A stretch of DNA of 64,000 nt, taken from sequence record PZ445432.1. One strand, written 5' to 3'. This DNA is from a phage. The translations under genes and the position numbers were made by a program. Below the pieces are notes generated by a model, which saw only the letters and a program-made list of their open reading frames with translations, did no database searches and was not told where the DNA came from. This document shows, one piece after another, positions 1 through 64,000 of this stretch. How positions within the stretch are numbered: position 1 is the stretch's first letter; every line of letters starts with the position of its first letter.

Positions 1-39
1 TTCTTGGCAACGTTTAATAAAGTCTTTTACATTAGTCAT

Positions 40-312
40 TTATTCTGCCTCATAGTACGTGGGTTGTCTGGTAGATCCGTGCCACGTATAATTTTTGCAA
101 AGATGCAAATATGTAGTTTTTACTAGCCTATCCGATAATGGAGAGTATATTTCAGCTATTAATACTTCTTTTTCGTAATAAAGTGAAATCAGTTTATACC
201 CAGCTCTAGTTTTAGTATACTTTTCCCCATTAATCTTTTCCTCCCACATGAGTATGAGAGGCTGTCCGATATATGGAAAAGGTTTAAGTGTACTTATATG
301 TATCTTTTTCAC
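40..312 (-). CDS. hypothetical protein
   Basis: ORF from track; conserved early promoter copy immediately upstream on minus strand (340-376). Confidence 0.5.
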   Translation of the reverse strand: MKKIHISTLKPFPYIGQPLILMWEEKINGEKYTKTRAGYKLISLYYEKEVLIAEIYSPLSDRLVKTTYLHLCKNYTWHGSTRQPTYYEAE

Positions 313-339
313 TTTGCAACCCTCTCATTAATTTATATA

Positions 340-376
340 AATATTATATAACAAAACTGAGTTGAAAGCAAATACA
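340..376 (-). promoter_or_regulatory. conserved early sigma70 promoter (TTGCTT -35 / TATAAT -10 family)
   Basis: minus-strand reading gives tatttgctttc ... tatataat upstream of ORF 40-312. Confidence 0.5.
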
Positions 377-398
377 TTTATAAAGAAAAAGCCAAGAA

Positions 399-707
399 CT
401 AGGCATTCTTGGCTTTGAGTTCTTCAGCTCGTTTCTGTACTTCATGTAAAACCTCAGATTCGCTAAGAATCTGTGTAAACGCATAGAAAAGCTGTGATGT
501 TGTTTCTAGGGTGTAAGGAAAAGAGAAGCCAGATTTCGTTGGAAACCATTCATCATTAATATCAAGAAGCCAGTAACGAATACCCATGTATAGATTCCCA
601 CGAAATTCAGATACTGTTAATCTTACTTGTTCCCCCTCCCTCTCCCAAAGTATGATGGACTGGTCATCAACGTGTCCTTCATAGTTTTGATTTACCTGTT
701 CGCTCAT
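399..707 (-). CDS. hypothetical protein
   Basis: ORF from track, same orientation as neighbours. Confidence 0.5.
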   Translation of the reverse strand: MSEQVNQNYEGHVDDQSIILWEREGEQVRLTVSEFRGNLYMGIRYWLLDINDEWFPTKSGFSFPYTLETTSQLFYAFTQILSESEVLHEVQKRAEELKAKNA

Positions 708-757
708 TTACATATCCCAAATACACAAAAAGCCCCATATAGGGGCTAATTGTTTTC

Positions 758-1054
758 TTATCGGCCTACTGGAGAAGCACGATCTAACTCTGATTGGAGG
801 CTAGTCACACGACGAACTTTCTCAACAGGAATAAAACGGAAGCTATCATTAGTACGAGAGAAGACAAGGATTTCGTCATCTTTTGGTTGACGGATACGTT
901 CGCGTTTAATACGCTCCGCCAGATATTTATCTTGGGCCGGATCAAATTCCATTGTACCCTGAAGATATGTGGTTCCTTTCTGACGAAGTTTCTCGTAATG
1001 AAGATAAAACTCACCAAATTTTTCACACTGTGCAATAATTTCAGCTTTAGTCAT
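758..1054 (-). CDS. hypothetical protein
   Basis: ORF from track; overlapping plus-strand ORFs judged spurious. Confidence 0.5.
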   Translation of the reverse strand: MTKAEIIAQCEKFGEFYLHYEKLRQKGTTYLQGTMEFDPAQDKYLAERIKRERIRQPKDDEILVFSRTNDSFRFIPVEKVRRVTSLQSELDRASPVGR

Positions 1055-1090
1055 AGCTATAGTTCCTTTTGTTGGTGGATTTATCTAAAA

Positions 1091-1501
1091 TTATTTAGTG
1101 ATGGCTCGAATTGCTTCTGCCAGATGAGCAGCCGCTTTACCGGTCAGTTTGTCGATAATTGCATCATCCAGAAAATCTGGTGCTAAGCCAGCGTCAGAGA
1201 ATGCTGAGCGAAGGTCAGCATGAGCTTGGGCTTTGGAGGTACGAGAACCACCAGAGGCTTTTTCTGCAGTAGATGCGCTAGATTTAGAAGCAGAGCCAGC
1301 AGCTTTCTTGATATACACACCTGCTTTAGTCAGCTTCATACGAAAACCGTTCGGAGTTACACCATTTTCCTGGGCAATTTCGCTAACAATTTCCATGCTA
1401 ACATTCGGACGTTCATCCTCTGGGAATTGCTCCATACGAGCAACGTATTCGGAAGACATTTTTTCGAACAGTTCATCAGTCCACTGAGTTGGAGTAGTCA
1501 T
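1091..1501 (-). CDS. hypothetical protein (Ser/Ala-rich linker)
   Basis: ORF from track. Confidence 0.5.
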   Translation of the reverse strand: MTTPTQWTDELFEKMSSEYVARMEQFPEDERPNVSMEIVSEIAQENGVTPNGFRMKLTKAGVYIKKAAGSASKSSASTAEKASGGSRTSKAQAHADLRSAFSDAGLAPDFLDDAIIDKLTGKAAAHLAEAIRAITK

Positions 1502-1604
1502 ATTTTATATTTCCTTAATTAAGAATTAAACAGAATAGTTCTTTCAAACTATGAGAATATTATATCAAGAATTATAGGATTAAGCAACTGAAATTTTTAA
1601 GTAG

Positions 1605-1880
1605 TTACTCCACCAGGCCAACAGCGAGCATATCATCAATGCTGGCAACCTCCCAATCGTCCGCAATAGCTTCGCATACTGTTAATGAAACAACCTCGCT
1701 ATATGGATAGTTACCGGCTACCCAGGTATGCTGAGTAGCTACATCTGAGTCAGCATCTAAAGTTAATAACACTAAGCCGTTATTATCGTTATCCCAGCTT
1801 CTACGATATAGCGTTTTTACTTCCCCATCTTTAAGTAAATCAGTTAGTCTACTCACTACGTTTTCCTTTTTCTTTATCAA
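1605..1880 (-). CDS. hypothetical protein
   Basis: ORF from track. Confidence 0.45.
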   Translation of the reverse strand: MIKKKENVVSRLTDLLKDGEVKTLYRRSWDNDNNGLVLLTLDADSDVATQHTWVAGNYPYSEVVSLTVCEAIADDWEVASIDDMLAVGLVE

Positions 1881-2553
1881 GTTTCAAGGCAGCCTTAACA
1901 GCTTCGTTAATCAGTGTGATAACTTCTTCCCGGGACCATTTATACCCCAGAGATTTTACGTCTACCCCCAGCTTTTCCAGATGCTTTACAGAAGCCAATT
2001 CATAATTCATATAATGAACGTTCTGTTGTTTGCCTTCTGATAGAAGCCATACACGGTAGCAACCAACAGGATTATCCATTGCTTTTTTGATTTCACCGAT
2101 ACACTGGTATCCAGGAACCCAAACAAGCTCACCTACCTCAAATTCTTCTGCTACAGCATCATCAGGAATAATTGGTGGATTCAATGGATCTACAATATCA
2201 TTCAAACGAAGCAGAGCACCATATCGTTCCAGAACAGATTTAACCATTGCTACAGAGCGGTAATTACGATCGGCAATCTCTTCAAAAGAATCGCCAGATA
2301 GATACTGTTCAATAACGTTGGCTAACTCAATACCTTCAATGAGTGTACCACGTTTCTTTTTCTTCATTTCGGCAACTTGAATCTGGCGGTCTTGCCACTC
2401 TTCAATCATCCTTTCCATAGTTGGATTGGATGATACACCGAGCATTTCACATGCTGCTTTCTTAGTACCACCGTTCTCCAGATGCTCTATAACTTTTTTA
2501 AAGACTTCATCCGGGATTTCATGGATGTGTTTCTTTCTGCGAGAACCAGCCAT
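1849..2553 (-). CDS. putative helix-turn-helix DNA-binding protein
   Basis: N-terminal HTH-like segment GGTKKAACEMLGVS; sits directly downstream of the PN25-like promoter. Confidence 0.55.
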   Translation of the reverse strand: MAGSRRKKHIHEIPDEVFKKVIEHLENGGTKKAACEMLGVSSNPTMERMIEEWQDRQIQVAEMKKKKRGTLIEGIELANVIEQYLSGDSFEEIADRNYRSVAMVKSVLERYGALLRLNDIVDPLNPPIIPDDAVAEEFEVGELVWVPGYQCIGEIKKAMDNPVGCYRVWLLSEGKQQNVHYMNYELASVKHLEKLGVDVKSLGYKWSREEVITLINEAVKAALKLDKEKGKRSE

Positions 2554-2577
2554 ATTTAAACTCCTCTCTCAAATTTA

Positions 2578-2625
2578 TGAATCTATTATACAGAAAAATT
2601 TTCCTGAAAGCAAATAAATTTTTTA
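2578..2625 (-). promoter_or_regulatory. strong early promoter, matches T5 PN25 as recalled
   Basis: minus strand reads aaaaatttatttgctttcaggaaaatttttctgtataatagattcataaatttgagagaggag. Confidence 0.7.
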
Positions 2626-2865
2626 TGATTCTTTGAGCAAAGAAGAAAGTTCAGCATATACTTTATCTAACTCAAACCCTATGCGAAGAGATACGTTAGT
2701 CCTCCGTTGTTTAAGTAACCACTCGGATATGTTAGGGATGCCAGCTAGTCTAGCAGGAACCACCCTACATAGCTTCTCCGAAGTATCATAAACAGGGACT
2801 TTACGTTCTTTTACTGGAAACTTCCTTGTTTCCCATTTTTTATTCTTCACTGTCATTTCTAGCAC
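2623..2865 (-). CDS. hypothetical protein
   Basis: ORF from track. Confidence 0.4.
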   Translation of the reverse strand: MLEMTVKNKKWETRKFPVKERKVPVYDTSEKLCRVVPARLAGIPNISEWLLKQRRTNVSLRIGFELDKVYAELSSLLKES

Positions 2866-5827
2866 CTAGCTCTGACATTGCTTCTTCTGCCATAGCCTTC
2901 TCTTCCTCTGTCATGAATTTGAAAGGAATTGGCATACACTCGATTTTACAATAGGTTCTGTACCAGTCTACGATATTCTCCGTGTTCATATCTTTACCAA
3001 TACCCATCATACCAAGATACATTCTAGCATATTTTGGGTTAGCACTCTGGCCTGTTTTAAGGAAGAAATCCTTTTTCTTACCTTTTAGAGCTTCTATGAA
3101 TGGTTTAATGGTTACATTTGAACACTTCTTAATGTCTTCCCAGAACATCTCGTGCATCTTATGAAAGAATGCAGCTCGATCATTTGGTTTATCTTTGATA
3201 TATTGTTCAACATGCTCAACTGTTACATCTTTAATAGACTCAAGATGATAATAGCGAACAATAAGTAGTTTAGCTTCATACGCATCAGCATGACGTGGAG
3301 CACAATAATCCGGAGTTGAATGTAGAATAGCTTTGATTCGCTCTTCTGTGTACTCTTTACCAGCACCTTCAATAGTTCCCCAGCTTTCACTGAAAATATC
3401 AATAGTTGCACCCTGATCAAGCAAGTAATAACGTAAAGTACTAGTATAGTTCCTAGATTCCAGCTCCCTGCGACGTGCGTATAATTGCTGTGCTAACTCC
3501 AGCCAACCCTCATCAATGTTATACTGTTCAGAACCTGCGGAGAATCCACTCGTAGATTTATCAATAAAATAATAAATGTTCTGAGCGCCACGGTCGCGCC
3601 TGATTGCTTGGAAACGCATGTTTGGCGCTTGATTACTGGTTCTAGTAATAACAAATACGTTATCAAAATAGTTGAAGTCAACTCCACTCGTTACGGATGG
3701 ACTACATAATAAGCAATCAATTTGTTGATCAATTAGCTCATTAGTTGTGTAATCCAGAATACGTCTAATATCCACATCTGATGTGGAGTTTGAGTGGATT
3801 TCCTTAACTAACGCACCAGTATTACGACGTAGTGCCATGCCCTTCTCATTCAGCTCATCAGGGCCACAATCAGATACTAGAATAGATTTCTCACCCATCT
3901 CTAGAGAAGTCTGAAGTGCAACCCAAATACTGGATTCATCGGGGAACTCATAAGCGTGAGCTTTTGACAGCATTTTACGGTGATGATTATAAAATGCTAC
4001 TGGTTTATCGAACTCAATCAAAGAACCATATGCTTCAATTGTTTCAGCACTAATATCACCATCGGATAGTATAATGATTTTTGCAGTTGCAAGAATATCA
4101 CGAAGAACCTGAATACACTCGCGACGTTGCTTAACAACTGGGGCGAATAATAGGTCATTCATTACTGCATCACATTCATCGATAAAGATTGCATCAATTT
4201 GACCAATAAAACTCTTAAACTTATGTAAAGAGTGGATAGTTGTGGACATACGGTCAATAGCACCACGCTTAAAATTAAGCATATCTACAGACTTATCATA
4301 TTGTCCTGCACTAAATTTCTTGGCATTTGAAGACACCAGTGCCCTAGTATTGGTAATTGCTAAGAAATTACCTTTAATAACTCCTGAATCTAACCAACGC
4401 ACAACTGCCGTGGTTTTACCTGTACCTAGACTTGCTTTTACAAAAGTCATATAACCTTCTGGTGGTACAGTGTTTAATTTCAAGAAGTTATCAGTTTCTA
4501 GAGAATTAGTTTCTAATTTTTTAAGTGGAACACCTTTTAATACTTCTGGGATCTCACGCTTAGAGTTATTAACAAAGGCTTTTAATGCCTGTTTTCGACC
4601 GTTATTAAAATAATCTTGAATATTACGACTATTATCTTTAGTTGCAATATACTCAGATAAAGCTGGGCGGATCTCCTTCTCTAGCCAACCAAAATCTACA
4701 CCATCCTCTAACGCTCGGTGATATAGCTTTGGAATAATACGTAGATATACACCATCCTCAGCCTCTTCTAACTCGCTAATGGTTTCTTCTACTTTATCAG
4801 AAGCAATCTTTTTGCCTTTAATTTGATCGAGTAAAGAGTAGAATTCCTCTTTAAACTCCCCTCTAGTTGTTTCATAGTCAACCAGATTATTAGGTAAATT
4901 TACTTTAGAACCCTTAACAAATACCAGACGTGAAGCACCCTCCGCTTTAAACGGATCAACTATACCATCAGTAAATAAAGGATCTGCAAAGTAATGGAGC
5001 TGTACGGAAGAGTAATAAGCTAAGTCGGCAATATCAAAGCCATACTTTTGTCTACTACTTTCATTGATAGATGTAAATAAGAACTTGATCTGACCCTGTG
5101 TAACTTTAACATTAGATTCTAGTATTAAGTGCATTCGGATACCTGGTTTTAGTCCAGCCGAAGACGATGCATGAGCAATAAACCCTGCATCAAGAGGAAA
5201 CATATCCTCACTAATACTATTCAACATTCTAATAATATGACGCGCCATGCCAACAAGATCAAACTTGTTACAACCTCCTGTATCTACAATACCATCCACG
5301 TCCATTGCAATTATATGACTTGGGTTAGATACATTAAAGTTGTCCTTCTTACGCCGCACATTATTTTTAGGTGCAAGACATCGACCTCGTACCGCAACGA
5401 TATGGGGGTCAGACGTTAAACGTCTCATAAGAGGGAGCATTTCTACTAGGGTTTGAGGATCAACTTCATCAATTACATCAAACTTGAAGGGCATTGAAGC
5501 TGGTTTACCTTCAGGATGCTTTGAGGAAAATCTTTTAGCAAAAAGATAATCTTCTGCTTTAACTTCTCGCCAATTGCCCGTGGCTAAATCGCGATGAAAT
5601 CCTGCATGACCTTGTAGGATTGAGAACACAACAATACTCCTGTGTTGGAAATGAAATAAGTTTTCTTTAGGACTATTCAGAAAGAATAGAACAACTGTTA
5701 CTGTCAATTTCTCAACAATTAATCGCAAATACTGAAGTGGGGTGGCAACTTCCACTTTCACGCTGCGCTGCTGCCTCATTATACCGCACAAATCCTTGAG
5801 GATGGCCGCTAAGCCGGATTTGCTCAC
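2840..5827 (-). CDS. putative SF2 helicase / replication origin-binding-like ATPase
   Basis: Walker A LGTGKTT, DExD-like IFIDECD, motif VI-like QAIRRDRG; N-terminal ~110 aa look non-protein-like, true start may be the internal ATG at 5494. Confidence 0.65.
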   Translation of the reverse strand: MSKSGLAAILKDLCGIMRQQRSVKVEVATPLQYLRLIVEKLTVTVVLFFLNSPKENLFHFQHRSIVVFSILQGHAGFHRDLATGNWREVKAEDYLFAKRFSSKHPEGKPASMPFKFDVIDEVDPQTLVEMLPLMRRLTSDPHIVAVRGRCLAPKNNVRRKKDNFNVSNPSHIIAMDVDGIVDTGGCNKFDLVGMARHIIRMLNSISEDMFPLDAGFIAHASSSAGLKPGIRMHLILESNVKVTQGQIKFLFTSINESSRQKYGFDIADLAYYSSVQLHYFADPLFTDGIVDPFKAEGASRLVFVKGSKVNLPNNLVDYETTRGEFKEEFYSLLDQIKGKKIASDKVEETISELEEAEDGVYLRIIPKLYHRALEDGVDFGWLEKEIRPALSEYIATKDNSRNIQDYFNNGRKQALKAFVNNSKREIPEVLKGVPLKKLETNSLETDNFLKLNTVPPEGYMTFVKASLGTGKTTAVVRWLDSGVIKGNFLAITNTRALVSSNAKKFSAGQYDKSVDMLNFKRGAIDRMSTTIHSLHKFKSFIGQIDAIFIDECDAVMNDLLFAPVVKQRRECIQVLRDILATAKIIILSDGDISAETIEAYGSLIEFDKPVAFYNHHRKMLSKAHAYEFPDESSIWVALQTSLEMGEKSILVSDCGPDELNEKGMALRRNTGALVKEIHSNSTSDVDIRRILDYTTNELIDQQIDCLLCSPSVTSGVDFNYFDNVFVITRTSNQAPNMRFQAIRRDRGAQNIYYFIDKSTSGFSAGSEQYNIDEGWLELAQQLYARRRELESRNYTSTLRYYLLDQGATIDIFSESWGTIEGAGKEYTEERIKAILHSTPDYCAPRHADAYEAKLLIVRYYHLESIKDVTVEHVEQYIKDKPNDRAAFFHKMHEMFWEDIKKCSNVTIKPFIEALKGKKKDFFLKTGQSANPKYARMYLGMMGIGKDMNTENIVDWYRTYCKIECMPIPFKFMTEEEKAMAEEAMSELGARNDSEE

Positions 5828-6330
5828 CTAATGCTTCATATACTAGCTCATACTAGATGCAATATAACTTACAGAATCACGTCTCGGTAGTTTTTCACTC
5901 CTCCCATCTCACTTCACAACCACCTCATACTAGGTTGCTTCGAGGCCTTACCAGGGTTCCTATGGGACGCAGATCGCTAAGTATTCTATTAACTATTTGT
6001 TTAAAAACTAACACGTAACAGTTAAAACAACCCTTAATGGGGCAGCCTAACTGTTCCGTATCGCGGATTGTAAACAAGAAAAAACTTTTTCGTAAAGCTC
6101 TAGCAACGTACCTTATGCAGCTATTTACGGGTCATCGATTCCTCTCGCCGTAAATCCATTGTCAGCTTCACTAAGAAAAATTAGCAAAATCAATTTTTAC
6201 TAATGTCTCTCAATTCAATATAAATATTATAGCAAGATTTTGAGCATCATGCAAGTAAATTTTTAAGGAGAATGCTATCAGTGTCTTTGAGCACAGTGAA
6301 AACCGAGCCAAAATGACTCGGTTATGTGGA

Positions 6331-6525
6331 TTAGACACTTAAAATACTTCTAATCTCTTCTATATACTTATCTACTTTTTTAGCATCTATTTTACTTAGT
6401 TTTCCTATATCAAAATCAGGATCAGTCAAATATCTTGCCATAAATTTTACTTGTTTAGCTGAAAGTTGACCCTTATTCCACTTTTTAATTTTACCATAAC
6501 ATACCCAATATTCTTTATTCATCAT
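6331..6525 (-). CDS. hypothetical protein
   Basis: ORF from track. Confidence 0.4.
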   Translation of the reverse strand: MMNKEYWVCYGKIKKWNKGQLSAKQVKFMARYLTDPDFDIGKLSKIDAKKVDKYIEEIRSILSV

Positions 6526-6907
6526 TTAGTCCCGAAACATAAATCCCAACACGGTTTAATTGTTCTTTGGCTTCTTTGAGAATATCTGGAGTGTACTCCC
6601 AAATATCATCTTCCACCTGTAAAAGATGGGGCGAACAACCGTCATCGGGCACACGACATATGGCCAAACCACGTGGATGGAACAAAGAGAAATTTAGTGC
6701 AACAATTAAACCCATAGCAGACAACTCATTCCAATCCAATTCCCATTCCCTAGCGTAGCCTGATAGGAAAACACCAATACAGGGATCGTCTATTTGCTGC
6801 TCCGGAAAAGTAAAGGAGGCTTGTCTTACCCCCAACCAACGTTGTAGCAGCTTCTCCGCACGCTTCACCAAACTAGGATCAATCTGACGCCAATATACTT
6901 GTTCCAT
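6515..6907 (-). CDS. hypothetical protein (paralog of 6917-7345)
   Basis: shares CIGVFL...W.EL.AMGL..ALN..LF.P block with the adjacent ORF. Confidence 0.5.
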   Translation of the reverse strand: MEQVYWRQIDPSLVKRAEKLLQRWLGVRQASFTFPEQQIDDPCIGVFLSGYAREWELDWNELSAMGLIVALNFSLFHPRGLAICRVPDDGCSPHLLQVEDDIWEYTPDILKEAKEQLNRVGIYVSGLNDE

Positions 6908-6916
6908 TGTGCCACC

Positions 6917-7345
6917 TTAGGCAGTTAAACCAGGAATTTGATAACCAAAACGACGAAGTTTCTGGATACCATCATTTACTTCTTCCGGTGAGTAAGACCA
7001 ACCGTAATGTTCATCAACTTGAAAGCCAGGAGATTCACTGGTTTTATAGTTAACAACAATACGGTGTTTATTGGGCATAAATAGCTTATAGTTTAATGCA
7101 AAAACCAACCCCATTTCATCCAGCTCTTTCCAGCCGACAATCTCTTCCAGACCATCCTCTACCTGCACAACTAGACCAATACACGGGGCCTCATCAATAT
7201 CATCTTTAAAAGCAAAGGAGATTTCATTATTTTCACACCATATTTTCAAGGAGTTAATAGTCTCATTATACAGGCTAGCTGGGAGAGTACGCCAGAAGTT
7301 AACCAAAATTGGATTAGCTTCTTTAGAGAATACATTATTGAACAT
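6917..7345 (-). CDS. hypothetical protein (paralog of 6515-6907)
   Basis: CIGLVVQ...WKELDEMGLVFALNYKLFMP similar to neighbour. Confidence 0.5.
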   Translation of the reverse strand: MFNNVFSKEANPILVNFWRTLPASLYNETINSLKIWCENNEISFAFKDDIDEAPCIGLVVQVEDGLEEIVGWKELDEMGLVFALNYKLFMPNKHRIVVNYKTSESPGFQVDEHYGWSYSPEEVNDGIQKLRRFGYQIPGLTA

Positions 7346-7347
7346 AT

Positions 7348-7854
7348 TTACACCTTAAGTTGTTGTAGGGCTTTACACATTTCAAGATCTGGACTAAATT
7401 CTAGCATATAGCTAACAGCCATTAAATCTTGAAGGTTTATTCCAGTTCTACCGTTGACTATAACCGTTGGATACTGGTACATCATAGCACCAGCGTCATC
7501 CAGCACACACCAATGTTTGAGCTTATGCTTTTCAACGAAGCGAAGAACAGAATTACCCCTAGATAGCCCACCACCAGTAAAATCCGTTGTACCAAGAAAA
7601 CGATCAATAAGATCTAATCTGGTCATAATCTGAACGTTCTCCATCTCATTCCTGACAGAGAACCATGAAGATACCCCAACAATCATTATTGGAGAAGGAC
7701 GAATAAAGTCCTGAAAAGCCTTGAGAAGCGGCTTAAAAACCCAGTCACTTCCAAAGAAAATCTTTTCATCATCAGGTGCATGATGGTGGGAGATGCTCGA
7801 ATTAAGCACCCCATCGATGTCTAGAAAAATAATTGGAGTATTACTTATTTCCAT
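7348..7854 (-). CDS. HAD-superfamily phosphatase-like protein
   Basis: N-terminal FLDIDGVL motif (DxDG nucleophile motif of HAD hydrolases). Confidence 0.55.
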   Translation of the reverse strand: MEISNTPIIFLDIDGVLNSSISHHHAPDDEKIFFGSDWVFKPLLKAFQDFIRPSPIMIVGVSSWFSVRNEMENVQIMTRLDLIDRFLGTTDFTGGGLSRGNSVLRFVEKHKLKHWCVLDDAGAMMYQYPTVIVNGRTGINLQDLMAVSYMLEFSPDLEMCKALQQLKV

Positions 7855-8023
7855 TTCTGTTCCTTTCTAAGAACGTATCATACTCAACCGTATCAACATA
7901 TATGACACCATAGTCATCGGATTTATAGTCCATTTCCCATAGCTCACATCGATAGCACCAACTACCATCCGCCCATACAAATATATCATCGGGATGTGTA
8001 TACACAGATTTAACTATGGACAT
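7841..8023 (-). CDS. hypothetical protein
   Basis: ORF from track. Confidence 0.35.
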   Translation of the reverse strand: MSIVKSVYTHPDDIFVWADGSWCYRCELWEMDYKSDDYGVIYVDTVEYDTFLERNRNGNK

Positions 8024-8838
8024 ATTTGTTTTCCCGGCATATAAGGTCTACCCTCTAGATGAGCTTCTACACGAGCAATAAAACCAGGATCACTGAAAGC
8101 ATCTACTGCACCTTTACTCCAGTAAGGAATACCACGATCTTCCAGTTGGTACATATCACTACGAGTCATACCTTGATAGCCTGGTTTCGACGCTAGGGCA
8201 CTATCATAGTAGTTAACTACCATAAGTTTCGCAGCAGTCCGATTAAGAACAGGGAATAGTTCCCAGTAGAAGTTAATTACTTGGTTAGAGCAACCAACTA
8301 CAACGATCATATCTTGACTGGTAATACCATCAAAAATATTGTACATTTCTGCGTACGCTGGAGCATGCTCACCAAAAAAGATTACATTAGGTTTAACCCA
8401 TTTATAATCATCTGGGTCAATAGAGTTATACCCAACATCAATAACCCGTTTATTACTACTATTGTAGCTATCAGCTACAACAACCTCTTTTAAATATCCG
8501 TGAATGTGCAGAATATCACTATGTGGAACGCCAGCACGCTCAATAAGGTCATCAACGTTGGTAGTCAAGTTTACTACTTGACCCGGATATTTCTTATACC
8601 ATTCACCAATACGCAAGTGTGCAAGATTAGGTTCAACAGTTTCTAACTCTTCACGCCGCTTGTTGTAAAACATATGGGTTTTATGATAAAAGTTACCACG
8701 AAAGGCGTGAATATTACATACTTCTTCTAGATCATAATCATCCCACAGTGCTTTACCACTAGCAGTATCGGTACGAAAAGCTCGTACACCACTTTCAACG
8801 CTCAAACCTGCACCGCTAATAATAATTAATCTACGCAC
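8014..8838 (-). CDS. Sir2-family NAD-dependent deacetylase-like protein
   Basis: GAGLSVESGVRAFR and TTNVDDL motifs characteristic of sirtuins. Confidence 0.7.
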   Translation of the reverse strand: MRRLIIISGAGLSVESGVRAFRTDTASGKALWDDYDLEEVCNIHAFRGNFYHKTHMFYNKRREELETVEPNLAHLRIGEWYKKYPGQVVNLTTNVDDLIERAGVPHSDILHIHGYLKEVVVADSYNSSNKRVIDVGYNSIDPDDYKWVKPNVIFFGEHAPAYAEMYNIFDGITSQDMIVVVGCSNQVINFYWELFPVLNRTAAKLMVVNYYDSALASKPGYQGMTRSDMYQLEDRGIPYWSKGAVDAFSDPGFIARVEAHLEGRPYMPGKQICP

Positions 8839-9032
8839 TATACGATTCCTCGCTTAAATCCTTCGATAATATTTCGGAGTAAAATTGCTTCCTCCGGGCG
8901 TACCTTCTCTTGCTTAATAAGCATATCCAATCCAGCAATACAACTAGTTACACCAGCATTATAACCAGAGTTCCATTGCTCAATGAGCATGTTTTCTAGA
9001 TTACTTTTTAGATTCTGATTCAAGAAGTCCAT
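8838..9032 (-). CDS. hypothetical protein
   Basis: ORF from track. Confidence 0.4.
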   Translation of the reverse strand: MDFLNQNLKSNLENMLIEQWNSGYNAGVTSCIAGLDMLIKQEKVRPEEAILLRNIIEGFKRGIV

Positions 9033-9225
9033 AAAGTTTCTCCTCTAGTCCCATAATACGATTTTCATAAGAAGCACGCAACTTTTCAATTGCCAGCGCA
9101 CGCACTGTAACCTCATTAGAATTAATAGCTAACTGGGCCAGATCTTCTGTTTCCATACGTCCGTTGTAAATTAAGCGATATTTAAGGTGTTTCACATTCT
9201 TGGTCATTATTAAACTCCACTGCAA
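9001..9225 (-). CDS. hypothetical protein
   Basis: ORF from track. Confidence 0.4.
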   Translation of the reverse strand: MQWSLIMTKNVKHLKYRLIYNGRMETEDLAQLAINSNEVTVRALAIEKLRASYENRIMGLEEKLYGLLESESKK

Positions 9226-9580
9226 CTGTTTCTAGGTCTTCGTCAAAAAAACTAGAGTATGTATCTTTAAGATACTGTTTAATACTCCAAGTAATATCTT
9301 CGTATCCATCTGGACTACGTTGGTATACTTTTAACACTCTATTATACACAAATTCAAGATTACATTTTACTTCATCTCTGTCTTCATCAAACAAGCAATA
9401 TGGGTTATATGGCGATACATCTAGATTTGTTTCCACCCAATCACCAATAACGGTGGGGTATCCAGCACCATCTATATGAGAGTAATCACCTGTGGCAGCA
9501 AAGACAGCCTCAGCAATATCATCCACGCCCAGATGGAAATCACCACATGTAGATTCAACTATATAGGGCTTTAATTCCAT
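9182..9580 (-). CDS. hypothetical acidic protein
   Basis: ORF from track; conserved promoter copy upstream at 9603-9648. Confidence 0.5.
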   Translation of the reverse strand: MELKPYIVESTCGDFHLGVDDIAEAVFAATGDYSHIDGAGYPTVIGDWVETNLDVSPYNPYCLFDEDRDEVKCNLEFVYNRVLKVYQRSPDGYEDITWSIKQYLKDTYSSFFDEDLETVAVEFNNDQECETP

Positions 9581-9602
9581 ATCTTTCTCCTCTCAAATTT
9601 AT

Positions 9603-9648
9603 AAATCTATTATACATAAATTTTTAGCTGAAAGCAAATAAAATAAAA
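9603..9648 (-). promoter_or_regulatory. conserved early sigma70 promoter
   Basis: minus strand: tatttgctttcagc ... tatgtataatagat. Confidence 0.5.
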
Positions 9649-9679
9649 GCCAGGTCGACTAGCAACCCGGCTGATTAGC

Positions 9680-11506
9680 TTACTTAAGATTTAAGTGTTT
9701 TACTCTACCAAGAACTTCTTTTTGTTTCCCAGAATTGAAAGGCCTACTGCTAGGGGATCCCAAGTACCCGCAAACCCTACGTGTAACCTCTATTTCTTCA
9801 GACCCACAACTCGGACATACAAACCCACGTTCAGAGGCAACAGATTCACCCATATACCCACAGTTGAAGCACTCATCAATTGGTATATTAACACCAATAT
9901 AATGGCTACATTCTAGCCCCTTATCCACCACATACTCAAGAGCTTTGTGGAACTTTTTCATTTGAGGTAGTTCCACAAATGATATATTACCACCATTAGC
10001 TATTTTGGTAAAATGAGCCTCGTACTCAAATTTAGTATCTGGGGCTACCTTCTCTCTTACGTCCAAATGGTGACTATTAGTGAGATAGCCTTTATCTGTT
10101 AGCCAAGAATACTCTGGGAATCTACGTTCTAGTAATTTATTAAAACGATTACATAGAGACTCACTAGGAGTAGCGTATAAGCTAAATCCAAGATTAGTCT
10201 CATTAGCTTTAACTTCGCAACGATTTTTTAGGTGAGTAAGAACTTCTTCTGTAAATTCAATACAATCCCTATGGGTTTGTGGTAGACCAAACATTATTTG
10301 GCACATCTCATAGACCCCAATGTATCCAAGAGATACAGAAGATCTACCCTCAAAAATAGGCCATACATACTCTTCCCCATCTAAACGCACACCAAAACCA
10401 CCGTGCATATAAAGAATAGGGGCTTGTTTAGCCTTAACTTTCTTCAGTCTGTTTAAGAAGAAGTCATGCGCTTCAAAAGCCTCATCCACATATTTGTCTA
10501 GAATATCCCAGAAATCTTCAAAAACCCCATCTGCCTCAGCAGCAACCATAGGTAGATTAATAGACACTACACCTAAATTATTGCGCCCTGCAATTTCTCC
10601 GGAGGGGATAGCAGATAAAAAGCTACGACAACCCATAGGTGCTTTAAAATCACCAGTAACAGCTACAACTTTCTCATAGCTTAAATAGTCCGGGTACATA
10701 CGGGTAGCAGAACACTCAAGTGCTAGCTGTTTTATATCGTAGTTAGGATCGCCTGGATTTTTATTTAACCCTTCTTTAACTGAGAATACTAGTTTAGGGA
10801 AGATAGGGGTTGACTCAGCAGCACCTAAACCTTTAATACGGTTTTGGAGGATGGCTTTCTGAATCATCCTTTCCTCCCACTCCTGTCCTAGCCCAAAGCC
10901 AAGCGTAACAAAAGGAGTCTGTCCATTAGAGTTAAATAATGAATTAGTTTCATACTCTAGGGCTTGGAATGCGTCATAACACTCTTTTTCAGTGAGTTCA
11001 GTAGCATATACAGCAGCTTTCCTTTCATCCTTGAGCCAACGTAGACCACGACCCAGGTGCTTATCATAAGACTTTCTGACATAAGGGGCTAAAACCTCAT
11101 CGATACGATCAATAGAAGTGCCACCATACTGAGCACCAGATACTTGGGCAATAATCTGAGCAGTGATTGCACATGCAGTAGTTATGGATTTAGGAGTTTC
11201 AATATTTGCATTACCAATTTTAGTACCATTCTTCAGCATGCCACCAAGGTCTACTAAACAACAGTTAGTGTATCCCTGTGCCCTGTAATCCATATCATGG
11301 ATGTGTATTTTACCTAGATTATGGGAGTCTAATAGATGTTTAGGTAATTCTTGTGCTACTAAATACTTGTTGATTTCTCCAGCTAATAAGTCTCTTTGGG
11401 TATGGAACATCTCACTAGGCTTATTAGCATTATTATGTTGTAAGTCCTTATCAGCAGTTAGAGTGAGCAGGCCTTTGCAATTCTCAATTAATTCATTCTC
11501 TGTCAT
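9680..11506 (-). CDS. nrdD: anaerobic ribonucleoside-triphosphate reductase
   Basis: C-terminal glycyl-radical motif RRVCGYLG and CxxC...CPSC zinc site; 608 aa. Confidence 0.9.
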   Translation of the reverse strand: MTENELIENCKGLLTLTADKDLQHNNANKPSEMFHTQRDLLAGEINKYLVAQELPKHLLDSHNLGKIHIHDMDYRAQGYTNCCLVDLGGMLKNGTKIGNANIETPKSITTACAITAQIIAQVSGAQYGGTSIDRIDEVLAPYVRKSYDKHLGRGLRWLKDERKAAVYATELTEKECYDAFQALEYETNSLFNSNGQTPFVTLGFGLGQEWEERMIQKAILQNRIKGLGAAESTPIFPKLVFSVKEGLNKNPGDPNYDIKQLALECSATRMYPDYLSYEKVVAVTGDFKAPMGCRSFLSAIPSGEIAGRNNLGVVSINLPMVAAEADGVFEDFWDILDKYVDEAFEAHDFFLNRLKKVKAKQAPILYMHGGFGVRLDGEEYVWPIFEGRSSVSLGYIGVYEMCQIMFGLPQTHRDCIEFTEEVLTHLKNRCEVKANETNLGFSLYATPSESLCNRFNKLLERRFPEYSWLTDKGYLTNSHHLDVREKVAPDTKFEYEAHFTKIANGGNISFVELPQMKKFHKALEYVVDKGLECSHYIGVNIPIDECFNCGYMGESVASERGFVCPSCGSEEIEVTRRVCGYLGSPSSRPFNSGKQKEVLGRVKHLNLK

Positions 11507-11696
11507 TGATTATTTCCTCAATAAACTTTATAGCTACTTTTGGTTCAATATTGAAGAATTCCGTAGCGCCGTCAAAATCTTTGTACTGGCAATTCTGCTC
11601 TTTAAAGTAGTTATGGGCTAATTTTTCTATTCGAACTGCACTACTATATTCTCCAATTTCAAATACTTTAATTTTTTCGGCATTACTCTTCTCCAC
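11493..11696 (-). CDS. hypothetical protein
   Basis: ORF from track, translationally coupled to nrdD; no radical-SAM Cys motif, so not NrdG. Confidence 0.45.
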   Translation of the reverse strand: MEKSNAEKIKVFEIGEYSSAVRIEKLAHNYFKEQNCQYKDFDGATEFFNIEPKVAIKFIEEIINDRE

Positions 11697-11869
11697 AGAA
11701 TTTTCACACCTATTATACTAAACATTATCCACTATGTCAATTAAAATTTTCTTTCGCCACCTAATACTGTAATATTCCGCGTATAAATAAATGATTATCT
11801 AATACCATACATTTCCCGTTAAAAGCAAGCAAATTTTTTATTTAAATGCAATATCATAGGCTTATTTAA

Positions 11870-11910
11870 AATTGTAGTTGCTTTTTACTGCATATACTGG
11901 TATAATATAT
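11870..11910 (+). promoter_or_regulatory. sigma70 promoter (TTGCTT, 17-bp spacer, extended TGgTATAAT)
   Basis: agttgctttttactgcatatactggtataat upstream of phoH. Confidence 0.5.
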
Positions 11911-11973
11911 TTGTAAGTTGATAAACAAGATCTCTTTGTTGATCCTCTGTTAGAAGCGAAGTACACTATAGGA

Positions 11974-12735
11974 GTGTTATGTATGGGAAAAGCACGTCAA
12001 AAAAGAGAGAACCGCAATGGTTCAAGAAAGCGTGGCAACAAATATGAGAATAACGTAATTCAGGCTGATTTTTCTAATGATTACGCTAACCCAGTTGCTA
12101 AATCCCTAGTAGGTAAAAACCGAGAGCAAAAATCATATATCAATATGATCAAGAACAACACAGTGACTGTGGGTATCGGTGAGCCAGGTACAGGTAAAAC
12201 CTTTATCCCGTCTGTTCTTGCAGCTCAGGAACTCGTAGACATTCACTCAGATATTGAGCAAGTGATCCTCGTACGTCCTAATGAACCTCTAGGTAAGTCT
12301 CTTGGTATGCTTCCTGGTGATCTAGCAGAAAAGCTAGAGCCTTGGTTGGAGCCAATAGCTGATGGTATGAAATGGGCCATCGGTGATCATGCCTATAGGG
12401 GATACGTCGAACGTCAGAAAATTAAATTTTTGGCTATCGAACATGCTCGTGGCAGAACTTTCAACAACTCCTATGTAATTGTCGATGAAGCTCAGAATAT
12501 TTCCGTTGAGGCAATGATTTGTCTCCTAACTCGTGTAGGACAAGACTGCCGTTTAATTATCTGCGGAGATATAGCTCAGAAAGACATTAAAGGTGACTCA
12601 GGTCTAGCACTCCTTATGGAAGTCTATGAGAAATACGAAAATGCCCCCTTCTCAATGATCGAATTGATTGATAACGTTCGTTCTGCTGAGTCTAAAGCAT
12701 TCTACGATATTTTTAAAGACATGGGGAAGGTGTAA
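11974..12735 (+). CDS. phoH: PhoH-like ATPase
   Basis: Walker A GEPGTGKT and PhoH-like length and pattern. Confidence 0.85.
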   Translation: MLCMGKARQKRENRNGSRKRGNKYENNVIQADFSNDYANPVAKSLVGKNREQKSYINMIKNNTVTVGIGEPGTGKTFIPSVLAAQELVDIHSDIEQVILVRPNEPLGKSLGMLPGDLAEKLEPWLEPIADGMKWAIGDHAYRGYVERQKIKFLAIEHARGRTFNNSYVIVDEAQNISVEAMICLLTRVGQDCRLIICGDIAQKDIKGDSGLALLMEVYEKYENAPFSMIELIDNVRSAESKAFYDIFKDMGKV

Positions 12736-12736
12736 T

Positions 12737-12934
12737 ATGGGAGACGTTGTACATCTACACCGAAAAACTAAAATACATCGTACTTCACTGAGTGCTGCTA
12801 ATATGATTACACGTAAGGAAGGGGAAGAAAGTCCTAAGACTACCCTAGCGTGGAAAATTGTAACCTCAAATCCAAATCGGCCCTTCAATTATAACGAACT
12901 AAGTACCTCAATAGATATTCTGCTGAGAACTTAA
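12737..12934 (+). CDS. hypothetical protein
   Basis: ATG one nt after phoH stop; the track ORF starting at 12668 overlaps phoH and is trimmed. Confidence 0.35.
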   Translation: MGDVVHLHRKTKIHRTSLSAANMITRKEGEESPKTTLAWKIVTSNPNRPFNYNELSTSIDILLRT

Positions 12935-13078
12935 GTGGCCAAAAACTAGACTGACAACACAGAAGGCCTGGGTATGAAAGTACTCGGGCCTTTTCTATCA
13001 GAAAATTTTATTTGCCAAATGACTGAGAATAAAGTAAACTATTTCCTAAATCCTGATAACTATAAAAAGGAAAGCCAA

Positions 13079-15412
13079 ATGAGCCATCGCATTGAAAAGG
13101 TAATTAAACGTGACGGTACTGTAGAAGACTTTGCTCCTGAAAAACTCAATGGTTGGGCAGAGTATGGTTGCAAAACAGTTGATGTAAGTTGGTCTGCCAT
13201 TACTATGGCTGCTCAAAAAACTCTGCCTAAAGGGGTTGTAGATTCCGACACTCTGATGGATGCGTTAATTAAAGCTGCTGAAAGTCTTATCAAAGATAAT
13301 CCAGCATACGACGTGCCAGCAAAGGAATTACGTCTTGCGCAGATGCGTAAACGCCTTTATGATTCCTTTGAACCACCTTCTCTACGCTTCTTCCACGATC
13401 ATATGGTTAGTGTAGGTGCATGGGAAGACATGAGTGCATGGATTACCGATGAGCAATTTGAAGCTCTGAATCAGGTTATCGACCATGATCGTGACCGTCT
13501 TTTCACTAGTGGAGGACTGAAACAATTCTTTGATAAGTATTCCCGTCGTAACATAGCCACCGGTGAAATTTATGAAACCCCGCAGTTTGCCTACATGGGT
13601 ATGGCAATGGCGATGCTATCTCAACCTAACTGGACAATTCTCGATGCAATCGACCTATACAACGCAATGTCACTCCACAAAATCAACGTTCCTACGCCGC
13701 CACTGGTTGGTCTGCGCTCTAGTGATCGTGGATTTGCTAGTTGTTGCCTCGTTGATTCCACTGACACATTGGATTCAATCGACACAGCCGAGCACATCGT
13801 TTTTAAAATGGTCGCAGCCAGAGCGGGAATCGGGTATCATCTTGAAAGCAGATCAATTGCTGATCCGGTGCGAAATGGGGCATTCCCGCATTCCGGAAAA
13901 CTGCCATATTATCGACACATTGACCGCTCAGTAAAGGCCAACACTCAGCAAACTCGTGGTGGTTCTGCTACAGTGTCTTATCCATACTTTGATCCTGAAA
14001 TCATTCAGTTGATGCAGGTTAAGCAACAACGTGCTACAGACGAGAATAAAATCGATAAGATGGATTATTCTCTGAGCTTCAACAATCTTTTGTTAAAACG
14101 TTATCTTAAAAATGAAGATATTACGCTAATGTCATACTTCTATGCTCCGGAAGTTCATGAAGCGTTTTATAGTGATGACGAGGCTAAATTTGAAGAAATC
14201 TATGTGGCAGCGGAGAAACGTGTGGCATCTCTTACAAAGATCGACCACGAAGGAAAAACAGTTCCAGCAGCTCCTAAAGTCTCTGCAAAAGAAATCCTAG
14301 ATACTTGGCTGCGTATCCGAATGGAAACAGGACGTATGTATGCCCACCACATTGGGGAATCTAATCGTCACGGTAACTTCCTTGATCCGATCCGTATGAC
14401 AAACCTTTGTGTTGAAATTACTCAGCCTACACGCCCGTTCCATCATATCACGGAACTGTATAAAACGAAAGAGCAGCTTGACCAAATGAAGCCGGAGGAT
14501 ATTGGGGAAGTATCTCTATGTAACTTAGGTGGTGTTGTACTAGGACGCATGGAATCTCTAGCTGAGTGGGAAAAAACTTGCTACATCCTCCTGAAATTCG
14601 TTGATACAATTATTGAAATTCAGGATTATCCGTTCCCAACTATGGAATATACGGCTAAGAAACGTCGTAATGTTGGTATTGGCCTGATGAACGCAGCAGG
14701 TGCAATGGCAGCAGAAGGTCTGGCTTATGAAGGTATTGAAGCCCGTAACTGGATTCACCGTGAGGCTGAAAAACTGTCTTACTTCCTGCATAAAGCCTCT
14801 GTACGCCTAGCTAAAGAACAGGGTGCATGTGAGTGGTTTGATCGTACTAAACCATCTAAAGGAATTCTGGTAATCGACACATACAAGAAAACTGTTGATG
14901 AGCTGGTATCCGTAGGTCTAGAAATGGATTGGGAATCTCTGCGTGCAGATATTCTGAAATACGGTATGCGTAACTCTGTTCTGACTGCGCAGATGCCTGG
15001 AGAAAGTTCCTCTGTACTATTGGGTGTTACCAACTCAATTGAGCCACCTCGTAGGATTGTATCTATCAAGGGTAGTGCAGTGAATAAAGTAATTGCAATT
15101 GCTCCGGGTGCAACTGATTGGGATACTCTCATGAGCTATAAACTGGCCTATGATATTGATCGCACTGAGTGGATCAAATGGAACGCCGTTTACCAAAAAT
15201 TCTTGAGCCAGTCATCAAGTTTCCAGATGTATTATGATTACTCTAAATTCGAGAATGAAATCATTCCTGGCCCAGTAGTAGTTCGTGACTTTATGACTGC
15301 GGTTAAGTATGGTATAAAGACCTGGTATTATGCTAACTTTAACACTGCGAATGGTGGAGGAGCTGGTGAAGAGGCGGCAACAGGTTGTGCATCAGGCGGT
15401 TGTCAGTTATAA
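13079..15412 (+). CDS. nrdA: ribonucleoside-diphosphate reductase large subunit (class Ia)
   Basis: ATP-cone start MSHRIEKVIKRDG preceded by AAGGAAAG RBS; catalytic-core motifs; track start 12974 judged too early. Confidence 0.9.
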   Translation: MSHRIEKVIKRDGTVEDFAPEKLNGWAEYGCKTVDVSWSAITMAAQKTLPKGVVDSDTLMDALIKAAESLIKDNPAYDVPAKELRLAQMRKRLYDSFEPPSLRFFHDHMVSVGAWEDMSAWITDEQFEALNQVIDHDRDRLFTSGGLKQFFDKYSRRNIATGEIYETPQFAYMGMAMAMLSQPNWTILDAIDLYNAMSLHKINVPTPPLVGLRSSDRGFASCCLVDSTDTLDSIDTAEHIVFKMVAARAGIGYHLESRSIADPVRNGAFPHSGKLPYYRHIDRSVKANTQQTRGGSATVSYPYFDPEIIQLMQVKQQRATDENKIDKMDYSLSFNNLLLKRYLKNEDITLMSYFYAPEVHEAFYSDDEAKFEEIYVAAEKRVASLTKIDHEGKTVPAAPKVSAKEILDTWLRIRMETGRMYAHHIGESNRHGNFLDPIRMTNLCVEITQPTRPFHHITELYKTKEQLDQMKPEDIGEVSLCNLGGVVLGRMESLAEWEKTCYILLKFVDTIIEIQDYPFPTMEYTAKKRRNVGIGLMNAAGAMAAEGLAYEGIEARNWIHREAEKLSYFLHKASVRLAKEQGACEWFDRTKPSKGILVIDTYKKTVDELVSVGLEMDWESLRADILKYGMRNSVLTAQMPGESSSVLLGVTNSIEPPRRIVSIKGSAVNKVIAIAPGATDWDTLMSYKLAYDIDRTEWIKWNAVYQKFLSQSSSFQMYYDYSKFENEIIPGPVVVRDFMTAVKYGIKTWYYANFNTANGGGAGEEAATGCASGGCQL

Positions 15413-15419
15413 TAAAAAC

Positions 15420-15448
15420 AAGGAGATCTTCGGGTCTCCTTTTTCTTT
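15420..15448 (+). terminator. rho-independent terminator
   Basis: ggagatcttcgggtctcc hairpin followed by tttttcttt. Confidence 0.6.
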
Positions 15449-15513
15449 GAAATTTTACTTGCTAATCGCTACCAGATTTGCTATAATATCTCCATTAGTT
15501 AAGGAGATTAGTT

Positions 15514-16029
15514 TTGATAACACAAGATGAATTAAAAAGGATTCTGGAGTATAATCCAGATGAAGGAACATTTACTTGGTTAAATAACCAGGAAGTACAC
15601 AATAAAGTAAGGGGACTACCTGCTGGCTGTTTAAAACCCCACTCAGTAGATCCTAACCGAAAAGACTTAGTAATACAAATCAAGGGTAAGAAGTATCCCG
15701 CACAAAATATTGCTTTCCTGTACATGACAGGAAACTTACCTAAAGTTATGGTTGACCATATAGATGGAGATTCACTAAACTATAAGTGGGCTAATCTAAG
15801 AGAAGCAGACTGGCAGTTAAATAGTCAAAATAGAAAAACTAGTAAAAACAATATATTGGGTACTAAGAATATTCGGAAGAAAGGGTCTGGATTTCAAGTT
15901 AGAAAATCCATTAACGGAAAAGAATATGTGAAAACTCTCCCAACTCTAGAAGAGGCGATAGAGTATCGAGATTCTTTAATCCTCTCTATAACCAAAGATC
16001 CAACACTACTTAGAAACACAGATAAATAG
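15514..16029 (+). CDS. HNH homing endonuclease
   Basis: HIDGDSLNYKWANLREA HNH signature; inserted between nrdA and nrdB. Confidence 0.75.
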   Translation: MITQDELKRILEYNPDEGTFTWLNNQEVHNKVRGLPAGCLKPHSVDPNRKDLVIQIKGKKYPAQNIAFLYMTGNLPKVMVDHIDGDSLNYKWANLREADWQLNSQNRKTSKNNILGTKNIRKKGSGFQVRKSINGKEYVKTLPTLEEAIEYRDSLILSITKDPTLLRNTDK

Positions 16030-16037
16030 GAGAACTA

Positions 16038-17183
16038 ATGACAACTTTACTTAACTTAAACTGGGATCATACCAATAAAGATCTATTTCTCGGTGATTCT
16101 CTTGGTATTGCAGATTATGTACGAGTAGCCCATCCAGAGCTGGAAAGGCTGGCGTTATTAGCTCGCTCTCAATTCTGGACTGAAACTGAAATCAGTCTGG
16201 AAGCAGATAAGAAACAATGGCCTAATCTCCCACGAGAAATTCAGGAAATTACCCTCCTGAATTTAGCATGGCAGACTCAAACTGATTCCTTTATCAGTCG
16301 AGCGCCTGAAGCAGCTATTATGCCACTTGTAAGTCGTCCAGAATTGGAAGGTATGCTAAAGCAGTGGAGCTACTTCGAAGACCTGCATAGTCGCGCCTAT
16401 AGCAATATTATTCGTAATGTGCTGACTGATCCAGCAGAATTTATTGATTCTGTAACCAAAAACCAGGAAGCATTCGCACGCATCGCTGATTCTGTTGAAC
16501 TGTTCGATGAACTGTATCAGTTAGGTCAGTATTTCCTCGCAGTACGCGATCATCGTGGTGACAATACATATCCAGAAACTGAGTTCCCTGAAGTTAAACG
16601 TGAAACTCAGGCTAAACTATTAGACGCTTACTTTGCGATCTATGGTCTGGAAGCAATGCAGTTTTACGCATCCTTTGCATGTACTTTTGCTCTAGCAGAG
16701 AACGATATTCTGCAAGGTATTGCTAAGAACCTGCAATTAATCGCTAAAGATGAGGCTCTGCACACCCAGATGTCTAAAGCAATCATCCAGATTATGTTCC
16801 AGCAGTTTGACAAAGATCTGGTAGATGAAGCAGTGGCTAAAGCACCAGCACAGCTCCTGAAAACTCTGAAAACTGAAATTGAATGGGGTCATTTCATTTT
16901 CAAAGGTCGTAGTCTGATTGGCTTGAATGCAGAACTTCTAGAAGAATATCTGTACTTTGTGGGGCGTAATGCATTTATGCACATCGGTGTAGAATGGCCT
17001 AGTCATTTACCAGTAATCACTAAGAACCCCATTCCGTGGATCATGAACTGGCTGGATACCACTTCTTTACAGCCTGCTCCACAAGAAATCCAGATTGGTG
17101 CAGCCTACCGTGTAGGTCAGGTAACTGAGACCTCTACTGATACTCTGAAAGATCTGGGTAATGAATTTGGAGATTTCTTATGA
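16038..17183 (+). CDS. nrdB: ribonucleoside-diphosphate reductase small subunit
   Basis: di-iron/tyrosyl-radical R2 fold motifs; 381 aa. Confidence 0.9.
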   Translation: MTTLLNLNWDHTNKDLFLGDSLGIADYVRVAHPELERLALLARSQFWTETEISLEADKKQWPNLPREIQEITLLNLAWQTQTDSFISRAPEAAIMPLVSRPELEGMLKQWSYFEDLHSRAYSNIIRNVLTDPAEFIDSVTKNQEAFARIADSVELFDELYQLGQYFLAVRDHRGDNTYPETEFPEVKRETQAKLLDAYFAIYGLEAMQFYASFACTFALAENDILQGIAKNLQLIAKDEALHTQMSKAIIQIMFQQFDKDLVDEAVAKAPAQLLKTLKTEIEWGHFIFKGRSLIGLNAELLEEYLYFVGRNAFMHIGVEWPSHLPVITKNPIPWIMNWLDTTSLQPAPQEIQIGAAYRVGQVTETSTDTLKDLGNEFGDFL

Positions 17184-17710
17184 TTACAGCAATGTATGCA
17201 GTTGGGCCGAATGGAGAGTTCGGCCTCCGAGGTAAACTTCCCTGGGGTTCCTTCAAAGAAGAGTTAGATGCTTTCTATTCTCAACTGGACGTGTTGAATC
17301 CAGATAACATCATCATTGGTGCGGGTACTTATTTAGCACTTCCAGAAGTTGTTAGGCAACGTATGATTGGAGAATCCGACCTCTTTATTCGTGCTGACCG
17401 ACCTCTGGCTGATAGCATCAAAGAAACTTACACTGCCATATCAAGGATAGGTGATACACTACCTACTTTCCTAAAAGATCAGCAAACAGTAGTTCTAGGC
17501 GGAGCTAATCTTCTCCTAGAAATGTATCAGCATGGGCATATAGAAAGTGCTTTTGTATCTACAATCTTTAGTGAGCAGAAGCTAGAGGCAGATACATACC
17601 TAGATAGTATGATACTGGATTATAACTATGAATCCACTCGATTAGTCTATGCAGTTGGCGCAAACAGTGATAACAGCCTGCGATTTGTACAGGAATTGGT
17701 TACTTATTAA
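17180..17710 (+). CDS. frd: dihydrofolate reductase
   Basis: MITAMYAVGPNGEFG...LPW DHFR N-terminus; overlaps nrdB stop. Confidence 0.85.
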   Translation: MITAMYAVGPNGEFGLRGKLPWGSFKEELDAFYSQLDVLNPDNIIIGAGTYLALPEVVRQRMIGESDLFIRADRPLADSIKETYTAISRIGDTLPTFLKDQQTVVLGGANLLLEMYQHGHIESAFVSTIFSEQKLEADTYLDSMILDYNYESTRLVYAVGANSDNSLRFVQELVTY

Positions 17711-18549
17711 TGCAACAATACTTAAAAATTTTGACAGATGTAATTTTACTAGGTGAACCCCGTAATGACCGTACAGGAACAGGCACAGTTTCAATTTTTG
17801 ATTCCTATGCTAAGTTCGATCTACGTGAGGGATTCCCTGCCGTAACCACTAAACGTCTAGCCTGGAAATCAGTAGTAGGAGAACTTTTATGGTTCTTGTC
17901 TGGTTCCACAAATCTTCATGATCTACGTGTATTCACATTTGGGCGTGACGAAGGACAGTGGACCATCTGGACTCCAAATTATGAAGACCAAGCTATAAGT
18001 ATGGGGTATGATAAGGGTAATCTAGGACCGGTATATGGTAAACAGTGGCGTAACTTTGGTGGGCGAGATCAGATTCTAGAACTTATTGAAGGACTCAAGA
18101 ATAATCCTCATGGCCGCAGACATCTAGTTTCTGCATGGAACGTAGCTGAACTTGATAAAATGGCATTACCGCCCTGCCACTACGGCTTCCAGTGCTATGT
18201 AAGTAACGATGGATACCTAGATCTTAAATGGACACAACGTTCTGTAGATTGTTTCCTCGGTTTACCCTTCAATATTGCTAGTTATGCTTTATTAACGCAT
18301 ATATTAGCAAAACTGACAGGATTAAAACCTCGTTATCTCATCTTTAGTGGTGGAGATACTCATATCTATAATGACCACATGGAACAGGTAGAAGAACAGG
18401 TAAAACGCAAGCCACGCCCTCTACCAACTCTAGTAATGCCAGAGTTTGTAGATCTTTACGATTTATTAGAAAATAATACGGCAGCTTGGTCCTTCCAGCT
18501 TGAAGGATATGATCCGCATCCGGCTCTTAAAGCTAAAATGTCTTCCTAA
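17710..18549 (+). CDS. thyA: thymidylate synthase
   Basis: RNDRTGTGT, ELLWFL and PPCH active-site region. Confidence 0.9.
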   Translation: MQQYLKILTDVILLGEPRNDRTGTGTVSIFDSYAKFDLREGFPAVTTKRLAWKSVVGELLWFLSGSTNLHDLRVFTFGRDEGQWTIWTPNYEDQAISMGYDKGNLGPVYGKQWRNFGGRDQILELIEGLKNNPHGRRHLVSAWNVAELDKMALPPCHYGFQCYVSNDGYLDLKWTQRSVDCFLGLPFNIASYALLTHILAKLTGLKPRYLIFSGGDTHIYNDHMEQVEEQVKRKPRPLPTLVMPEFVDLYDLLENNTAAWSFQLEGYDPHPALKAKMSS

Positions 18550-18553
18550 CTCA

Positions 18554-18585
18554 AATAGCCCTTCGGGGCTATTATATTTAAATTT
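18554..18585 (+). terminator. rho-independent terminator
   Basis: aatagcccttcggggctatt hairpin with T-rich tail. Confidence 0.55.
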
Positions 18586-18620
18586 CATTTGCTTATTTAG
18601 TGAAATTTAAATATAATATA
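18580..18620 (+). promoter_or_regulatory. conserved early sigma70 promoter
   Basis: catttgctta ...17 bp... tataat. Confidence 0.55.
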
Positions 18621-18642
18621 TTTTATAAATTGGAGGTATATA

Positions 18643-18924
18643 ATGATTTCAGCCAAAGAAGCTCAAGAACTTGCAGGATTAACAGAAGTACCCGCATTCC
18701 TAAAGTTTATAGAAGAAAAGATTGTAGAAGCTGCTAAGTCTGGAAATACAGAAGTAATTATTCGAGATAATCCTTACGCTAGGTGGCTATATAATCCTAG
18801 AGAAATGCCAGGAGCAGCTAAATCGGTACTAAAAACCTTATCGGATAAGGGGTATCACCTCTCACAATACTACCGAGAAGCCGCCTTTGTAGACATGGGT
18901 CTTAAAATTAGTTGGGAGGTATAA
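18643..18924 (+). CDS. hypothetical protein
   Basis: ORF with GGAGG RBS. Confidence 0.5.
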   Translation: MISAKEAQELAGLTEVPAFLKFIEEKIVEAAKSGNTEVIIRDNPYARWLYNPREMPGAAKSVLKTLSDKGYHLSQYYREAAFVDMGLKISWEV

Positions 18925-19400
18925 TGTCGGTTTTCCACATTTACACAGATGGTGCTTGTAAGTCTAACCCAGGTCCAGGTGCTTGGGGTTTTATTGTCTA
19001 TAATGATAACGACGATCGTTTAGGTTCTAAATCTGGTTATAATCCTAAAACTACAAATAATGAGATGGAACTCACAGCTATTGTAGAAGCTCTACGTTGG
19101 TCTGTTAAAAAAGATAATAGACCAATTGCTATCTATACTGATTCTGCTTATTGCAAAAATGGCATGGAAAGTTGGATGTTTTCTTGGCAAAGGAAAGGCT
19201 GGAAGAAAGCAGATGGTGAAGTTCCCCTTAATCTAGAACTTTGGCAGGAAGCATTTAAATTAACACAGCAGTATATCAACTTTCATAATATTAACCCTAC
19301 TTTTATTAAGGTTAAAGGACATTCTGGTATTAGTGGTAATGAAGCTGTAGACGCCTTATGTAACACAGTTATTACTGAGCAAGAACTTGCCGAGATGTGA
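18912..19400 (+). CDS. rnhA: ribonuclease HI
   Basis: YTDGAC, TDS and HSG...NE.D catalytic motifs. Confidence 0.85.
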   Translation: MGGIMSVFHIYTDGACKSNPGPGAWGFIVYNDNDDRLGSKSGYNPKTTNNEMELTAIVEALRWSVKKDNRPIAIYTDSAYCKNGMESWMFSWQRKGWKKADGEVPLNLELWQEAFKLTQQYINFHNINPTFIKVKGHSGISGNEAVDALCNTVITEQELAEM

Positions 19401-19409
19401 TAAGTAAAT

Positions 19410-19452
19410 TAAAAATTCAATTGCTTAAAGCCCTCTAATTTAGTATAATATT
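19410..19452 (+). promoter_or_regulatory. conserved early sigma70 promoter
   Basis: aaaaattcaattgcttaaag...tagtataat. Confidence 0.55.
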
Positions 19453-19476
19453 CGTATTGAAAGTGAGGAGGGCTTT

Positions 19477-19761
19477 ATGAGAATTTATAACTCAAATTCA
19501 TTAGGATTTAAACCATTGAGAAAACGTGCACAATCACCTCGTCAAATAAGAAAGGCTAATATTGGTGAACCAGAAACACGTCTTCCACCTCCTCCAGAAC
19601 AACGTTTAGTTTATCTGGACGAAGAATTAGCGGAACGCGAAAGAAAAGCTCAAGAAGAGATTAAGCATAAGAAAATGTGTACTGCTCCAGCCTACTCCAA
19701 AGGGGCTTATCAATATATCTATACAGCCGAGGAGGCTAAAGATGCGGGGCGTAAAAAATGA
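19477..19761 (+). CDS. hypothetical protein
   Basis: ORF from track. Confidence 0.5.
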   Translation: MRIYNSNSLGFKPLRKRAQSPRQIRKANIGEPETRLPPPPEQRLVYLDEELAERERKAQEEIKHKKMCTAPAYSKGAYQYIYTAEEAKDAGRKK

Positions 19762-20207
19762 AGATTACTGAATTTAAAGGTACTTATAGTTTTTTATCTA
19801 ACTTTTATTTATCACCAATTACTTTCGAATATCTAAATGAGATATGGCATGCTGATACTGTAGAACATGCTTTTCAGGCTATGAAATCCGACCAAAAAGA
19901 TGATGTAGCTCATGTGCTGCGCTCCCTAAATGCAGGAGTTGCCAAACGTAGAGGACGTAAATTAACTCTGCGCTCTGACTGGGATAAGGTAAAAGATGAT
20001 GTAATGTTAGAGCTTTTACGGTTAAAGTTTGCAATCCCTGATTTGAGGGACAAACTGTTAGCAACAAAAAATGCAACTTTGATCGAAGGAAATACCTGGG
20101 GAGATACATACTGGGGTGTTTGCCGAGGCATCGGGGATAATACTTTAGGAGTTCTTTTGATGCAGGTAAGGTCTGAAATTAAAAGAAGTTTACAGTTAAT
20201 AAATTAA
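19758..20207 (+). CDS. NADAR/YbiA-like (DUF1768) domain protein
   Basis: GTYSFLSNFY ... HAFQAMK ... GDTYWG pattern typical of the YbiA/NADAR family. Confidence 0.6.
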   Translation: MKITEFKGTYSFLSNFYLSPITFEYLNEIWHADTVEHAFQAMKSDQKDDVAHVLRSLNAGVAKRRGRKLTLRSDWDKVKDDVMLELLRLKFAIPDLRDKLLATKNATLIEGNTWGDTYWGVCRGIGDNTLGVLLMQVRSEIKRSLQLIN

Positions 20208-20246
20208 AAATTCATTTGCTAAACGCTTCAAATTCTAGTATAATAT
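20205..20246 (+). promoter_or_regulatory. conserved early sigma70 promoter
   Basis: aaaaattcatttgctaaacg...tagtataat. Confidence 0.55.
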
Positions 20247-20282
20247 ACTTCATAAATTGATAAACAAAAAGGAAAATAAATA

Positions 20283-20798
20283 ATGGCTAAGCAGAAAAAC
20301 GCAAAAACTCAAGCAGCAACTACAGTTAAAACTTTCCCTCAGACTGAGGCTAACCGCAAAGCTCGTCTGGAACGCCACCTGCGCAAGCATCCTACTGATG
20401 CTCAAGCTGCACAGGCACTGAATCGTCCGGCTCCGATTCGTCAAAAGCCGAAGGCTAAGAATGCTACTCGTTCTGTAACCCGCCTTGTGACCTATGTACA
20501 GGGTTATGGCCACAAATCTGTTCCAGTAACACTGAGTTTCAATGCTGGAGCTGAATTGTTCCCTCGTAATGGCATGGCCATGAAAGATTACGAGAAAGCA
20601 GTTAACCAGAAACGCAAGCCAACGGCAGATGTGCTTCGTGACACTCATGGACAGTTTGGCTCTGTTAAGCCAAATATCTTTGGCGTAGAGTATAGTAAAG
20701 ATAGTGTTCGTGCTCTGTGTTACGGTGTAGGCATTAAGTTCACTGGTGATTCTGCTCGTAAATCTGCTAAACCAGCTCGTAAACGTAAAGCGAAGTAA
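20283..20798 (+). CDS. hypothetical basic protein
   Basis: good RBS; plus strand consistent with operon; antisense ORF 20250-20825 rejected. Confidence 0.55.
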   Translation: MAKQKNAKTQAATTVKTFPQTEANRKARLERHLRKHPTDAQAAQALNRPAPIRQKPKAKNATRSVTRLVTYVQGYGHKSVPVTLSFNAGAELFPRNGMAMKDYEKAVNQKRKPTADVLRDTHGQFGSVKPNIFGVEYSKDSVRALCYGVGIKFTGDSARKSAKPARKRKAK

Positions 20799-20806
20799 TA
20801 GATAGG

Positions 20807-20830
20807 AGGGGCGAAAGCCCCTCATATTTT
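20807..20830 (+). terminator. hairpin terminator/attenuator
   Basis: aggggcgaaagcccct followed by catatttt. Confidence 0.45.
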
Positions 20831-20839
20831 GGAGAAACT

Positions 20840-21076
20840 ATGCGTAATTTTGTAGTAAAGAATGATTTTAACCGTGCTAGCACCCATAAGTCCGCTAGAG
20901 ATTATACACGACTTTCTAGTCATGAGGTAATGGATACCTGTTATGAAGAGCTGGAAGATAACTGGAATGAATGGCCAGACTTTTCTATGGAAGAAAACTG
21001 GGATGTTAGTGAAGATATGCTTCCTGGTTTTAAAGACCCCAAGAAGTGGGAGTCTATTAAAGAGACAGCTCTTTAA
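20840..21076 (+). CDS. hypothetical acidic protein
   Basis: ORF from track with GGAG RBS. Confidence 0.5.
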   Translation: MRNFVVKNDFNRASTHKSARDYTRLSSHEVMDTCYEELEDNWNEWPDFSMEENWDVSEDMLPGFKDPKKWESIKETAL

Positions 21077-21104
21077 TAGTTTTCTACACAATAAAGGATA
21101 AGTT

Positions 21105-21806
21105 ATGAAAGTAAAACCATTTGGTATGCTAGATATTGAATCTCTAGGAACTCCGGGGGATTGTGGTACTACTCATATCGCAATGCCTTCTTTCGCTTTT
21201 GTGGCTATGCATGGGATTGATAAAGACCCTGACTTAGTATTTGCTACTTTGGATGTGCAGGATCAGCTTAATTCTGGTGCCAAAGTTACAGCATCTACTC
21301 TAGCATTCTGGATGGATCAAGCTAAAAATAGCCCGTCTGCTATTCACATTATGGAAGCTATGAAGGAACGTAATCCAAAACTGATTGCCTTCCAAAATGG
21401 TAAACATCATTGCACTACTAAATTAGGCTCAAACTATGCTGCCTTCTCTATGGCTCAAAATATTATGGAGTTGGCTCTAGGCGAAAATGCTTTGTATTAT
21501 GGCAATGGCCCAGAGTTTGATATGACTATCTACTCTGCAAACACGTTCCATGCTGGAACCAATGAAGAGGTAGTTCCGTGGAAATTCTGGAATTTAGGCA
21601 ATGTTCGATCTCTTCGTAATCTCTGGATGCAAGCGGGTTATAGTTACAAAGATCTAGAGGCTGAAGGTATTAGCTGGGCAAAAGCTAAAATGGAGAAGAT
21701 GGACACCATTCGTTATGGGATCTATCCGGTTAAGCACGACCCAGCATTCGATGCCCTAGTTGAGGGCTATTGTGTTGCAGCTATGATCGAAAAAATGAAA
21801 ATTTGA
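21105..21806 (+). CDS. hypothetical protein (possible DEDD-type exonuclease, weak)
   Basis: N-terminal LDIESLG resembles exonuclease motif I; weak. Confidence 0.45.
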   Translation: MKVKPFGMLDIESLGTPGDCGTTHIAMPSFAFVAMHGIDKDPDLVFATLDVQDQLNSGAKVTASTLAFWMDQAKNSPSAIHIMEAMKERNPKLIAFQNGKHHCTTKLGSNYAAFSMAQNIMELALGENALYYGNGPEFDMTIYSANTFHAGTNEEVVPWKFWNLGNVRSLRNLWMQAGYSYKDLEAEGISWAKAKMEKMDTIRYGIYPVKHDPAFDALVEGYCVAAMIEKMKI

Positions 21807-21840
21807 TTTGCTTCCGGCTCCAAAATTCTGTATAATATAT
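21798..21840 (+). promoter_or_regulatory. conserved early sigma70 promoter
   Basis: atttgatttgcttccgg...ctgtataat. Confidence 0.55.
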
Positions 21841-21877
21841 TTATAAATTTGAGAAAACAATAAAAGGAAAAACAAAT

Positions 21878-22060
21878 ATGCCAGTATCTAAAAATGTTCG
21901 TAAAAATGGTAAGAAAGCTACTCGTAATCTGGGTATCCGTCGTATGGCCGAACGTCAATCAGGTGTCCAGAAAATCTTTGATCTGTTAAATCGTGCTAAT
22001 CCTAAAATTGATAACAGTAATGATACTGTTCTGCGCACTCTGCTGGCAATTGGTCTGTAA
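21878..22060 (+). CDS. hypothetical basic protein
   Basis: ORF from track. Confidence 0.45.
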   Translation: MPVSKNVRKNGKKATRNLGIRRMAERQSGVQKIFDLLNRANPKIDNSNDTVLRTLLAIGL

Positions 22061-22113
22061 TAGATCAAATTTAAACAAATTCAAATCTCAAACTTCATAT
22101 AAGGAAGCAAATA

Positions 22114-22752
22114 ATGACTACTCGTATTTCTAAAACTCGCGCTCTGGCAACTATCAAATCTCTGGAAGCTAAAATCCGTAAAGCTGCTGAACAGCAGGTT
22201 CTGATCGCTGTTGGTGAAGGTAAGGATAAAAATAAGGTTGTAGTTGGCGCTGCAATCGAAGTAGACGATCTGTCCGCCCGTATTAAGGCAGATTTCCAAT
22301 CTCTCCTGGATATGATGTCCCAGCGTGATCGTATCAAAGCTGCTCTGATTAAGAGCAATGCGGAAACAATCGTTGAGATTGGCTCTCGTAAGATGACTGT
22401 TGCGGAAGCAATTGAAGCTAAGCGTTCTATGGAACTTAAAGCCCAACTGCTGGCTAACATGCGTAAGCAGTTCCAAGCCGCTACGGCTAAGTTTAATACG
22501 CAGAAAGCACAGTTTGATGCTAAATATGAGCGTTTGCAGGATAGCATGGCTACCCGCGATAAGAAAACTTCCGAAGATGAAGTTAAAATGCAGCTCAACC
22601 TGCTGGAACTCAAGAATACTCCATTCTTGATTGATCCGCTGGAACTGGAGAAGCTGATTAAGCAGCATGACGAGGAATACCAGGACTTTGCAACAAATGT
22701 TGACTTTGTTCTGTCCGAGTCTAACGCCTCTACCTTCATTGAAGTAGAGTAA
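22114..22752 (+). CDS. hypothetical coiled-coil protein
   Basis: AAGGAAG RBS before the ATG; antisense ORFs rejected. Confidence 0.55.
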   Translation: MTTRISKTRALATIKSLEAKIRKAAEQQVLIAVGEGKDKNKVVVGAAIEVDDLSARIKADFQSLLDMMSQRDRIKAALIKSNAETIVEIGSRKMTVAEAIEAKRSMELKAQLLANMRKQFQAATAKFNTQKAQFDAKYERLQDSMATRDKKTSEDEVKMQLNLLELKNTPFLIDPLELEKLIKQHDEEYQDFATNVDFVLSESNASTFIEVE

Positions 22753-23124
22753 TAATTTAAAAGCTAGTAAATCGGTAGACGAAAGCCCAAGCATCTTACC
22801 TCGCAGCAGCGGTTGAAATACGAGGTTAAATAAGACCGCTGACCATACTATAAAGTATAATCTATTGGAGATTATGTTTATTACATCAGACATTTAATCT
22901 GACACGTAAAAACAAAGCGTCGTTGATATTACCGACACAACTTCAAAGATCAACATTTAAGTATGAAAGCTGAAAAGTTTAAAGAACTCAAACTTCTAAA
23001 CTTCTAAAGCTAAAAGATGCAAAGTATTCGTTGATGATTCAAACCCTAGATCAAAGGTACATGGCTCATAAGATATGGCCTGTGGCGCCTCTAGGCTGTT
23101 TATCGGTTTACTAGTTTCACAATT

Positions 23125-23166
23125 TAAAAATGTATTTGCTAATTTATTAAGTTATCTGTATAATAT
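23125..23166 (+). promoter_or_regulatory. conserved early sigma70 promoter
   Basis: aaaaatgtatttgctaattt...ctgtataat. Confidence 0.55.
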
Positions 23167-23194
23167 ATTTTTAAATTGATGAAACGAGGCTATT

Positions 23195-24016
23195 ATGGGT
23201 AAATTACAAAAACAAATACTACCATATATAGATTATATCCGAGAAATTATAGAGTATAATCCCTATACTGGTAAATTATTCTATAAGCCTAATAAATATA
23301 AGAATAAAACTTGGCATACTTTATATGCTGGGAGAGAAATATGTAGTAAGAACTCTGATGGGTACATCAGAGTTAGTTTGCTCTTAGATAATAAACCCAC
23401 AATTATTTATGGACACCGAATAGCGTGGCTCCTTCACTATGGGGAGGAACCACCTGCTATGATTGATCATATAAATACTATACCGTGGGATAATAGAATT
23501 ATTAACCTAAGAGAGACAAATTTTAAGTTAAACAGACTTAATACTAACAAAACGGTAGGTGTAGAGCTGCTGCCAGAAGGATTTGTGTACAGCATTACAT
23601 TAGGTGAAAAGTTTTTTGTATCCCCCGGCTTCCCCACTTTCGAACAAGCTAAAGTGGAAAGAGAAAAACTAGTAAATGGTTTATGTAATGCAGAAATTGG
23701 GAAGCAGACCAATATTCTAATAGACGATGTTAGAGATTTACCTGAAATGTCCATTATTTGTCGTACAGTTATAGGTGCGCTGGAACTATCAGATGTGTTT
23801 AGTTTCACAGGATCCTATTTATTTATGGACTCAGATTTAGGAGATTCAGAGGTACAAGGAAAAGATTTATTAGATCATATACTATTATTAGGTCAAAGAC
23901 CCCTAAAAGTGATTCTAGTAACATCTAATCCTGTTGACGCAGAGTACATGAGAGGTACTCTTACGTCTTATGGATACCGAGAAAATCCCAATAGATTAGA
24001 ATATGATCTATTTTAA
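23195..24016 (+). CDS. HNH homing endonuclease-like protein
   Basis: IDHINTIPWDNRIINLRE HNH signature; N-terminus paralogous to the other HNH ORFs. Confidence 0.65.
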   Translation: MGKLQKQILPYIDYIREIIEYNPYTGKLFYKPNKYKNKTWHTLYAGREICSKNSDGYIRVSLLLDNKPTIIYGHRIAWLLHYGEEPPAMIDHINTIPWDNRIINLRETNFKLNRLNTNKTVGVELLPEGFVYSITLGEKFFVSPGFPTFEQAKVEREKLVNGLCNAEIGKQTNILIDDVRDLPEMSIICRTVIGALELSDVFSFTGSYLFMDSDLGDSEVQGKDLLDHILLLGQRPLKVILVTSNPVDAEYMRGTLTSYGYRENPNRLEYDLF

Positions 24017-24028
24017 GGAGTAAAAAGA

Positions 24029-24478
24029 ATGAAGGCAGCTTTGCTTTTAGTAGCTGCCCTTACCTTCAGCTTCAATAGTCATGCGACCTACGACTCAAAG
24101 CAGATTGATTGCATTGCAAAAAATATCTACTTCGAAGCACGAGGTGAGGGCATAAAGGGAATGACGGCGATTGCACACGTTACTAAAAACCGTGTTAACT
24201 CTGGTACTTTTCCTGATTCTTACTGTAAAGTAGTATATCAGTCTAACCAGTTCTCTTGGGTATCTAAGAGACCAAAAGTTGATAAAACTGATGAGGCTTG
24301 GAAAACCGCCAAGAATTTAGCTAGAGTGATATACTACGTTGATTCACCACAAGATCCTACACATGGAGCGTTATACTTCCATAGTGGTAAAGATAAACCG
24401 CGCTGGACAAAGAAGTTTAAGAAAACAACTAAGATTGAGGGACATACATTTTATAAGCCTGTTGTCACTAAAACTTAA
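24029..24478 (+). CDS. secreted SleB/CwlJ-type cell-wall hydrolase
   Basis: signal peptide plus NIYFEARGE motif typical of the Hydrolase_2 family. Confidence 0.65.
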   Translation: MKAALLLVAALTFSFNSHATYDSKQIDCIAKNIYFEARGEGIKGMTAIAHVTKNRVNSGTFPDSYCKVVYQSNQFSWVSKRPKVDKTDEAWKTAKNLARVIYYVDSPQDPTHGALYFHSGKDKPRWTKKFKKTTKIEGHTFYKPVVTKT

Positions 24479-24517
24479 AAATTTATTTGCTTAAATACTT
24501 AAACTTCTGTATAATAC
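24478..24517 (+). promoter_or_regulatory. conserved early sigma70 promoter
   Basis: aaaatttatttgcttaaat...ctgtataat. Confidence 0.55.
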
Positions 24518-24546
24518 TTTCATAAATTAATGAGAGGAAGCGAAAT

Positions 24547-24717
24547 ATGAAAAACTTGATCGTCATTGGTGTTAACACTCGCGGTATTCGTACTACGAAA
24601 ACTGTTAAAACTTCTAACGTTGCTGAGATCACTACGAACCCTAAAAAGTTTGATTTCGCCAAAGTCTCAGCAGTTATGACAGAACAATCTTTTAACCAAG
24701 CGTTAGGAATGAAATAA
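24547..24717 (+). CDS. small hypothetical protein (56 aa)
   Basis: hand-translated MKNLIVIGVNTRGIRTTKTV...; stop overlaps next start (TAATG); absent from the >=60 aa track. Confidence 0.35.
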   Translation: MKNLIVIGVNTRGIRTTKTVKTSNVAEITTNPKKFDFAKVSAVMTEQSFNQALGMK

Positions 24718-25160
24718 TGGGAGAGAATATTTTAGATGTTTTGCGTAGAGCTTTGCAGGATTCTAAGTTTAATGGTTCTGATAAAGAAGTCGCTAAAAGC
24801 TATCAGACCATAATCGGGGATCTTCAGCGTATTGATAAAGATTTCATCACTTCTGAACAATTTGTGTCTTATCTCAAAGCTCAACTAAAAAGCATTAACC
24901 AGATGAAAGCTAAACTTCATGGTCAAGATCTTGATAGTTATAGCTTGCAGTCCGCTCAGTATGAATACATTCTAAATAAGTGGTTGCAGGAGTATCTGCC
25001 TCCTCAGTTATCTGATACTGAGATTCGTAAATACTTTGCAGAATTAGTTAAGCTAAACCCTGGAATTACAAAAGGTATGCTGATGAAAGCGATTAAGGAA
25101 GAATTTCCTGGGCGTTATGATGGTGGTACTGCTGCTCAGATTGCTGGCGAATTTAATTAA
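24717..25160 (+). CDS. hypothetical protein
   Basis: ORF from track. Confidence 0.5.
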   Translation: MGENILDVLRRALQDSKFNGSDKEVAKSYQTIIGDLQRIDKDFITSEQFVSYLKAQLKSINQMKAKLHGQDLDSYSLQSAQYEYILNKWLQEYLPPQLSDTEIRKYFAELVKLNPGITKGMLMKAIKEEFPGRYDGGTAAQIAGEFN

Positions 25161-25200
25161 AAATTTATTTGCTAAATGCCTATAAATTCTGTATAATATA
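25160..25200 (+). promoter_or_regulatory. conserved early sigma70 promoter driving an ORF-free region
   Basis: aaaatttatttgctaaatgcctataaattctgtataat. Confidence 0.55.
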
Positions 25201-25201
25201 T

Positions 25202-25993
25202 TAATAAATTAGAGAACAGCGGGCCGATTACGCTGAGTGCAGAATCCAAACCGGAGTGCATTGAATAGAGTCGGTGGGTTAGTTGTAAAACTAGTACACA
25301 GTGGGCGGCAATCCCGGTTAGTGGCTAGAACGTGTAAAATGGGGCGTCTGAAACCTCTCCCCTAAACTCTTCTCTAGTTTATAAATAGTGGGGTGTGGAA
25401 ATCACTTATGTAGTAACACTGCCGATCTAGTATAAACGGTATTATCAAGCCGTAACTGGTGGAAGATGTAGGTTCGAATCCTACGATCGGTAAGAACTGG
25501 ATAACTGGTGCTTTTAACGTAAAAGCTTCCGAGGTTAGTTGCGCACTGCCTAAACCACGCGGTAGTTGGTTCCAGACTAACCAACCAGTCTGCTGAATAG
25601 TTTTATTACGATTTAACTATGTCCAGGCTAAAGAAGAACTTTAGAAGGTATTCTAGGTGGTGAAGTTTTTCCTCCATATCGGAGTAGTTTTTCAAGCTAC
25701 CAACAAAGTGGGAAATGCTGACATGAGAGATGTCACTAATGGTGCACAATAGCACAGGTAATTCGCGATAACTCCTGTTGAGTAGCAGCAAAAGGCGGGA
25801 AGTCATGACCCCAAGCCTAACCGAGTCCTCAATATACCGCAGGACATAACCACTAAGTCACCCTGACTTAAACTGGAAAATAATAGACGTTACTGTATTT
25901 TGTCTTGAAATACTTAATGAGTGAGACTTATGACTCTCCCGGTATCGTCTGTATTTTTAAGAGTTTTTACGAGAGTTCTTAAAAATACTTAAA
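25202..25993 (+). ncRNA. candidate non-coding RNA region (ORF-free, promoter-driven)
   Basis: ~800 nt downstream of a consensus promoter with no plausible plus-strand ORF; contains hairpins and one tRNA-like element. Confidence 0.3.
25421..25492 (+). other. tRNA-like element (canonical T-arm and acceptor pairing, other arms unresolved)
   Basis: gtaggttcgaatcctac T-arm; gccgatc/gatcggt acceptor; D and anticodon arms did not fold canonically by hand. Confidence 0.35.
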
Positions 25994-26068
25994 CGGGGTG
26001 TAGTCTAAGGGAGAGGCAGGAGTCTTCTAAATTCCTTTATGCAGGTTCGAATCCTGTCACCTCGGCCA
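25994..26068 (+). tRNA. tRNA-Arg (anticodon UCU)
   Basis: hand-folded cloverleaf: acceptor cggggtg/cacctcg, D stem gtct/aggc, anticodon loop cTTCTaa, T-arm gcaggttcgaatcctgt, encoded CCA. Confidence 0.8.
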
Positions 26069-26102
26069 ATTTTATTAACTGTAACTAAAACAAAGGAAAT
26101 AT

Positions 26103-27050
26103 ATGTTTAATACTAAAAATATGAAAGAACTGACTTCTGAGCAAAAAGTAATTCGCACTATTAAACGTTGGGGTATTGGTTCTGTAGTTGGTTTAGCAGG
26201 TTTAATCCTAGCTTTTAATTCATATACTATTGTTTCTGATGGTACAGTTAAAACCCAAACATTTCTGGGTAAAGTAGATCCTAACCCAGTATTACCTGGT
26301 TTCCATCTTGTAAACCCATTTGCATCTTTCGATACTTTTAGTACAAAAGATATTGCTGTAAAATTAGATAAACTTCAGGTTCCTAGCCAGGATAAGTTTA
26401 AATCCACTGTTGACCTGACTGTTATGTTGCAGTTTGATGGTTCTAAGGCACCGATCAACCGTATTAATGCAGGTACTCAGGATCAGGCGTTAGACAAATA
26501 TGTTACTGAAAAATTACTGTCTACCATCCGTGAGTTTGGTAAGTCTGTACCTAAAGCACAAGATTTGTTTGATGCTAAAATTCAAGCACAATTACAAACT
26601 GCAATTCAACAGGAAGTTGAAGAGTATGCACGCCCTTATGGTTACACAGTTAAGCAAGTGTTCCTTCAGGATATTACATTGCCACCGGTAATTATGGAAC
26701 AGGTACAGAATACCAAAGTTCGTGAAGAACAAGTTAATGCTGCGAAAGCTGAATTGGCTCGTGTTGAACAAGAAGCACAGCAGAAGGTTAAACAAGCAGA
26801 AGCAGATCGTGAAGCTCGTAACAACCAAGCTATTGCAAACGAACGTGATGCAGATGCTAAACTGTATGCAGCTAAGAAAGAAGCCGAAGCTAACGCCGCT
26901 CTGCAACGTACTATTACTCCTGAGATGATTCGCTGGAAACAACTAGAAGTTGAAATGACTCGTGCTCAGAAGTATCAAGGTGGTGTGCCTCAGACTGTAG
27001 TAGGTACTGGTTACGATGGTCAAATGATCATGGATATGCGTAACAAGTAA
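26103..27050 (+). CDS. SPFH (band-7 / HflK/C-like) domain membrane protein
   Basis: N-terminal TM segment, SPFH-like core, C-terminal coiled-coil QEAQQKVKQAEADREARN. Confidence 0.65.
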   Translation: MFNTKNMKELTSEQKVIRTIKRWGIGSVVGLAGLILAFNSYTIVSDGTVKTQTFLGKVDPNPVLPGFHLVNPFASFDTFSTKDIAVKLDKLQVPSQDKFKSTVDLTVMLQFDGSKAPINRINAGTQDQALDKYVTEKLLSTIREFGKSVPKAQDLFDAKIQAQLQTAIQQEVEEYARPYGYTVKQVFLQDITLPPVIMEQVQNTKVREEQVNAAKAELARVEQEAQQKVKQAEADREARNNQAIANERDADAKLYAAKKEAEANAALQRTITPEMIRWKQLEVEMTRAQKYQGGVPQTVVGTGYDGQMIMDMRNK

Positions 27051-27073
27051 TAGTTACACGTAATCTTCGAAGT

Positions 27074-27114
27074 AAGCCCTGTGTTCCCTGGAGAGCGCAG
27101 GGCTTTTCTGTTTT
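27074..27114 (+). terminator. rho-independent terminator
   Basis: aagccctg...cagggctt hairpin followed by ttctgtttt. Confidence 0.65.
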
Positions 27115-27264
27115 AAGGTAGAGGATAAGTGTGTCTCTTTGGTCACTCAGCTATGACAAATACTTTACACTATATCACATTGAAAATCAAGTGGGGATAA
27201 CAATTTTGGGGTCTATCCACTTACCTGCTACCCTTAAGCATCCTGTTATTTTCCTCTAAAAAGT

Positions 27265-27308
27265 TAAAAAATTCAATTGCTTGAATGCTAAATTCTCTGT
27301 ATAATATA
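27265..27308 (+). promoter_or_regulatory. conserved early sigma70 promoter
   Basis: aaaaaattcaattgcttgaatg...ctgtataat. Confidence 0.55.
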
Positions 27309-27337
27309 CTTATAAATTTGAGAGAGAGGAATCTAGT

Positions 27338-27856
27338 ATGACTGTTGATGAACTAACAGAACATCTCTTATCTAGAGGGTTTGATACAGATAAGTATCAT
27401 TGCTGGTTAAGTCCGGAAGGATGGCTAACAGTCCCGTTGTATGACTTCTCTGGGATGTTGAGAGGCTATCAGACTTATAATCCTTCTGCTCCAAAAGGTC
27501 ATGGTAAGTGCCCCTTTGAAGCTAAATATTTTACTTATTCAACTACACAGTGTGTATGGGGATTAGAAACTCTCAATGGAGATGAAAAAGTAGTATTGAT
27601 TGCTGAATCTGTATTTAAGGCAGTTGCGTTACATAACGCTGGTTATCCAGCCCTGGCAATGTTGGGTTCTTCCCCCGGAAAAGCATTGTTAAAGCAATTG
27701 AAATTATTACCTTTTAAATTGGTAGCTGTCGGAGATAATGATCCTGCGGGTGAAAAATTTGCTAGAAAATTAAACGGCTTTGTTTCTCCTGTAGATGTAG
27801 ATGAGATGTCTACCGAAAACTTGAAAAATTTTCTTGCTATGAAGCTAAATTTCTAA
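27338..27856 (+). CDS. hypothetical protein
   Basis: ORF from track. Confidence 0.5.
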   Translation: MTVDELTEHLLSRGFDTDKYHCWLSPEGWLTVPLYDFSGMLRGYQTYNPSAPKGHGKCPFEAKYFTYSTTQCVWGLETLNGDEKVVLIAESVFKAVALHNAGYPALAMLGSSPGKALLKQLKLLPFKLVAVGDNDPAGEKFARKLNGFVSPVDVDEMSTENLKNFLAMKLNF

Positions 27857-27864
27857 TATAATAT
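27830..27864 (+). promoter_or_regulatory. sigma70 promoter for the tRNA cluster
   Basis: ttgcta, 17-bp spacer, tataat, embedded in the 3' end of the preceding ORF. Confidence 0.45.
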
Positions 27865-27876
27865 ATTTATAAATTC

Positions 27877-27965
27877 GGAAGAATAGCATAACGGTATTGC
27901 AGCAGATTGCTAATCTGTCGGTTTGAAATATAGCCTTGTGGGTTCGATTCCCACTTCTTCCGCCA
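27877..27965 (+). tRNA. tRNA-Ser (anticodon GCU), type II
   Basis: acceptor ggaagaa/ttcttcc, anticodon arm gcaga-ttGCTaa-tctgt, long variable arm, T-arm gtgggttcgattcccac, CCA. Confidence 0.8.
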
Positions 27966-27971
27966 AATTCT

Positions 27972-28049
27972 GGTTCTCAAGCTCATATGGTATGAGCACC
28001 CAGCTCATAACTGGAAGGTACGTAGGTTCGAATCCTCGGGGAGCCACCA
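27972..28049 (+). tRNA. tRNA with CAU anticodon (Met or Ile2)
   Basis: anticodon loop ctCATaa; D stem gctc/gagc; acceptor ggttctc/gggagcc with G-U pairs; T stem imperfect; CCA. Confidence 0.6.
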
Positions 28050-28068
28050 AATTAAATAAGGACAACTA

Positions 28069-28257
28069 ATGGAATTATTCATAGTTTCTGTTAAATTTGC
28101 ACAAGATAGAGAACGTTCGGATGAGTTTAAACAAGGGTACAGACTAGTAAAGGCTACATCTGAACTCCATGCTATGGACAAAGTAGTAGACTATATGTAT
28201 AATGTAGAAGATGTTTACTACGTCAATGCTTTAGAAGCCTCAAAAGTAATTGACTAA
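28069..28257 (+). CDS. hypothetical protein
   Basis: ORF from track. Confidence 0.45.
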   Translation: MELFIVSVKFAQDRERSDEFKQGYRLVKATSELHAMDKVVDYMYNVEDVYYVNALEASKVID

Positions 28258-28266
28258 GGAGACTAT

Positions 28267-28452
28267 ATGTCTAAGTTTCAAGAACTCAAGCAAGAGCTAG
28301 AAGAATGTGCCTGCCCTGAGTGTAGAGGAATTGGTGAAAGTTCTGATGCAGAAGCAGTGGATACTTTTTGCAATATCTGGGTTTGCCCAAATTGCAAGGG
28401 TACAGGTATTAATCCTAACTGTGGTATTTCTCTAGATATTGAAAGAGGATAA
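28267..28452 (+). CDS. small Cys-rich zinc-ribbon-like protein
   Basis: CACPEC...CNIWVCPNC paired Cys motifs. Confidence 0.45.
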   Translation: MSKFQELKQELEECACPECRGIGESSDAEAVDTFCNIWVCPNCKGTGINPNCGISLDIERG

Positions 28453-28552
28453 TACCTGTGAAACTAAAAGATTATTATATTGGTTGGTTTGTGGGACTAG
28501 TAGTAGGATTTTCACTAGGCTATAATATGTATCAACTAATAAACTGATTACA

Positions 28553-28627
28553 TGGGGGTGTAATCGAATTGGCATAGGTACTGTACTTAAAATTCAGGTT
28601 TTGTGGGTTCGAATCCCAGCGAGGCGT
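28553..28627 (+). other. tRNA-like element (unresolved fold)
   Basis: gtgggttcgaatcccag T-arm; no canonical acceptor partner found by hand. Confidence 0.3.
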
Positions 28628-28675
28628 AACTGCCTGGTGTGATAGAGGCATCATTCCACTAATATTGGAAAACTA

Positions 28676-28906
28676 ATGAAACGAAAATTAAAAAAATCTT
28701 ATATAATTAAGATAAATAAGCTAAGAAGTAGGGCAAAAGGATGGCCACTTCGGATATTAATTGCGGATAACCATATTAGATACCATGCGGAACAACGTCA
28801 TTATAAACAGTGGGAGTCATACTGCCGCTCAAAAGCAGGTCGTTTAGATGGATCTTATGAGTTTCTATTTGGTAAGAAGCCTACTAGAGTAGCTTTAGGT
28901 AATTAA
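28676..28906 (+). CDS. hypothetical basic protein
   Basis: ORF from track. Confidence 0.4.
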   Translation: MKRKLKKSYIIKINKLRSRAKGWPLRILIADNHIRYHAEQRHYKQWESYCRSKAGRLDGSYEFLFGKKPTRVALGN

Positions 28907-28992
28907 TACTTGGAAGAGCAAATCGAATTGGCGACGAAAACCGCTTGGAAAGTGGCTGACCGGTAAAACGGCTTGAGAGTTCAAATCTCTCC
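28902..28992 (+). tRNA. tRNA-Ser (anticodon GGA), type II
   Basis: acceptor ggaagag/ctcttcc, anticodon loop ttGGAaa, long variable arm, T-arm gagagttcaaatctctc, CCA. Confidence 0.8.
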
Positions 28993-29004
28993 TCTTCCGC
29001 CAAA

Positions 29005-29099
29005 CAATTTATATGGTAGGTCAATCCAACGGCTGGCGCTGGACTCCGACTTGAAATCGGTTGATCGTAGTGATACGGTGTAAGGGTTCGATCCCCTTA
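29005..29099 (+). tRNA. tRNA-Ser (anticodon UGA), type II
   Basis: acceptor ggtaggt/acctacc, anticodon loop cTTGAaa, long variable arm, T-arm aagggttcgatcccctt, CCA. Confidence 0.75.
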
Positions 29100-29465
29100 C
29101 CTACCTCCAAATCTTGAAGTATGCCGGAATCGGTAGACGGGGCTGCCTAAAAGGTTTATAGGGAACATCCACTCCCTGCAACATACCTCATAAAGCGGCT
29201 GAGATAAATGGTCTATCTCGTGAAGGTTCAAGTCCTTCTGCTTCTTGATACATCTATGGCTCAAAGTGTAACGGTGCTATTTGATGCTCTTGGTAAGACT
29301 TCCCCGACATGCGTTCGGGAGTAAGCTGCTAAGACTAGAGTAGAAGAGTTTCTGAGAGCCGCCACAATTGAAAATTCGTACTCGTCTTGAGCTGCGTGCA
29401 ATAGGAGATAACTTGATTAGTATTCTAGAACATGCTAATTGAGGATGGTTTCGCTAACCCTGCGA
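29100..29465 (+). ncRNA. candidate structured RNA region including a tRNA-like T-arm (29212-29228)
   Basis: ORF-free 365 nt between tRNAs; gaaggttcaagtccttc T-arm-like hairpin; 13-bp inverted repeat ccacaattgaaaa/ttttcaattgtgg (29353-29365 and 29457-29469). Confidence 0.3.
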
Positions 29466-29542
29466 GTTTTCAATTGTGGCTATATCATAATTGGTTAATG
29501 ATCCTGATTGTGAATCAGGCCTATGTGGATTCGAATTCCACT
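29466..29542 (+). tRNA. tRNA-His (anticodon GUG)
   Basis: acceptor gtggcta/tagccac, D stem tcat/atga, anticodon arm cctga-ttGTGaa-tcagg, T-arm gtggattcgaattccac, CCA. Confidence 0.8.
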
Positions 29543-29577
29543 AGCCACCCCAAATTAACTTAAATAGGAAATAAAAT

Positions 29578-29775
29578 ATGGCTGATTTCTGCAAACAATG
29601 CTCCATTGATATGTGGGGCAGAGATACTGGTGATCTTTCTGGTTTGATTACAGAAGCCGAAGTCAAAGAAGGTTATGGTGCAGTTGTGGTTTGCGAAGGA
29701 TGCGGAGTTATTCGAGTAGATCATGAAGGCAAACGTTTAGAAGAACCGGAAAATTTAGGAGAAACAAATGAGTAA
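29578..29775 (+). CDS. small zinc-ribbon-like protein
   Basis: CKQC ... CEGC paired Cys motifs. Confidence 0.45.
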   Translation: MADFCKQCSIDMWGRDTGDLSGLITEAEVKEGYGAVVVCEGCGVIRVDHEGKRLEEPENLGETNE

Positions 29776-30004
29776 TGCTTTAATTAGTGAAATTATGTTA
29801 ACACGTCTTGCAGAACTGCAAACTCTTCGAGATGAATCTCAGAATAACTTATCCTACCATAAACAGATGGTAGATACTCTTACTACTCGTATTGAAACTT
29901 ACGAGCGTGATATTGCAGCATTACAAGCTCTTTTCTCCGTATCAGCACCAGATACGTTAGAACAGCCTGCTGTATCTCAGCCAGTAGAGACAGCATCTAG
30001 TTAA
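29768..30004 (+). CDS. hypothetical coiled-coil protein
   Basis: ORF from track. Confidence 0.45.
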   Translation: MSNALISEIMLTRLAELQTLRDESQNNLSYHKQMVDTLTTRIETYERDIAALQALFSVSAPDTLEQPAVSQPVETASS

Positions 30005-30013
30005 TAGCATTTT

Positions 30014-30089
30014 TGGAGTGTAGATCAATTGGCAGATCGTCGGCCTCTGACTCCGAAGGTTCCTGGTTCGATCCCAGGCACTCCAGCCA
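30014..30089 (+). tRNA. tRNA-Gln (anticodon CUG)
   Basis: U1-A72 acceptor tggagtg/cactcca, D stem gatc/gatc, anticodon loop cTCTGac, T-arm cctggttcgatcccagg, CCA. Confidence 0.75.
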
Positions 30090-30095
30090 AATAAT

Positions 30096-30171
30096 TGGAG
30101 AGTAGTGTAACGGTTAGCACAACGGCCTTTGACTCCGTTAATGGTAGGTTCGATTCCTCCTTCTCCAGCCA
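30096..30171 (+). tRNA. tRNA-Gln (anticodon UUG)
   Basis: U1-A72 acceptor tggagag/ttctcca, anticodon loop cTTTGac, T-arm gtaggttcgattcctcc, CCA. Confidence 0.75.
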
Positions 30172-30178
30172 AAATAAT

Positions 30179-30253
30179 GCGTGATTAGTTCAGTGGCTAG
30201 AACAACTGGCTTCCAACCAGTAGACACGAGTTCGACTCTCGTATCCCGCACCA
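30179..30253 (+). tRNA. tRNA-Gly (anticodon UCC)
   Basis: anticodon arm actgg-cTTCCaa-ccagt, D stem gttc/gaac, T-arm acgagttcgactctcgt, CCA; one U-C mismatch in acceptor. Confidence 0.75.
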
Positions 30254-30267
30254 AATAAGGAATCTCT

Positions 30268-30519
30268 ATGCACGTTTTTGAGTTTCGTAATAAAAGTACC
30301 AATAAACGAGTTATTGTTATTGGGGAAACATATCGAGCATATGAACAAACTGACGGCTCTGTTATCTTGAATGATGAGAAAGGGGGTTTTAGCTTTTATC
30401 CAGAAGAACCTTATGAAGAGTTTCGAAAACAATTTAACCTAGACTGGAGAAAGCATTTAAACACTGTTGCTTCATCTGTAGTACTGCCAACTACCAGTAC
30501 TGTACTATCTAATGGCTGA
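30268..30519 (+). CDS. hypothetical protein
   Basis: ORF from track. Confidence 0.45.
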   Translation: MHVFEFRNKSTNKRVIVIGETYRAYEQTDGSVILNDEKGGFSFYPEEPYEEFRKQFNLDWRKHLNTVASSVVLPTTSTVLSNG

Positions 30520-30676
30520 TAACCTAAAAGTCAAGATCGACAAACAAAAGAAACGTGTAGAAGTAGAGATTGGTGAAGAACGTGTAGCCTTCACCTTTGA
30601 ATTTCTACAACAAATGGCAATGACAGTTATGACTGATAAGTCTCCTGTTATTGAAAAAGAAATCCCGTTGAAATAA
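30512..30676 (+). CDS. small hypothetical protein (54 aa)
   Basis: hand-translated MADNLKVKIDKQKKRVEVEIGEER...; followed by cccgttgaaataacggg hairpin. Confidence 0.3.
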   Translation: MADNLKVKIDKQKKRVEVEIGEERVAFTFEFLQQMAMTVMTDKSPVIEKEIPLK

Positions 30677-30684
30677 CGGGTTCT

Positions 30685-30771
30685 GCTGGGTTGGCAGAAT
30701 GGTTGAATGCACCTGATTTGTAATCAGGAGGAGTAATCCCGTTGCAGGTTCGAATCCTGTGCCCAGCACCA
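30685..30771 (+). tRNA. type II tRNA, anticodon read as UGU (identity uncertain)
   Basis: acceptor gctgggt/gcccagc, anticodon arm cctga-ttTGTaa-tcagg, 15-nt variable arm, T-arm gcaggttcgaatcctgt, CCA. Confidence 0.55.
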
Positions 30772-30785
30772 ATTTAAGGACTATT

Positions 30786-30953
30786 ATGTTTAAACTGTTA
30801 GTAGTTATCTGGTATAGTCAATCAAATAGAGCGAATACCTCCCACGTTATAGACTTTACTACTAAAAATGAAGCTGAAAAAGCATATGCTAATTTAATAG
30901 AACGCAATAAAGAATCTCGTAGTATAGTTTATGAAGTGACTAAACTTTATTAA
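30786..30953 (+). CDS. hypothetical protein
   Basis: internal ATG with AAGGA RBS; track ORF start 30759 overlaps the tRNA and is trimmed. Confidence 0.4.
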   Translation: MFKLLVVIWYSQSNRANTSHVIDFTTKNEAEKAYANLIERNKESRSIVYEVTKLY

Positions 30954-30992
30954 AAATTCATTTGCTTTCCCTCTTATTTATTGTTATAATAT
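30952..30992 (+). promoter_or_regulatory. conserved early sigma70 promoter
   Basis: aaaaattcatttgctttccc...ttgttataat. Confidence 0.55.
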
Positions 30993-31020
30993 TTATATAA
31001 ATTAATGAGAGGGAAACCAA

Positions 31021-31311
31021 ATGAAACGTTATCTTTCTGTTATGTTCCAAACCGGCGGCCAAAGATACACCTATGAATTTCCACCTTCCTGGAAAATCAG
31101 GGAAGGTGATCAAATAGTTGTGTTGACACCGCGTGAAGAATATAAAGTAGTGACGGTTAAACAAGTATTTCCAAAAGATCATGAACCAGCTATAGGCATC
31201 CGATATAAGATGATTCATGGCGTGGTTCGTCAAGTACCACGAACTGAGGTAGAAGTAGATAATACTGGAGAAACTAAATTCCATTATACTTCTTACTTAG
31301 ACAGTGTGTGA
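31021..31311 (+). CDS. hypothetical protein
   Basis: ORF from track. Confidence 0.5.
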   Translation: MKRYLSVMFQTGGQRYTYEFPPSWKIREGDQIVVLTPREEYKVVTVKQVFPKDHEPAIGIRYKMIHGVVRQVPRTEVEVDNTGETKFHYTSYLDSV

Positions 31312-31326
31312 TGTAAATATTTTAAT

Positions 31327-31403
31327 GCTTCGGTAGCTTAGCGATCTAAAGCACTCGGCTGATAACCGAGAGATCAGGGGTTTAAATCCCTCCCGGAGTA
31401 CCA
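31327..31403 (+). tRNA. tRNA-Ile (anticodon GAU)
   Basis: acceptor gcttcgg/ccggagt with G-U pairs, D stem gctt/aagc, anticodon arm ctcgg-ctGATaa-ccgag, T-loop tttaaat, CCA. Confidence 0.75.
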
Positions 31404-31499
31404 AATCTAGGAATTAAGACTATGCGTCCAGGAAAGTTTAAAAAAGCTAGTTGGTCTAAAGAGTACAAAGAATACTTACTTAGCCTAGTAAAACGTAAT

Positions 31500-31575
31500 A
31501 GTTAGTTGGCAGAGTGGTTATGCGCCTCCTTCATACGGAGCGACTACAGTGGTTCAAATCCACTACTAACTACCA
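31500..31575 (+). tRNA. tRNA with CAU anticodon (Met or Ile2)
   Basis: acceptor agttagt/actaact, anticodon loop ttCATac, T-arm agtggttcaaatccact, CCA. Confidence 0.7.
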
Positions 31576-31588
31576 AACAGGAGATCTA

Positions 31589-31957
31589 ATGAAAGCGTAT
31601 CAAAATCTTAAATCTGGCGTAATTAATATTGTTCATAATAATCAGATTATTCAACTGTACTCTAAAGATGGTGAACTTAAACAAAAGGTTCTAGTTGAAG
31701 ATCTAGATGGTATCACACCTCATTTTGACCCAGAATCCTTTCGTGAAGTCAAAGTGGAAGTCGCCCCTCAAATTGAAGGTGGTCAACACCTAAATGTCAA
31801 TGTGTTAAGTCGTGATCAGCTTTTGGATGCGCAGAAACATCCTGAAAAATACCCTCAATTAACTATCCGTGTTTCAGGGTACGCTGTGCGTTTTAACGCA
31901 CTGACGCGTGAACAGCAGAACGACGTTATTAGTCGTACATTTACTCAGGCGATGTAA
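31589..31957 (+). CDS. grcA: autonomous glycyl radical cofactor GrcA(YfiD)-like protein
   Basis: C-terminus [10 protein letters not shown]...[34 protein letters not shown] closely matches E. coli GrcA as recalled; AGGAG RBS; track start 31514 overlaps the tRNA. Confidence 0.8.
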
Positions 31958-32038
31958 TGGGGCTTGGATACGGTTTCTACGAACTACGTAAGGTAGTCGA
32001 GCAAACTCCATTTATCTCCCAAGTTTTAGGAGAAATGT

Positions 32039-32353
32039 GTGGATCGAGCATTAAGACGTCATCACCGGCAACGTGTAAAGAACAACCGCAAGAAGTATTG
32101 GACAGTCTTCCCACATGAAGAAAGCCCTAAACGGTTAGGTATTATCACTACTACTCCTTGTATCTGTTCTTGTTGGATGTGCGGGAACCCTCGCAAACAC
32201 TTTAAGAATAGTAAAGCAGGGATGAAAACCTCGGAGATTAGGAAAATGGAAGCAATGATTACGGATATTTCAAATGATGAATTTGATGGCTTCGTAGGAT
32301 TCGGGGAAGATATTAGCTCGGACTGTTTCGAAGATGAGCTCCCAGGTCTATGA
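32039..32353 (+). CDS. hypothetical basic Cys-rich protein
   Basis: GTG start with AGGAG RBS; CICSCWMCGNP cluster. Confidence 0.5.
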   Translation: MDRALRRHHRQRVKNNRKKYWTVFPHEESPKRLGIITTTPCICSCWMCGNPRKHFKNSKAGMKTSEIRKMEAMITDISNDEFDGFVGFGEDISSDCFEDELPGL

Positions 32354-32362
32354 TTAATAACA

Positions 32363-32398
32363 AACCCCAGCTATTGAATAAGTAGTCTGGGGTTTTTC
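32363..32398 (+). terminator. rho-independent terminator
   Basis: aaccccag...ctggggtt hairpin followed by tttt. Confidence 0.65.
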
Positions 32399-32474
32399 TG
32401 TATACAGGTAGATAATTTATGTATAATAAAATTCATCCACATTAGGTTAATTCAAAAGACTTAATGGAGGTAAT

Positions 32475-32822
32475 ATGAGCCGTACTTATCGTAGACAAAC
32501 TGGTGATCAGTGGTGGAAGTCTAAAGCTAATTACACCCAGGGATATACTTTCCTCAAAGCAAGTGACTACTACATTCGTGTTACTTATGCTAAATCCTGG
32601 GATGAGGTAGAACAGGAAATGGAAGAAGCAACCATTCGTAATGAGAAAAAGGATGGTTATAGCTGGAATTCTGTTAGTAAGAATGTTAAGTGGCATTCTA
32701 ATAAAATGGTTCGTCAAGGAAATCGTCAAGAACTCCACCGCGTGATGAAAGACCCAGAAAATTACGACTATAATCGCGATCATGACATGCGTAAGCGTGG
32801 GTTACGGTGGTGCTATGACTAA
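32475..32822 (+). CDS. hypothetical protein
   Basis: GGAGG RBS. Confidence 0.5.
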   Translation: MSRTYRRQTGDQWWKSKANYTQGYTFLKASDYYIRVTYAKSWDEVEQEMEEATIRNEKKDGYSWNSVSKNVKWHSNKMVRQGNRQELHRVMKDPENYDYNRDHDMRKRGLRWCYD

Positions 32823-32829
32823 ATTCTGA

Positions 32830-32870
32830 AATAATTCATTTGCTAAACCTCTCTTTTCTTGCTATAATAT
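32830..32870 (+). promoter_or_regulatory. conserved early sigma70 promoter
   Basis: aattcatttgctaaacc...gctataat. Confidence 0.55.
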
Positions 32871-32898
32871 ATTTATAAATTGATGAGAGAGGTTTGAA

Positions 32899-33180
32899 AT
32901 GAAAACTCGTCTAGACTGTGCTGTTCATGTTCTTGAACATGATGTTGTGGGAACCTGTATGTCTTATCACGAAGCAGGTCGTTTAATTAAAGAACGTGTG
33001 GCAGATGTATGTGGGTTGAAGATTACTGCTGAGGAAGCTGATGATCTTCTAGACCAGGCACTGGGGAAAACAGAAATATTCCTCTGCGATTCCTGCTCCT
33101 GGTGGTGTGAAGCTCACGAACATTCCTTCAACGATTATGATGTATGCCGTGACTGTAATGAGGGGGACCATGATGAATAA
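32899..33180 (+). CDS. hypothetical Cys-rich protein
   Basis: ORF from track; C...CDSCSWWC...CRDC. Confidence 0.5.
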   Translation: MKTRLDCAVHVLEHDVVGTCMSYHEAGRLIKERVADVCGLKITAEEADDLLDQALGKTEIFLCDSCSWWCEAHEHSFNDYDVCRDCNEGDHDE

Positions 33181-33472
33181 GTTTATTGTTGCACTGATGG
33201 TTTCAGCAGTTAGTTTCGGTTCTCTAGCATCTACCAAAGTTTTTATGAAAAACGGTAATGTTAGGGTACAACAGAATGGTATTATTACCGAGTATGGTAA
33301 AGTGCGTGATATTAAAGAACGTAATGGCAAAGTAGAAATATATACTAATAAAAACTTCTCTACTCCAGCCGTTACTGTTAGCAAACGCGGTGAAATAACC
33401 ACTCAACGTACTAATAGCTCTAGTTCTTTTACTTGTCGTTATGATTGCGACTTTGAAGGTGAAGATGAATAA
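33170..33472 (+). CDS. secreted hypothetical protein
   Basis: signal-peptide-like MMNKFIVALMVSAVSFGSLAS; track start 33107 trimmed to the internal ATG. Confidence 0.5.
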   Translation: MMNKFIVALMVSAVSFGSLASTKVFMKNGNVRVQQNGIITEYGKVRDIKERNGKVEIYTNKNFSTPAVTVSKRGEITTQRTNSSSSFTCRYDCDFEGEDE

Positions 33473-33815
33473 TTTAGATCCTAGAATTAAATTTGCAATT
33501 ACAGAAATCCAAGATCAAATTGATGAAGACTTCACTGTTTGGTCAAGGTCCGGTAACGGGGAATACTGCCAGCTTTATAGCATGAAAATGGGTATCTCAA
33601 TTGAGCTTAATATCAACTCTGAAGGTAGAGTAGAAGCCCAACCCATGTTCAGTGTTCCAGGCTTCTCTGGATTTGTTGCAGGTATGAAATTGTGTCTACC
33701 AAATAACCATCTTCATCGAGTTATTTGTCAACTAGAGACTATTAAACACTTCTTGCCAGAAGGTAATATTAATGACTACTACCATGAAGTTGTAGCAGCT
33801 CATATGATGAAATAA
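33465..33815 (+). CDS. hypothetical protein
   Basis: internal ATG with GAAGG RBS. Confidence 0.5.
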   Translation: MNNLDPRIKFAITEIQDQIDEDFTVWSRSGNGEYCQLYSMKMGISIELNINSEGRVEAQPMFSVPGFSGFVAGMKLCLPNNHLHRVICQLETIKHFLPEGNINDYYHEVVAAHMMK

Positions 33816-33837
33816 TGCAAACGTCGGAGAGAAGAAC

Positions 33838-34134
33838 GTGAAAAGACTAAACATCAACAGCACAGTGCAGATTCCAGCAACTAAGGATATTTTAACCTTC
33901 CTACGGAGTGAAAACGCTCAGTTTTGGCATGATCATGTTGTAAAGAACGGTAGTACTCCAGATGTAGTTGCCTTTGCTAAAAAACGTATCGAGGAGTACA
34001 AAGATCCAGAGATTAAAGATGGTATGATTACTATGCAGTTGTGGGTAGCTATGCAAACCTTTGGCCCCACCATGTGTTTAGGAAATACTCCATTATTTAC
34101 AAATATTTTAATTAATGAAAAGGATTTGAAATGA
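33838..34134 (+). CDS. hypothetical protein
   Basis: ORF from track. Confidence 0.5.
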   Translation: MKRLNINSTVQIPATKDILTFLRSENAQFWHDHVVKNGSTPDVVAFAKKRIEEYKDPEIKDGMITMQLWVAMQTFGPTMCLGNTPLFTNILINEKDLK

Positions 34135-34415
34135 TTGTTTCTCCATTTGCTCTTTGGTTCGTCATTGGGTCTATAGTTGCTATTTATAGTCTAATAGATG
34201 ATTTATTCATCTCCAAGAATAAAGATGTGTTCTTATATGTTGCACACAAAACACGCCCATCAGACCTAGCACCTCTTGATGATAAAACGCTACTAAGATG
34301 TGCTAGAGCTGCAATATTTATTATGGATATTCTGCTAGGACCAGCATCTGTATTTTTCTATTACCGAAAAACTCGTAATATGAAAAAATTTAAAGCAGAA
34401 ATGCAGAATAACTAA
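34131..34415 (+). CDS. small membrane protein
   Basis: hydrophobic N-terminal helix. Confidence 0.5.
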   Translation: MIVSPFALWFVIGSIVAIYSLIDDLFISKNKDVFLYVAHKTRPSDLAPLDDKTLLRCARAAIFIMDILLGPASVFFYYRKTRNMKKFKAEMQNN

Positions 34416-34489
34416 AGAACTCGCGTAGGACCGAGTTGCGTCACCTGCAACTGTTACGGATAAGGGAGTCGTGCCCCTTAGTGCGGTAA

Positions 34490-34870
34490 GTGGTGAGTTG
34501 GTCGCTGACCCTAACTGGAGATGATATGACTATATTACTAATTCTTGTTACTACCTGGTTTTTAATCGGTGCTGGATATGCAATAGCTATTATTAGACAT
34601 TTGGATGAACATTCTGCTGAATGGTTTGTTAAATATCTACGTATAGACAACAAGGATCACGAGTTTAAAGATGAAAAGCAGAAAAAAGCAGTTGAAGAAA
34701 TGACAGGCGAAGAATGTTTATTCTATATGCGTGCAATAGGATTCTTAGGATTATTTAGTGCTGGCCCACTAGGTTTTACCATAGCTCCTTATAAAGAAAC
34801 AGTAGACGATATTAAGTTATGGAGAAATGCAGGGGTACTACGCAAAGCTAGAGAAACTAATATTACATAA
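34490..34870 (+). CDS. membrane protein
   Basis: two hydrophobic segments. Confidence 0.5.
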   Translation: MVSWSLTLTGDDMTILLILVTTWFLIGAGYAIAIIRHLDEHSAEWFVKYLRIDNKDHEFKDEKQKKAVEEMTGEECLFYMRAIGFLGLFSAGPLGFTIAPYKETVDDIKLWRNAGVLRKARETNIT

Positions 34871-34913
34871 GATTGACACTAAGTCAGCTTACTAGCAAAA
34901 GCAAATAATGACA

Positions 34914-34950
34914 AAGCCCAGCCTGCACTTTTGCAACTGGGCTATTTTTA
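34914..34950 (+). terminator. rho-independent terminator
   Basis: aagcccag...ctgggct hairpin followed by attttta. Confidence 0.6.
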
Positions 34951-34954
34951 TAAT

Positions 34955-34995
34955 AAAATTTTAGTTGCTTAGATGCCCAAACTTTTGTATAATAT
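34955..34995 (+). promoter_or_regulatory. conserved early sigma70 promoter
   Basis: aaaattttagttgcttagatg...tgtataat. Confidence 0.55.
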
Positions 34996-35024
34996 GTTTA
35001 TAGATTGAGGCAAGAGGATTAAAT

Positions 35025-35705
35025 ATGAGGATTATTTCTAAGTTCGCCGATGTGTATGATCTGCAGAACAGTTTGTTTGACCCAGATCGTGTGTGGGAAC
35101 GTAAAACTGAAGAGCTAACAATAAAAGCCCCAGATGATGACAACTATACGATCATGCAAGAACGTAGGATTGCTCGTATTGAGGGAAAGATTGGTTACTT
35201 TAAAATTTTGCCTTTCTTCCTAGCTGGGGAGATTTACTGGTTATACCACATTGATGTACTGGATACCCAAGTAAAAACCTTCAGTTTGGACGAGGCGTTA
35301 GAAATTTTGGAGGAGAAGGGATGGTCAACAGGGTTTTCTTTGCTAGACATAAATAGGGGGAAGCCAAAAGAGTCTATCTTAGCATGGCAAGAAGAAGTTA
35401 CCCCCAAAGCTAAAGAAGCCTTAACTGAGTTAAGAGTACCCTTAGCAATTCTAGACTCAGTAGTTCCAAATGATAAAGATAACAATAAATACTTCAAGGT
35501 TATAACTAATCCACGCCTACACCTATCAGGAATACCGTGGCAGAGTGTGGAACCTAACTTATATCGACTGCACCAAAGAATCGAGCAGTATATTTGGGGT
35601 GTACTAGGAACTGGTGAGCCTGATATGATTACTGTGTCAGATAAAGACCGCCTAGCAGCACATGGATTTGATACGGTTACGTCATTCAGGAATATGAAAA
35701 GATGA
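35025..35705 (+). CDS. hypothetical protein
   Basis: ORF from track. Confidence 0.55.
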   Translation: MRIISKFADVYDLQNSLFDPDRVWERKTEELTIKAPDDDNYTIMQERRIARIEGKIGYFKILPFFLAGEIYWLYHIDVLDTQVKTFSLDEALEILEEKGWSTGFSLLDINRGKPKESILAWQEEVTPKAKEALTELRVPLAILDSVVPNDKDNNKYFKVITNPRLHLSGIPWQSVEPNLYRLHQRIEQYIWGVLGTGEPDMITVSDKDRLAAHGFDTVTSFRNMKR

Positions 35706-36145
35706 TAAAAAACTTTATTAGTTCTCTATGGCAAGGTAAATGGTATATCCTGGGAGCAGGTCTAGCGATAGGCATCGGATTCGGTGCTTATCACTTAGTA
35801 GATAAAGTGGAGACTTTAGCAGGAGATCTTGCGGTAGCTACTAAAAAGATTTCTTCCCTAGAAACTTCCCTCAATAAGGTGAAAGCTGAAAGCGAACTTC
35901 GTGAGACTAGAATGAATCAGTATTTCACAATGAATAATATTTCGCAAGCAGATCTAGACAAAAAGATTAAGCAGTTAGATAAAGCTCTTAGTCGCCAAGA
36001 TATTATAGCTGCAAAGCCTGGATTGGTAACATTAATTGCTAAAAAGCAGAGTAAAGAATTTGAGGAGAGATTAGCATGTCTTTCTGGAAGTGTGGAATAC
36101 TGCTCGCAGCCGCAATCACAATCACAGGCTGTGCACAAGAAATAA
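35702..36145 (+). CDS. membrane-anchored coiled-coil protein
   Basis: N-terminal TM helix then heptad-like region. Confidence 0.5.
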   Translation: MIKNFISSLWQGKWYILGAGLAIGIGFGAYHLVDKVETLAGDLAVATKKISSLETSLNKVKAESELRETRMNQYFTMNNISQADLDKKIKQLDKALSRQDIIAAKPGLVTLIAKKQSKEFEERLACLSGSVEYCSQPQSQSQAVHKK

Positions 36146-36429
36146 AGCCAGAGCCCTCTCATGAGCTACCAACAGCTCACGTAGATTGGCCTAAAGGACT
36201 TCAACCTTGTAGCTTTGACTTTAAGTTTGAAAAGAAAGTAGCTACAAATGGAGAAGAGGGCGTAGTAGTTGTTGTACCATATAAAGATTGGAATATGTTG
36301 GCAAAATGCCGTGAGGCAGAATATTCCTTTATTTCACGACTGACTAGTATGGTTTGCTTCTATCGCCAAGATTTACAAGAAAAACGTTGCTTAATTTACT
36401 ATCCACCCATTAACAGTAGGAAAGATTAA
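36076..36429 (+). CDS. putative lipoprotein
   Basis: signal peptide with lipobox-like ITGC; overlaps the preceding ORF in another frame. Confidence 0.45.
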   Translation: MSFWKCGILLAAAITITGCAQEIKPEPSHELPTAHVDWPKGLQPCSFDFKFEKKVATNGEEGVVVVVPYKDWNMLAKCREAEYSFISRLTSMVCFYRQDLQEKRCLIYYPPINSRKD

Positions 36430-37181
36430 TGTCAGTATTAGTAGGTTTACATGGCGAGGCAGGTGCAGGAAAAGATACCGTTGCAAAATTAATTATCGAT
36501 TGGTGTAATGACACGTATCCAACGTGTTTACCACGTCGTTACAGTTTTGCTAAACCAGTTTATGAGCTTGCATCCGTAATCCTCGGGGTAACTCCAGAGT
36601 TTCTAGGAGAGCGCAGGGGAAAAGAAATTGACCAATGGTTTACGGTCACACAATCTCAATTGGAGCGAGCTAGAGACGTATGGTTTAAATATGGTATCGA
36701 TAAGTTTGAAGACTTCTCGTACGTTTGGCCGATTTTTGAGGAAAAATATCTTAATCCTCAACAACTTATCTCAGAGAATAAAGAAGACGGACTTTATAGT
36801 TTATTTATTTCTCCGAGAAAAATGTTACAGCTCGTAGGAACAGAGCTAGGAAGGCAGCTGGTACATGAACGCATTTGGCTCATAATTCTGGAGCAATCCA
36901 TCGCTAAAGACGACCCAGATGTCGCCGTAATAACAGATGTGAGATTCCCCAATGAAGGAGAGTTACTCAGAGAAACGAACCATTTAGATATGGATTCTTT
37001 ACTAATAAATGTAGTGCCCGCTGAGCAGAAGTTCACTATTAAATCAGATCATCCATCTGAAAGTGGTATTCCTACAAAATATATCACTCACGAATTAGTT
37101 AATAAATTCGATGGTATCAATAACCTTAAACTAGAAGTGTATAACTTCTGTGACTTAGAGCTAGAACCACTAGTTGGATAA
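36429..37181 (+). CDS. dnk: deoxynucleoside monophosphate kinase
   Basis: P-loop GEAGAGKDT; size and position consistent with T5 dNMP kinase. Confidence 0.7.
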   Translation: MSVLVGLHGEAGAGKDTVAKLIIDWCNDTYPTCLPRRYSFAKPVYELASVILGVTPEFLGERRGKEIDQWFTVTQSQLERARDVWFKYGIDKFEDFSYVWPIFEEKYLNPQQLISENKEDGLYSLFISPRKMLQLVGTELGRQLVHERIWLIILEQSIAKDDPDVAVITDVRFPNEGELLRETNHLDMDSLLINVVPAEQKFTIKSDHPSESGIPTKYITHELVNKFDGINNLKLEVYNFCDLELEPLVG

Positions 37182-37193
37182 TCAAGGATTGCT

Positions 37194-37787
37194 ATGGCTA
37201 ATAAAAAAGAAGAAAAGACTAACCTGTTTCACTCCATTCGCCAATCTAACGAGTATACCTTTTTCTTTGATGAAGAACTTGGTCCGCCTGATGAATACCG
37301 TGATTTATCAATGGTACTTATGCAGGCAAATGAGGACGACGAAATTAATCTGATGATTAATGGCCCTGGTGGCTATGTTGATACCGCTGCACAGTTATCT
37401 AACTTAATTGCCAATTGCCGTGGAACAGTTATAGGACATCTGATTGGTCCTAGTGCTTCTGCTTATTGCACAATTTTCCTATCCTGTCATAGATGGGTAG
37501 TACATCCACATGCTACGCTAATGGGACACACGTTCTCTGGCGGATTCTGTGAGAAAGGTCAAGAAATCAAGAAAGCCTATGAATCTTACAACAAGTTTGT
37601 AGAAGATATGATGCTAGATGTCTACTATCCGTTCTTCTCAATAGATGAAATCGACGAGATGGTAAAAGACAACAAAAATATCTATCTAGATAGCAAGGAA
37701 ATTCATAAGCGTATTGAAATCTTGGCAAAATATCGATCTGAGCAATATAATAAAGCCCAGTTACCTCAATCCTGGGGGCACAACTAA
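37194..37787 (+). CDS. ClpP-like serine protease
   Basis: INGPGGYVDTAAQ and GPSASAY...H.H...MGH resemble ClpP catalytic-core motifs. Confidence 0.55.
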   Translation: MANKKEEKTNLFHSIRQSNEYTFFFDEELGPPDEYRDLSMVLMQANEDDEINLMINGPGGYVDTAAQLSNLIANCRGTVIGHLIGPSASAYCTIFLSCHRWVVHPHATLMGHTFSGGFCEKGQEIKKAYESYNKFVEDMMLDVYYPFFSIDEIDEMVKDNKNIYLDSKEIHKRIEILAKYRSEQYNKAQLPQSWGHN

Positions 37788-37803
37788 GAGTAAGTAGTTT
37801 TAA

Positions 37804-37835
37804 GCCAGGGTTTAACGACCCTGGCCTTTCTTTTA
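37804..37835 (+). terminator. rho-independent terminator
   Basis: gccagggtttaacgaccctggc followed by ctttctttt. Confidence 0.65.
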
Positions 37836-37905
37836 TCTAAAATTCTTCTTGACAACGACATAATTTTGTGCTCCAAGTGTAACGTTTAAAAACCAATTGA
37901 AATTT

Positions 37906-37936
37906 TCCTCCAAAATTAGTATAATGGTACTGGTTA
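37906..37936 (+). promoter_or_regulatory. sigma70 promoter (TTGAAA, 17-bp spacer, TATAAT)
   Basis: ttgaaattttcctccaaaattagtataat. Confidence 0.5.
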
Positions 37937-37950
37937 GAGGAGGTTACAAA

Positions 37951-38607
37951 TTGGAAAAGTTCTTACAATTATTAACAGTACTGCTCCAAGAAGCGAAAGA
38001 CCCAGCATCGCTTCTTAAACGTCTGCTAACTATCTTAGTTGCTGTCATTATTTTCTTATTTGTTAGTAATACTAGTGAGGTGATGTCATTCTTAAAGACT
38101 TTCTCCACGTCTGCGGTTCTACAGGATGTTCAAACTCAAAGGATAAGTAATTTTCCTAACGTAGCTAGAGAAAAGAGCATGGTGCTTTTTTCCCAAACGG
38201 GTGCGGATGCTGTTTTTGTAGTCAAGTATAAACCCGATGCCATTAATGATTATTCTAACATTATTGCATGGGAAAGCAATGCGCAATTAGATAGGGCTGA
38301 CTTGGCTGATAAAGCGGTAAATAAGACGTCTGAGCTATATAGACGTCACTTAGACGGCTTTAACTACGCATCGGATTTAAGTGTAAAAGTAAATAAATAC
38401 ATGGGGTTAAATATACCTGCGTTTAAGAACGTTACTTTTAATTACATATACACTTGTCCGTATTTCAATCTAAACAATATCTATGCTGGATATATTGGTA
38501 TTGCTTGGAAAGATAATCCTGTAGATACAGCTGATTCTGAACAGTTCAAGGAATATTTAGCAAAGCTCTGTTCCCCACAACAGAGATCTTTAGGTAGGTC
38601 AATATGA
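37951..38607 (+). CDS. holin-like membrane protein
   Basis: TTG start 7 nt after GAGGAGG; TM helix LLTILVAVIIFLFV; immediately upstream of and overlapping the endolysin gene. Confidence 0.5.
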   Translation: MEKFLQLLTVLLQEAKDPASLLKRLLTILVAVIIFLFVSNTSEVMSFLKTFSTSAVLQDVQTQRISNFPNVAREKSMVLFSQTGADAVFVVKYKPDAINDYSNIIAWESNAQLDRADLADKAVNKTSELYRRHLDGFNYASDLSVKVNKYMGLNIPAFKNVTFNYIYTCPYFNLNNIYAGYIGIAWKDNPVDTADSEQFKEYLAKLCSPQQRSLGRSI

Positions 38608-39017
38608 GTTTTAAATTTAGTAAAAGAAGTTTAGATAGATTAAAGGGTGTTCATCCAGATTTAGTAAAAGTAACTCATAGAGCTTTAGAATTAAGCCCAT
38701 ATGATTTTACTATTACAGAAGGATTACGTTCCTTAGAACAAAGCGCCCAAAATATTAAGAATGGAACCTCGTTTTTAAAAGACCCGAGCAAGTCAAAACA
38801 CGTACAAGGGCTGGCTGTTGACTTTGCTCCTCTTAAAAATGGGGAGATTGATTGGAATGATTTAGAATCATTCAAATTAGTGGCAGATGCCTTCTTTAAG
38901 GCAGCAGAAGAGCTAGGAGTAAAGATTAGATGGGGTGGTGATTGGAACCAGAACGGAAGTTATAAGGATGAAATCCAACGTGGTACTTTTGATGGCCCAC
39001 ATATAGAATTGATTTAA
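38604..39017 (+). CDS. lys: endolysin, L-alanyl-D-glutamate peptidase (M15-like)
   Basis: 137 aa; H..GLAVDF and DGPHIEL zinc-peptidase motifs; matches T5 endolysin size and family. Confidence 0.8.
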   Translation: MSFKFSKRSLDRLKGVHPDLVKVTHRALELSPYDFTITEGLRSLEQSAQNIKNGTSFLKDPSKSKHVQGLAVDFAPLKNGEIDWNDLESFKLVADAFFKAAEELGVKIRWGGDWNQNGSYKDEIQRGTFDGPHIELI

Positions 39018-39026
39018 GTAAAATAC

Positions 39027-39051
39027 GGCGGGAATACTCCCGCCTTTTTAG
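39027..39051 (+). terminator. rho-independent terminator
   Basis: ggcgggaatactcccgcc followed by ttttt. Confidence 0.7.
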
Positions 39052-39092
39052 GCAAAGGGGGCTTTAATAACTTTTGAAGATAGGAGAAAGCC

Positions 39093-39509
39093 ATGTTTGC
39101 AGAACTATTCACTACGATGCTGCTAGGTATCTGGAAAATAAGTCTAGTAGTATTCGTTTTAATAATAGTCTTTACTATCCTTGCACTAACTACCAGAAAT
39201 ATCTTATTAATAAAGATTACTCATGGACTAGAGTATATAATTATGGGTTCATTCGGCGTTTGTAAATGCAATTGCCATAGAGATACGAAATATTGTTGGT
39301 TATGGATGGAACTAGAGAATCCTATATCCATAGCTTTGGCTGTTTCATTCGGTATGATTCTTATGGCCCTTACTCTAGCATTAATACCTTTGATGTTAGC
39401 TGGGGGAGTTACAGCGTATTTCACCCTTTTATCCCCGATACTTATGTACTCAATTTACCCAATAACTATGTATCTAGTTAGGAAAAGATTTATACATGCA
39501 GTAGATTAA
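39093..39509 (+). CDS. multi-pass membrane protein
   Basis: several hydrophobic helices; AGGAG RBS. Confidence 0.5.
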   Translation: MFAELFTTMLLGIWKISLVVFVLIIVFTILALTTRNILLIKITHGLEYIIMGSFGVCKCNCHRDTKYCWLWMELENPISIALAVSFGMILMALTLALIPLMLAGGVTAYFTLLSPILMYSIYPITMYLVRKRFIHAVD

Positions 39510-39514
39510 GATAA

Positions 39515-39553
39515 AAAAGTAGTTGACTTTTAGCCCTAGTTATTATATAATAT
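39515..39553 (+). promoter_or_regulatory. sigma70 promoter (TTGACT, TATAAT)
   Basis: agttgacttttagccctagttattatataat. Confidence 0.5.
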
Positions 39554-39584
39554 ATACATAAATTAGTTAAGAGAGGTATATATT

Positions 39585-39992
39585 ATGTCTGATCGTTTCT
39601 ATACTCAAATGGCGGAACATTATAACATGGCTCCATATGAGTTGAACATCGCATTACGTGACCTCGATTCACCAGAGCGTAAAAAACTTGAGAAGAAGGC
39701 AGGAACTACTATGTCTAAAGGCAAAAAGTTAACTCGTCTTGATCTTAATAAAATTTTAACTGAACTTTTGGGTACTGATATTGAAGGTGCTAAATTACCG
39801 CTTCTTGTACTAGAGACTATGATTAAAAAGGTCAAAAATAAAGAATATAAGAAGGTAGAAGTCCCAGAAGGCAGATTAAAGGCTCCTTATCAGGAAGCAT
39901 TAACCGAGTGTTTGGGTGTAAATCTTGATCTGAGCACCGCAACCGTAAAAACTATGAAAAACTTCTTAGAGGCCATTAATAACTATGAGTAA
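39585..39992 (+). CDS. hypothetical protein
   Basis: ORF from track. Confidence 0.5.
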   Translation: MSDRFYTQMAEHYNMAPYELNIALRDLDSPERKKLEKKAGTTMSKGKKLTRLDLNKILTELLGTDIEGAKLPLLVLETMIKKVKNKEYKKVEVPEGRLKAPYQEALTECLGVNLDLSTATVKTMKNFLEAINNYE

Positions 39993-40275
39993 ATTAGTAT
40001 ATCTATTAAAAGGTTCCACGTGTCGTCCTTGTGCTCTTTTCGAGCCAGTATTTGATAAAGTAGTCAATGAGTATAATTTGGAAGTCCATAAAGAGACTGA
40101 TAATACAGAATTAATGCAGAAATTTGGCGTACGCCAAGTTCCTGTAGTAGTTCTGGCGGATCGCTTACCTAATGGTCGAGTAGAAGCTAATCATATTTTG
40201 ATTGGACGTCAGCTTCGTAAAGAAACTATGCACGAAGCTATTAAAAATTTCCTGGATGATAATCCAGAAGGTTAA
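39985..40275 (+). CDS. thioredoxin/glutaredoxin-like (NrdH-like) protein
   Basis: CRPC redox motif near the N-terminus, ~96 aa. Confidence 0.55.
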   Translation: MSKLVYLLKGSTCRPCALFEPVFDKVVNEYNLEVHKETDNTELMQKFGVRQVPVVVLADRLPNGRVEANHILIGRQLRKETMHEAIKNFLDDNPEG

Positions 40276-40281
40276 TAAACC

Positions 40282-40315
40282 AAGCCTGATCTTAGCGGAT
40301 CAGGCTTTTATTTTA
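40282..40315 (+). terminator. rho-independent terminator
   Basis: aagcctgatc...gatcaggctt hairpin followed by ttatttt. Confidence 0.65.
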
Positions 40316-40347
40316 CTTGCTTTTTGCTAAAAATTTTGGTATAATAC
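40310..40347 (+). promoter_or_regulatory. conserved early sigma70 promoter
   Basis: acttgctttttgctaaaaattttggtataat. Confidence 0.5.
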
Positions 40348-40402
40348 TTATATAAATTGATAAGAAGGCTATCTACGCACTACAAAAAATAGGAGTATTC
40401 CA

Positions 40403-40780
40403 ATGAACTATGCATATCTAATTATTAATAATAACGTAGTTTGTGGTACTCGCGCTGTTGAGATGGGTATTACAGAAGAAGAGTATAAGTCACTTCCAGA
40501 AAAGGAACAACAATATTATGTTGAAGAAGCTGCTTGGGAGTATGCTGAGGTTTATCCCGAACAACGTGAAGATCGCGTTACTATTGTTGTTTCTTTGGGG
40601 CTGGTTGGCTGTGATACCGAAGTTGATACAGACCTAGAGACTTTAGAGGAGTGGGAAGAGTTAGATATTTCAGCTAAAAACTCCTTAATCCGTGAAGCCT
40701 TTTGGGAAGCTGTAGATTGCCACGTAGTATTTGAGCCTAATGATGAAGAGGCTGAAAAACATACTAACCATTGGAGATAA
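40403..40780 (+). CDS. hypothetical acidic protein
   Basis: ORF from track. Confidence 0.5.
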   Translation: MNYAYLIINNNVVCGTRAVEMGITEEEYKSLPEKEQQYYVEEAAWEYAEVYPEQREDRVTIVVSLGLVGCDTEVDTDLETLEEWEELDISAKNSLIREAFWEAVDCHVVFEPNDEEAEKHTNHWR

Positions 40781-40784
40781 TTAA

Positions 40785-41030
40785 ATGTTAGCAGAGCGAG
40801 CAAAACGTTTAGCTAGGGTTAATAGAGCTGCTCTTCTCAAGAGCAGGAAGAAATCATATAAGTATGTTAAAAGACGGATTATAGCTTCTGTAGAGGCTGG
40901 AGGTTCTTATGTGCAGTTTAACCGTGACGAAATTAGTTATGAAGCTATAAAAGCCCTCAATAAAGATGGTTATACTCTCAAACTATCTAATGAGTATGGC
41001 ACAACTATTTTAACTGTTATTTGGGAATAA
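40785..41030 (+). CDS. hypothetical protein
   Basis: ORF from track. Confidence 0.45.
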   Translation: MLAERAKRLARVNRAALLKSRKKSYKYVKRRIIASVEAGGSYVQFNRDEISYEAIKALNKDGYTLKLSNEYGTTILTVIWE

Positions 41031-41032
41031 TT

Positions 41033-41884
41033 ATGAAAAAAGAATTTAATGTACATAAAACTCTAGTAGTGCCAGATGATGCCAACTTGTTTTTCGTTGG
41101 TGATATTCATGGGTGCAACGATTTGCTAGAAGATGCACTACAATTAGCTGGCTATAACGGCAAGAAAGATTGCGTTGTATGCGTAGGGGATTTAATTGAC
41201 CGAGGCACGCAGAACCTACAAGTTTTAGCCAAATTCCTGTATAATCCACGCTTTATCAGTGTCCGTGGTAATCATGACCAATTTATGATTGTGGGAGATT
41301 GGGCTAACTGGATGTATAACGGTGGTATGTGGGCTATGAATGAACTAGATGCAGATACCATTAAAAATATTGCCGAAGACATGGCTGAAAAAATGCCAGT
41401 ATTCCTAACTGTTAAACATCGTGGCAAGAAGTATGGTGTTGTTCACGGTGCGGTTCCCTACAGGCATAAAGGGGATAATAACATATCTAAAATCCCAAAT
41501 TGGGACACTCTTATTCTGGAGGCAGAGCAGGCCAAAGGGCTTGATTTAGCAGATATTATAGACGATGCTCTATGGGATAGGGATGTGATCCAAGATGTAT
41601 TTTCCCATATGTCTGAGGATGCTGACCACCCGTATTTTCAAAGATATGCTGGACTTCCAGAAAACTTAATTAATCACATTCCTAAGGTAGAAGGAGTAGA
41701 ATTCGTATTTCACGGGCATACTGGAGTTCCTTACCCAATATTATATAAGAACCGTGTCTATCTTGATACTGGCGGTGTTTTCAACGGGCAGTTGACGGTT
41801 GCGCAGGTTAATGATGAAACTGGCAAAATCACCACATTTACCACAGACAAAAATGATAGCTGCGGTGTACAGAGGGTTCTTTAA
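41033..41884 (+). CDS. Ser/Thr protein phosphatase (calcineurin-like metallophosphoesterase)
   Basis: GDIHG, GDLIDRG and GNHD motifs. Confidence 0.75.
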   Translation: MKKEFNVHKTLVVPDDANLFFVGDIHGCNDLLEDALQLAGYNGKKDCVVCVGDLIDRGTQNLQVLAKFLYNPRFISVRGNHDQFMIVGDWANWMYNGGMWAMNELDADTIKNIAEDMAEKMPVFLTVKHRGKKYGVVHGAVPYRHKGDNNISKIPNWDTLILEAEQAKGLDLADIIDDALWDRDVIQDVFSHMSEDADHPYFQRYAGLPENLINHIPKVEGVEFVFHGHTGVPYPILYKNRVYLDTGGVFNGQLTVAQVNDETGKITTFTTDKNDSCGVQRVL

Positions 41885-42171
41885 TGAATGATAGAATGAA
41901 AGAAGTACAAGAAGAGTTACGAGCAATGCGTATTGATGCCCTTCGTTGGAGGGCATTAGTTAATGCTTTCGTAAAAGGAGATACCGGAGTAATATATTCT
42001 GGAATAGCAGTCAATTTTTGTTTTAATTCTCCTGCTGAAATAGAGATAGAAACAAGGCTTACTACCTTCCTTAATGAGGTAGACCTTAAGGAAGGAGAGA
42101 CTCCCGAGGAGTTTAAAACTAGAGTATTAACTACCTGGGTTGATAATTTAATACAAAAAAGGAGTAAGTGA
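41884..42171 (+). CDS. hypothetical protein
   Basis: ORF from track. Confidence 0.45.
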   Translation: MNDRMKEVQEELRAMRIDALRWRALVNAFVKGDTGVIYSGIAVNFCFNSPAEIEIETRLTTFLNEVDLKEGETPEEFKTRVLTTWVDNLIQKRSK

Positions 42172-42761
42172 TGAGGGTTAAATTCTGGTCAGACTTGCAC
42201 TTAGACCACCCTGGAGCACTACGTTTCCGTCCGTGGTTTAAGAACATGAAAGAGCACGATGAGTATATTCTAGATACTTTGTCCAAGCATATTGGTAAAC
42301 GAACAAAACTTATTTTGCTAGGAGATATTGCAGTAGGTCGTGAAGGTCTGGCCAAATTAAAGTCGGTTATCCACAATGTCCCTAATCAACTCATTATGGG
42401 TAATCATGATGCGGAGCGTCAAGGACTGAGTATTAGGGACTTAGCGGAAGTTTATGACGATATTCAAGCTCTAGGCAAACAGACTGGAGGTGGCAAAAAG
42501 TTTTGGCTATCTCATTGCCCTTTGCACCCCAATGAGCTTCGGGGCAAATTAAATATTCACGGACACGTACATGCTACTTCTATACGTGACCCTCGTTACA
42601 TCAATGTCTCATTTGAAATGAGCAAAACTCCTATTCCTCTAGAAGATATTGTATCAGGTAAGTTTACTAGCTATGATAGAGTAGTTAATTGTACTACTGG
42701 CGAAGTATTACAAATAGGGGAAGATGTAGCTGCTGTATTACGTGGCGATATAAATGTCTAA
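42168..42761 (+). CDS. calcineurin-like metallophosphoesterase
   Basis: SDLHLD, GDIA and GNHD motifs. Confidence 0.65.
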   Translation: MMRVKFWSDLHLDHPGALRFRPWFKNMKEHDEYILDTLSKHIGKRTKLILLGDIAVGREGLAKLKSVIHNVPNQLIMGNHDAERQGLSIRDLAEVYDDIQALGKQTGGGKKFWLSHCPLHPNELRGKLNIHGHVHATSIRDPRYINVSFEMSKTPIPLEDIVSGKFTSYDRVVNCTTGEVLQIGEDVAAVLRGDINV

Positions 42762-42849
42762 GTATATAGCTGGGGCTATAATTAAACGAGTCATACAAGC
42801 AGTAGCAATACTTATAATCATTTGTATTGCTATTGGTACAGGACTAGGC

Positions 42850-42890
42850 ATTTTAATTAAAAGTTTTATTTGCTAAAATGCCTAAGTTTC
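42850..42890 (+). promoter_or_regulatory. conserved early sigma70 promoter
   Basis: aaaagttttatttgctaaaatg...ctgtataat. Confidence 0.55.
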
Positions 42891-42928
42891 TGTATAATTA
42901 CTTTATAAATTGATGAGAGGGAAACAAA

Positions 42929-43360
42929 ATGAACAAAGTAGATAAAGCTCTAGTTTTTGCAGCAGCAGATAAGTTTGAACAAGTTAAAGCTACTTTCCGA
43001 ACCCTGTTCCAGTCTTACGTTCAGGATAAGTCTAATCCTATTTCTGAACGCTTGATGGTTTGGGAGTGTCATGCTTGCAATGCCTTGCTAATTGCTGATT
43101 ACCGTAGTGATATAGATAAAGATCTTTGTGAAATCCTTATCCCCGAGGAAGCAGAACGTTATCAGTTAATCTCTTTTCAAGATTTAGCAGAACAGATCAT
43201 CCCTGATGATCTTTGGGACAAGTATTATGGTGATCCTGAAGACGAAGGAATGACTCCAGAAGCATGTATTGAACTGATCTGCAAAGATCATCCTGAAATT
43301 GCAGAAAAATTTGAGAAAGTTTTTGTTTCTGAGTTCTCCGGTGTTGTTAACGATTGGTAA
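42929..43360 (+). CDS. hypothetical protein
   Basis: ORF from track. Confidence 0.5.
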   Translation: MNKVDKALVFAAADKFEQVKATFRTLFQSYVQDKSNPISERLMVWECHACNALLIADYRSDIDKDLCEILIPEEAERYQLISFQDLAEQIIPDDLWDKYYGDPEDEGMTPEACIELICKDHPEIAEKFEKVFVSEFSGVVNDW

Positions 43361-43367
43361 GTAATTA

Positions 43368-43408
43368 AAAAATTCAGTTGCTTCAAGCCTTAAAATTCTG
43401 TATAATAA
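43368..43408 (+). promoter_or_regulatory. conserved early sigma70 promoter
   Basis: aaaaaattcagttgcttcaag...ctgtataat. Confidence 0.55.
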
Positions 43409-43438
43409 GTTCATAAATTAATGAGAGAGGAAATTCTA

Positions 43439-43717
43439 ATGGAAAACATGACTAAAGACTTCGACGCCTCTAACCTTACCAAGACTGAAATGGCCAATGT
43501 ATTAGCAATTCTCCTCGACATGCAAGGATTTGAGGGGCAACTGATGAAAATGTCTATTCCGGCGATGAAGAAGATGTATGATTCTCTTAACAAGAACGCC
43601 ATGGCCTTTAACTTAGCAAAACAAGAGGCACGCTTTGCTAAGGAGCACCAAGCAGTGGCAGAACGCCGAGCAGCTAGCTTTGAGCGTGAAGTTAAGCAAT
43701 TAAAGAAAAAATGCTAA
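43439..43717 (+). CDS. hypothetical protein
   Basis: second ATG directly after GAGAGAGG RBS. Confidence 0.5.
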   Translation: MENMTKDFDASNLTKTEMANVLAILLDMQGFEGQLMKMSIPAMKKMYDSLNKNAMAFNLAKQEARFAKEHQAVAERRAASFEREVKQLKKKC

Positions 43718-44247
43718 CACAAGAAAGATTAAAAGAGCTATTTGAATACCGCCCGGAAACGGGCGAGTTTATTAGATTAGTAAGTATAGGTAATCAAAAA
43801 GCTGGTAGTACTGCTGGCTGTCTAAGAAAGACTGGGTATATAGAAATAAGAGTAGATAAAGTAGGCTACAAAGCACATCGACTAGCCTTCCTCTATATGG
43901 AAGGTTATATTCCCGAAGTAATAGACCACGTAAATCGTATACGGAGTGATAATAGGTGGGCTAACCTTAGAGAATCTAATAACCAAGAAAATTCTAGAAA
44001 TAGAACAGCAAGGAGCAAATCATGGTATTTGGGAATCTTTTGGCATAAACAAAAGCAAAAATGGGAAGTAAGGGTTGTAGATTCGTACAAAAAGTTAGTG
44101 CATGGTGGGTATTTTGATTTTCTAGATCTAGAATTAGCGGTTCAAAGAGCTAATGAACTACGTTTAGAACTACATGGGCCTAACGCTGTTATAGAAACTT
44201 TTGATCATACAAAACCCTTACCTACTTTAGAGGAATTAAATAAATGA
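43711..44247 (+). CDS. HNH homing endonuclease
   Basis: IDHVNRIRSDNRWANLRE HNH signature; N-terminus paralogous to ORFs at 15514, 23195 and 59791. Confidence 0.7.
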   Translation: MLTQERLKELFEYRPETGEFIRLVSIGNQKAGSTAGCLRKTGYIEIRVDKVGYKAHRLAFLYMEGYIPEVIDHVNRIRSDNRWANLRESNNQENSRNRTARSKSWYLGIFWHKQKQKWEVRVVDSYKKLVHGGYFDFLDLELAVQRANELRLELHGPNAVIETFDHTKPLPTLEELNK

Positions 44248-44525
44248 TTACAGAAATTCTTATTGGGTTACTAGTTCTTACTACACTAGTAGCGATTGGC
44301 GGAGTTATTGGGATTGTGAATGCACGAAAAAACATGGAAAATATGCTCATTACTAATGATGGGCTACACCACCGCTTGCTAGAGCAAGAGCAGGATATTG
44401 AACTAGCACAGAGACGCTCAGATATTCTTAAAGAAAAATTAAATAATATAGAAGCAATAGTTGGGAATAATAAATTACCTGCTAAAGTAATGCGTACACA
44501 GATAATTACGGAGATTAAAAAATGA
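44244..44525 (+). CDS. membrane-anchored hypothetical protein
   Basis: N-terminal TM helix. Confidence 0.45.
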   Translation: MITEILIGLLVLTTLVAIGGVIGIVNARKNMENMLITNDGLHHRLLEQEQDIELAQRRSDILKEKLNNIEAIVGNNKLPAKVMRTQIITEIKK

Positions 44526-44764
44526 TGTTTATTCTAGCGTTTTATTTGATTGTGGTAGGAGTTCTGGTTACTAAGTACCATACATGGGCACCAAAGAATG
44601 TAGCTAAGGTAGCACTATTTGTTATCCCAGTTCCACTTATTATACTTTCTATGTTACTGGTGATGTTAATCGGTAAAGTGACGAAGACCGATATTAAGCG
44701 CATTGCTGACGAATTGCAACAGTCCTGTGATATGATTGAGGATATTATTAAAGATGAAACTTAA
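44522..44764 (+). CDS. small membrane protein
   Basis: two hydrophobic segments. Confidence 0.45.
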   Translation: MMFILAFYLIVVGVLVTKYHTWAPKNVAKVALFVIPVPLIILSMLLVMLIGKVTKTDIKRIADELQQSCDMIEDIIKDET

Positions 44765-45080
44765 TTTCAATGAGTTAAATACCTTGCATGAGCTGTTACA
44801 GTTTGTAAATAATAATATTAGTATTCCAGCTGACACACTAGAAGTTCTCACGGTAATCGAGAAAAAGGTAGGAATTGAAATTGAGGACTCTTGGAAACCA
44901 CTTTCTGTATTAACGCCACTCAATATGAAAGTGATTGTTAAAAATATCAATACCGGAGAAGAACGTGAGATGGTTCGTACAGAACTGGCTGATAGTTACT
45001 CTCCAACGTCTGTAGTGATGCAACATGATGGTGTTTCTGAAGTTCTACAGACAGCTAATTACGTATGGCGTCTCCCATGA
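44754..45080 (+). CDS. hypothetical protein
   Basis: internal ATG chosen. Confidence 0.45.
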   Translation: MKLNFNELNTLHELLQFVNNNISIPADTLEVLTVIEKKVGIEIEDSWKPLSVLTPLNMKVIVKNINTGEEREMVRTELADSYSPTSVVMQHDGVSEVLQTANYVWRLP

Positions 45081-45179
45081 TTGATCTAGTACCAATTACT
45101 GCGGGACTAATAGCACTATTAGTGCTCGCAGTTTTCATTATTGTGGAGCAGGCCAAAGTAATAAGGAGACTTAAAAACA

Positions 45180-45380
45180 ATGATAAAACGTCTTGTTTAT
45201 CAGACACCAAAGATTGTAACTGAGTATTTTGTATTACTGCCTCAAATTGTATTTCTAACAGCATTATTTAATATACTTTTTCGACATCTAGGAATAACAG
45301 AAAATATATTCTATACTTCTGGGTTACTTCCTTTTATGTACGAAGGCATCATTATGGCGATTAACGGGGTTCGTAAATGA
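45180..45380 (+). CDS. small membrane protein
   Basis: ORF from track. Confidence 0.35.
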   Translation: MIKRLVYQTPKIVTEYFVLLPQIVFLTALFNILFRHLGITENIFYTSGLLPFMYEGIIMAINGVRK

Positions 45381-45844
45381 CAGCGCTACAACAACTACAG
45401 AATTACTGGTTTGATAACCAATTTAACGATCTTTTCATCCAGTTGTTTGTCGAAACGAACGGACGCTTCAACTACCGATTCTTTAATAAGTTTCATGAAA
45501 CAAAATTCTCACATACAGAAATTAATGCAGCGATCCAAGACCTAACTGGTTCTAAAGTAATTCAATATCGCGAAGTAGACTTTACACCAGATTGTTTTGG
45601 GTTTGAATTGTTTAAGAAAGCATATAAGTTTGGTAAGTTTGAAGATGCTCGTCAATGGGTTCACGATTTTTGGTATAACACCGATATTGTTCCTAGTCGC
45701 GTGCTGATTCTTAACTGGATTGCTAAGCAACATCCACCTAAAATGCAATCATCCTTCTTACCGACTGCCACAGGAAACCTCTACCATGACAGAAAAGAAG
45801 AATCCATTATTGGAGCAGATGAAGGAGTGGGAGAGCAATATTGA
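45377..45844 (+). CDS. hypothetical protein
   Basis: ORF from track. Confidence 0.5.
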   Translation: MTALQQLQNYWFDNQFNDLFIQLFVETNGRFNYRFFNKFHETKFSHTEINAAIQDLTGSKVIQYREVDFTPDCFGFELFKKAYKFGKFEDARQWVHDFWYNTDIVPSRVLILNWIAKQHPPKMQSSFLPTATGNLYHDRKEESIIGADEGVGEQY

Positions 45845-46157
45845 ATCTGGTCTAATAGACGGTGAAGATATTGTTAATTCCATGTTAGAAGTAACAGTAG
45901 ATAATATTAATCCTATTTTGGAGGGAGAAACCTCAGATCTTATAGGACTCTCTAGCACATTTGATTCTTTGGCTAAATTAGCTTTAGACGATGAAGAGAT
46001 AACCAAAGAAGATCTCGCTACAGCTATGAATATGGCTATTAATGCTTACATCGGTAAACGTACTGATGAACTTGGTAAACAGATCAAAAAGCGTGATGCT
46101 ACGCTAGGTCTTATGGAAACGGCCACTATGTTACGAAGTGGTAAACAACTTCATTAA
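45786..46157 (+). CDS. hypothetical acidic protein
   Basis: internal ATG chosen; overlaps upstream ORF end. Confidence 0.5.
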   Translation: MTEKKNPLLEQMKEWESNIESGLIDGEDIVNSMLEVTVDNINPILEGETSDLIGLSSTFDSLAKLALDDEEITKEDLATAMNMAINAYIGKRTDELGKQIKKRDATLGLMETATMLRSGKQLH

Positions 46158-46164
46158 TTTTAGG

Positions 46165-46200
46165 GGGCCAGGGCTTAACTGTTCTGGCCTTTTATGTTTT
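46165..46200 (+). terminator. rho-independent terminator
   Basis: ggccagggcttaactgttctggcc followed by ttttatgtttt. Confidence 0.65.
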
Positions 46201-46213
46201 CAAGGAAATTCAA

Positions 46214-46417
46214 ATGCAAGTATATGTCCTTACTAGAGATATAAATGAGTATAATCAGGATGGTGAGTATTTTGTAAAAGTATTCGCTGAAAAGCCAAGT
46301 AAACAACAATTATTAGATGTTGGAGTACCGGAAGACCAGGCTAAGTGTTTATTACAGGATAAAGAGTTTACTGGAGATGCTTACGAATGTTTCCACCTTA
46401 GCTGTGAGACTATTTAG
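46214..46417 (+). CDS. hypothetical protein
   Basis: ORF from track. Confidence 0.45.
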   Translation: MQVYVLTRDINEYNQDGEYFVKVFAEKPSKQQLLDVGVPEDQAKCLLQDKEFTGDAYECFHLSCETI

Positions 46418-46418
46418 T

Positions 46419-46865
46419 ATGAGAGAAAAAGTAAATGAATTATTAATCGAGGAAGCTAACAACTTTCCAATAAATAGGTTCGTCAAATCAGATGGGTCTA
46501 TTAATAGAACTAAGATTAAGCAGCTACACCCCGACTTCCAGCAAGAAGCGCTAAACCTTATCTTTATCAAGAAAGCCATTGCAGCTCACGGGGCTTTCTT
46601 TGGGTATGAGCGTGTAAATTATAAAACAATGCAGCAGCAAGTCGAGATCTATTGTCCAGACCATGATGGTTATTACTGGCAAACTGCTAGATCTCATTTA
46701 GAAGGGCATGGATGTCGACTGTGCGCACACAAGGTTGTGCAGCGTGTCACGGATTATGGAACTTATACCGTACCAGCATGTTACCATAAATTTGTAATTG
46801 ACGATAATCACATAGTTTGGTATAATAAGTTTTCAAAGTTAAGAATGGAGATAAGTAGTGAGTAG
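46419..46865 (+). CDS. hypothetical Cys/His-rich protein (possible nuclease-associated domain)
   Basis: CPDHDGYYW...HLEGHGCRLC cluster; start at ATG overlapping upstream stop. Confidence 0.45.
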   Translation: MREKVNELLIEEANNFPINRFVKSDGSINRTKIKQLHPDFQQEALNLIFIKKAIAAHGAFFGYERVNYKTMQQQVEIYCPDHDGYYWQTARSHLEGHGCRLCAHKVVQRVTDYGTYTVPACYHKFVIDDNHIVWYNKFSKLRMEISSE

Positions 46866-47148
46866 CTATATTGTATGGTCAAACCCACTAGCAGCACTTA
46901 GTAACAAACTATTTAAAACAACGTGGGGGTATAATGAAATAGACTTAGGTAGTCACCCAATACCAAACAAACATCCCTTAGTTCCAGAGCTGTATAGGGT
47001 AGTGATAAATGGCGCGGAGTATTTGGTTGATAAATTTGACAGAAAACGTTTACTAGAGGGTATCTACGATAATTCTACATCAATAAATGAATTAGTAGAA
47101 CATGCCCAAATATATGATAAAAGCTGGATGTTAATATGGAGATCATAG
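46858..47148 (+). CDS. hypothetical protein
   Basis: ORF from track. Confidence 0.45.
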   Translation: MSSYIVWSNPLAALSNKLFKTTWGYNEIDLGSHPIPNKHPLVPELYRVVINGAEYLVDKFDRKRLLEGIYDNSTSINELVEHAQIYDKSWMLIWRS

Positions 47149-47360
47149 TAATTATTTTAGCAGTTATGTTGTTTATTGTAACATTTGTATCATTTGCTAT
47201 TATGCGCAGAGCTAGAGAACTAGCGGAAGATATAACAAAATTACGTGGTGAGTTGGCTGCCCTTAAACTACAGCGCGAGGCTTTAAAGTTATTTGTGGTT
47301 CAAGTAGCGTGGAGCATACAACAGAAGACTTCATCACGTATCTCAAACATTACATGGTAA
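47136..47360 (+). CDS. small membrane protein
   Basis: N-terminal TM helix. Confidence 0.4.
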   Translation: MEIIVIILAVMLFIVTFVSFAIMRRARELAEDITKLRGELAALKLQREALKLFVVQVAWSIQQKTSSRISNITW

Positions 47361-47367
47361 TTAAATA

Positions 47368-47553
47368 ATGGAAACTCTTTTTCTTTTAATGCTTGTAGGT
47401 TCCCTGCTAGTCATATTAGCACTTCTACTAATCTGCAATATTCTTAATAATAAGAATTTAGAGTTAAAGTGTGAGAACCAAATCCTTAATCGTGAACTTA
47501 AACAATATAATCTAGCAGCTCATAAACTGCTAGACAAACTGGAGAATAAATAA
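47368..47553 (+). CDS. small membrane protein
   Basis: N-terminal TM helix. Confidence 0.4.
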   Translation: METLFLLMLVGSLLVILALLLICNILNNKNLELKCENQILNRELKQYNLAAHKLLDKLENK

Positions 47554-48161
47554 TGTTTACACAACAACCTATTCAAGTAGTACCAGATCATGAACTGAAT
47601 ACATGGGATTATAGCTTTAAAGATTTAACTGCTACTGTACAATTCAAATCTATGAAGCTAACCTTTGCACACACTAATATTAAAGCATGTAAAGATTTTG
47701 AAGGTAGGCTCAACAACGCTCGTAAGATTTTTGGTACGGCTCGGATTCCAGCTGATAACCTTATTAACGCATTAATAGATGCGGGCTATAAACTCGTGAA
47801 GGCTGAGGTGAACCGCCCTAGTACTCCAGTAACTGTTAGTGATCCGTGGCAGTCAGGGCCAATTATAAGGTGGAACAGTCCTAAAATAACGTCGGATTTG
47901 CACAATGTTCCATGCGGTGGTGCGCTGTCGTCTAATCAGTCCTATCGAGTTGGGGAAGATTATGGGCCTTCTGCACAGTTGAAACATACTCAAGAAGCTT
48001 TTGAATCTGACATGAAAAGCGTAGCACCTGCAGATGCTGGAGTTTCTAGGAGTTCTGTTTGTACTATTCATTTTAATAATCCTAGTAAACATGGAAGTCT
48101 AGAAGATGCTATTATGGGGGCGTTGGGAGCTGCTCTTAATGAAGATAAGAGAGGTAATTAA
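47553..48161 (+). CDS. hypothetical protein
   Basis: ORF from track. Confidence 0.5.
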   Translation: MFTQQPIQVVPDHELNTWDYSFKDLTATVQFKSMKLTFAHTNIKACKDFEGRLNNARKIFGTARIPADNLINALIDAGYKLVKAEVNRPSTPVTVSDPWQSGPIIRWNSPKITSDLHNVPCGGALSSNQSYRVGEDYGPSAQLKHTQEAFESDMKSVAPADAGVSRSSVCTIHFNNPSKHGSLEDAIMGALGAALNEDKRGN

Positions 48162-48886
48162 TGAGTATTAAAAAGAATTTAGCAGAGATTATTAAATTAG
48201 CTAGAGCTTGTAATGGAAAATGTGTTTCTCAACTTAATGAACTAGAGGCACATGCAGTAGCGTTTTGTGCAGAGTTTTATCCTGCATATATTAACGCTAG
48301 TGGACAGCCGAAATATAATAAAGATGCAGAAGAAGTTACGTTAGCTCCTTCGTATATTAGTATACGTCGTCTGATTCAAACTGTTGACCCTAATATTAAA
48401 GGATTTTCAGCAGATTCATTCCATGTTTTTGCGGATAAAGAACTCCCACATTTTAAAGAAGGAAGTGCAAAGACAGCCCTAGAATGTTATCCTAATATTT
48501 TGATGATTCCACCTAAGCAATGTAAGTATGATCATCTTCCTAGACTTACAAAGAAAGTAGAACCACCTTATTCTTCTCTATCTGAATTAAAGCTAGGAAT
48601 TGTATCTACACTTGCGCAGGTTCATCTAAGTATAGTTGACGACTCAACAACATCTAATCCAGTCTTAGATGCTGCACATTATGAAATTTTACGTGACCCT
48701 GAACAGGCTAGAAAAGTTGCGAAGTCTGTTAAGTTTGACATCTCAACAATTCTTGATACGATGCAAGATACGAGACCTAGAGGAAGTGTAGATTATTCTG
48801 CGCTAAATTCCGAGTCATCTTACCTAGCAACATTCCTTTTCATGGCATCGAAGGGAATCATACTCAAAGTCAATCACGATGTATAA
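48161..48886 (+). CDS. hypothetical protein
   Basis: ORF from track. Confidence 0.5.
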   Translation: MSIKKNLAEIIKLARACNGKCVSQLNELEAHAVAFCAEFYPAYINASGQPKYNKDAEEVTLAPSYISIRRLIQTVDPNIKGFSADSFHVFADKELPHFKEGSAKTALECYPNILMIPPKQCKYDHLPRLTKKVEPPYSSLSELKLGIVSTLAQVHLSIVDDSTTSNPVLDAAHYEILRDPEQARKVAKSVKFDISTILDTMQDTRPRGSVDYSALNSESSYLATFLFMASKGIILKVNHDV

Positions 48887-48902
48887 ACGTTAACAAAATC
48901 TT

Positions 48903-48931
48903 CTTGACATTATTTGAGCTGTATGTTATAA
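48903..48931 (+). promoter_or_regulatory. perfect-consensus sigma70 promoter (TTGACA, 17 bp, TATAAT)
   Basis: ttgacattatttgagctgtatgttataat; no ORF for ~1.7 kb downstream. Confidence 0.6.
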
Positions 48932-49225
48932 TAATCTCATAGATTAAAAACATCAACTTGTTTTTACCTCTAGGCCGTAGATTTACATCATTCCTCGTAG
49001 GAAAACACTTGATGACGGTTCTGTTCGCAGGTTCTCGTCAATTGTTCTTCCTCCCCGAGACTCAGGAGGATGTATCAAATCGCACGCGCCTAGAGGGGCT
49101 AACTCTCATGAAATGGGGGTATATTAACTTTTAAATAACTGATAAATATTTAAAGGCAATATCTGTGTTCAAGATGATACACCTGTTGCCGCTCATCTGC
49201 TAGGATGGCACAACACTTTCTTCTA

Positions 49226-50065
49226 GACTCCTAAGTTTCTAGGAAATTGATAAGCACAAATTCTAGAGATCGCACAAAAATATTCATCGGATTTGCACAT
49301 ATTCTAGGAAATTGATAAGTACAAAAATATTCATCGGATTTGCACATATTCTAGGGCAGTTTCTCTCAAACGTTACACATACTAGGCGGTTAATATAGGG
49401 CGGTTATAGGGAGGGCGGTTATTTCTAGGAGACATTTTTTGAAAACACATTTCTGGATTTTACTGTCGGATTTGCACACTGCATTTCTAGAAATTTATGG
49501 TCGGATTTGCACAAACGCCTAAGTTTTTAGGAACATATAATCTCTTGAAAATGGCAGCATTATTTCGGGCCGAAGGCCCATGATTGCCTGAGTTTTTAGA
49601 GCCACAGGAATTTTCACTTGTCAAGCTATTTTGCCCCATTTTGCTAATAAAATTTTACTTTTTCTGCACCTATCTCAAATTTCCCCAAATTATCTCAACT
49701 CTTCCCCAAAACCCCGCAAATCAGGTGCTCCGCACCAATCCTGCGCCCACACCATTCTAGCCTCCCAAATTTCTCTCGCTCTCTCATCTTCTCCTCAAAC
49801 CTATACAATCACACACCCTCTCATCGAAGTCACAAAAATTTCATCGGATTCGCACAAATAAACCCATGTCGGATTTGCACATATTCTAGCTAATTCCACA
49901 GGATTGATGCGCAGCATCGGATTGCTGGAGTTTTTGGGAAAATTCGTCGTCGGATTCGCACATCACAAAAGTTTTTAGGGTCGGATTTGCACACTACCAA
50001 AAATTGTCGGATTCGCACATACACGCCCGCACGTAACACCCGTGGAGCAATGTCGGATTTGCACA
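49226..50065 (+). repeat. array of ~12 direct copies of core tcggat(t/c)(t/c)gcaca, some inside longer ~50-bp repeat units
   Basis: repeated atcggatttgcacatattctag, gtcggatttgcacactgc, gtcggattcgcacat and similar, all on one strand. Confidence 0.7.
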
Positions 50066-50071
50066 AAAGCG

Positions 50072-50089
50072 CAGGGCAATTGCCCTGCG
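50072..50089. repeat. 18-bp perfect palindrome gcagggcaattgccctgc
   Basis: read directly. Confidence 0.7.
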
Positions 50090-50094
50090 ACTTT

Positions 50095-50335
50095 GAATGA
50101 GAATCATTATCATTTAAGAAGTGGAATGCAAATGATAATTATTCTCATTTAAGAAGTGGAATGATTCTCATTTAATAAGTGGAATGCAAATGATAATTAT
50201 TCTCATTTAAGAAGTGGAATGAGAACTATTCAAGAAGTGAAACGATTCTCATTAAAGAAGCGAAACGATTCTCATCCTAGAAAGGGAATGCAAATGATAA
50301 TGATTCTCATTTAAAAACGGAAGTGAGAAACACTG
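50095..50335 (+). repeat. tandem degenerate repeats of (g)attctcatttaagaagtggaatg
   Basis: about 8 copies with variants aagaagtgaaacg / aagaagcgaaacg / aaaaacggaagtg. Confidence 0.7.
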
Positions 50336-50344
50336 TTATTTAAG

Positions 50345-50452
50345 TTATCCACAGACTTATTAACAGCACGATTTGACTTGACAGAATCCTAGCCATTTTG
50401 AGGCGTTATCCACAGACTTATCCACAGCTTATTCTACTGTATAAATATACAG
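50345..50452. repeat. left inverted module with three DnaA-box 9-mers (TTATCCACA) and 16-bp palindrome ctgtataaatatacag
   Basis: ttatccaca at ~50345, ~50406 and ~50418; palindrome at 50437-50452. Confidence 0.7.
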
Positions 50453-50648
50453 TATTCCTACGCAGTGAATAATTCTAATATAGGCCTAAAACGTCCTGAA
50501 TCGCATTCTAGCGCGTTTTATTTTGGCGGGGATACTAAAACAAGGGCAAAACTGGAGGAGGCTTAGAAATTAGTTAGCTCGCTAACGATCACACAAGGCG
50601 ACACGTAACACCCTAATCATTAGCAGGCTAACCATCGCGGGCGCGGTC

Positions 50649-50669
50649 AAATGAGAATCATTCTCATTT
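50649..50669. repeat. 21-bp palindrome aaatgagaatcattctcattt
   Basis: read directly; related to the gattctcattt repeat unit. Confidence 0.6.
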
Positions 50670-50709
50670 GAGGATTGGGGGCACTTCCTGATAATTGCCC
50701 CCGTGATTA

Positions 50710-50904
50710 TTAGTCCGGTAATTGATGCGTGATCTTCTCCTCTTCCCCGTAGGAATCGACTAAATGCTGATAATAACCATCATGATCATAAATGACTTTA
50801 TCATATTCGCCCAGCTCGACCGCTTGCCGGTTTTCCGGAGTATCGGGCACATAAAAAACGTCAACCATTGTGGTAGTTTTGGTCACAATAATTTTATCGC
50901 TCAT
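50710..50904 (-). CDS. hypothetical protein
   Basis: ORF from track. Confidence 0.45.
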   Translation of the reverse strand: MSDKIIVTKTTTMVDVFYVPDTPENRQAVELGEYDKVIYDHDGYYQHLVDSYGEEEKITHQLPD

Positions 50905-50919
50905 AATAACGCCCCGTTA

Positions 50920-51114
50920 TTAGTTGACTATCTCAAAGATAGCGTTCTCAAGTGTCGCCCTTAGGATCCCATCGCGCCCTACTACGGAATACTTGAGATC
51001 AGGTATTTTGTAACGCTCAATTGCTTTGAGTAATTGATCTTTTTGGGCTTTATATTTTTGCCCTTCTCGCGCTATCGTGTCGCCTTCGGCTTTAATGCAA
51101 ATCAGTGTAACCAT
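50920..51114 (-). CDS. hypothetical protein
   Basis: internal ATG preceded by AGGGGG RBS; track ORF extends to 51201. Confidence 0.45.
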   Translation of the reverse strand: MVTLICIKAEGDTIAREGQKYKAQKDQLLKAIERYKIPDLKYSVVGRDGILRATLENAIFEIVN

Positions 51115-51396
51115 AATAATCCCCCTAGTAAATATATTTTTGCCAATAGCGGCGAACGTTATCGCCACCAGCGGAATCATTAGCTGCCTTACTATTACCA
51201 ACGAAAATATATAATCTCATTAGTATTATTTTCCCCGCATTAATTTATACATAACTAACATCCCGCAAAACTGACCTAAGATAGTGCAGACAACAAGGGA
51301 TAACACAATATTGCCTATGGTGTTATAAGTAACCACACCAACAATAAGGGATAATGCATACCCTAGCAGGGCAATATAAACAGCCATATTATTTAC

Positions 51397-51732
51397 CTAT
51401 TTTCGAAACGCTGTTTCAATACTATCAGCCGTGGATTGAATATACGCGCCTTTCATTATCAGGCGCTCGGTGCATACTTTGCGAAAAATATTAATAAAAT
51501 CATCTTCATTTTCTGCGATTAACGCCTCCCCCATGACCTGAATATCACACGATGCAAAGGTCAAAAATTGAAACGCTAGTTCACGGGCGACGACCGCATT
51601 AATTTTATAATGCGCCTTTCCATCGTAAATATTAACAACGCCCTTATATTCAGGCGAAAGCTGATTTAAGTAGTTTGCTAATAATCCCGGGCGGCAATTA
51701 GTAACAAAGCGATTCCCTTCATAAATTACCAT
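51397..51732 (-). CDS. hypothetical protein
   Basis: ATG preceded by GGGAGG RBS. Confidence 0.5.
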   Translation of the reverse strand: MVIYEGNRFVTNCRPGLLANYLNQLSPEYKGVVNIYDGKAHYKINAVVARELAFQFLTFASCDIQVMGEALIAENEDDFINIFRKVCTERLIMKGAYIQSTADSIETAFRK

Positions 51733-51855
51733 TTTATAACCTCCCAATCAGATAGCCAGATAAAAGCATAAAAATCCCCAGCGAACTAGGGTCATTCTTA
51801 AACAAGGTGGCGGTAAAACCGCCAACCATTGCAAGGATAACAACAATAACGCTTT

Positions 51856-52068
51856 TCATAGTACCCCACGAAACGCAGCGTAAAAGGTGGCAAAGTGTCT
51901 AACCGTTTCAGCTATCACGTTGCCGCGCTTATCGAATTTTTTCTCGGTAACACGAAAGGCGTTTTTATTCCGTGCTACATATTCGATTTTACAATCTTCC
52001 CGCTCGAACGTGTTAACGTCCACCAGCTTAAAGCCTTTGGAACGAGCAAGGGAAACATTACGAATCAT
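51856..52068 (-). CDS. hypothetical protein
   Basis: ORF from track. Confidence 0.45.
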   Translation of the reverse strand: MIRNVSLARSKGFKLVDVNTFEREDCKIEYVARNKNAFRVTEKKFDKRGNVIAETVRHFATFYAAFRGVL

Positions 52069-52070
52069 TT

Positions 52071-52259
52071 TTATTCTCCTTTACTATTCATGCAGCCCAG
52101 CAGATAAGAAAATACAGCGACACCCGCGCCAATAATAACCATAGGTTTAGTATTTGCTAAACTGCAATAAGAATCCTGAATACCATAAGCGGTGGCGAAA
52201 AGAGTCAAAATAGCGCCCAAGATACCTGCTAAAAAAGCCCGAAAAATAACCATTTTCAT
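52071..52259 (-). CDS. small membrane protein
   Basis: two hydrophobic helices. Confidence 0.4.
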   Translation of the reverse strand: MKMVIFRAFLAGILGAILTLFATAYGIQDSYCSLANTKPMVIIGAGVAVFSYLLGCMNSKGE

Positions 52260-52299
52260 TCTCCTAGTTAGTGGGGCGAAAGTAGCGCCCCGTTATTAC

Positions 52300-52530
52300 T
52301 TACATTAAAACGATTTTGGCGGCTTGTTTTTTGGTGCAATGTTCTGCTTTCAGGGTATCCAGCAAAAAGCCCGCCGTTTGCTGATCGATTTGATCATTAT
52401 CATAAAGCGCCTGAATGGTAGTGTAAGTTTTAGCAATGCCGTATTCTTGCACCATTTCTTGAATGATCCAGCGATTTGATACCCAGCCTTTTCCAGTGAA
52501 AAGATGACTAGCAGAAGAATAAGCAACCAT
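52300..52530 (-). CDS. hypothetical protein
   Basis: ORF from track. Confidence 0.45.
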   Translation of the reverse strand: MVAYSSASHLFTGKGWVSNRWIIQEMVQEYGIAKTYTTIQALYDNDQIDQQTAGFLLDTLKAEHCTKKQAAKIVLM

Positions 52531-52648
52531 TATAAGCCTCCAAAATTTTTTGGGAAATTTTCAACCGTCCTCAAACGGTGTAAGGGCATTATAACAAAAA
52601 GGCCGCCATAATCGGCGACCTTTACAAAACTTTACATTAGATTATTTA

Positions 52649-53641
52649 TTACTCGTTTTCGGTGTTAGTGGTAAAAGTAGAAATATCGATACCTTTTACC
52701 ATTTCATCAATCATCTCAGCGATGTTAAAACTTTGCACCATTTCCAACATTGCCGCTTCCATAGCCGCTCCTGCTACCGCTTTCGCTTTCTGGTTATTCG
52801 GGGCGTACTGGTCAACCGCTACACTCAGCAGGTTAGCGATCACTACTCGACCGATCGGCGTATCAATATAGCCTTTAATCATAAATGGCGCTTTTTTAGC
52901 CGCTACTTTCGTGATTTGAGTTAGTGCAATTTTACCCGCTTCCAGTTTTGCAGCATTTACAACAGCGGATTTATTAGCGGCAACGATGTTAGCGATCTTA
53001 GTCATGGTATTTTTTCCTTTGTTTTCAGTGGTTTGAGTGTTAACGCTTTGAGTGTTAGAATTTACAGCATGTTTTTCTATATTGTCAATAGGCTGATCTT
53101 CATCTTTCCAGAAAGAAAAGCCCGCGCTTTCTATATCCCCATCGTATACGTATGGGTATACTTCCGACGGTAGCAAAAAATTGCCATCATCATCAAAGGC
53201 CATTACAGCCGCCAGACGATACCCGTCACCGATTGACCGATTCCAGCCAACTGATAAATAACGCCAAAATGAATCAAGAAAGTTTTCAACGTCATAAAGA
53301 TCCTTATCATAAGGCTCATAATTTTCTATTGAAAAAACTTCTAAGCCCGCCCCAGCATCATAGGCTTTTACTGTGCTACCTTTTACGATTATGAAATCAG
53401 TGTCCGGCCCCCTACTAGTAAGCAGGTGATTATCCCTATTATATAAGATAATAGTTGCCCCTTGCTTATATAATGGTAGAAAACTACTCATATCATAGGC
53501 GTCGAAATCATCAAAAAAATTCTGGTGAATATCTTCGGCCTTGTTAACAAAGTGCTTAATGCTGGTTGTTCTGCTACCGTCCAGCAGGTTGCGCAGCGCA
53601 CCTTTTAAGACGGTTGCGTTATCTGGTTTATATAGCCTCAT
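52649..53641 (-). CDS. hypothetical protein (330 aa)
   Basis: ORF from track; largest gene in the inverted-repeat-bracketed block. Confidence 0.55.
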   Translation of the reverse strand: MRLYKPDNATVLKGALRNLLDGSRTTSIKHFVNKAEDIHQNFFDDFDAYDMSSFLPLYKQGATIILYNRDNHLLTSRGPDTDFIIVKGSTVKAYDAGAGLEVFSIENYEPYDKDLYDVENFLDSFWRYLSVGWNRSIGDGYRLAAVMAFDDDGNFLLPSEVYPYVYDGDIESAGFSFWKDEDQPIDNIEKHAVNSNTQSVNTQTTENKGKNTMTKIANIVAANKSAVVNAAKLEAGKIALTQITKVAAKKAPFMIKGYIDTPIGRVVIANLLSVAVDQYAPNNQKAKAVAGAAMEAAMLEMVQSFNIAEMIDEMVKGIDISTFTTNTENE

Positions 53642-53907
53642 TTGTTGGCCTCCCTCGTTAATCGGTGAGTGAATGATAAAGGCAATTTTCTAGCATAGGC
53701 AAATATTATTTTACCTTTTTATTTTCCTTGCCTAGCGCCTAGTTTTATGCTAACCGCGCAGCGGTACAGTAAAGAGCAAAACACGGTGAAGCCACCAGGC
53801 CGACGCGTTGAGGCTTTACTTTAATATTACCCCACTGCGTTTAGCTCGTTAGAAAGCGATTTAGGCCGCTTAAAATTGATTGCAGTTGTTAACACTACCT
53901 TTTTACC

Positions 53908-54015
53908 CTGTATATTTATACAGTAGGATAACCTGTGGATAAGTCTGTGGATAAGCCCTTATATCGCCGCCTATTGTGTCAAATCATTTTGTGCTGTGAT
54001 TAAGTCTGTGGATAA
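53908..54015. repeat. right inverted module with three DnaA-box 9-mers on the opposite strand and palindrome ctgtatatttatacag
   Basis: tgtggataa at 53934, 53946 and 54007; palindrome at 53908-53923; reverse complement matches the left module. Confidence 0.7.
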
Positions 54016-54039
54016 CTTAAATGATAGTTTTTCTCACTT

Positions 54040-54420
54040 AGGCCGATAGTTTCTTATAGTGATTATTTTTATAGTGATTATTTTTATAGTTATTATTTCT
54101 CATTAATTTATATGTATATTATATAATATGAAATAGTTAGTTGGCTAATGAGATTTTACGGGATTAGTAGTCTGCTAATGGTTCAGGCTGTTACAATCCA
54201 CCAGCACGATTATCATTCTAGTAATTATTAGTCTGCTATCTTTCTAATACACAACAACAAATAAAAGTCAATTAATTAATTTTATAAAATAACTCATTTA
54301 GTCTTGATTTTTAAAAGTCAATACCTTTTACAACTATTTTTCAATTTTGCTTTTATTAAATATTTGTTAAGTCGAAAATAAGCCGCCTAAAACGCCCTAG
54401 AAAGCGGTAAAATTTTCAGG
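54040..54420. repeat. AT-rich region with short direct repeats (ttatagtgattattttta copies; agtctgctaa copies)
   Basis: read directly; adjacent to the DnaA-box module. Confidence 0.55.
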
Positions 54421-54765
54421 TATCCCATCATAAGGGGATAGCCCGTTTATCGTCACCTGATGGATTCTAGAAAAATCAAGTAGGGCAAGGCAAATATAAG
54501 TGAAAAAATTACTTGCCTATCTGCTATGTTTTGTGGTATCCGCGCGCCCGTTTCCTTTAAACTTGGGCAATCGCCGGACACCTTGCTTTCTTTACATTTC
54601 TTTACAAAAATAAGGTTGCGCCATTTTTGGTATTTGCTATTATTTACCTCGTAGGGCGGCAATGACGAACTACACGGCGGGAAGTTTACCGCCGCGCTCT
54701 TTAAAAATTGGGTATATCTTAAAGTCTATCGGCGGCAAACTTATACATTATAAGGAATCGCAGAT

Positions 54766-54969
54766 ATGAAACAAACTTTATTGATCACTGGCAAGCCAGC
54801 TAAAAAACTGGATGGCAATACTAGAAAGCTGTTGACAGTAGCGCAAAGATCAGTAAAATATCGATTTAAGCAGTACAAGAAAGGCCGCCAGCAAGGTCTA
54901 GAAATGATCTGGCGAAATATTATGATCGACCTAAAGGAAAATCATAAAAAACTGCAAAAAATTGTTTGA
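54766..54969 (+). CDS. hypothetical basic protein
   Basis: AAGGA RBS. Confidence 0.45.
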   Translation: MKQTLLITGKPAKKLDGNTRKLLTVAQRSVKYRFKQYKKGRQQGLEMIWRNIMIDLKENHKKLQKIV

Positions 54970-55134
54970 CAACCTAGCCGATAGGCTTTAAGATGTACCC
55001 AGTTCGATAAGAGCGATAACTTGATACAATTTGACGGCCGGTACTTGCCATAATGTGCCCCGCCCCCTAACTGGGATATAGCGGCCCGCGTGGAGTTCTT
55101 TAAATTGATTATATTGGCAAGCGGATTTTTTCTT

Positions 55135-55160
55135 ATTACCTGCTAGAAAGTAGCAGGTAA
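55135..55160. promoter_or_regulatory. palindromic operator-like site ttacctgctagaaagtagcaggtaa
   Basis: perfect 11-bp arms around a 4-bp centre, ~40 bp upstream of ORF 55198. Confidence 0.4.
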
Positions 55161-55197
55161 TGCGGAACAATCCACTAAATAAACTGGAGTTTATACT

Positions 55198-55449
55198 ATG
55201 CAAAACATTACTAATGCGCCGAAAGTTGGTCAATCCGTTTTTATCCCTTTCGTTACTAAAACGGACGAGGCAACCGGAAAGGCCGAACGCATCAAAGGCG
55301 CGGCGCTTATGCCGTTTGATGTGATTGATGCGGTATACGCTGAAACGGAACAGAGTAACAACGGGAAAACCGTTTTTAGCGTTCGCGTTAAATCCGGCGA
55401 CGTTGTAAAGGTTGCCCAGCGTAACGAAAAATGGGAAGCTGTAGCGTAA
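55198..55449 (+). CDS. hypothetical protein
   Basis: GGAG RBS. Confidence 0.5.
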   Translation: MQNITNAPKVGQSVFIPFVTKTDEATGKAERIKGAALMPFDVIDAVYAETEQSNNGKTVFSVRVKSGDVVKVAQRNEKWEAVA

Positions 55450-55552
55450 TATAGTGTTAACTTTATATTCCCCCAGTAGTTCGGGGGGAATATAACGATT
55501 AACATTATGTTAATCATTTAATCCCTTAAATTAAATCGATAGGAGCTATATC

Positions 55553-55969
55553 ATGACTAACGTTAAAGCCGAAAAATCCGCAAAATTTGCTTGGAATGAA
55601 GAAAACACCCAGCAGGCGGTTACTATGTATCAGCAGTTAATTAATGAAAACGGATTAGATTTTGCAAATAGCGACGGTTTAAAAGAGATTGCGAAAGCAG
55701 TTGGCGCGGCTTCTCCCGTGTCCGTTCGGTCAAAATTGACCAGCGCGAAAGCCTATCAAAAAAGCGATAAGCCGCGCAAAGTTGGCGGCGGCAGTTCAAT
55801 CCGCAAAGCGCATTACGTGCGCGTTATTGCAAAACATGCCATCGATTCCGGCATTATCAAGGACGCCGATGATCTGGCATCACTGGAAAGCGCAAAATTA
55901 GAAACGTTGGACGTCGTGGCGCAGATGTTAGGCGTTGCCGATGAAGTAAAACAAGCCGCAGGCGAATAA
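55553..55969 (+). CDS. hypothetical protein
   Basis: ORF from track. Confidence 0.5.
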   Translation: MTNVKAEKSAKFAWNEENTQQAVTMYQQLINENGLDFANSDGLKEIAKAVGAASPVSVRSKLTSAKAYQKSDKPRKVGGGSSIRKAHYVRVIAKHAIDSGIIKDADDLASLESAKLETLDVVAQMLGVADEVKQAAGE

Positions 55970-56058
55970 TAGTTATATCTTGCCCCTTCTAGCGAGGGGG
56001 CAATAATATAACTGTTTAGCGATAGTTATTTTCTTCCCCTAAATCAGGAGTTTTAAAA

Positions 56059-56256
56059 ATGATCTTTTACCCTACTGAATCGCTCATTCTAGGATTATTT
56101 ATTATGGCGGCCTCATTATTGTTTGCTTATTTCCAAAATGATCTGGATTCGTATTATTTTAAGCGCAAAGCTAAATTAGCAAAGCGGTTGGGCTTACTTT
56201 GCTTAATTGCCGCCGTTGCTTGTGGTGTTAGTTCTAGCCTGATGCCGATTAGTTAA
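56059..56256 (+). CDS. small membrane protein
   Basis: two hydrophobic helices. Confidence 0.4.
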   Translation: MIFYPTESLILGLFIMAASLLFAYFQNDLDSYYFKRKAKLAKRLGLLCLIAAVACGVSSSLMPIS

Positions 56257-56353
56257 ATATCGCAAGTTATAACGCCTATTATTTAAGGCGTTATATCTGG
56301 CAATATTGCCAATAACAAACGTTTTTTAATCCCTTTAATGGAGTTTTATTATT

Positions 56354-58024
56354 ATGGTTATTTCCGCAGAAAAACAAACCCAGATCCTCAACCTTGCCGC
56401 TGATTTCAATTTCTATGGTAAACGTCTGCGCGCTACTAAGCTGGAAGTTTGTGACGATATTTCAAAAGCTGTTTATGATACGCCGAAACATTCCACCGCT
56501 ATTTGTGACTGGTTGGAAGCAAATAAACCAGCGAAACCGAAAGCGGCGAAAGTAGCAAAAGCCATAAAAAACGATGACCGCCCTGAAGCCGCTGGAGTTA
56601 TTTCTAGCACGGTGGAGCAATGGGAAGTAAAACAAGGCAAACGCTTTATCATTACATCGATTCAGAATAATACTTTCCCGCATAAAAACTTTTTGGCCGC
56701 GCTTGAACAATATGCCCAATTTATTGGAGCTGATTTGCTGGTTAGCAAGTATATTTATAATAAAAACGGTTTTCAAAATGGGGAAGGGGCAGACGGAATC
56801 AAATATGATTCTGCATTTGACAAATATATTTGCAGCAAAAACGTGTTTTTAAATAACCGCCGCTTTGCTTTCATGGCTGAAATTAATGTTTTGCCAACCG
56901 CAGATTATCCGCTATCTGGATTTGCTGAAACTGCAACCGCGCTTAATCTGGAAGGTCTGGCAATTGGTCACGCTAAAATCACCGCCGAAAGCGTGCCAGC
57001 TTTAAAAGGTGAAGTAGTGCGCCGCATGTATTCAACCGGAACGGCAACGCTAAAAAATTACATTCAGCAGAAGGCAGGGCAAAAAGCGGAAGCGTTACAT
57101 AATTTTGGTGCGCTGATTGTCGAGTTCGACGAGGACGGAGAATTTTTTGTTCGCCAGCTTGAAACGATGGACGAAAGCGGCGTTTTTTACGATTTGAATA
57201 TTTGCGCCACTCCCACCGGATGCTATGAAACAACGGGGCACGTTTTAGGTTTACAGTATGGTGACATCCACGCTGAAAAATTAGATGAAGAGTGCGCCGC
57301 TGCATCATGGGGGCATGGTGATACCTATGGGCTTGTGGATATTCTCAAACCAAAATATCAATTCGTCCATGACGTGCATGATTTTACATCACGCAACCAT
57401 CACAACCGCGCCTCCGGTGTATTCCTAGCAAAACAGTACGCCGCCGGACGTGATAAGGTTCTGGATGATCTTATCGATACGGGGCGCGTACTGGAAGCAA
57501 TGGAGCGTGATTTCTCTCAAACAATCATTGTTGAATCGAATCACGATCTGGCGTTATCCCGCTGGCTTGATGATCGTAATGCTAACATTAAAGACGACCC
57601 AGCAAACGCGGAACTATATCACCGCCTGAATGCCGCGATTTACGGAGCTATCGCAGAAAAAGACGAAACCTTCAACGTGCTTGATTATGCGTTGCGCAAG
57701 GTTGCAGGTTGCGAGTTTAACGCCATTTTCCTAACGACTGACCAATCTTTCAAGATTGCAGGCATTGAATGCGGCGTACACGGTCACAATGGCATTAACG
57801 GGAGTCGTGGCAATCCTAAACAGTTTAAGAAATTGGGCAAATTAAACACGGGGCATACTCATACGGCAAGCATTTACGGCGGTGTATATACCGCTGGCGT
57901 TGCTGGTAGTCTGGACATGGGTTACAACGTTGGCGCGTCAAGCTGGACGCAAACGCATATTATTACCTATGTAAACGGTCAGCGCACTTTGATTGACTTT
58001 AAGAATGGTAAATTTTTCGCATAA
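56354..58024 (+). CDS. A1: pre-early protein A1-like (metallophosphatase-like motifs)
   Basis: 556 aa as recalled for T5 A1; GDIHAE and GHNG...GHTHTA motifs; synteny with A2-like and dmp-like genes. Confidence 0.7.
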   Translation: MVISAEKQTQILNLAADFNFYGKRLRATKLEVCDDISKAVYDTPKHSTAICDWLEANKPAKPKAAKVAKAIKNDDRPEAAGVISSTVEQWEVKQGKRFIITSIQNNTFPHKNFLAALEQYAQFIGADLLVSKYIYNKNGFQNGEGADGIKYDSAFDKYICSKNVFLNNRRFAFMAEINVLPTADYPLSGFAETATALNLEGLAIGHAKITAESVPALKGEVVRRMYSTGTATLKNYIQQKAGQKAEALHNFGALIVEFDEDGEFFVRQLETMDESGVFYDLNICATPTGCYETTGHVLGLQYGDIHAEKLDEECAAASWGHGDTYGLVDILKPKYQFVHDVHDFTSRNHHNRASGVFLAKQYAAGRDKVLDDLIDTGRVLEAMERDFSQTIIVESNHDLALSRWLDDRNANIKDDPANAELYHRLNAAIYGAIAEKDETFNVLDYALRKVAGCEFNAIFLTTDQSFKIAGIECGVHGHNGINGSRGNPKQFKKLGKLNTGHTHTASIYGGVYTAGVAGSLDMGYNVGASSWTQTHIITYVNGQRTLIDFKNGKFFA

Positions 58025-58079
58025 TTAAATTATTCCCTAGCGGCTTGAAATATAGCCGCTATTACAGGAGCCACAAAAA

Positions 58080-58370
58080 ATGAAAATTAATTTACCTAGC
58101 AATGAATTTTCCCCTAAAACTTCTTTACTAGATGATATTTCTTATCAAGATGCTTATATAAATGAGGAAGTATATCGCGCTTGTTCTGACCTCCTAGAAT
58201 ATCCCGATTATCCAATCTATAAAGGTGATTTCATTATACCCGTTTATAATGGTGTGCTAGTAGTAGGCAAAGCTGGGGTTATTGTTATAGATAGTTGTAC
58301 ATTGTCACAAGAAACGTTTAAAGTGCCACTAGAGTTAACTAATTATTCTCCTAGTATTACAGTACAATAA
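58080..58370 (+). CDS. hypothetical protein
   Basis: ORF from track. Confidence 0.45.
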   Translation: MKINLPSNEFSPKTSLLDDISYQDAYINEEVYRACSDLLEYPDYPIYKGDFIIPVYNGVLVVGKAGVIVIDSCTLSQETFKVPLELTNYSPSITVQ

Positions 58371-58407
58371 ATTAAGTCCCTTATTAAACTAATTGGAGTT
58401 TATAAAT

Positions 58408-58800
58408 ATGAAAAAGCAAAATATCCCATTCGATCGCGCTCAGTCTTCTATCGTTCTGGTTTATTCTAATGGTGCGCGGTATCACGTCGAGGCCGGTCAC
58501 GTTGTCGATGACTTAATCGAGTTTAATGACGTTTTGCAGGTTACTACTTTCGCCTATACCACGGGCAAGCTATCCAGCCGCATCAAGGCGAAAGGCGTTC
58601 ACATTGACACGATGAAACAAGAAACCATCATTATTGACGCGGTAAAATCCGGCCTAGCCTTTGCAGTTGTCGCGCCTTGCCCCGCTTGCCTTGATGATCA
58701 GCTAATGAGCGCAAAAGTATTTACTTGTGCGGGGATTCGTTCCGATGTATCAGGTGAAGATATTAGTTTTATCGCTGATGCGCTGGCTTATGGTCTTTGA
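58408..58800 (+). CDS. A2: pre-early protein A2-like
   Basis: ~130 aa between A1 and dmp; start at ATG after GGAG RBS. Confidence 0.5.
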   Translation: MKKQNIPFDRAQSSIVLVYSNGARYHVEAGHVVDDLIEFNDVLQVTTFAYTTGKLSSRIKAKGVHIDTMKQETIIIDAVKSGLAFAVVAPCPACLDDQLMSAKVFTCAGIRSDVSGEDISFIADALAYGL

Positions 58801-58880
58801 TAGTTGATTTATTATTGCCCGCTGATAAATAGCGGGCAATGCTGGATAAACTAAATCCCTTTAATGGAGAACGTAACAAA

Positions 58881-59615
58881 ATGAATCAAGTTAAAACGAA
58901 TATTACCCGTAATTTCCCGCATGTTTCCCGCGTCATGATCTGGGATCTGGATGGCACTATCGTTAACTCATTCCATCGCGTAGCGCCTTGCTTTGATAGT
59001 GATGGTAATCTAGATCTGAATAAGTATAAAAATGAAGCGTGCAAACATGATTTAATAATGCAAGATACTTTATTGCCGCTTGTTACATATATGCGCCAAT
59101 GCATGAATGACGCAAATACTTTAAACATTATTTGTACCGCTCGACTGATGAGCAAGTCGGACTATTATTATTTGCGCAAACAAGGCTTGCGAGGGCGTGG
59201 GAATAGCAATATCCGTGTATTTTCCCGCGATACACTGCATAAGTATTTTGAAGCTGATAAAGTTAGCGAAATATACCACAGTAAGGACGCAGTTTATAAA
59301 AGCCACTACTTTGAGTTATTTAAGCAGTTATATCCGAACGCTGATTTCACGATGATAGACGATCATAAAGGTGTGCTAGCAGCGGCGGCATCATACGGAT
59401 TTAAAACGTTGGACGCGCAAGCCGTTAACGATATTCTATCAATCGGTGTTACATTGATAGGCGAAACCTTTATCGACGAATCTCTTGAGGATGATAATGA
59501 TTATCAGTTCCTAGTCGATCGCTTGCAATTATGTTGGGAAAGTATGACCGAGGAAGAACGCGCAGAATATAGTTGCAGCCCGCAACAATATATCGAGAAA
59601 CTAAAAGTTGCATAG
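58881..59615 (+). CDS. dmp: 5'-deoxyribonucleotidase (HAD family)
   Basis: MIWDLDGTIVNS HAD motif I; 244 aa from the internal ATG with GGAG RBS. Confidence 0.7.
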   Translation: MNQVKTNITRNFPHVSRVMIWDLDGTIVNSFHRVAPCFDSDGNLDLNKYKNEACKHDLIMQDTLLPLVTYMRQCMNDANTLNIICTARLMSKSDYYYLRKQGLRGRGNSNIRVFSRDTLHKYFEADKVSEIYHSKDAVYKSHYFELFKQLYPNADFTMIDDHKGVLAAAASYGFKTLDAQAVNDILSIGVTLIGETFIDESLEDDNDYQFLVDRLQLCWESMTEEERAEYSCSPQQYIEKLKVA

Positions 59616-59630
59616 TAATTAAAGTTGATA

Positions 59631-59670
59631 TTGTTTCACCTTGCAATTAAAATGGTTGCAAGGTGAAACA
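59631..59670. terminator. 15-bp perfect inverted repeat hairpin between convergent genes
   Basis: tgtttcaccttgcaa ...10 nt... ttgcaaggtgaaaca; no T-tract. Confidence 0.45.
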
Positions 59671-59790
59671 GTTAGCATGATAATAGTAACGGGGGTGGCG
59701 GTTAGCAGACTAAGTATTTTCGCCCAGCCCACTGCACCCACCCACGCGTACGTAATCCAAAGAATTTGGCAAAAGTCATTTTAGCGCTAA

Positions 59791-60330
59791 TTACCTGTTT
59801 AATTGGGCAACGTCTGGTATACTTCCTTTGAACATCTCCTGTATTGCAAAGTCACCATGAAATGTCCTTCTTAGTAAATTTGCATAATTTACGGCATCTT
59901 CTAATTCGCTATAGGGAAAGTACTTAGTAGTGCCCCTTATCAGCCCCTGTTTATCGTGTAATCTTACCATCCACTTCTGAAGTTCTTTATGCCATGTAAC
60001 ATTTAGATAGCCTGATGATGCTCTTGAGATTCTGCCATTATGATTATTCTCTGTAATTGAAGCCTCTCTTAAATTTGACCATCTATTATTTAGTTTATTC
60101 CTATCTATGTGGTCTACACATTCCTCTGGCCATCTATTCTCCATAATAACAAAAGCTACTTGATGTGCATAAGCTTTAAACCCTCGATACTTGAGCTGCC
60201 TATATCCCCTATTTAAAGTACCTGCTTCTTTACCCTTACGATTGCCGCTTTTCCAGGTAAAAACTCCAGTTTCGGGGTCATAAGCAAATACTTCTTGTAT
60301 TTCCTGTATATTTAGATTATTCTTCACCAT
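59791..60330 (-). CDS. HNH homing endonuclease
   Basis: VDHIDRNKLNNRWSNLRE HNH signature; N-terminus paralogous to the other HNH ORFs. Confidence 0.7.
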   Translation of the reverse strand: MVKNNLNIQEIQEVFAYDPETGVFTWKSGNRKGKEAGTLNRGYRQLKYRGFKAYAHQVAFVIMENRWPEECVDHIDRNKLNNRWSNLREASITENNHNGRISRASSGYLNVTWHKELQKWMVRLHDKQGLIRGTTKYFPYSELEDAVNYANLLRRTFHGDFAIQEMFKGSIPDVAQLNR

Positions 60331-60372
60331 GAACCTCCATGTGTAATCTTATGAAATTTGGCAAAAGTCAAA

Positions 60373-60618
60373 TTAGTGCATAGAAGGGTCATCAAACCTG
60401 TGTTCTGGTCTAAACTCACGGAATCTCTTCCGCGACGCCCGAGAACCATCATTCCACTCCCGTTCAAACTCCGCACGTTTCTCATCGAACTTCCGCTCCC
60501 TTTCCGCAATCTCCCGCGATACTTCCGCAATATATTTACGATGCCTGTCGATAGCCGCAGTCATCCCGAAAACTCCCGCAAGTACCCCGATAATAAAAGC
60601 AATTATAATACTAAACAT
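60373..60618 (-). CDS. membrane-anchored hypothetical protein
   Basis: N-terminal TM helix then charged region. Confidence 0.4.
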   Translation of the reverse strand: MFSIIIAFIIGVLAGVFGMTAAIDRHRKYIAEVSREIAERERKFDEKRAEFEREWNDGSRASRKRFREFRPEHRFDDPSMH

Positions 60619-60805
60619 CTAATTCCCTCTCAATTTGCAGAATACGGGTGCTACCACAACGTTGCAGTAGTACTAGCTTTTCTAGAGCAACTTGTTGTTG
60701 TTTTACTTGAGCTTCTAGAGTTTTTAGGCGAACATACGCGTTATAAGAAACAATGAAAGTTGCCCAGACTAGTATTACTATTAGTGTAGCTACTATTTCC
60801 ATCAT
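60611..60805 (-). CDS. small TM/coiled-coil peptide (tandem paralog family)
   Basis: MEIVATLIVILVW... TM helix followed by LEAQVKQQQ coiled-coil. Confidence 0.4.
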   Translation of the reverse strand: MMEIVATLIVILVWATFIVSYNAYVRLKTLEAQVKQQQVALEKLVLLQRCGSTRILQIERELDV

Positions 60806-60908
60806 TTACGCTTCTCCGTTAATAAGGTTTCAATTCTAGCTAAGTGATTATCTAAAATACATTGCCCGATAATCACAATCCCTAGTAGTGCAATAATTAC
60901 CCATTCCA

Positions 60909-61094
60909 TTATTTACGCTCCTCTAATAAAGTTTCAATTCTAGATAATCTATTGCTCAACTGCATTAATTTAACCTCTACTTGGGTTACAGAGGTATCTA
61001 TTACACGTAAGCCTACAAAGAGAAGTATTAGTAAGACGAATATGCCAATAATTACCCATTCCATTAAATCCACCCCGCCATAGCTGCTAACCAA
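60909..61094 (-). CDS. small TM/coiled-coil peptide (tandem paralog family)
   Basis: MEWVIIGIFVLLILLFVG... then RLSRIETLLEERK; a third 35-aa copy lies at ~60808-60910. Confidence 0.4.
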   Translation of the reverse strand: MVSSYGGVDLMEWVIIGIFVLLILLFVGLRVIDTSVTQVEVKLMQLSNRLSRIETLLEERK

Positions 61095-61368
61095 AAACCT
61101 ACGAAAATAAAGAATAGAATAGTTCCGAATCCAAAGCTATTAATCCAGCTATCGTACACTTCCCCACGTCTACTTTTTCTTCTGTTTGACATATCTTTCA
61201 TGCTCCTATAAGTGCGGTATTTGAAATATTCTATAACTTGTGCACAACCAACCGTGCCTATGAACTCCTAGAAGGACTTCTACTTTTCCTACCTAGTGGT
61301 TTCTGCCAGTACACCATCCGAGAAATAAAAAATTTAGTTTACTTGGATGTCTTTTTGCTTTATACTAA

Positions 61369-61635
61369 TTACAGGTAGTTAGATTGCTCTAGTTTAAATT
61401 TACAATCACCGTATTTAAGATCAAACTGACTGAGATCCCACCACCCAAACTTAGTACGGAGCTGTACTACTGGAAAGCGATCTCCCTTAATACGAACTTT
61501 TTGAACCTTGAGGCCGTAATGCTCCTCCCCAGCACCGCCAAAAGATTTTACAAATCCCGTACAAAATGGTTTGGGAGCAGGTGCACAACCAGATAACATA
61601 GCTGCGGCAACTAGTGCAATTACAAACTTTTTCAT
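61369..61635 (-). CDS. llp: Llp-like lipoprotein (receptor-blocking superinfection exclusion candidate)
   Basis: lipoprotein signal with lipobox LSGC; divergent from and adjacent to the putative receptor-binding protein gene. Confidence 0.6.
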   Translation of the reverse strand: MKKFVIALVAAAMLSGCAPAPKPFCTGFVKSFGGAGEEHYGLKVQKVRIKGDRFPVVQLRTKFGWWDLSQFDLKYGDCKFKLEQSNYL

Positions 61636-61659
61636 ATTTATCTCTCCATTTCTAATTTA

Positions 61660-61702
61660 TGAATCTATTATAGCAAAATAGAGGGATGAAAGCAAATACA
61701 TT
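61660..61702 (-). promoter_or_regulatory. conserved early sigma70 promoter driving the llp-like gene
   Basis: minus strand: aaaaatgtatttgctttcatcc ... gctataat. Confidence 0.55.
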
Positions 61703-61720
61703 TTTATAATAGGAGATTAT

Positions 61721-63508
61721 ATGGGTTTTTTCGCTGGAAAATATAGTGATGGTAAAACTGTATTATCACTAAACAAGGTGAATGGGGGGGATATTAATGC
61801 TCACAAAACTCCTAACGCCAATACTATATTTCATTCTGACATGCCATTTGTTCTAGTTGAGAGTACGTATGAGAGTGCGTTAAGTAGTGCTGGTAATGGG
61901 TTCTTTGTATGTCAAATGCCTTCTGATATAGCTAATTTAAAGAGCAACGACCCTGGTAGAGTTATACTAACCGCTGTTGAGATAAACGGTACACATAGAG
62001 CTTTTCTTAATGGTACTCAATCCCAGGTTGGGCAGTTCTCAGCATTTTTCGAGGATTTTGCTAGTGGTAGGGCTGGTGCTGAATTATCTGTAACATCTGC
62101 TTTTGCGATCGGTGATAGTTTAGCACACGGTACTTATACTTATAACTCTGGTTTAGGCCATGAGGAATCTATTGCTCGACAAGGTTCTGGGGGCAGTTTA
62201 CTACAGGCCTCTGGGTTCCTGATCTATAGACCTGGTGGTGTTTCTGCTGGTGAAGCCATTTCCAGAGCCTGGAATCTTATGGGTTTTCCAGCGGGTGTCT
62301 CTACTGTTCCTTTAGATAGTAATCACGCAGATTATTGGGAGCCTAACTGGCAGGCACCTATTGGGTCTGCTGGTAGAGGTCACAATTGGTTTTATGTTTG
62401 TAACTCCAATATTCGTGGCTTTGCAGGTAAGAAAGGTGTATTACCAAATAACGTAAACGTTATTTATAAATCCCCCGCATACCCAGAAAAAATCTATGTT
62501 TGTAGAGGTTCTACCTCTAACTTAGCGAATCAAAGTGCTAAAAAAATGATTGTACAAGATAATTTTAATGTAACTCCAACTAAGGTTATTTGGTACGTAT
62601 TGAATCTTAAGTACTCTAATGGGGGTATGAGTGTTGCTAGTAATCCCTTTACTGGATCCGATATTCATATAAGTCCATCTAACTTTACTATAAAAGGTGT
62701 TAGTCTTCCAAACACTAGCTACAAATTCATTAATCAGAATGCTTTTGGTAATTTAGCGTCTAGACCTGATATGGAGTATGTTGGTAATAACGCTGCGTAT
62801 ACCGGAGTTTTTGGTGATAATACTGCAAGATGTGAAATTGTAGGTTCTAATAAAGGCTCTTTATGGTCTCCAGTAGATTATGGTGGTTCTAAGTCTCAGA
62901 TAAGTATTTACAAATTCTCTGCTGGTAAGCAATGGTATGTTAATTCCAACAATAATACTATAGGTAATGAGCATGGAGTTGTTTGGGGACCCTCTTCAGT
63001 ACCTTTACGATTACTACCAAATAACGTAGCCAGTACTTATATAGGTGATGACATAAACCCTTCTTACCCGGGTACAGGTAACAAGTATGTAGCCTTATCC
63101 ACAGTAAGTCTTGGACTACCAAATGCAAACTCTACAGTAATCCTAACTACTGAAGTAGTTGCTGGAAATCTTAATACTGCTGGAATGCCTGTGCGTACTT
63201 ACAGTGGTAGCGCTTGGCAGGTACAAGGTAGACGTAAACAAAGTTACACAGCTGGTGATGGCATATTCCATCAAATATTAACTTTACCACCCAACCATCT
63301 AGTACCATTCCATACTACAGCTTCCTATAGCTATGCACAAACTCAGGCTAGTAGGCCTGATGATTTAACATTTACTAGAAATGGGTTTATTTATACTATT
63401 AAAAATTTGGGTAACGGTAACGTTGAGTTGGGTGTAGTTATACATGCTGCGGAAGCGGCAGCTGTTTTCTTACCAAGACTACGTGTAACAGTTCAACGCC
63501 TTACCTAA
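61721..63508 (+). CDS. putative receptor-binding tail protein (pb5/Oad-like)
   Basis: 595 aa; placed divergently next to the llp-like gene as in T5; Gly/Ser/Asn-rich beta-type composition. Confidence 0.55.
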
Positions 63509-63518
63509 AGGAGGAAAT

Positions 63519-64000
63519 ATGGCAAATGATGTATTAGTACCAGATCTTATGTCCCCTGAAGGGATGGATGTAATTGAAGCATATTTACAGTGTGGCAGCG
63601 ATGTGCCTTCTGCCGCACGTAGTCTTGGAATGTCTGAAATTGCTTTCCGAGATATTATGAATCGTAGCGAAGTTAAAAACTACTTAAATGATATTTTTAT
63701 GGAGAGTGGTTTCCGTAATAGAGATCGTTTATTTGGTGTTCTAGATGAAGTTATTAAGCGTAAACTAGAGGAACTGGAAGAAACTGGCATGGGTTCTGAC
63801 CAAGATATTATGGATATTCTCTGGAAAGCACATAAAATGAAAATGGAAGAAATGAAAATGATGGTAGAACTGGAGAAAGTGAAGGCAGCAGCCCGCACTC
63901 CAGCTAACCAGACCAACATCCAGAATAATATTATTGCTGGAGCTGGGGATCAAAACTACATGGACTTAATTACTTCCCTAGCTACTGGAGGTAAGAAGTA
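63519..64000 (+). CDS. hypothetical protein, partial (runs off window end; HTH-like N-terminus)
   Basis: GGAGG RBS; [20 protein letters not shown]-like segment; 3' end truncated. Confidence 0.45.

Follow-up and report, generated by a model that had tools for sequence, protein, structure and literature searches.

Hairpins at the gene junctions of the pre-early operon

A strong and conserved RNA hairpin, devoid of the T-tract of a terminator, follows six of the seven genes of the A2-A1-dmp pre-early operon of a T5-like phage. The window, as we call the whole stretch of 64,000 nucleotides that was analysed (record PZ445432.1), matches Escherichia phage HildyBeyeler (Bas33, Tequintavirus) with 100% identity over positions 54800-59400. 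The operon, found at 55198-59615 (+) and with a length of ca. 4.7 kb, contains the T5 pre-early genes A2, A1 and dmp as well as small ORFs, in the order 83-aa gene (T5.007 homologue), A2, 65-aa membrane-protein gene, A1, 96-aa gene, 130-aa gene (T5.002 homologue) and dmp. Pre-early genes such as these (A1, A2, dmp) are expressed from the first 8% of a T5-like genome, before the remaining DNA enters the cell.

The six hairpins (H1 to H6, Table 1) are located 1-15 nt past the stop codons and have stems of 8-21 bp and A/U-rich loops of 5-10 nt. H1 (in its extended form), H2 and H6 reach 19-21 bp, in some cases with internal bulges; H3, H4 and H5 consist of 8-12 contiguous bp. The RNA folds of H1-H5 range from -14.7 to -26.8 kcal/mol, with z values of -3.3 to -5.9 relative to 200 dinucleotide shuffles, at most one of which folded as well. 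A preliminary description of this DNA had pointed out five of these hairpins, leaving their strength to be judged from folding energies; all five are real, no more than a few bases away from the positions given there, and their folds are not weak. The first stem has five C residues and not six. H6, which follows dmp, and a leader hairpin in front of the first ORF had been overlooked. The description had also ascribed a hairpin to every pre-early gene, which is correct for six operon genes but neither for the 96-aa gene, whose lack of a hairpin is also kept in the relatives, nor for the divergent leftward pre-early unit (50710-53641, -), where nine tightly packed genes are accompanied by only three hairpins.

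Some smaller elements accompany the hairpins. The 5' arm of the A/U-rich hairpin next to H1 has an alternative pairing with GTGTTAAC (55454-55461), and this hairpin offers no covariation evidence because it is nearly invariant among relatives. The mini-palindrome GGCAATATTGCC comes next after H3. The six hairpins are unrelated in sequence according to a repeat search, so that a REP-like repeated family was rejected, and the covariance models of Rfam 15 gave no match with E <= 1 on either strand of 50000-60500.

Table 1. Hairpins, promoters and sequence boxes of the pre-early region (positions in the window).
Feature	Position	Strand	Evidence
Hairpin without T-tract after last gene of leftward unit	50677..50702	-	-14.3 kcal/mol; tail score 2.26
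Hairpin without T-tract (GGGGCGCTACTTTCGCCCC), leftward unit	52273..52291	-	-11.7 kcal/mol; tail score 2.26
Canonical terminator hairpin in leftward unit	52598..52623	-	terminator scan; tail score
Upstream tandem promoter 1, TTGACA-16-TAAAAT	54832..54859	+	11/12 consensus; counterpart of T5 P-H22/T5P2
Upstream tandem promoter 2, TTGACA-17-TAAGAT	54966..54994	+	10/12 consensus; counterpart of T5 P-D/E20/T5P1
Leader hairpin ATTACCTGCTA-GAAAG-TAGCAGGTAAT, promoter-to-first-ORF gap	55135..55161	+	extended fold -27.7 kcal/mol; inverted repeat
H1, 14 nt past stop of 83-aa gene, no T-tract	55463..55495	+	-23.4 kcal/mol; z -5.2
Small A/U-rich hairpin GATTAAC-ATTAT-GTTAATC	55497..55515	+	fold; inverted repeat
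TCCCTT box upstream of A2 Shine-Dalgarno	55522..55527	+	conserved in relatives
H2, 21-bp interrupted hairpin directly after A2 stop	55970..56014	+	-26.8 kcal/mol; z -5.8
H3, TATAACGCC...GGCGTTATA, after 65-aa membrane-protein gene	56268..56295	+	-18.6 kcal/mol; z -4.1
H4, TAGCGGCT...AGCCGCTA, 13 nt past A1 stop	58038..58061	+	-14.7 kcal/mol; z -3.3
Sole operon junction without hairpin (96-aa gene 58080-58370 to 130-aa gene)	58371..58407	+	-2.8 kcal/mol; z +0.2
H5, ATTGCCCGCT...AGCGGGCAAT, after 130-aa gene	58814..58840	+	-20.7 kcal/mol; z -5.9
H6, 20-bp hairpin 15 nt past dmp stop, no T-tract	59630..59672	+	-26.6 kcal/mol
Sister boxes of TCCCTT	56035-56040 (TCCCCT), 56330-56335, 58034-58039 (TCCCTA), 58377-58382, 58856-58861	+	box counts in operon and other genes

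Part of this set can be recognised in the T5 record AY587007 (Wang et al. 2005), which marks a 'palindrome A', corresponding to H5, a 'palindrome B', corresponding to a short form of H2, and a 'putative rho-independent terminator' (T5 69-105), corresponding to H6. H1, H3 and H4, the regular pattern, the missing U-tracts and the covariation are new with respect to that record, from which any function is absent. The papers on BF23 and AKFV33 merely count predicted terminators, and Davison 2020 (bioRxiv 866236) treats injection-stop repeats and palindromes and does not deal with terminators, hairpins or intergenic regions.

Absence of T-tracts

E. coli RNA polymerase needs a U-tract (ca. 7-9 nt, U-rich, right after the stem) for efficient intrinsic termination. 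The pre-early hairpins are G+C-rich stem-loops just downstream of genes, as intrinsic terminators are, but their tails have 0-3 T per 8 nt in place of a U-run, and they are not canonical intrinsic terminators. A terminator scan called none of H1-H5 on either strand, in agreement with the preliminary description, and their TransTerm-style tail scores were 2.3-3.6 versus 3.5-5.35, mostly above 4.5, for 11 canonical terminators elsewhere in the window. H2 (UUUAGCG, the most terminator-like tail of the set) and H3 (UUAUAUCU) are borderline cases, with partly U-rich tails that score 3.6. Terminators acting on the opposite strand were rejected as well, since neither the scan nor inspection of the tails revealed a T-tract beyond the stems on the minus strand. 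The lack of T-tracts is not a genome-wide property, because the early region of the same phage, Bas33, has ca. 11 canonical terminators made up of hairpin plus T-tract.

Conservation of the hairpins and selection on the sense RNA

The comparison set was composed of ca. 35 distinct T5-like loci, Sugarlandvirus and Pectobacterium phages. Across the ca. 35 loci a hairpin is kept at each of the hairpin junctions, the stems being either altered by compensatory changes or swapped for unrelated hairpins. Pair 16-36 of H1 appears as CG, UA, AU and GC across 14 relatives, and in the H1 alignment 98.7% of the cells are paired, compared with 92.0 in shuffles, none of 500 shuffles reaching the observed value. 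Pair 14-34 of H5 shows AU/GC covariation with U.G intermediates, three pairs of H6 show the series CG/UG/UA, and H3 occurs in the variants ACGCC/GGCGT, ACGCTG/CGGCGT and ACGCTG/CAGCGT, with unrelated stems at the same site in Pectobacterium phages. Replacement is also seen at the position of H2, which in many relatives including T5 is occupied by a 22-nt hairpin of unrelated sequence, TAGTGGGGAATATTCCCCACTA, which is the annotated 'palindrome B', and at that of H4, for which there are at least five stem classes, several with the common loop TTGAAATATA. Many replacement hairpins have 8-12 bp, among them perfect ones of 8-10 bp such as TAGTGGGGA-ATAT-TCCCCACTA and GCCGGGGC-AATT-GCCCCGGC. The metagenomic contigs with distant A1 homologues (L042-L058) have no conserved gene order, and most carry ordinary terminators or nothing; one contig, L044, is an exception, with palindromes without T-tract after several genes.

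In 109 unique hairpins, the sense strand forms 159 G.U pairs and the antisense strand 39, and the sense fold is the stabler one in 81 hairpins and the less stable one in 23 (Wilcoxon p 2e-11). One-sided substitutions within the helices of H1, H5 and H6 lead to U.G and not to A.C. The strong bias of G.U pairs towards the sense strand indicates that it is the RNA structure in the mRNA that is under selection.

Promoters and transcript levels

A consensus scan found only two intergenic promoter-like sites of at least 10/12 on the + strand, both upstream of the pre-early operon, and T5 records annotate P-H22/T5P2 and P-D/E20/T5P1 at the equivalent places. The second promoter overlaps inverted repeat A (arms 54706-54733/54977-55004). 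No intergenic + strand site of at least 10/12 was detected within the operon, a threshold that weak internal promoters could escape, and in the T5 records P-H22 and P-D/E20 are the sole annotated promoters of the operon, with none internal. On these grounds the idea that strong internal promoters turn every gene into a separate unit was rejected; a 9/12 match at 55980 falls within H2 and probably arises from TTGCCC...AATAAT in its stem. Since the annotated T5 promoters are only upstream, RNA polymerase would have to read through the hairpins.

Bas33 RNA-seq at 20 min post-infection gives TPM values of 12199, 5207, 1171, 4925, 1143, 4425 and 2218 along the operon (PMC13250531 Dataset S1), these being per-gene maximum group means over two conditions, in which short ORFs may be biased. 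The profile is a saw-tooth without monotonic fall, compatible with protective stem-loops but not specific for them, and TPM shows no relation to the strength of the hairpins, H3 and H4 having similar energies and their genes differing 4-fold in TPM. Together with promoters that are only upstream, the saw-tooth leans slightly towards read-through with differential segment stability over stepwise termination, and only slightly because the data set is a 20-min, per-gene one. No map of transcription starts, 5' ends or 3' ends of T5-like phages was found in the searchable literature.

Possible functions of the hairpins

The preliminary description had proposed RNA-processing sites, attenuators or factor-dependent terminators. 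Its general idea of functional signals at the RNA level agrees with the conserved positions, the compensatory changes and the sense-strand bias of G.U pairs; none of its options is singled out by these data, and the indirect evidence leans to read-through and segment stability instead of stepwise termination. Our leading explanation, to which we give about an even chance, is that the hairpins give stability or boundaries to the segments of a single long mRNA, as read-through intercistronic stem-loops that would act as 3'-exonuclease barriers or segment boundaries. Host RNA polymerase would transcribe the operon from the two strong tandem promoters (54832, 54966) and, given the absence of U-tracts, would largely pass the hairpins, so that A2, A1 and dmp would all be expressed from upstream. 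Each transcribed stem-loop, 1-15 nt past a stop codon, could then be a barrier to 3'-to-5' exonucleases (PNPase, RNase II). Following endonucleolytic cuts in the A/U-rich spacers, or run-off or Rho-type termination past dmp, the upstream cistron would end in a protective hairpin, and the segments of the polycistron would have different lifetimes. The T5 left genome end is 68 nt beyond the H6 equivalent (69-105); left-repeat transcripts would run off the template, so that a protective hairpin would be required at this place, but no terminator. There is a precedent in the host, where Rho-dependent E. coli transcripts have their 3' ends marked and protected by stable stem-loops that lack a U-rich tail (Dar & Sorek 2018, PMC6061677). 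Two features expected of protective stem-loops were found here, that is, a stable stem-loop with no U-rich sequence after it and selection on the sense RNA, evident from compensatory changes and G.U bias.

It can also be the case that the hairpins are leaky or factor-assisted terminators, i.e. attenuators at which a fraction of the polymerases would stop, either unaided or helped by NusA, NusG, Rho or a phage protein such as A1, which would grade expression and could aid A1-dependent shut-off. The location directly past stop codons is that of ordinary terminators, the tails of H2 and H3 are partly U-rich, H6 already bears a terminator label in AY587007, and TPM drops from 12199 to 5207 and 1171 across the first three genes. 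Moreover, canonical terminators are present at the A2 junction in Pectobacterium phages (AAGCCGCTA...TAGCGGCTTTATTTCTTTTT; GCCCCT...AGGGGCTTTATTTCTTGTT) and in Vibrio phage D149 (GGCA..TGCC followed by TTTTATTAAC), so that the T5 hairpins could be weakened, partly terminating terminators. We nevertheless consider this unlikely: in four of the six tails no more than 2-3 of 8 nt are T, short of the U-tract that the polymerase requires for efficient termination, TPM recovers at A1 (4925) and the 130-aa gene (4425) with no intervening promoter, and the polymerase has to pass three to five hairpins to reach the essential genes A1 and dmp. Processing by RNase III, which would cut the pre-early polycistron into monocistronic mRNAs as in the early region of phage T7, fits the layout of a host-polymerase early operon with promoters only upstream and a hairpin without terminator features in nearly all intercistronic gaps (six of seven junctions), and H1 (extended), H2 and H6 have the required length. 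RNase III substrates, however, typically span about two helical turns (ca. 20 bp), often with an internal loop; H3, H4 and H5 are far shorter, relatives fill the same positions with 8-10-bp perfect hairpins, the loops are large and A/U-rich, and there is no match to an Rfam family, all of which makes such processing improbable.

A translational role, in which the hairpins would insulate initiation regions or transiently occlude the next Shine-Dalgarno sequence (SD), setting translation rates or uncoupling cistrons, is suggested mainly at H4. There, outer pairing of UUCC (58033-58036) with GGAG (58067-58070) occludes the SD of the next gene in the predicted fold, and among the H4 classes of the relatives there is one that forms a perfect anti-SD/SD hairpin, AATCCTCCAATTAAT...ATTAATTGGAGGA; SD-sequestering hairpins also occur at early promoters of the same phage. 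At five of the six junctions, in contrast, 25-60 nt lie between the end of the hairpin and the SD and the two make no contact, and no gene lies downstream of H6, so we assign this role a low probability. A TCCC box, which might take part in it, is conserved between hairpin and SD at most junctions and precedes five of the seven operon genes but only 3 of the 104 others (Fisher p 9e-6), but as a local anti-SD stem it is unconvincing, with only ca. 3 bp possible except at H4. The three-part module of hairpin without U-tract, TCCCTT box and SD in each intercistronic region might be the cis target of a dedicated post-transcriptional switch, for instance the A1-dependent shut-off of T5 pre-early expression, through an endonuclease or RNA-binding protein working like RegB, which acts at GGAG in T4 early mRNAs, and with the hairpins deciding which fragments survive. 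We hold this to be quite a long shot. The hairpins might finally be DNA-level palindromes, that is, protein-binding sites, cruciforms, or recombination or module boundaries of the first-step-transfer DNA, and not RNA signals. They are near-perfect palindromes, two of them annotated as such by Wang et al., and the hairpin class co-varies with the gene cassette that follows A1, which points to the junctions as mosaic boundaries. A common DNA-binding protein is disfavoured because the stems are mutually unrelated and change freely by compensatory substitution, and neither the 159:39 strand bias of G.U pairs nor the lack of A.C intermediates would be expected of a DNA element, which leaves this reading a very slight chance.

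The conserved covarying hairpins and the operon-specific box provide concrete cis-elements for studies of how pre-early expression is balanced and shut off, and the hairpin coordinates show exactly where RNA ends should be sought in existing Bas33 RNA-seq or new Term-seq data. Regarding annotation, the label of Rho-independent terminator is unsuitable for hairpins such as T5 69-105. The pre-early hairpins are real but a fairly ordinary kind of element; if they are simple exonuclease barriers, they would offer a clear phage instance of a mechanism known in the host.

Comparison with known systems

The pre-early operon resembles the T7 early region (R0.3, R0.5, R1, R1.1, R1.3) in being transcribed by the host polymerase from strong tandem promoters, with a hairpin in nearly every gap, and in T7 the cleaved hairpin remains as the 3' terminus of the upstream mRNA, which it stabilises. 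The T7 sites, however, are of ca. 20 bp or more with an internal loop, whereas half of the T5-type hairpins have 8-12 bp, and there is no sequence similarity. With canonical intrinsic terminators the hairpins have in common a G+C-rich stem-loop immediately past the stop codon, and they differ in the missing U-tract, in the A/U-rich loops of 5-10 nt instead of tetraloops, and in the essential genes downstream with no known promoter between. The REP elements in malEFG are intercistronic stabiliser hairpins, but unlike them the pre-early hairpins are not a repeated sequence family. The host stem-loops that act as blocks to PNPase and RNase II and determine the steady-state 3' ends (Dar & Sorek 2018, PMC6061677) are similar in being stable, devoid of a U-tract and just after coding regions, in the same host and with the same RNA decay machinery; those described here are instead phage-encoded and internal to a polycistron, at six of seven junctions, and a rut site would be conceivable only after H6.

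Hairpins of the pre-early operon

Over 54800-59400 the sequence is 100% identical to that of Escherichia phage HildyBeyeler (Bas33, MZ501074; Demerecviridae, Tequintavirus). The A2-A1-dmp genes form the pre-early (first-step-transfer) operon known classically from T5, in reversed orientation compared with the usual T5 presentation. Two strong sigma-70-type sites with counterparts in the T5 records precede the operon. Neither T5 record annotates a promoter inside it, and a consensus promoter scan of its intergenic gaps gave no site scoring 10/12 or higher. A 28-nt inverted repeat (54706-54733 / 54977-55004; 89% complementary, 243 nt spacing), which corresponds to T5 'inverted repeat A/A'', lies on both sides of the 67-aa ORF and extends into the second promoter.

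Features of the pre-early operon and its upstream region, in window coordinates
Feature	Position	Strand	Remarks
67-aa ORF	54766-54969	+	bas33_0178; upstream of second promoter
First promoter	54832-54859		T5P2/P-H22
Second promoter	54966-54994		T5P1/P-D/E20
Leader hairpin	55135-55161	+	
83-aa ORF	55198-55449	+	T5.007 homologue
H1	55463-55495	+	-23.4 kcal/mol, z -5.2
A2	55553-55969	+	
H2	55970-56014	+	-26.8 kcal/mol, z -5.8
65-aa membrane protein	56059-56256	+	
H3	56268-56295	+	-18.6 kcal/mol, z -4.1
A1	56354-58024	+	
H4	58038-58061	+	-14.7 kcal/mol, z -3.3
96-aa ORF	58080-58370	+	
130-aa ORF	58408-58800	+	ATG start; annotation begins at TTG, 58393
H5	58814-58840	+	-20.7 kcal/mol, z -5.9
dmp	58881-59615	+	
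H6	59630-59672	+	3' of dmp, -26.6 kcal/mol
TCCCTT boxes	55522-55527, 56035-56040, 56330-56335, 58034-58039, 58377-58382, 58856-58861	+	

The five strong hairpins of the preliminary description (H1-H5) were all confirmed by RNA folding (-14.7 to -26.8 kcal/mol), no more than 1 in 200 dinucleotide shuffles being equally stable. Its list omitted the leader hairpin and a further one of similar strength 3' of dmp (H6), and its statement that every pre-early gene is followed by a hairpin does not hold for the 96-aa gene, which has none here or in relatives. The described lack of a T-tract was borne out: H1-H5 were not called by a terminator scan of both strands, and their tail scores are low. With a TransTerm-type score over the 15 nt 3' of the stem, whose end was allowed a shift of at most 7 nt, values for the pre-early hairpins are 2.3-3.6, versus 3.5-5.35 (most above 4.5) for 11 canonical terminators elsewhere in the window, such as those at 15420 (AAGGAGATCTTCGGGTCTCCTT-TTTCTTTG) and 39027 (GGCGGGAATACTCCCGCC-TTTTTAGG), so that the contrast is real. 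The phage thus has ordinary terminators at its disposal, but this operon does without them. Nine close-packed genes make up the leftward pre-early unit (minus strand, 50710-53641), which has only two hairpins lacking a T-tract and one canonical terminator.

At two sites, 55454-55515 and 56260-56312 (+), the flanks of the main hairpin offer two mutually exclusive pairings each: in the former GATTAACAT pairs with either GTGTTAAC or ATGTTAATC, and in the latter TTGCAA... pairs with TTGGCAA or the mini-palindrome GGCAATATTGCC forms. Covariation is no test of these alternatives, since the flanks are near-invariant among relatives.

The hairpins belong to an already known kind of element. In AY587007 (Wang et al. 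2005) a 'putative rho-independent terminator' (69-105), 'palindrome A' (899-925) and 'palindrome B' (3697-3718) are annotated, whose sequences were confirmed to be H6, H5 and a short H2, respectively; H1, H3 and H4 carry no annotation there. No literature text was found that remarks on the regular hairpin punctuation, on the lack of U-tracts or on covariation, and an earlier description in Davison's 2015 review is possible.

Conservation and evolution of the stems

Relatives were collected from IMG/VR with A1 as handle (57 loci, among them some 35 distinct T5-like phages, including T5 and the Pectobacterium phages DU_PP_V and My1, with A1 identities of 65-68%), and Klebsiella Sugarlandvirus and two Vibrio phages were added from GenBank. 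All T5-like phages and Sugarlandvirus have a hairpin 3' of the homologues of the 83-aa, A2, 65-aa, A1, 130-aa and dmp genes, with tails mostly of 2-3 T per 8 nt. Compensatory substitution is evident in H1, where a single pair is seen as CG, UA, AU and GC, in H6 (CG/UG/UA series at three pairs) and in H5 (AU alternating with GC). For H1, pairing extends to 98.7% of cells, against 92.0% in shuffles, and none of 500 shuffles matched the observed pairing or covariation score. Besides, whole stems have been exchanged in place for hairpins of unrelated sequence: there are two classes of H2, including the 22-nt TAGTGGGGAATATTCCCCACTA, at least five of H4, several of which share the loop TTGAAATATA on differing stems, four of H5 and two of H6. 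Conservation of position together with freedom of stem sequence favours a structure and disfavours a sequence-specific protein site.

One locus of the A1-based collection (L044, IMGVR_UViG_3300033141_001972), an AT-rich metagenomic contig with a distant A1 homologue (44% identity), carries an identical 36-38-nt perfect palindrome (ATATAAGCATATTAGAATATTCTAATATGCTTATAT) 3' of two different genes (~1784-1822 and ~3665-3700), and further palindromes without a T-tract 3' of A1.

The selected strand

A perfect palindrome folds on either strand, whereas G.U pairs work in the RNA of one strand only. Among 109 unique hairpins, 159 G.U pairs were counted in the sense and 39 in the antisense orientation. 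The sense fold was the more stable of the two in 81 hairpins and the less stable in 23; on average the folds differ by 2.8 kcal/mol (Wilcoxon p 2e-11, a value that exaggerates independence because the sequences are phylogenetically related). The bias has the same direction at the three most variable junctions, and one-sided changes within helices, in the named-structure counts, are U.G and not A.C. The strand bias and the U.G intermediates indicate that the selected object is a stem-loop in the pre-early mRNA; that the hairpins act as DNA-level elements, which the bias disfavours, is hardly probable at all.

A conserved box before the ribosome-binding sites

Between the hairpin and the next SD, 4-15 nt 5' of the latter, nearly every operon gene has a conserved box, (A/T)ATCCCTT(T)AA, which is kept in relatives, a Pectobacterium phage among them. 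Of the 7 operon genes, 5 have it no more than 45 nt 5' of the start codon (6 if a copy at -47 is included), as against only 3 of the 104 other annotated genes of the window (Fisher p 9e-6); the + strand of the whole 64 kb contains just 10 copies of TCCCTT, four of these being operon boxes. The box is the basis for a speculative reading, very improbable in our judgement, in which hairpin, box and SD would form a module targeted by a post-transcriptional switch. A side observation here, the box may matter more than the hairpins.

Other features of the window

A C-rich, G-poor tract (59716-59750, +; CGCCCAGCCCACTGCACCCACCCAC) starts about 50 nt past H6, near the expected T5 left genome end, and the window departs from T5 after TATTTTCGCC at 59722; the tract could mark the limit of the terminal repeat or serve to load Rho onto transcripts from the right-hand repeat copy. 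At 30969-31013 and 32848-32892 (+), and possibly at 19429-19474, typical T5 early promoters (TTGCTT/TTGCTA ... TATAAT) lie inside hairpins. In the first two the promoter spacer holds the 5' arm, CCCTCT, and the SD of the next gene serves as 3' arm, AGAGGG; this SD would be masked in read-through RNA and free in promoter-started RNA, resembling T4 lysozyme-type control.

A stretch of 5041 bp in the tRNA-gene region of MZ501074 is missing from the window (junction ~28550), which is otherwise 100% identical; window position 1 is position 43049 of the record, and positions beyond 28600 equal the record position minus 48089. A laboratory stock shows a 9744 bp offset in the same region (PMC13250531), so that deletions there seem recurrent.

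Function of the hairpins

Efficient intrinsic termination by E. coli RNA polymerase requires a U-tract. This, together with the position of A1 and dmp, which are preceded by three to five hairpins without any known intervening promoter, implies that substantial read-through is required. RNA polymerase would read through the intercistronic stem-loops, which would act as 3'-exonuclease barriers and define mRNA segments of different stability, a reading that we favour and to which we give an even chance. RNA-seq of Bas33 gave TPM values of 1232, 12199, 5207, 1171, 4925, 1143, 4425 and 2218 for bas33_0178 to bas33_0185 (PMC13250531, Dataset S1; 20 min after infection, maximum group mean of two conditions, short ORFs being perhaps under-counted). 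The low values are those of the 65-aa (1171) and 96-aa (1143) ORFs inside the operon and of the 67-aa ORF (1232) upstream of the second promoter. The drop across the first three genes would suit leaky or factor-dependent termination, as would the partly U-rich tails of H2 and H3, the canonical terminator at the A2 junction of Pectobacterium phages and, at that junction in Vibrio phage D149, a T-tract 3' of the inner stem; the saw-tooth as a whole argues indirectly against stepwise termination from the upstream promoters and fits read-through, and we consider termination unlikely. As for H6, the physical left DNA end of T5 is only 68 nt past it; transcription of the left terminal repeat ends by run-off in T5, which suggests, indirectly, a need for a protective hairpin, rather than for a terminator, at this place.

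Cleavage by RNase III is still less probable, since no more than 8-12 bp are found in half of the hairpins and in many of those that replace them in relatives. H4 may plausibly act on translation: the UUCC of the box pairs, as outer stem, with the GGAG of the next gene, and one class of its replacements forms a perfect hairpin of anti-SD and SD. The other hairpins make no contact with an SD.

For read-through stem-loops acting as exonuclease barriers, the T7 early region offers the nearest parallel among phages, with a hairpin in each intercistronic gap; there, RNase III cuts the hairpins, which then stabilise the upstream mRNA. The closest described host elements are stable stem-loops without U-rich tails (PMC6061677).

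Follow-up and report, generated by a model that had tools for sequence, protein, structure and literature searches.

The stretch of DNA analysed here (the window, 64,000 nucleotides, PZ445432.1) comes from HildyBeyeler (Bas33), a T5-like Tequintavirus, with a 100% match to MZ501074. Short minus-strand ORFs in its right part had been proposed, in an original prediction made from the letters alone, to form a tandem array of three or four paralogous membrane peptides beside an llp-like gene. These ORFs are real, with coordinates essentially as predicted, and are the GenBank CDSs bas33_0188 to bas33_0191 of HildyBeyeler; the operon has a fifth single-TM gene, at 60373-60618 (T5.162, 81 aa), which had been missed. 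The array does adjoin llp, which is annotated as a superinfection exclusion protein and heads a same-strand block with orf1-orf4 directly downstream. The genes and repeats, in minus-strand order, are as follows.

61369..61635 (-), llp, bas33_0192, BF23-type receptor-blocking lipoprotein; phrog_1119 E 1.5e-25, LPAM_1 lipobox
61064..61192 (-), orf1, T5.159 orthologue, bas33_0191, 42 aa; annotated CDS, phrog_8596 E 1.6e-31
61046..61066 (.), upstream copy of a 21-nt direct repeat, TAATGGAATGGGTAATTATTG in minus-strand reading; stop/start junction and MEWVII codons, family D3
60909..61064 (-), extra 'long' orf2-family copy, bas33_0190, 51 aa; phrog_6369 E 1.1e-15
60904..60947 (.), 3'-end repeat of the 51-aa copy: codons for SRIETLLEERK, stop and the next gene's Shine-Dalgarno; families D1 and D4, 87-90% to 60797-60843
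60891..60911 (.), downstream copy of the 21-nt direct repeat, at the orf2 start; perfect match to 61046..61066
60802..60909 (-), orf2, T5.160 orthologue, bas33_0189, 35 aa; phrog_6369 E 2.8e-26
60797..60843 (.), 3'-end repeat of orf2: codons for ARIETLLTEKRK, stop and the orf3 Shine-Dalgarno; families D1 and D4
60611..60805 (-), orf3, T5.161 orthologue, bas33_0188, 64 aa; phrog_5851 E 2.7e-33, residues 2-64
60373..60618 (-), orf4, T5.162 orthologue, bas33_0187, 81 aa; phrog_6447 'membrane protein' E 8.4e-47

Read from the sequence, the stop/start overlaps along the five genes are 1, 1, 4 and 8 nt, with TAATG and ATGA junctions, the 8-nt overlap being that of the orf4 start with orf3, and every gene has a Shine-Dalgarno sequence, for example a GAGGAG 8 nt upstream of the ATG of the gene after the 51-aa copy. 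The five close-packed genes are probably translationally coupled. Since no promoter or terminator is annotated or was detected in the 176-nt spacer between llp and orf1, we infer that llp and the small genes share one transcript; a scan across 59600-61900 scored 8 promoter-like sites where 7.1 were expected, with 0 terminators, and RNA folding of the spacer gave z = -0.07. An ORF had been predicted at 60909-61094 and it exists, but its start is most likely the ATG at 61064 (51 aa) rather than an upstream TTG.

The array is the 'orf1-orf4' micro-gene operon of T5 (X75922, 1994; T5.159-T5.162, NC_005859; PHROGs 8596, 6369, 5851, 6447) plus one extra copy of an orf2 cassette. Identity to the T5 orthologues is 96%, 97%, 78% and 86% for orf1 to orf4, respectively, with the same order, overlaps and site between llp and the right terminal repeat; orf1, orf3 and orf4 are syntenic with T5 and the 35-aa ORF is the one 97% identical to T5.160. 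With respect to T5, the additional 51-aa copy of the orf2 family and the HNH endonuclease gene inserted after orf4 are features of HildyBeyeler. The ORFs are not new, their T5 counterparts having been annotated since 1994 as hypotheticals with the label 'contains single transmembrane domain', and the present analysis mainly tidies the annotation, by giving correct starts, the true paralogues and a clean cassette polymorphism, and disfavours two of the roles proposed for them.

The prediction that all the ORFs are paralogues, with a common R(I/L)ETLL ending and a common 3' DNA repeat, is borne out by one pair. The 51-aa ORF (60909-61064) starts MEWVIIGIF... and has an N-terminal TM followed by ~3 heptads with two [TS]x[VI]E..L motifs, and the 35-aa ORF (60802-60909) starts MEWVIIALL... 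and has a TM followed by an amphipathic tail, DNHLARIETLLTEKRK, of about 16-17 aa; their C-terminal ends are SRIETLLEERK and ARIETLLTEKRK, respectively. The phrog_6369 match covers residues 1-35/35 of the 35-aa ORF and aligns residues 1-51 of the 51-aa ORF with profile positions 1-34/35. An hhalign comparison of the 51-aa and 35-aa families scored 37.9, against 12.0±2.6 in shuffles that preserve TM and tail composition, a score reached by 0/200 of them. By these comparisons the two genes are true paralogues, and the only clear pair in the array. The 64-aa orf3 scored 26.6 against the 51-aa family (probability 72%, reached by 1/200 shuffles) and 18.6 against the 35-aa family (probability 19%, reached by 4/200), and is possibly, at best, a distant paralogue of the orf2-type peptides; it ends in RILQIERELDV and lacks the R(I/L)ETLL ending. 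The DNA repeat AATAA(G/A)GTTTCAATTCTAG likewise belongs to the 51-aa/35-aa pair (60814-60843 against 60918-60947, 87% over 30 nt), which also shares the perfect 21-nt repeat at the gene starts. Within the orf2 family the core GQCILDNHLARIE is almost invariant, Epseptimavirus included. A candidate lipobox in orf2 (IIGQC) was ruled out, with Q at -1 unsuitable, no basic n-region and no LPAM_1 match.

The two copies of the 21-nt repeat (D3) are 100% identical and are spaced by 155 nt, which is one gene unit, and in genomes without the 51-aa copy the junction falls exactly at this repeat. On the basis of these joins, the 51-aa copy forms a 155-nt cassette with the perfect repeat at either boundary, and is thus gained or lost through recombination there. 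In PS3-1 the long form is the sole orf2-type allele, which suggests that the tandem arose via unequal recombination between allelic forms. The 51-aa copy was found in 38 T5-like phage records (30 full length), ~10% of relatives, whereas orf3 is found in 315 and orf4 in 447 phage records. The orf2 slot between orf1 and orf3, with abutting stop and start, is seen in T5, 18 IMG/VR loci, SHSML-45 and Eps7, and orf2 occurs as short, long and third types among relatives.

The remaining genes differ in design. The possible fourth ORF at about 61068-61205 does correspond to a gene, orf1 (bas33_0191), but it is not a paralogue of the other small ORFs: its 42-aa product has a basic N-terminus, MSNRRKSRRGEVYDSW, and 5 K/R ahead of a TM helix that lies at the C-terminus, so that the architecture is the inverse of theirs. 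Its start is placed at 61192, the first ATG at 61201 not being kept in relatives and a GGAG lying 10 nt ahead of the second ATG. An N-terminal hydrophobic helix, expected for each ORF, is present in the 51-, 35- and 64-aa ORFs but not in orf1. The 64-aa orf3 starts MMEIVATLIV..., and its TM leads into a helical tail of 43 aa that keeps a single heptad register, with the invariant charged residues of orf3 on the e/g positions. The 81-aa orf4 has a TM with a GxxxG motif followed by a strongly charged helix, and its C-terminus takes three alternative forms among relatives. The match of orf4 to LapA_dom at E 1.4e-4, the best for the small ORFs in the Pfam, NCBIfam, PADLOC and PDB searches, falls short of the gathering score and can be put down to a TM-plus-basic composition.

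In order to predict topology we applied the positive-inside rule alone, under which net-charge differences are small. In the peptides with an N-terminal TM, 0 K/R precede the TM and the 15 aa that follow it hold 1-4 (2-4 in HildyBeyeler); the four would insert N-out/C-in in the inner membrane, with orf1 tail-anchored N-in; all soluble tails are therefore predicted to face the cytoplasm. The TM segments are clear in the small ORFs, as the original prediction held, and no signal peptide or lipobox was found in them, LPAM_1 and phrog_1119 being matched by llp alone. AlphaFold models the 51-aa copy as a single helix over residues 2-50 (pLDDT 90) and orf3 as a single helix over residues 2-63 (pLDDT 86). 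For a coiled coil we required an unbroken run of 3 or more heptads with hydrophobic residues at a/d, in excess of what shuffled sequences give, and such a pattern is present in the 51-aa ORF (p=0.0035). The 35-aa ORF gave p=0.019 over a tail of only ~1.5-2 heptads, and orf3 of HildyBeyeler was weak (p=0.088), its Eps7 orthologue being matched by 0/2000 shuffles. The heptad pattern is equally compatible with an amphipathic helix lying on the membrane surface, and in the 35-aa peptide the tail lacks the length to form a coiled coil on its own.

Within Tequintavirus, dN/dS is 0.11 for orf1, 0.12 for orf2, 0.24 for the 51-aa copy, 0.29 for orf3 and 0.22 for orf4, compared with 0.9-1.5 in most of the other reading frames, and by this measure purifying selection acts on all five. 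The order of the genes is kept across Tequintavirus and Epseptimavirus, and Eps7, Stitch and CitS1 have orthologues that are ~40-75% identical (~42% for orf3) and share both order and overlaps; the TM-plus-tail architecture is retained at 40% identity in another genus, and every gene of the operon has a start codon, a Shine-Dalgarno site and a conserved length. C-terminal conservation may partly reflect the embedded Shine-Dalgarno and overlapping next start rather than protein function. An antisense ORF at 60358-60756 was considered as the real gene and is less likely: the sense dN/dS is 0.23 against 0.33 for the antisense frame, and the Shine-Dalgarno sites, starts and TM segments are on the sense strand. 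A low antisense value is expected since the wobble positions of that frame coincide with those of the sense frame.

Outside the T5-like phages the genes are hardly seen. Searches of big databases with orf3, the orf2 family and orf4 returned almost exclusively proteins of T5-like phages, with no distant relative that carries an annotation. The 246 relatives of orf3 in a large protein database were all from T5-like phages, and a full HMMER profile scan of 1.84 billion representative proteins found just 3 orf3 clusters; orf4 formed 80 clusters in the big database, all T5-like except for two strays, a weak match in a Microcystis phage and a contig labelled Negativicutes. The latter, non-phage label belongs to a 1.7-kb contig. 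Sequence searches of the small ORFs against Pfam, NCBIfam, PADLOC and PDB gave no significant match, and at E <= 1 none of the five peptides hit a PADLOC-DB family. On these searches the operon genes are restricted to T5-like phages. The cluster is absent from the equivalent position in Vibrio phage D411 and Serratia phage Kamaji, and other Demerecviridae have unrelated genes in the interval from the RBP gene to the terminal repeat. Some members of the operon are naturally truncated, frameshifted or lost, as in MET_P1_100_107, L017, PS3-1 and S124.

Published data bear on expression and dispensability. RNA-seq of Bas33 at 20 min p.i. gives TPM values of 219/127 for llp, 162/137 for the 51-aa copy, 462/408 for orf3 and 22/13 for orf4 (10.64898/2026.01.13.699316, Table S1), the orf4 level being ~20-fold below that of orf3, and counts in the region are ~0 while the cell holds first-step-transfer DNA alone (10.64898/2026.01.13.699316). 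The region is transcribed after second-step DNA transfer, with the 51-aa copy and orf3 at llp-like levels, in a library possibly without strand information. The two shortest genes, of 108 and 129 nt, have ~0 counts (10.64898/2026.01.13.699316, Table S1), probably a counting artefact, which also affects another gene, of 123 nt. According to Decker et al. 1994, as cited by later Llp papers, llp is an early gene. In a T5 CRISPRi-ART screen T5.159-162 are absent from the 17 Fit and the named Semi-Fit genes (10.1101/2023.09.18.558157, Suppl. Text S3), and the operon genes are dispensable in laboratory culture (E. coli K-12). The ORFs had been open to refutation as not conserved, without membrane prediction and not expressed; instead they are conserved, their TM segments are clear and the region is transcribed in the Bas33 RNA-seq, so that the reading as small membrane proteins tied to llp by position holds.

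We compared the peptides with known membrane systems of similar design. Rz-type i-spanins, FtsL and GspM have a common plan of an N-terminal TM followed by a heptad-repeat helix, and sub-threshold profile matches to PHROG spanins (E 0.09-0.3), GspM (E 0.038) and, for orf4, FtsL (E 0.005) were obtained; however, those proteins are N-in/C-out with long periplasmic domains, whereas the N-terminus of the T5-type peptides is just 'ME', the positive charges come after the TM and the tails measure 16-43 aa. Alike in architecture are the Fst/Ldr type I toxins and viroporin/phospholamban-like peptides, which have 30-60 aa, tend to oligomerise and consist of one TM helix that runs on into a short charged helix in the cytoplasm, although no family match to them and no evident antisense-RNA regulator at the T5-type operon was found. 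T4 Imm and Sp and HK97 gp15 are small inner-membrane superinfection-exclusion proteins made early by the infecting phage, and the likeness here is that of small membrane proteins, with the T5-like operon adjoining the known exclusion gene llp; there is no sequence relationship (the sole PHROG exclusion family is that of llp itself, and PADLOC gave no match), and the predicted periplasmic exposure of the T5-like peptides is almost nil. Imm and Sp are also mentioned in 10.64898/2026.03.26.714494.

Envelope-acting factors had been put forward in the original prediction, for superinfection exclusion, receptor masking or a spanin-like role, and the analysis disfavours the last two. For these, the peptides would be factors of the periplasm or outer membrane that mask the receptor together with Llp or bridge the envelope as i-spanins do. 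The position directly 3' of llp on the same strand, the TM-plus-helical-tail architecture and the weak PHROG matches to Rz-like spanins (E 0.09-0.3) speak for such factors, and so does the gap between the 100-fold protection given by an llp-only clone and the >10^6-fold protection of an earlier study, for which no explanation was offered (Golomidova et al. 2016, PMC4728585). Receptor masking is at odds with the lack of a signal peptide or lipobox, with N-termini that lack positive charge and C-terminal flanks that carry it, and with the fact that T5 keeps orf1 and orf2 at 96% and 97% identity despite its non-homologous, FhuA-type llp/pb5 module and different receptor; a homologue of the HildyBeyeler llp was undetected in T5. 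As to a spanin, T5 has dedicated ones, T5.044/045, beside its holin and endolysin (T5.040-T5.045, ~90 kb from the small-ORF operon), tails of 16-43 aa would span ~2-6 nm as a helix, far below known i-spanin periplasmic domains, no o-spanin or lipoprotein partner ORF lies downstream, and the spanin HMM matches are non-significant (PHROG E >= 0.09) with no Pfam match. Taken together, the predicted cytoplasmic tails, the T5 spanins elsewhere and the lack of co-variation with the receptor module make both roles unlikely, and we give them little weight. Still harder to sustain are ORFs without function, open by chance or kept only as spacers that serve translational coupling or RNA structure: their lengths are very small, two of the ORFs have ~0 RNA-seq counts, their C-terminal codons double as Shine-Dalgarno sites and the antisense ORF 60358-60756 is open too with a dN/dS of 0.33, but the sense values of 0.11-0.29 against 0.9-1.5 in most other frames, the persistence of the TM-plus-tail design at 40% identity in another genus, and the start codon, Shine-Dalgarno site and conserved length of each gene argue strongly against this, the antisense value being explained by the coinciding wobble positions.

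The peptides could instead permeabilise the membrane or time lysis, as holin/antiholin, viroporin or type-I-toxin-like peptides that tune the membrane potential or the T-type holin T5.041. The T4 lysis system is regulated by small accessory proteins, and the T5 lysis system is T4-like (a 218-aa single-TM holin and PseT.2/3-type spanins); peptides of 35-64 aa with one TM, a charged basic C-terminus, predicted N-out/C-in topology and heptads prone to oligomerise would suit such a function. It is nevertheless improbable, as the genes are neither within nor near the lysis cassette, no holin, Fst or Ldr match was found (nothing relevant in Pfam; phrog_689 holin at E 0.66), by 20 min p.i. both the region and llp are being transcribed without premature lysis, and the CRISPRi screen reports no fitness effect (10.1101/2023.09.18.558157). 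About equally improbable is a role in modulating either an inner-membrane protein of the host or a membrane-associated anti-phage defence, of use on some wild hosts only. This would fit genes that are dispensable on E. coli K-12 yet under purifying selection, that are mosaic and variable in copy number (orf2 types, three orf4 C-termini, losses) in the manner typical of arms-race accessory genes, that lie in a locus filled by unrelated genes in other Demerecviridae, and one of which, orf4, falls in a family (phrog_6447) filed under 'moron, auxiliary metabolic gene and host takeover'. However, they do not resemble known anti-defence or defence proteins in PADLOC, Pfam, NCBIfam or PDB, no host target can be named and the dN/dS of ~0.11 for orf1 and orf2 is atypical of fast arms-race genes.

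We favour, with a probability of about 60%, the account in which the array is an llp-linked operon of selected, non-essential inner-membrane micro-peptides that would serve as receptor-independent accessory factors. The continuous TM-plus-heptad helices may self-associate or pair together into small membrane-anchored helical bundles, and the peptides would act on the inner membrane of the infected cell as accessory, non-essential factors, independently of the outer-membrane receptor used by the phage. That this activity forms a second, inner-membrane layer of lytic conversion, by keeping out the DNA of superinfecting phages or through a related change of the envelope, is a tentative guess on our part, weakened by the presence of almost no periplasmic residues to meet the tape-measure protein of an incoming phage. 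A more specific version, and a doubtful one, is a hetero-oligomeric inner-membrane complex assembled via the TM-plus-leucine-zipper helices, which would block DNA entry of T5-like or other phages independently of the receptor, with specificity tuned by copy number and orf2 allele (short, long or third); if true, it would be a new class of exclusion system built solely of peptides of 35-81 aa, and might explain the weaker protection by llp-only clones than by larger clones.

T5 is among the classical model phages, and for thirty years the label 'hypothetical, single transmembrane domain' has stayed on these four or five genes; they are conserved, selected and transcribed beside the only characterised exclusion gene of the phage. 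A literature search by gene names found no published function for T5.159-T5.162, and papers on Llp, BF23, DT57C, Cit2 and accessory-gene screens do not discuss orf1-orf4. The finding alone opens no long-standing question; if the genes were shown to be a membrane-level exclusion or host-manipulation module, they would add a layer to lytic conversion and provide a compact example of functional micro-proteins.

A possible analogue of orf3 lies in Sugarlandvirus (Klebsiella T5-like phages), where a 74-aa protein encoded beside a pb5-like gene has a MEVVIGALVLL... start and a TM plus coiled-coil tail. It scored 24.0 by hhalign against the orf3 profile, compared with 12.1±2.7 in shuffles (0/120), at a probability of only 42%. 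The Sugarlandvirus locus differs in having no llp-type lipoprotein and no homologues of orf1, orf2 or orf4, and the 153-aa TM protein that comes next is unrelated to orf4. The 74-aa gene is divergent from the RBP gene and is conserved in ~80 Klebsiella phage records.

The 2.1 kb around the small-ORF cluster match Escherichia phage HildyBeyeler (Bas33, MZ501074; Demerecviridae, Tequintavirus) at 100% identity, and subtracting 48089 from a coordinate of that record gives the window coordinate. The window ends in 482 bases (63519-64000; terminase small subunit) that repeat positions 1-482 of MZ501074 exactly, and so crosses the point where the end and the start of the deposited record meet; the gene order across this point, from pb5, the receptor-binding protein (RBP) gene of T5, to terS, is the same as in T5. 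The cluster comprises five consecutive genes, "hypothetical proteins" in GenBank, flanked by an HNH gene on one side and llp on the other.

59791-60330, minus strand, HNH homing endonuclease
60373-60618, minus strand, orf4 (bas33_0187, T5.162 orthologue), 81 aa; phrog_6447 "membrane protein", E 8.4e-47
60611-60805, minus strand, orf3 (bas33_0188, T5.161 orthologue), 64 aa; phrog_5851, E 2.7e-33
60802-60909, minus strand, short orf2 (bas33_0189, T5.160 orthologue), 35 aa; phrog_6369, E 2.8e-26
60909-61064, minus strand, long copy of orf2 (bas33_0190), 51 aa; phrog_6369, E 1.1e-15
61064-61192, minus strand, orf1 (bas33_0191, T5.159 orthologue), 42 aa; phrog_8596, E 1.6e-31
61369-61635, llp, superinfection-exclusion lipoprotein gene

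All of these PHROGs are of unknown function. The RBP gene is divergent from llp. The HNH gene lies between orf4 and dmp in HildyBeyeler, and T5 is without one there. The small ORFs are orthologues of T5 orf1-orf4, which were sequenced together with llp in 1994 (X75922) and are recorded in NC_005859 as T5.159-T5.162, "contains single transmembrane domain"; HildyBeyeler has one gene more. The small llp-linked genes are therefore already annotated members of existing PHROGs. The original prediction of short minus-strand ORFs at this site was borne out (bas33_0188-0191) but overlooked orf4, which encodes a TM segment and a charged helix, with an 8-nt overlap between its start and orf3.

Sequence comparison places the true start of orf1 at the second ATG (61192), which has a GGAG 10 nt upstream, whereas the first ATG is ACG, ATA or AGG in several relatives. 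Within Tequintavirus, Nei-Gojobori dN/dS was 0.11 for orf1, 0.12 for orf2, 0.24 for the long copy (n=4), 0.29 for orf3 and 0.22 for orf4, compared with 0.05 for llp. Most other reading frames of the orf4 locus gave 0.9-1.5, the exception being the antisense frame (0.33) that shares its wobble positions with the sense frame. The Epseptimaviruses Eps7, Stitch and CitS1 carry the same four genes at about 40-75% identity, with order and overlaps kept. A Shine-Dalgarno motif precedes every small gene and the junctions touch or overlap (TAATG, TAATG, ATGA, then the 8-nt overlap), so that translational coupling is likely. The Shine-Dalgarno motif or start of the next gene is embedded in the codons that end each peptide (…EERK, …TEKRK, …IERELDV), which may contribute to the conservation of the peptide C-termini. 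Antisense to orf4 and orf3 runs a 132-aa ORF (60358-60756, plus strand) that is open in Eps7 (annotated AGC_0171) and in MET_P1_100_107 too, and stop-free in 18 genomes. Its dN/dS is 0.33, where the sense frame gives 0.23; the ORF is probably a side effect of sense codons rich in GAR/AAR/CGN, together with wobble positions that the two frames share. Among relatives, orf4 has three unrelated C-terminal ends (window 60373-60420 and the orthologues in L004-L028, stretches of relatives' genomes), …EFRPEHRFDDPSMR, …KINGKS and …MSESGDKPVDRRSS, which indicates recombination within the gene.

The ORFs had been proposed to form a tandem array of paralogs sharing a DNA repeat. The repeat is real, with 87% identity over 30 nt between 60814-60843 and 60918-60947 (the ARIETLL/SRIETLL codons), 90% between 60797-60816 and 60904-60923, and a 21-nt repeat without mismatch at 60891-60911 and 61046-61066, but only two ORFs carry it. 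Family profiles were compared against controls in which columns were shuffled within the TM block and within the charged-tail block. Short orf2 and the long copy scored 37.9 (shuffles 12.0±2.6, 0/200 reaching it) and are, by this comparison, paralogues. The long copy and orf3 scored 26.6 (12.2±3.0, reached in 1/200), which is suggestive only, and paralogy is weak for short orf2 and orf3 (18.6, reached in 4/200). The architecture of orf1 is reversed, a basic N-terminus with 5 K/R preceding a C-terminal TM. The array was thus a real observation that was overstated: it holds two paralogues, one possible distant paralogue and one unrelated ORF, beside the missed gene.

The 51-aa gene is present in 38 phage records by tblastn, 30 at full length, compared with 315 for orf3 and 447 for orf4. 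Where it is missing, orf1 and orf2 join exactly at the 21-nt repeat TAATGGAATGGGTAATTATTG; where it is present, this repeat flanks a 155-nt unit on both sides. The first 21 nt of the long and short copies are identical and the last ~47 nt about 88% so, with a very different middle. Members of the orf2 family fall into three forms: a short one of 33-37 aa, a long one of 48-51 aa that carries a pair of [AS]R[IV]ETxL-type motifs at a spacing of 14 residues, and a third of 41 aa (MEFW…AQLEHRVKALEEKE). In Salmonella phage PS3-1 the third and long forms stand in tandem and the short one is missing. Tandem copies would have originated when allelic forms recombined unequally at the conserved ends of the gene, and the tandem state could be lost by the same route.

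AlphaFold models built with family alignments show a single helix for orf3 (residues 2-63, pLDDT 86) and for the long copy (residues 2-50, pLDDT 90). The 3-4 spacing of L/I/V in the tails was tested against shuffles, giving p=0.0035 for the long copy, 0.0015 for the PS3-1 long form, 0.0115 for orf4, 0.019 for short orf2 (17 residues only) and 0.088 for HildyBeyeler orf3; the Eps7 orf3 tail was matched by 0/2000 shuffles. Among the orf3 residues that do not vary between genera are charged ones at e/g (R26, E31, R54, E59, E61) and others at a/d (L30, Q48, I55, L62). The peptides with an N-terminal TM begin with "ME" or "MD", or have no flank, with zero K/R before the TM and 1-4 within 15 residues past it (2-4 in HildyBeyeler); by the positive-inside rule, all soluble segments would be cytoplasmic.

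In RNA-seq of Bas33 itself at 20 min post infection (2026 preprint 10.64898/2026.01.13.699316, Table S1), the two replicates without treatment had TPM of 219/127 for llp, 252/162 for the RBP, 162/137 for the long copy, 462/408 for orf3 and 22/13 for orf4, library strandedness being unstated; under a daunorubicin hold at first-step transfer, the tabulated counts for these genes were essentially zero. The 108- and 129-nt genes received about 1-2 reads each, as did the 123-nt bas33_0152, which we read as a counting artefact of genes shorter than a read. In the same table orf4 has ~20-fold fewer reads than the overlapping orf3 and the downstream HNH gene is high (TPM 525), which suggests either that the transcript is terminated or processed after orf3 and the HNH gene has its own promoter, or an artefact of counting. 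T5.159-162 are outside the 17 "Fit" and the named "Semi-Fit" genes of the CRISPRi-ART T5 screen as given in its Suppl. Text S3, where the authors caution of lower consistency beyond the pre-early region (10.1101/2023.09.18.558157). Among natural isolates, orf3 is truncated in MET_P1_100_107, orf4 is internally deleted in one relative (L017) and frameshifted in PS3-1, orf2 is absent altogether from S124, and in PS3-1 (L025 1587-2135) an HNH gene different from that of HildyBeyeler is fused to the first orf1 codons, splitting orf1. Together with the purifying dN/dS, these data point to genes that are selected but not essential.

The suggestion that the ORFs are envelope-acting factors is right only in so far as they encode small membrane proteins with a link to llp. 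Receptor masking is unlikely, as signal peptide and lipobox are absent, the tails are predicted to be cytoplasmic, and T5 orf1 and orf2 are 96% and 97% identical despite an unrelated llp/pb5 module and a different receptor. A spanin-like role is also unlikely: T5 has Rz-like spanins (T5.044/045) by endolysin T5.040 and holin T5.041, the tails are much too short, there is no lipoprotein partner and matches to PHROG spanins are insignificant. No match was found to known defence, exclusion, holin and toxin families, and multi-billion-protein libraries gave no relatives outside T5-like phages but two stray matches, a Microcystis phage (tblastn E=0.6) and a single contig of 1.7 kb with the label Negativicutes.

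This leaves an early, accessory module of the inner membrane that is inherited along with the llp locus. The peptides might tune lysis or membrane potential, or modulate a host membrane protein or defence; our preferred guess, with a probability of only about 0.3, is that they contribute to lytic conversion or exclusion at the inner membrane. A clone carrying llp alone, made with a reverse primer that stops within the first orf1 codons, is described as giving 100-fold protection, compared with >10^6-fold in an earlier study, for "reasons not clear" (PMC4728585); this discrepancy could fit a helper role for the small genes, but is only a lead. The T5 early region (L029, T5 10-30 kb) has many more small ORFs for which the annotation gives one or two TM domains (T5.020,.021,.027,.029-.031,.048,.049,.052), so that small membrane peptides are general to T5 rather than peculiar to the llp locus.

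The Sugarlandviruses of Klebsiella have, divergent from their pb5-like RBP gene, not a lipoprotein gene but one for a 74-aa "MEVVIGALVLL…" TM and coiled-coil protein, conserved in about 80 records, which scored 24.0 against the orf3 profile (shuffles 12.1±2.7, 0/120; HHalign probability 42%). There is no llp-type lipoprotein beside this RBP (L030 3842-4531, Klebsiella phage vB_Kpn_K30lambda2.2), and the locus also encodes a TM protein of 153 aa whose tail is rich in Ser. The genes at the corresponding position in Vibrio phage D411 and Serratia phage Kamaji are unrelated. These differing contents make the interval from the RBP to the terminal repeat a variable accessory slot, and bitopic peptides with predicted zippers recur in the enterobacterial branches of the family.

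In Epseptimaviruses and PS3-1, an extra acidic ORF of ~100 aa (MQDEEKSFQEP…) lies immediately upstream of orf1 (L023 1995-2309; L025 1343-1645; L026 2036-2347; L028 1995-2309), within the llp-orf1 spacer in those genomes that have llp; the S124 annotation calls it "receptor blocking protein", yet it is without a lipobox. The whole spacer folded no better than its shuffles. The first ~60 nt past the llp stop (61315-61368) are near-invariant in 16 genomes, with conservation above that of the flanking coding DNA, and include a hairpin of 8 bp (61342-61349 pairing with 61315-61322, one mismatch in HildyBeyeler) with a 19-nt A/T loop. With the A-run before it, this reads on the plus strand as a hairpin followed by a T-run, which may be a terminator for antisense transcription.

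Follow-up and report, generated by a model that had tools for sequence, protein, structure and literature searches.

The closest described counterparts of the locus examined here are found in T5-like phages that use either FhuA or BtuB as receptor. In phage T5, FhuA is bound by the receptor-binding protein (RBP) pb5, also called Oad, and by the lipoprotein Llp (PDB 8A8C, 8B14, 8A60, 7QJF; van den Berg et al. 2022, PMC9586334). Four pb5 loops enter the FhuA barrel in the pb5-FhuA structure, with Gln115 at the tip of L1, Phe170 at the tip of L2 and L4 formed by residues 570-590, while T5 Llp binds the plug from the periplasmic side with the extracellular loops folded inward (PMC9586334). Phage BF23 carries hrs (oad) and llp in the same order and orientation as the genes described below, with BtuB as the receptor (Mondigler, Ayoub and Heller 2006; OR083247), and later papers that cite this work (PMC4728585 and PMC10644984) describe BF23 Llp as a BtuB blocker through which superinfection is prevented. 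Golomidova et al. (2016, PMC4728585) described phages DT57C and DT571/2, in which the Llp is of the conserved BF23 type and the BtuB-binding RBP is divergent and mosaic. When DT57C llp was supplied from a clone, the efficiency of plating dropped by a factor of more than 100 for BF23 and for the phages of the DT57C series, and T5 was unaffected (PMC4728585). Epseptimaviruses such as EPS7, Stitch and S147 are BtuB-dependent as well and belong to the same BtuB-type family.

We analyzed a stretch of 64,000 nucleotides of phage DNA (sequence record PZ445432.1), referred to below as the window. Window positions 44000-63519 were identical (100% DNA identity) to positions 92089-111607 of MZ501074, the genome of Escherichia phage HildyBeyeler (Bas33; MZ501074 / NC_105119), and the final 481 bases of the window correspond to the small terminase gene, with which that circularly permuted record opens. 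The BASEL collection (Maffei et al. 2021, PMC8594841) includes this phage, which is a Tequintavirus. The initial annotation of the region had described an 88-aa lipoprotein with the lipobox LSGC, divergent from a 595-aa tail protein, and both open reading frames were recovered exactly as placed there; their PHROG matches, given below, mark them clearly as genes and not as chance frames. In HildyBeyeler the products with 100% identity are those of bas33_0192, annotated as 'superinfection exclusion protein', and of bas33_0193, annotated as 'receptor-binding tail tip protein', respectively. We conclude, with a probability of roughly 0.93, that this locus serves the T5-like phage HildyBeyeler as its module of host recognition and lytic conversion, of BF23 type and specific for BtuB. 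This type of module is already published, as a BF23-type hrs/llp pair in an annotated and phenotyped phage; the additions made here, RBP mosaicism and a conserved llp promoter of T5-early type, are minor. The features of the locus are as follows.

61369..61635, minus strand: llp (BF23 type), precursor of a receptor-blocking/superinfection-exclusion lipoprotein, 88 aa (open reading frame; LPAM_1 and phrog_1119 matches)
61636..61720, no strand: divergent intergenic region, 85 bp, with the llp promoter and both Shine-Dalgarno sites
61667..61695, minus strand: candidate sigma-70 early promoter of llp; -35 TTGCTT at 61695..61690, 17-nt spacer, extended -10 TGcTATAAT with its hexamer at 61672..61667
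61721..63508, plus strand: receptor-binding tail-tip protein (oad/hrs, pb5 family, BF23/BtuB type), 595 aa (phrog_4815, pb5 in the PDB, BF23 Oad)
62081..62560, plus strand: central variable segment of the RBP, aa 121-280 (segment identities, DNA identity, tblastn)
63520..64000, plus strand: 5' part of the small terminase subunit gene (terS), cut by the end of the window (homologues annotated in SP3, BF23, Stitch and others)

The 595-aa protein matched phrog_4815, 'receptor binding tail protein', over its full length (1-595; 2.2e-268). No Pfam family was matched by the RBP. In a phmmer search of the PDB, the only matches were 8a8c_B and 8b14_B, both T5 pb5 (E 3e-46, about 28% identity), so similarity to T5-like RBPs is present. 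Against two of the proteins that the initial annotation had named for comparison, identity was 28.4% for T5 by tblastn and 86% for BF23 Oad/Hrs, the latter in a gap-free alignment of two 595-aa proteins. The length of about 640 aa that the annotation gives for T5 pb5 also proved right, as oad of AY692264 encodes 640 aa; the HildyBeyeler RBP is thus 45 aa shorter. Identity to the FhuA-type RBP of S131 was 29%, and identity to other BtuB-type RBPs was 82% for Stitch and S147, 69% for DT57C (whose RBP has 586 aa and other mosaic patches) and 68% for IrisVonRoten. The HildyBeyeler RBP therefore lies within the BtuB-specific cluster (68-87% to BF23, DT57C, S147, Stitch and IrisVonRoten versus 28-29% to T5 and S131), and in the BASEL paper the position in such a cluster serves to predict the receptor. 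Among 50,697 phage records, the next-best RBP, that of Kenya-K18, was only 87.1% identical, and the exact allele is therefore so far found only in HildyBeyeler.

The literature assigns the same receptor. S5 Table of the BASEL paper lists 'LPS / O-antigen' as primary and 'BtuB' as terminal receptor of Bas33, and that paper describes, for the collection as a whole, receptor determination by plating on single-gene mutants, with no phage affected by the fepA knock-out (PMC8594841). A further paper states that HildyBeyeler targets BtuB (PMC12639943). It is on this published basis that infection by HildyBeyeler is taken to depend on BtuB. The proposal of a T5-like host-range module whose receptor may differ from that of T5 is thus borne out by a pb5 homologue, the 86% identity to BF23 Hrs and the BASEL entry.

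The 88-aa open reading frame begins with MKKFVIALVAAAMLSG, immediately followed by CAPAP..., and has the lipobox MLSG/C. This lipobox was the only motif found by Pfam (LPAM_1, 23.7 bits against a cut-off of 20). The signal peptide comprises aa 1-16 (61588-61635), the codon of the lipid-modified Cys17 lies at 61585-61587, and the mature protein has 72 aa, in which Cys25 and Cys78 are invariant in the alignment. Under the +2 sorting rule, the residue after the lipid-modified cysteine decides outer-membrane sorting; the Ala at this position is consistent with sorting to the outer membrane. The protein matched phrog_1119, 'Cor superinfection exclusion protein', at 1.5e-25. Compared with the BF23 'receptor blocking protein' it differed at one position, in the signal peptide (87/88 identical), and it matched DT57C Llp at 86/88. 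Since every difference among the three phages falls in the signal peptide, the mature 72 aa are identical (72/72) in HildyBeyeler, BF23 and DT57C. By analogy with the published activity of the identical mature DT57C protein, HildyBeyeler Llp would exclude phages of BF23 type and not T5.

Within the phage collection, 174 records carry the Llp allele of HildyBeyeler at 95-99% identity. A second class of alleles (60-80% identity, 213 records) goes with Epseptimavirus-type modules (66-68% identical in EPS7, Stitch and S147). As the first class is conserved at 95-99% and its partner RBPs share only 68-87%, Llp is far more conserved than the RBP.

Earlier papers call the Llp proteins of BF23 type and T5 non-homologous (PMC4728585, PMC10644984). 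BLASTP of HildyBeyeler Llp against T5 Llp gave 28% over 67 aa, mostly signal peptide, and with hhalign a 12-sequence alignment of BtuB-type Llp proteins aligned to T5 Llp only in columns 1-29, that is, in the signal peptide and first Cys. With the signal peptides removed, hhalign gave an E value of 0.18, which is not significant; the forced local alignment was collinear from end to end. A PDB sequence search with Llp returned chance matches only (ovomucoid, TrwH) and did not return T5 Llp, and in comparisons aimed at a shared fold small SH3/chromo/BAH-like barrels scored equally and Foldseek gave no match. Both full-length proteins, however, matched phrog_1119, and their mature domains alone did so at the same profile positions, 17-78 (2.6e-16 for HildyBeyeler and 1.4e-11 for T5), although both may be seed members of that family. 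The mature T5 protein has 61 aa compared with 72 aa here. The cysteine layout (lipid-modified Cys, a Cys 8-9 residues on and a Cys near the C-terminus) is collinear with the C11-C58 disulfide of T5 Llp, which clamps the termini of that protein (PMC9586334). The profile matches and the cysteine layout speak for a common family of the two proteins. Common ancestry and fold of the BF23-type and T5 Llp proteins are likely but unproven.

The 85-bp region between the two genes (61636-61720) shares 95-99% DNA identity with BF23. It holds the Shine-Dalgarno sequences GGAGAG of llp (minus strand) and AGGAGA of the RBP gene (61711-61716), together with the candidate llp promoter, whose extended -10 is followed by AGATTCAT. 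The -35 and -10 hexamers are invariant in T5, BF23, Stitch and IrisVonRoten while the flanking coding regions diverge, and the T5 and BF23 records annotate a promoter at this position. The llp promoter resembles the strong early promoters of T5, PN25 for example. Given this promoter type, and by analogy with T5, llp would be expressed early. A generic promoter and terminator scan yielded 4 promoter-like sites versus 8.1 in shuffled sequences and missed the llp promoter, because its -35 matches at just 3/6 positions.

The promoter core TATAATAGATTCAT occurred at 10 sites in the window at two or fewer mismatches, versus 1.8 expected. An exact copy lies at 2577-2590 on the minus strand, and copies with 1-2 mismatches lie at eight other places, for example 9601-9614 (minus strand). 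The other sites are probably further early promoters of T5 type, judged by this motif. For the RBP gene, no convincing sigma-70 promoter was found by the scan or by sequence comparison of the intergenic region. The perfect TATAAT at 61705-61710 (plus strand) was considered as an RBP promoter and rejected as improbable: it abuts the Shine-Dalgarno sequence, is deleted in T5 and reads TAAAGA in Stitch. BF23 and IrisVonRoten keep it.

The placement of the pair is that of other T5-like phages. The gene order A2, A1, dmp, small open reading frames, llp (minus strand), RBP/oad (plus strand), terS and terL is that of the T5 right end, and an RBP gene upstream of terS/terL and divergent from llp is seen alike in T5, BF23, Stitch, DT57C and phiR2-01. 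As terS begins 11 nt past the RBP stop codon and has its own AGGAGG, the two genes are probably co-transcribed, and the RBP gene is presumably part of a late transcript. On the other side, downstream of llp and on the same strand, small open reading frames of 45, 61, 64 and 81 aa occupy 60373-61201 (minus strand; bas33_0187-0191). Hydrophobic stretches occur in several of them. They are kept beside llp in T5 (T5p155-158), BF23 and DT57C, where the annotation lists two as putative membrane proteins, and these small frames and llp may share a transcript.

The pre-early genes A2, A1 and dmp (about 55553-59615) adjoin the llp/RBP region; dmp belongs to the pre-early region, which in T5 is the terminal repeat. 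Between dmp and the small-ORF cluster lies a 179-aa open reading frame (59791-60330, minus strand), a putative homing endonuclease in the HildyBeyeler annotation. T5 has no gene at this position; its terminal repeat boundary falls there, between dmp.2 and T5p158. The window also crosses the arbitrary origin of the deposited HildyBeyeler record, with window position 63519 equal to record position 111607 and terS running from the record start. Given this crossing and the position of A2, A1 and dmp beside llp and the RBP gene, the deposited genome seems to be a circular assembly in which the long terminal repeat was collapsed to one copy. A search of the whole window with Rfam returned tRNAs only, and none in the llp/RBP region; 11 tRNA genes at the Rfam gathering score lie at 25421-31572 (plus strand), and T5-like phages typically carry such a cluster.

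Segment-wise comparison indicated that the RBP is a mosaic of BF23-like flanks and an Epseptimavirus-like center. Residues 1-120 and 361-480 were 88-100% identical to BF23 and 72-80% to Stitch (flank identity to the Epseptimavirus group is 70-80%), whereas residues 121-280 were only 60-75% identical to BF23 and 80-95% to Stitch and S147. At the DNA level, identity to BF23 was 94-99% across llp, the spacer and the 5' end of the RBP gene and fell to 65-71% at 62200-62599; the rest of the genome is that of another Tequintavirus. A tblastn search of the phage collection with aa 95-300 gave a best match outside HildyBeyeler of 85.9%, and all matches were RBPs of Epseptimavirus type. A comparable mosaic between DT57C and BF23 Hrs has already been described (PMC4728585).

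In the phmmer alignment to pb5, T5 Q115 corresponds to F113 of the window protein and T5 F170 to Y169. The L2-tip equivalent (Y169) lies inside aa 121-280 and the L1-tip equivalent (F113) just upstream of it, and around both sites HildyBeyeler departs from BF23, with FEDFASG versus FEDPPIG and with a 16-residue stretch set against BF23 FNLYGPGGAYAAEAMG. As the L1- and L2-tip equivalents fall where the two phages differ, the mosaic probably concerns the receptor-contact end of the protein, as far as an alignment across 28% identity places it. The sequence does not reveal how finely the protein discriminates among BtuB variants; in the central segment, no other RBP in the collection exceeds 86% identity.

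A module specific for FhuA, as in T5, or for FepA, as in H8, is a very improbable reading of these data. Two names speak for FhuA: the best family of the Llp is labelled for Cor (phrog_1119), and Cor proteins block FhuA (PMC9586334), while the homologous RBP of phage Sepoy is annotated as 'FhuA receptor-binding tail protein'. These labels are transferred names, however, and not tests, and the RBP itself is 28% identical to T5 pb5 and 29% to S131 but 86% to BF23 Hrs. The identical mature Llp gives no protection against T5 (PMC4728585), and the BASEL entries on which we draw, with BtuB for Bas33 and no phage hit by the fepA knock-out, speak against FhuA and FepA alike. We regard it as scarcely credible that the 88-aa lipoprotein is some other small outer-membrane lipoprotein of phages, such as an o-spanin acting in lysis. 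A small lipoprotein sorted to the outer membrane with conserved cysteines would fit superficially, but there is no overlapping or adjacent i-spanin, the neighbors being the RBP and the small open reading frames kept by llp in T5; no spanin family was matched in PHROGs; and the mature sequence is identical to that of a protein with demonstrated exclusion activity.

An alternative that we consider unlikely, yet not negligible, keeps the module BtuB-type and gives the recombinant central loops a fine specificity unlike that of BF23 (other BtuB alleles or species, escape from BF23-resistant loop mutants, or a second receptor), with Llp, which would act from the periplasmic side, unchanged. The divergence of aa 121-280 from BF23 (60-75%) toward alleles of Salmonella-phage epseptimaviruses (80-95%), the closest non-self RBP at 87.1% and the position of the pb5 L1- and L2-tip equivalents where the RBP departs from BF23 would all suit such a change, as would the 97-99% conservation of Llp across phages with RBPs of 68-87% identity and the same uncoupling in DT57C. 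Both parental types of RBP allele bind BtuB, however, and the phenotype data examined do not set Bas33 apart, in its receptor, from the remaining BASEL phages of BtuB type. For this group, moreover, host range is ascribed mainly to the lateral tail fibers and the O-antigen (PMC4728585, PMC8594841).

For the BtuB-specific module that we favor, the proposed sequence of events is as follows. The RBP would sit at the tip of the straight central tail fiber and bind irreversibly to BtuB, the TonB-dependent vitamin B12 transporter, and this binding would trigger DNA ejection. Llp, made early from its sigma-70 promoter of T5-early type, would then bind BtuB and make it unusable for RBPs of BF23 type; the block would prevent superinfection and spare progeny from loss on cell debris. 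If it acts as T5 Llp does on FhuA, Llp would bind the periplasmic face or the plug of BtuB and refold the extracellular loops. PDB sequence searches with the RBP and Llp found no BtuB-Hrs or BtuB-Llp structure, and the binding mode is therefore extrapolated from T5 and FhuA across 28% identity for the RBP and 15% for Llp. More speculatively, Llp could be truly homologous in structure to T5 Llp/Cor, with its target changed from FhuA to BtuB and the same periplasmic 'reverse allostery', or the RBP loops could confer a range of BtuB alleles distinct from that of BF23, or escape from resistant mutants, with the unchanged Llp still compatible; we hold these two proposals to be improbable. If the first were true, one small disulfide-clamped barrel would jam different TonB-dependent transporters.

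Labels in public records of this module are inconsistent. In Sepoy (MK728825), SE11 (MK972715), ABTNLsp4 (MW149273) and others, the BtuB-type RBP is named 'FhuA receptor-binding tail protein' or 'receptor-blocking protein'; likewise, Llp appears as 'Cor superinfection exclusion protein' and terS as 'SciB protein'. Phage vB_SenS_S124 (OK108607) was considered as an example of the FepA type and set aside, because its RBP and its receptor-blocking protein have the lengths of the HildyBeyeler pair (595 aa and 88 aa). Klebsiella phage VAC51 was left out as an llp comparison, the open reading frame at the llp position not being a lipoprotein. In this Sugarlandvirus (vB_KpnS-VAC51), the frame at 549-773 (minus strand), upstream of a pb5-like RBP, begins MEVAIIVLVLIVG and is without a lipobox; that lineage may therefore lack the exclusion-lipoprotein partner or have another in its place.

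The HildyBeyeler locus is a further natural case of a conserved Llp that tolerates a recombined RBP. It also offers a hint, against the 'no homology' of the older papers, that the BF23-type and T5-type Llp proteins share a family and a fold. The RBP/Llp pair determines the outer-membrane transporter on which a T5-like phage relies and the way in which the infected cell shuts that receptor off, and knowledge of it is relevant to host-range prediction, the design of phage cocktails and receptor-swap engineering.
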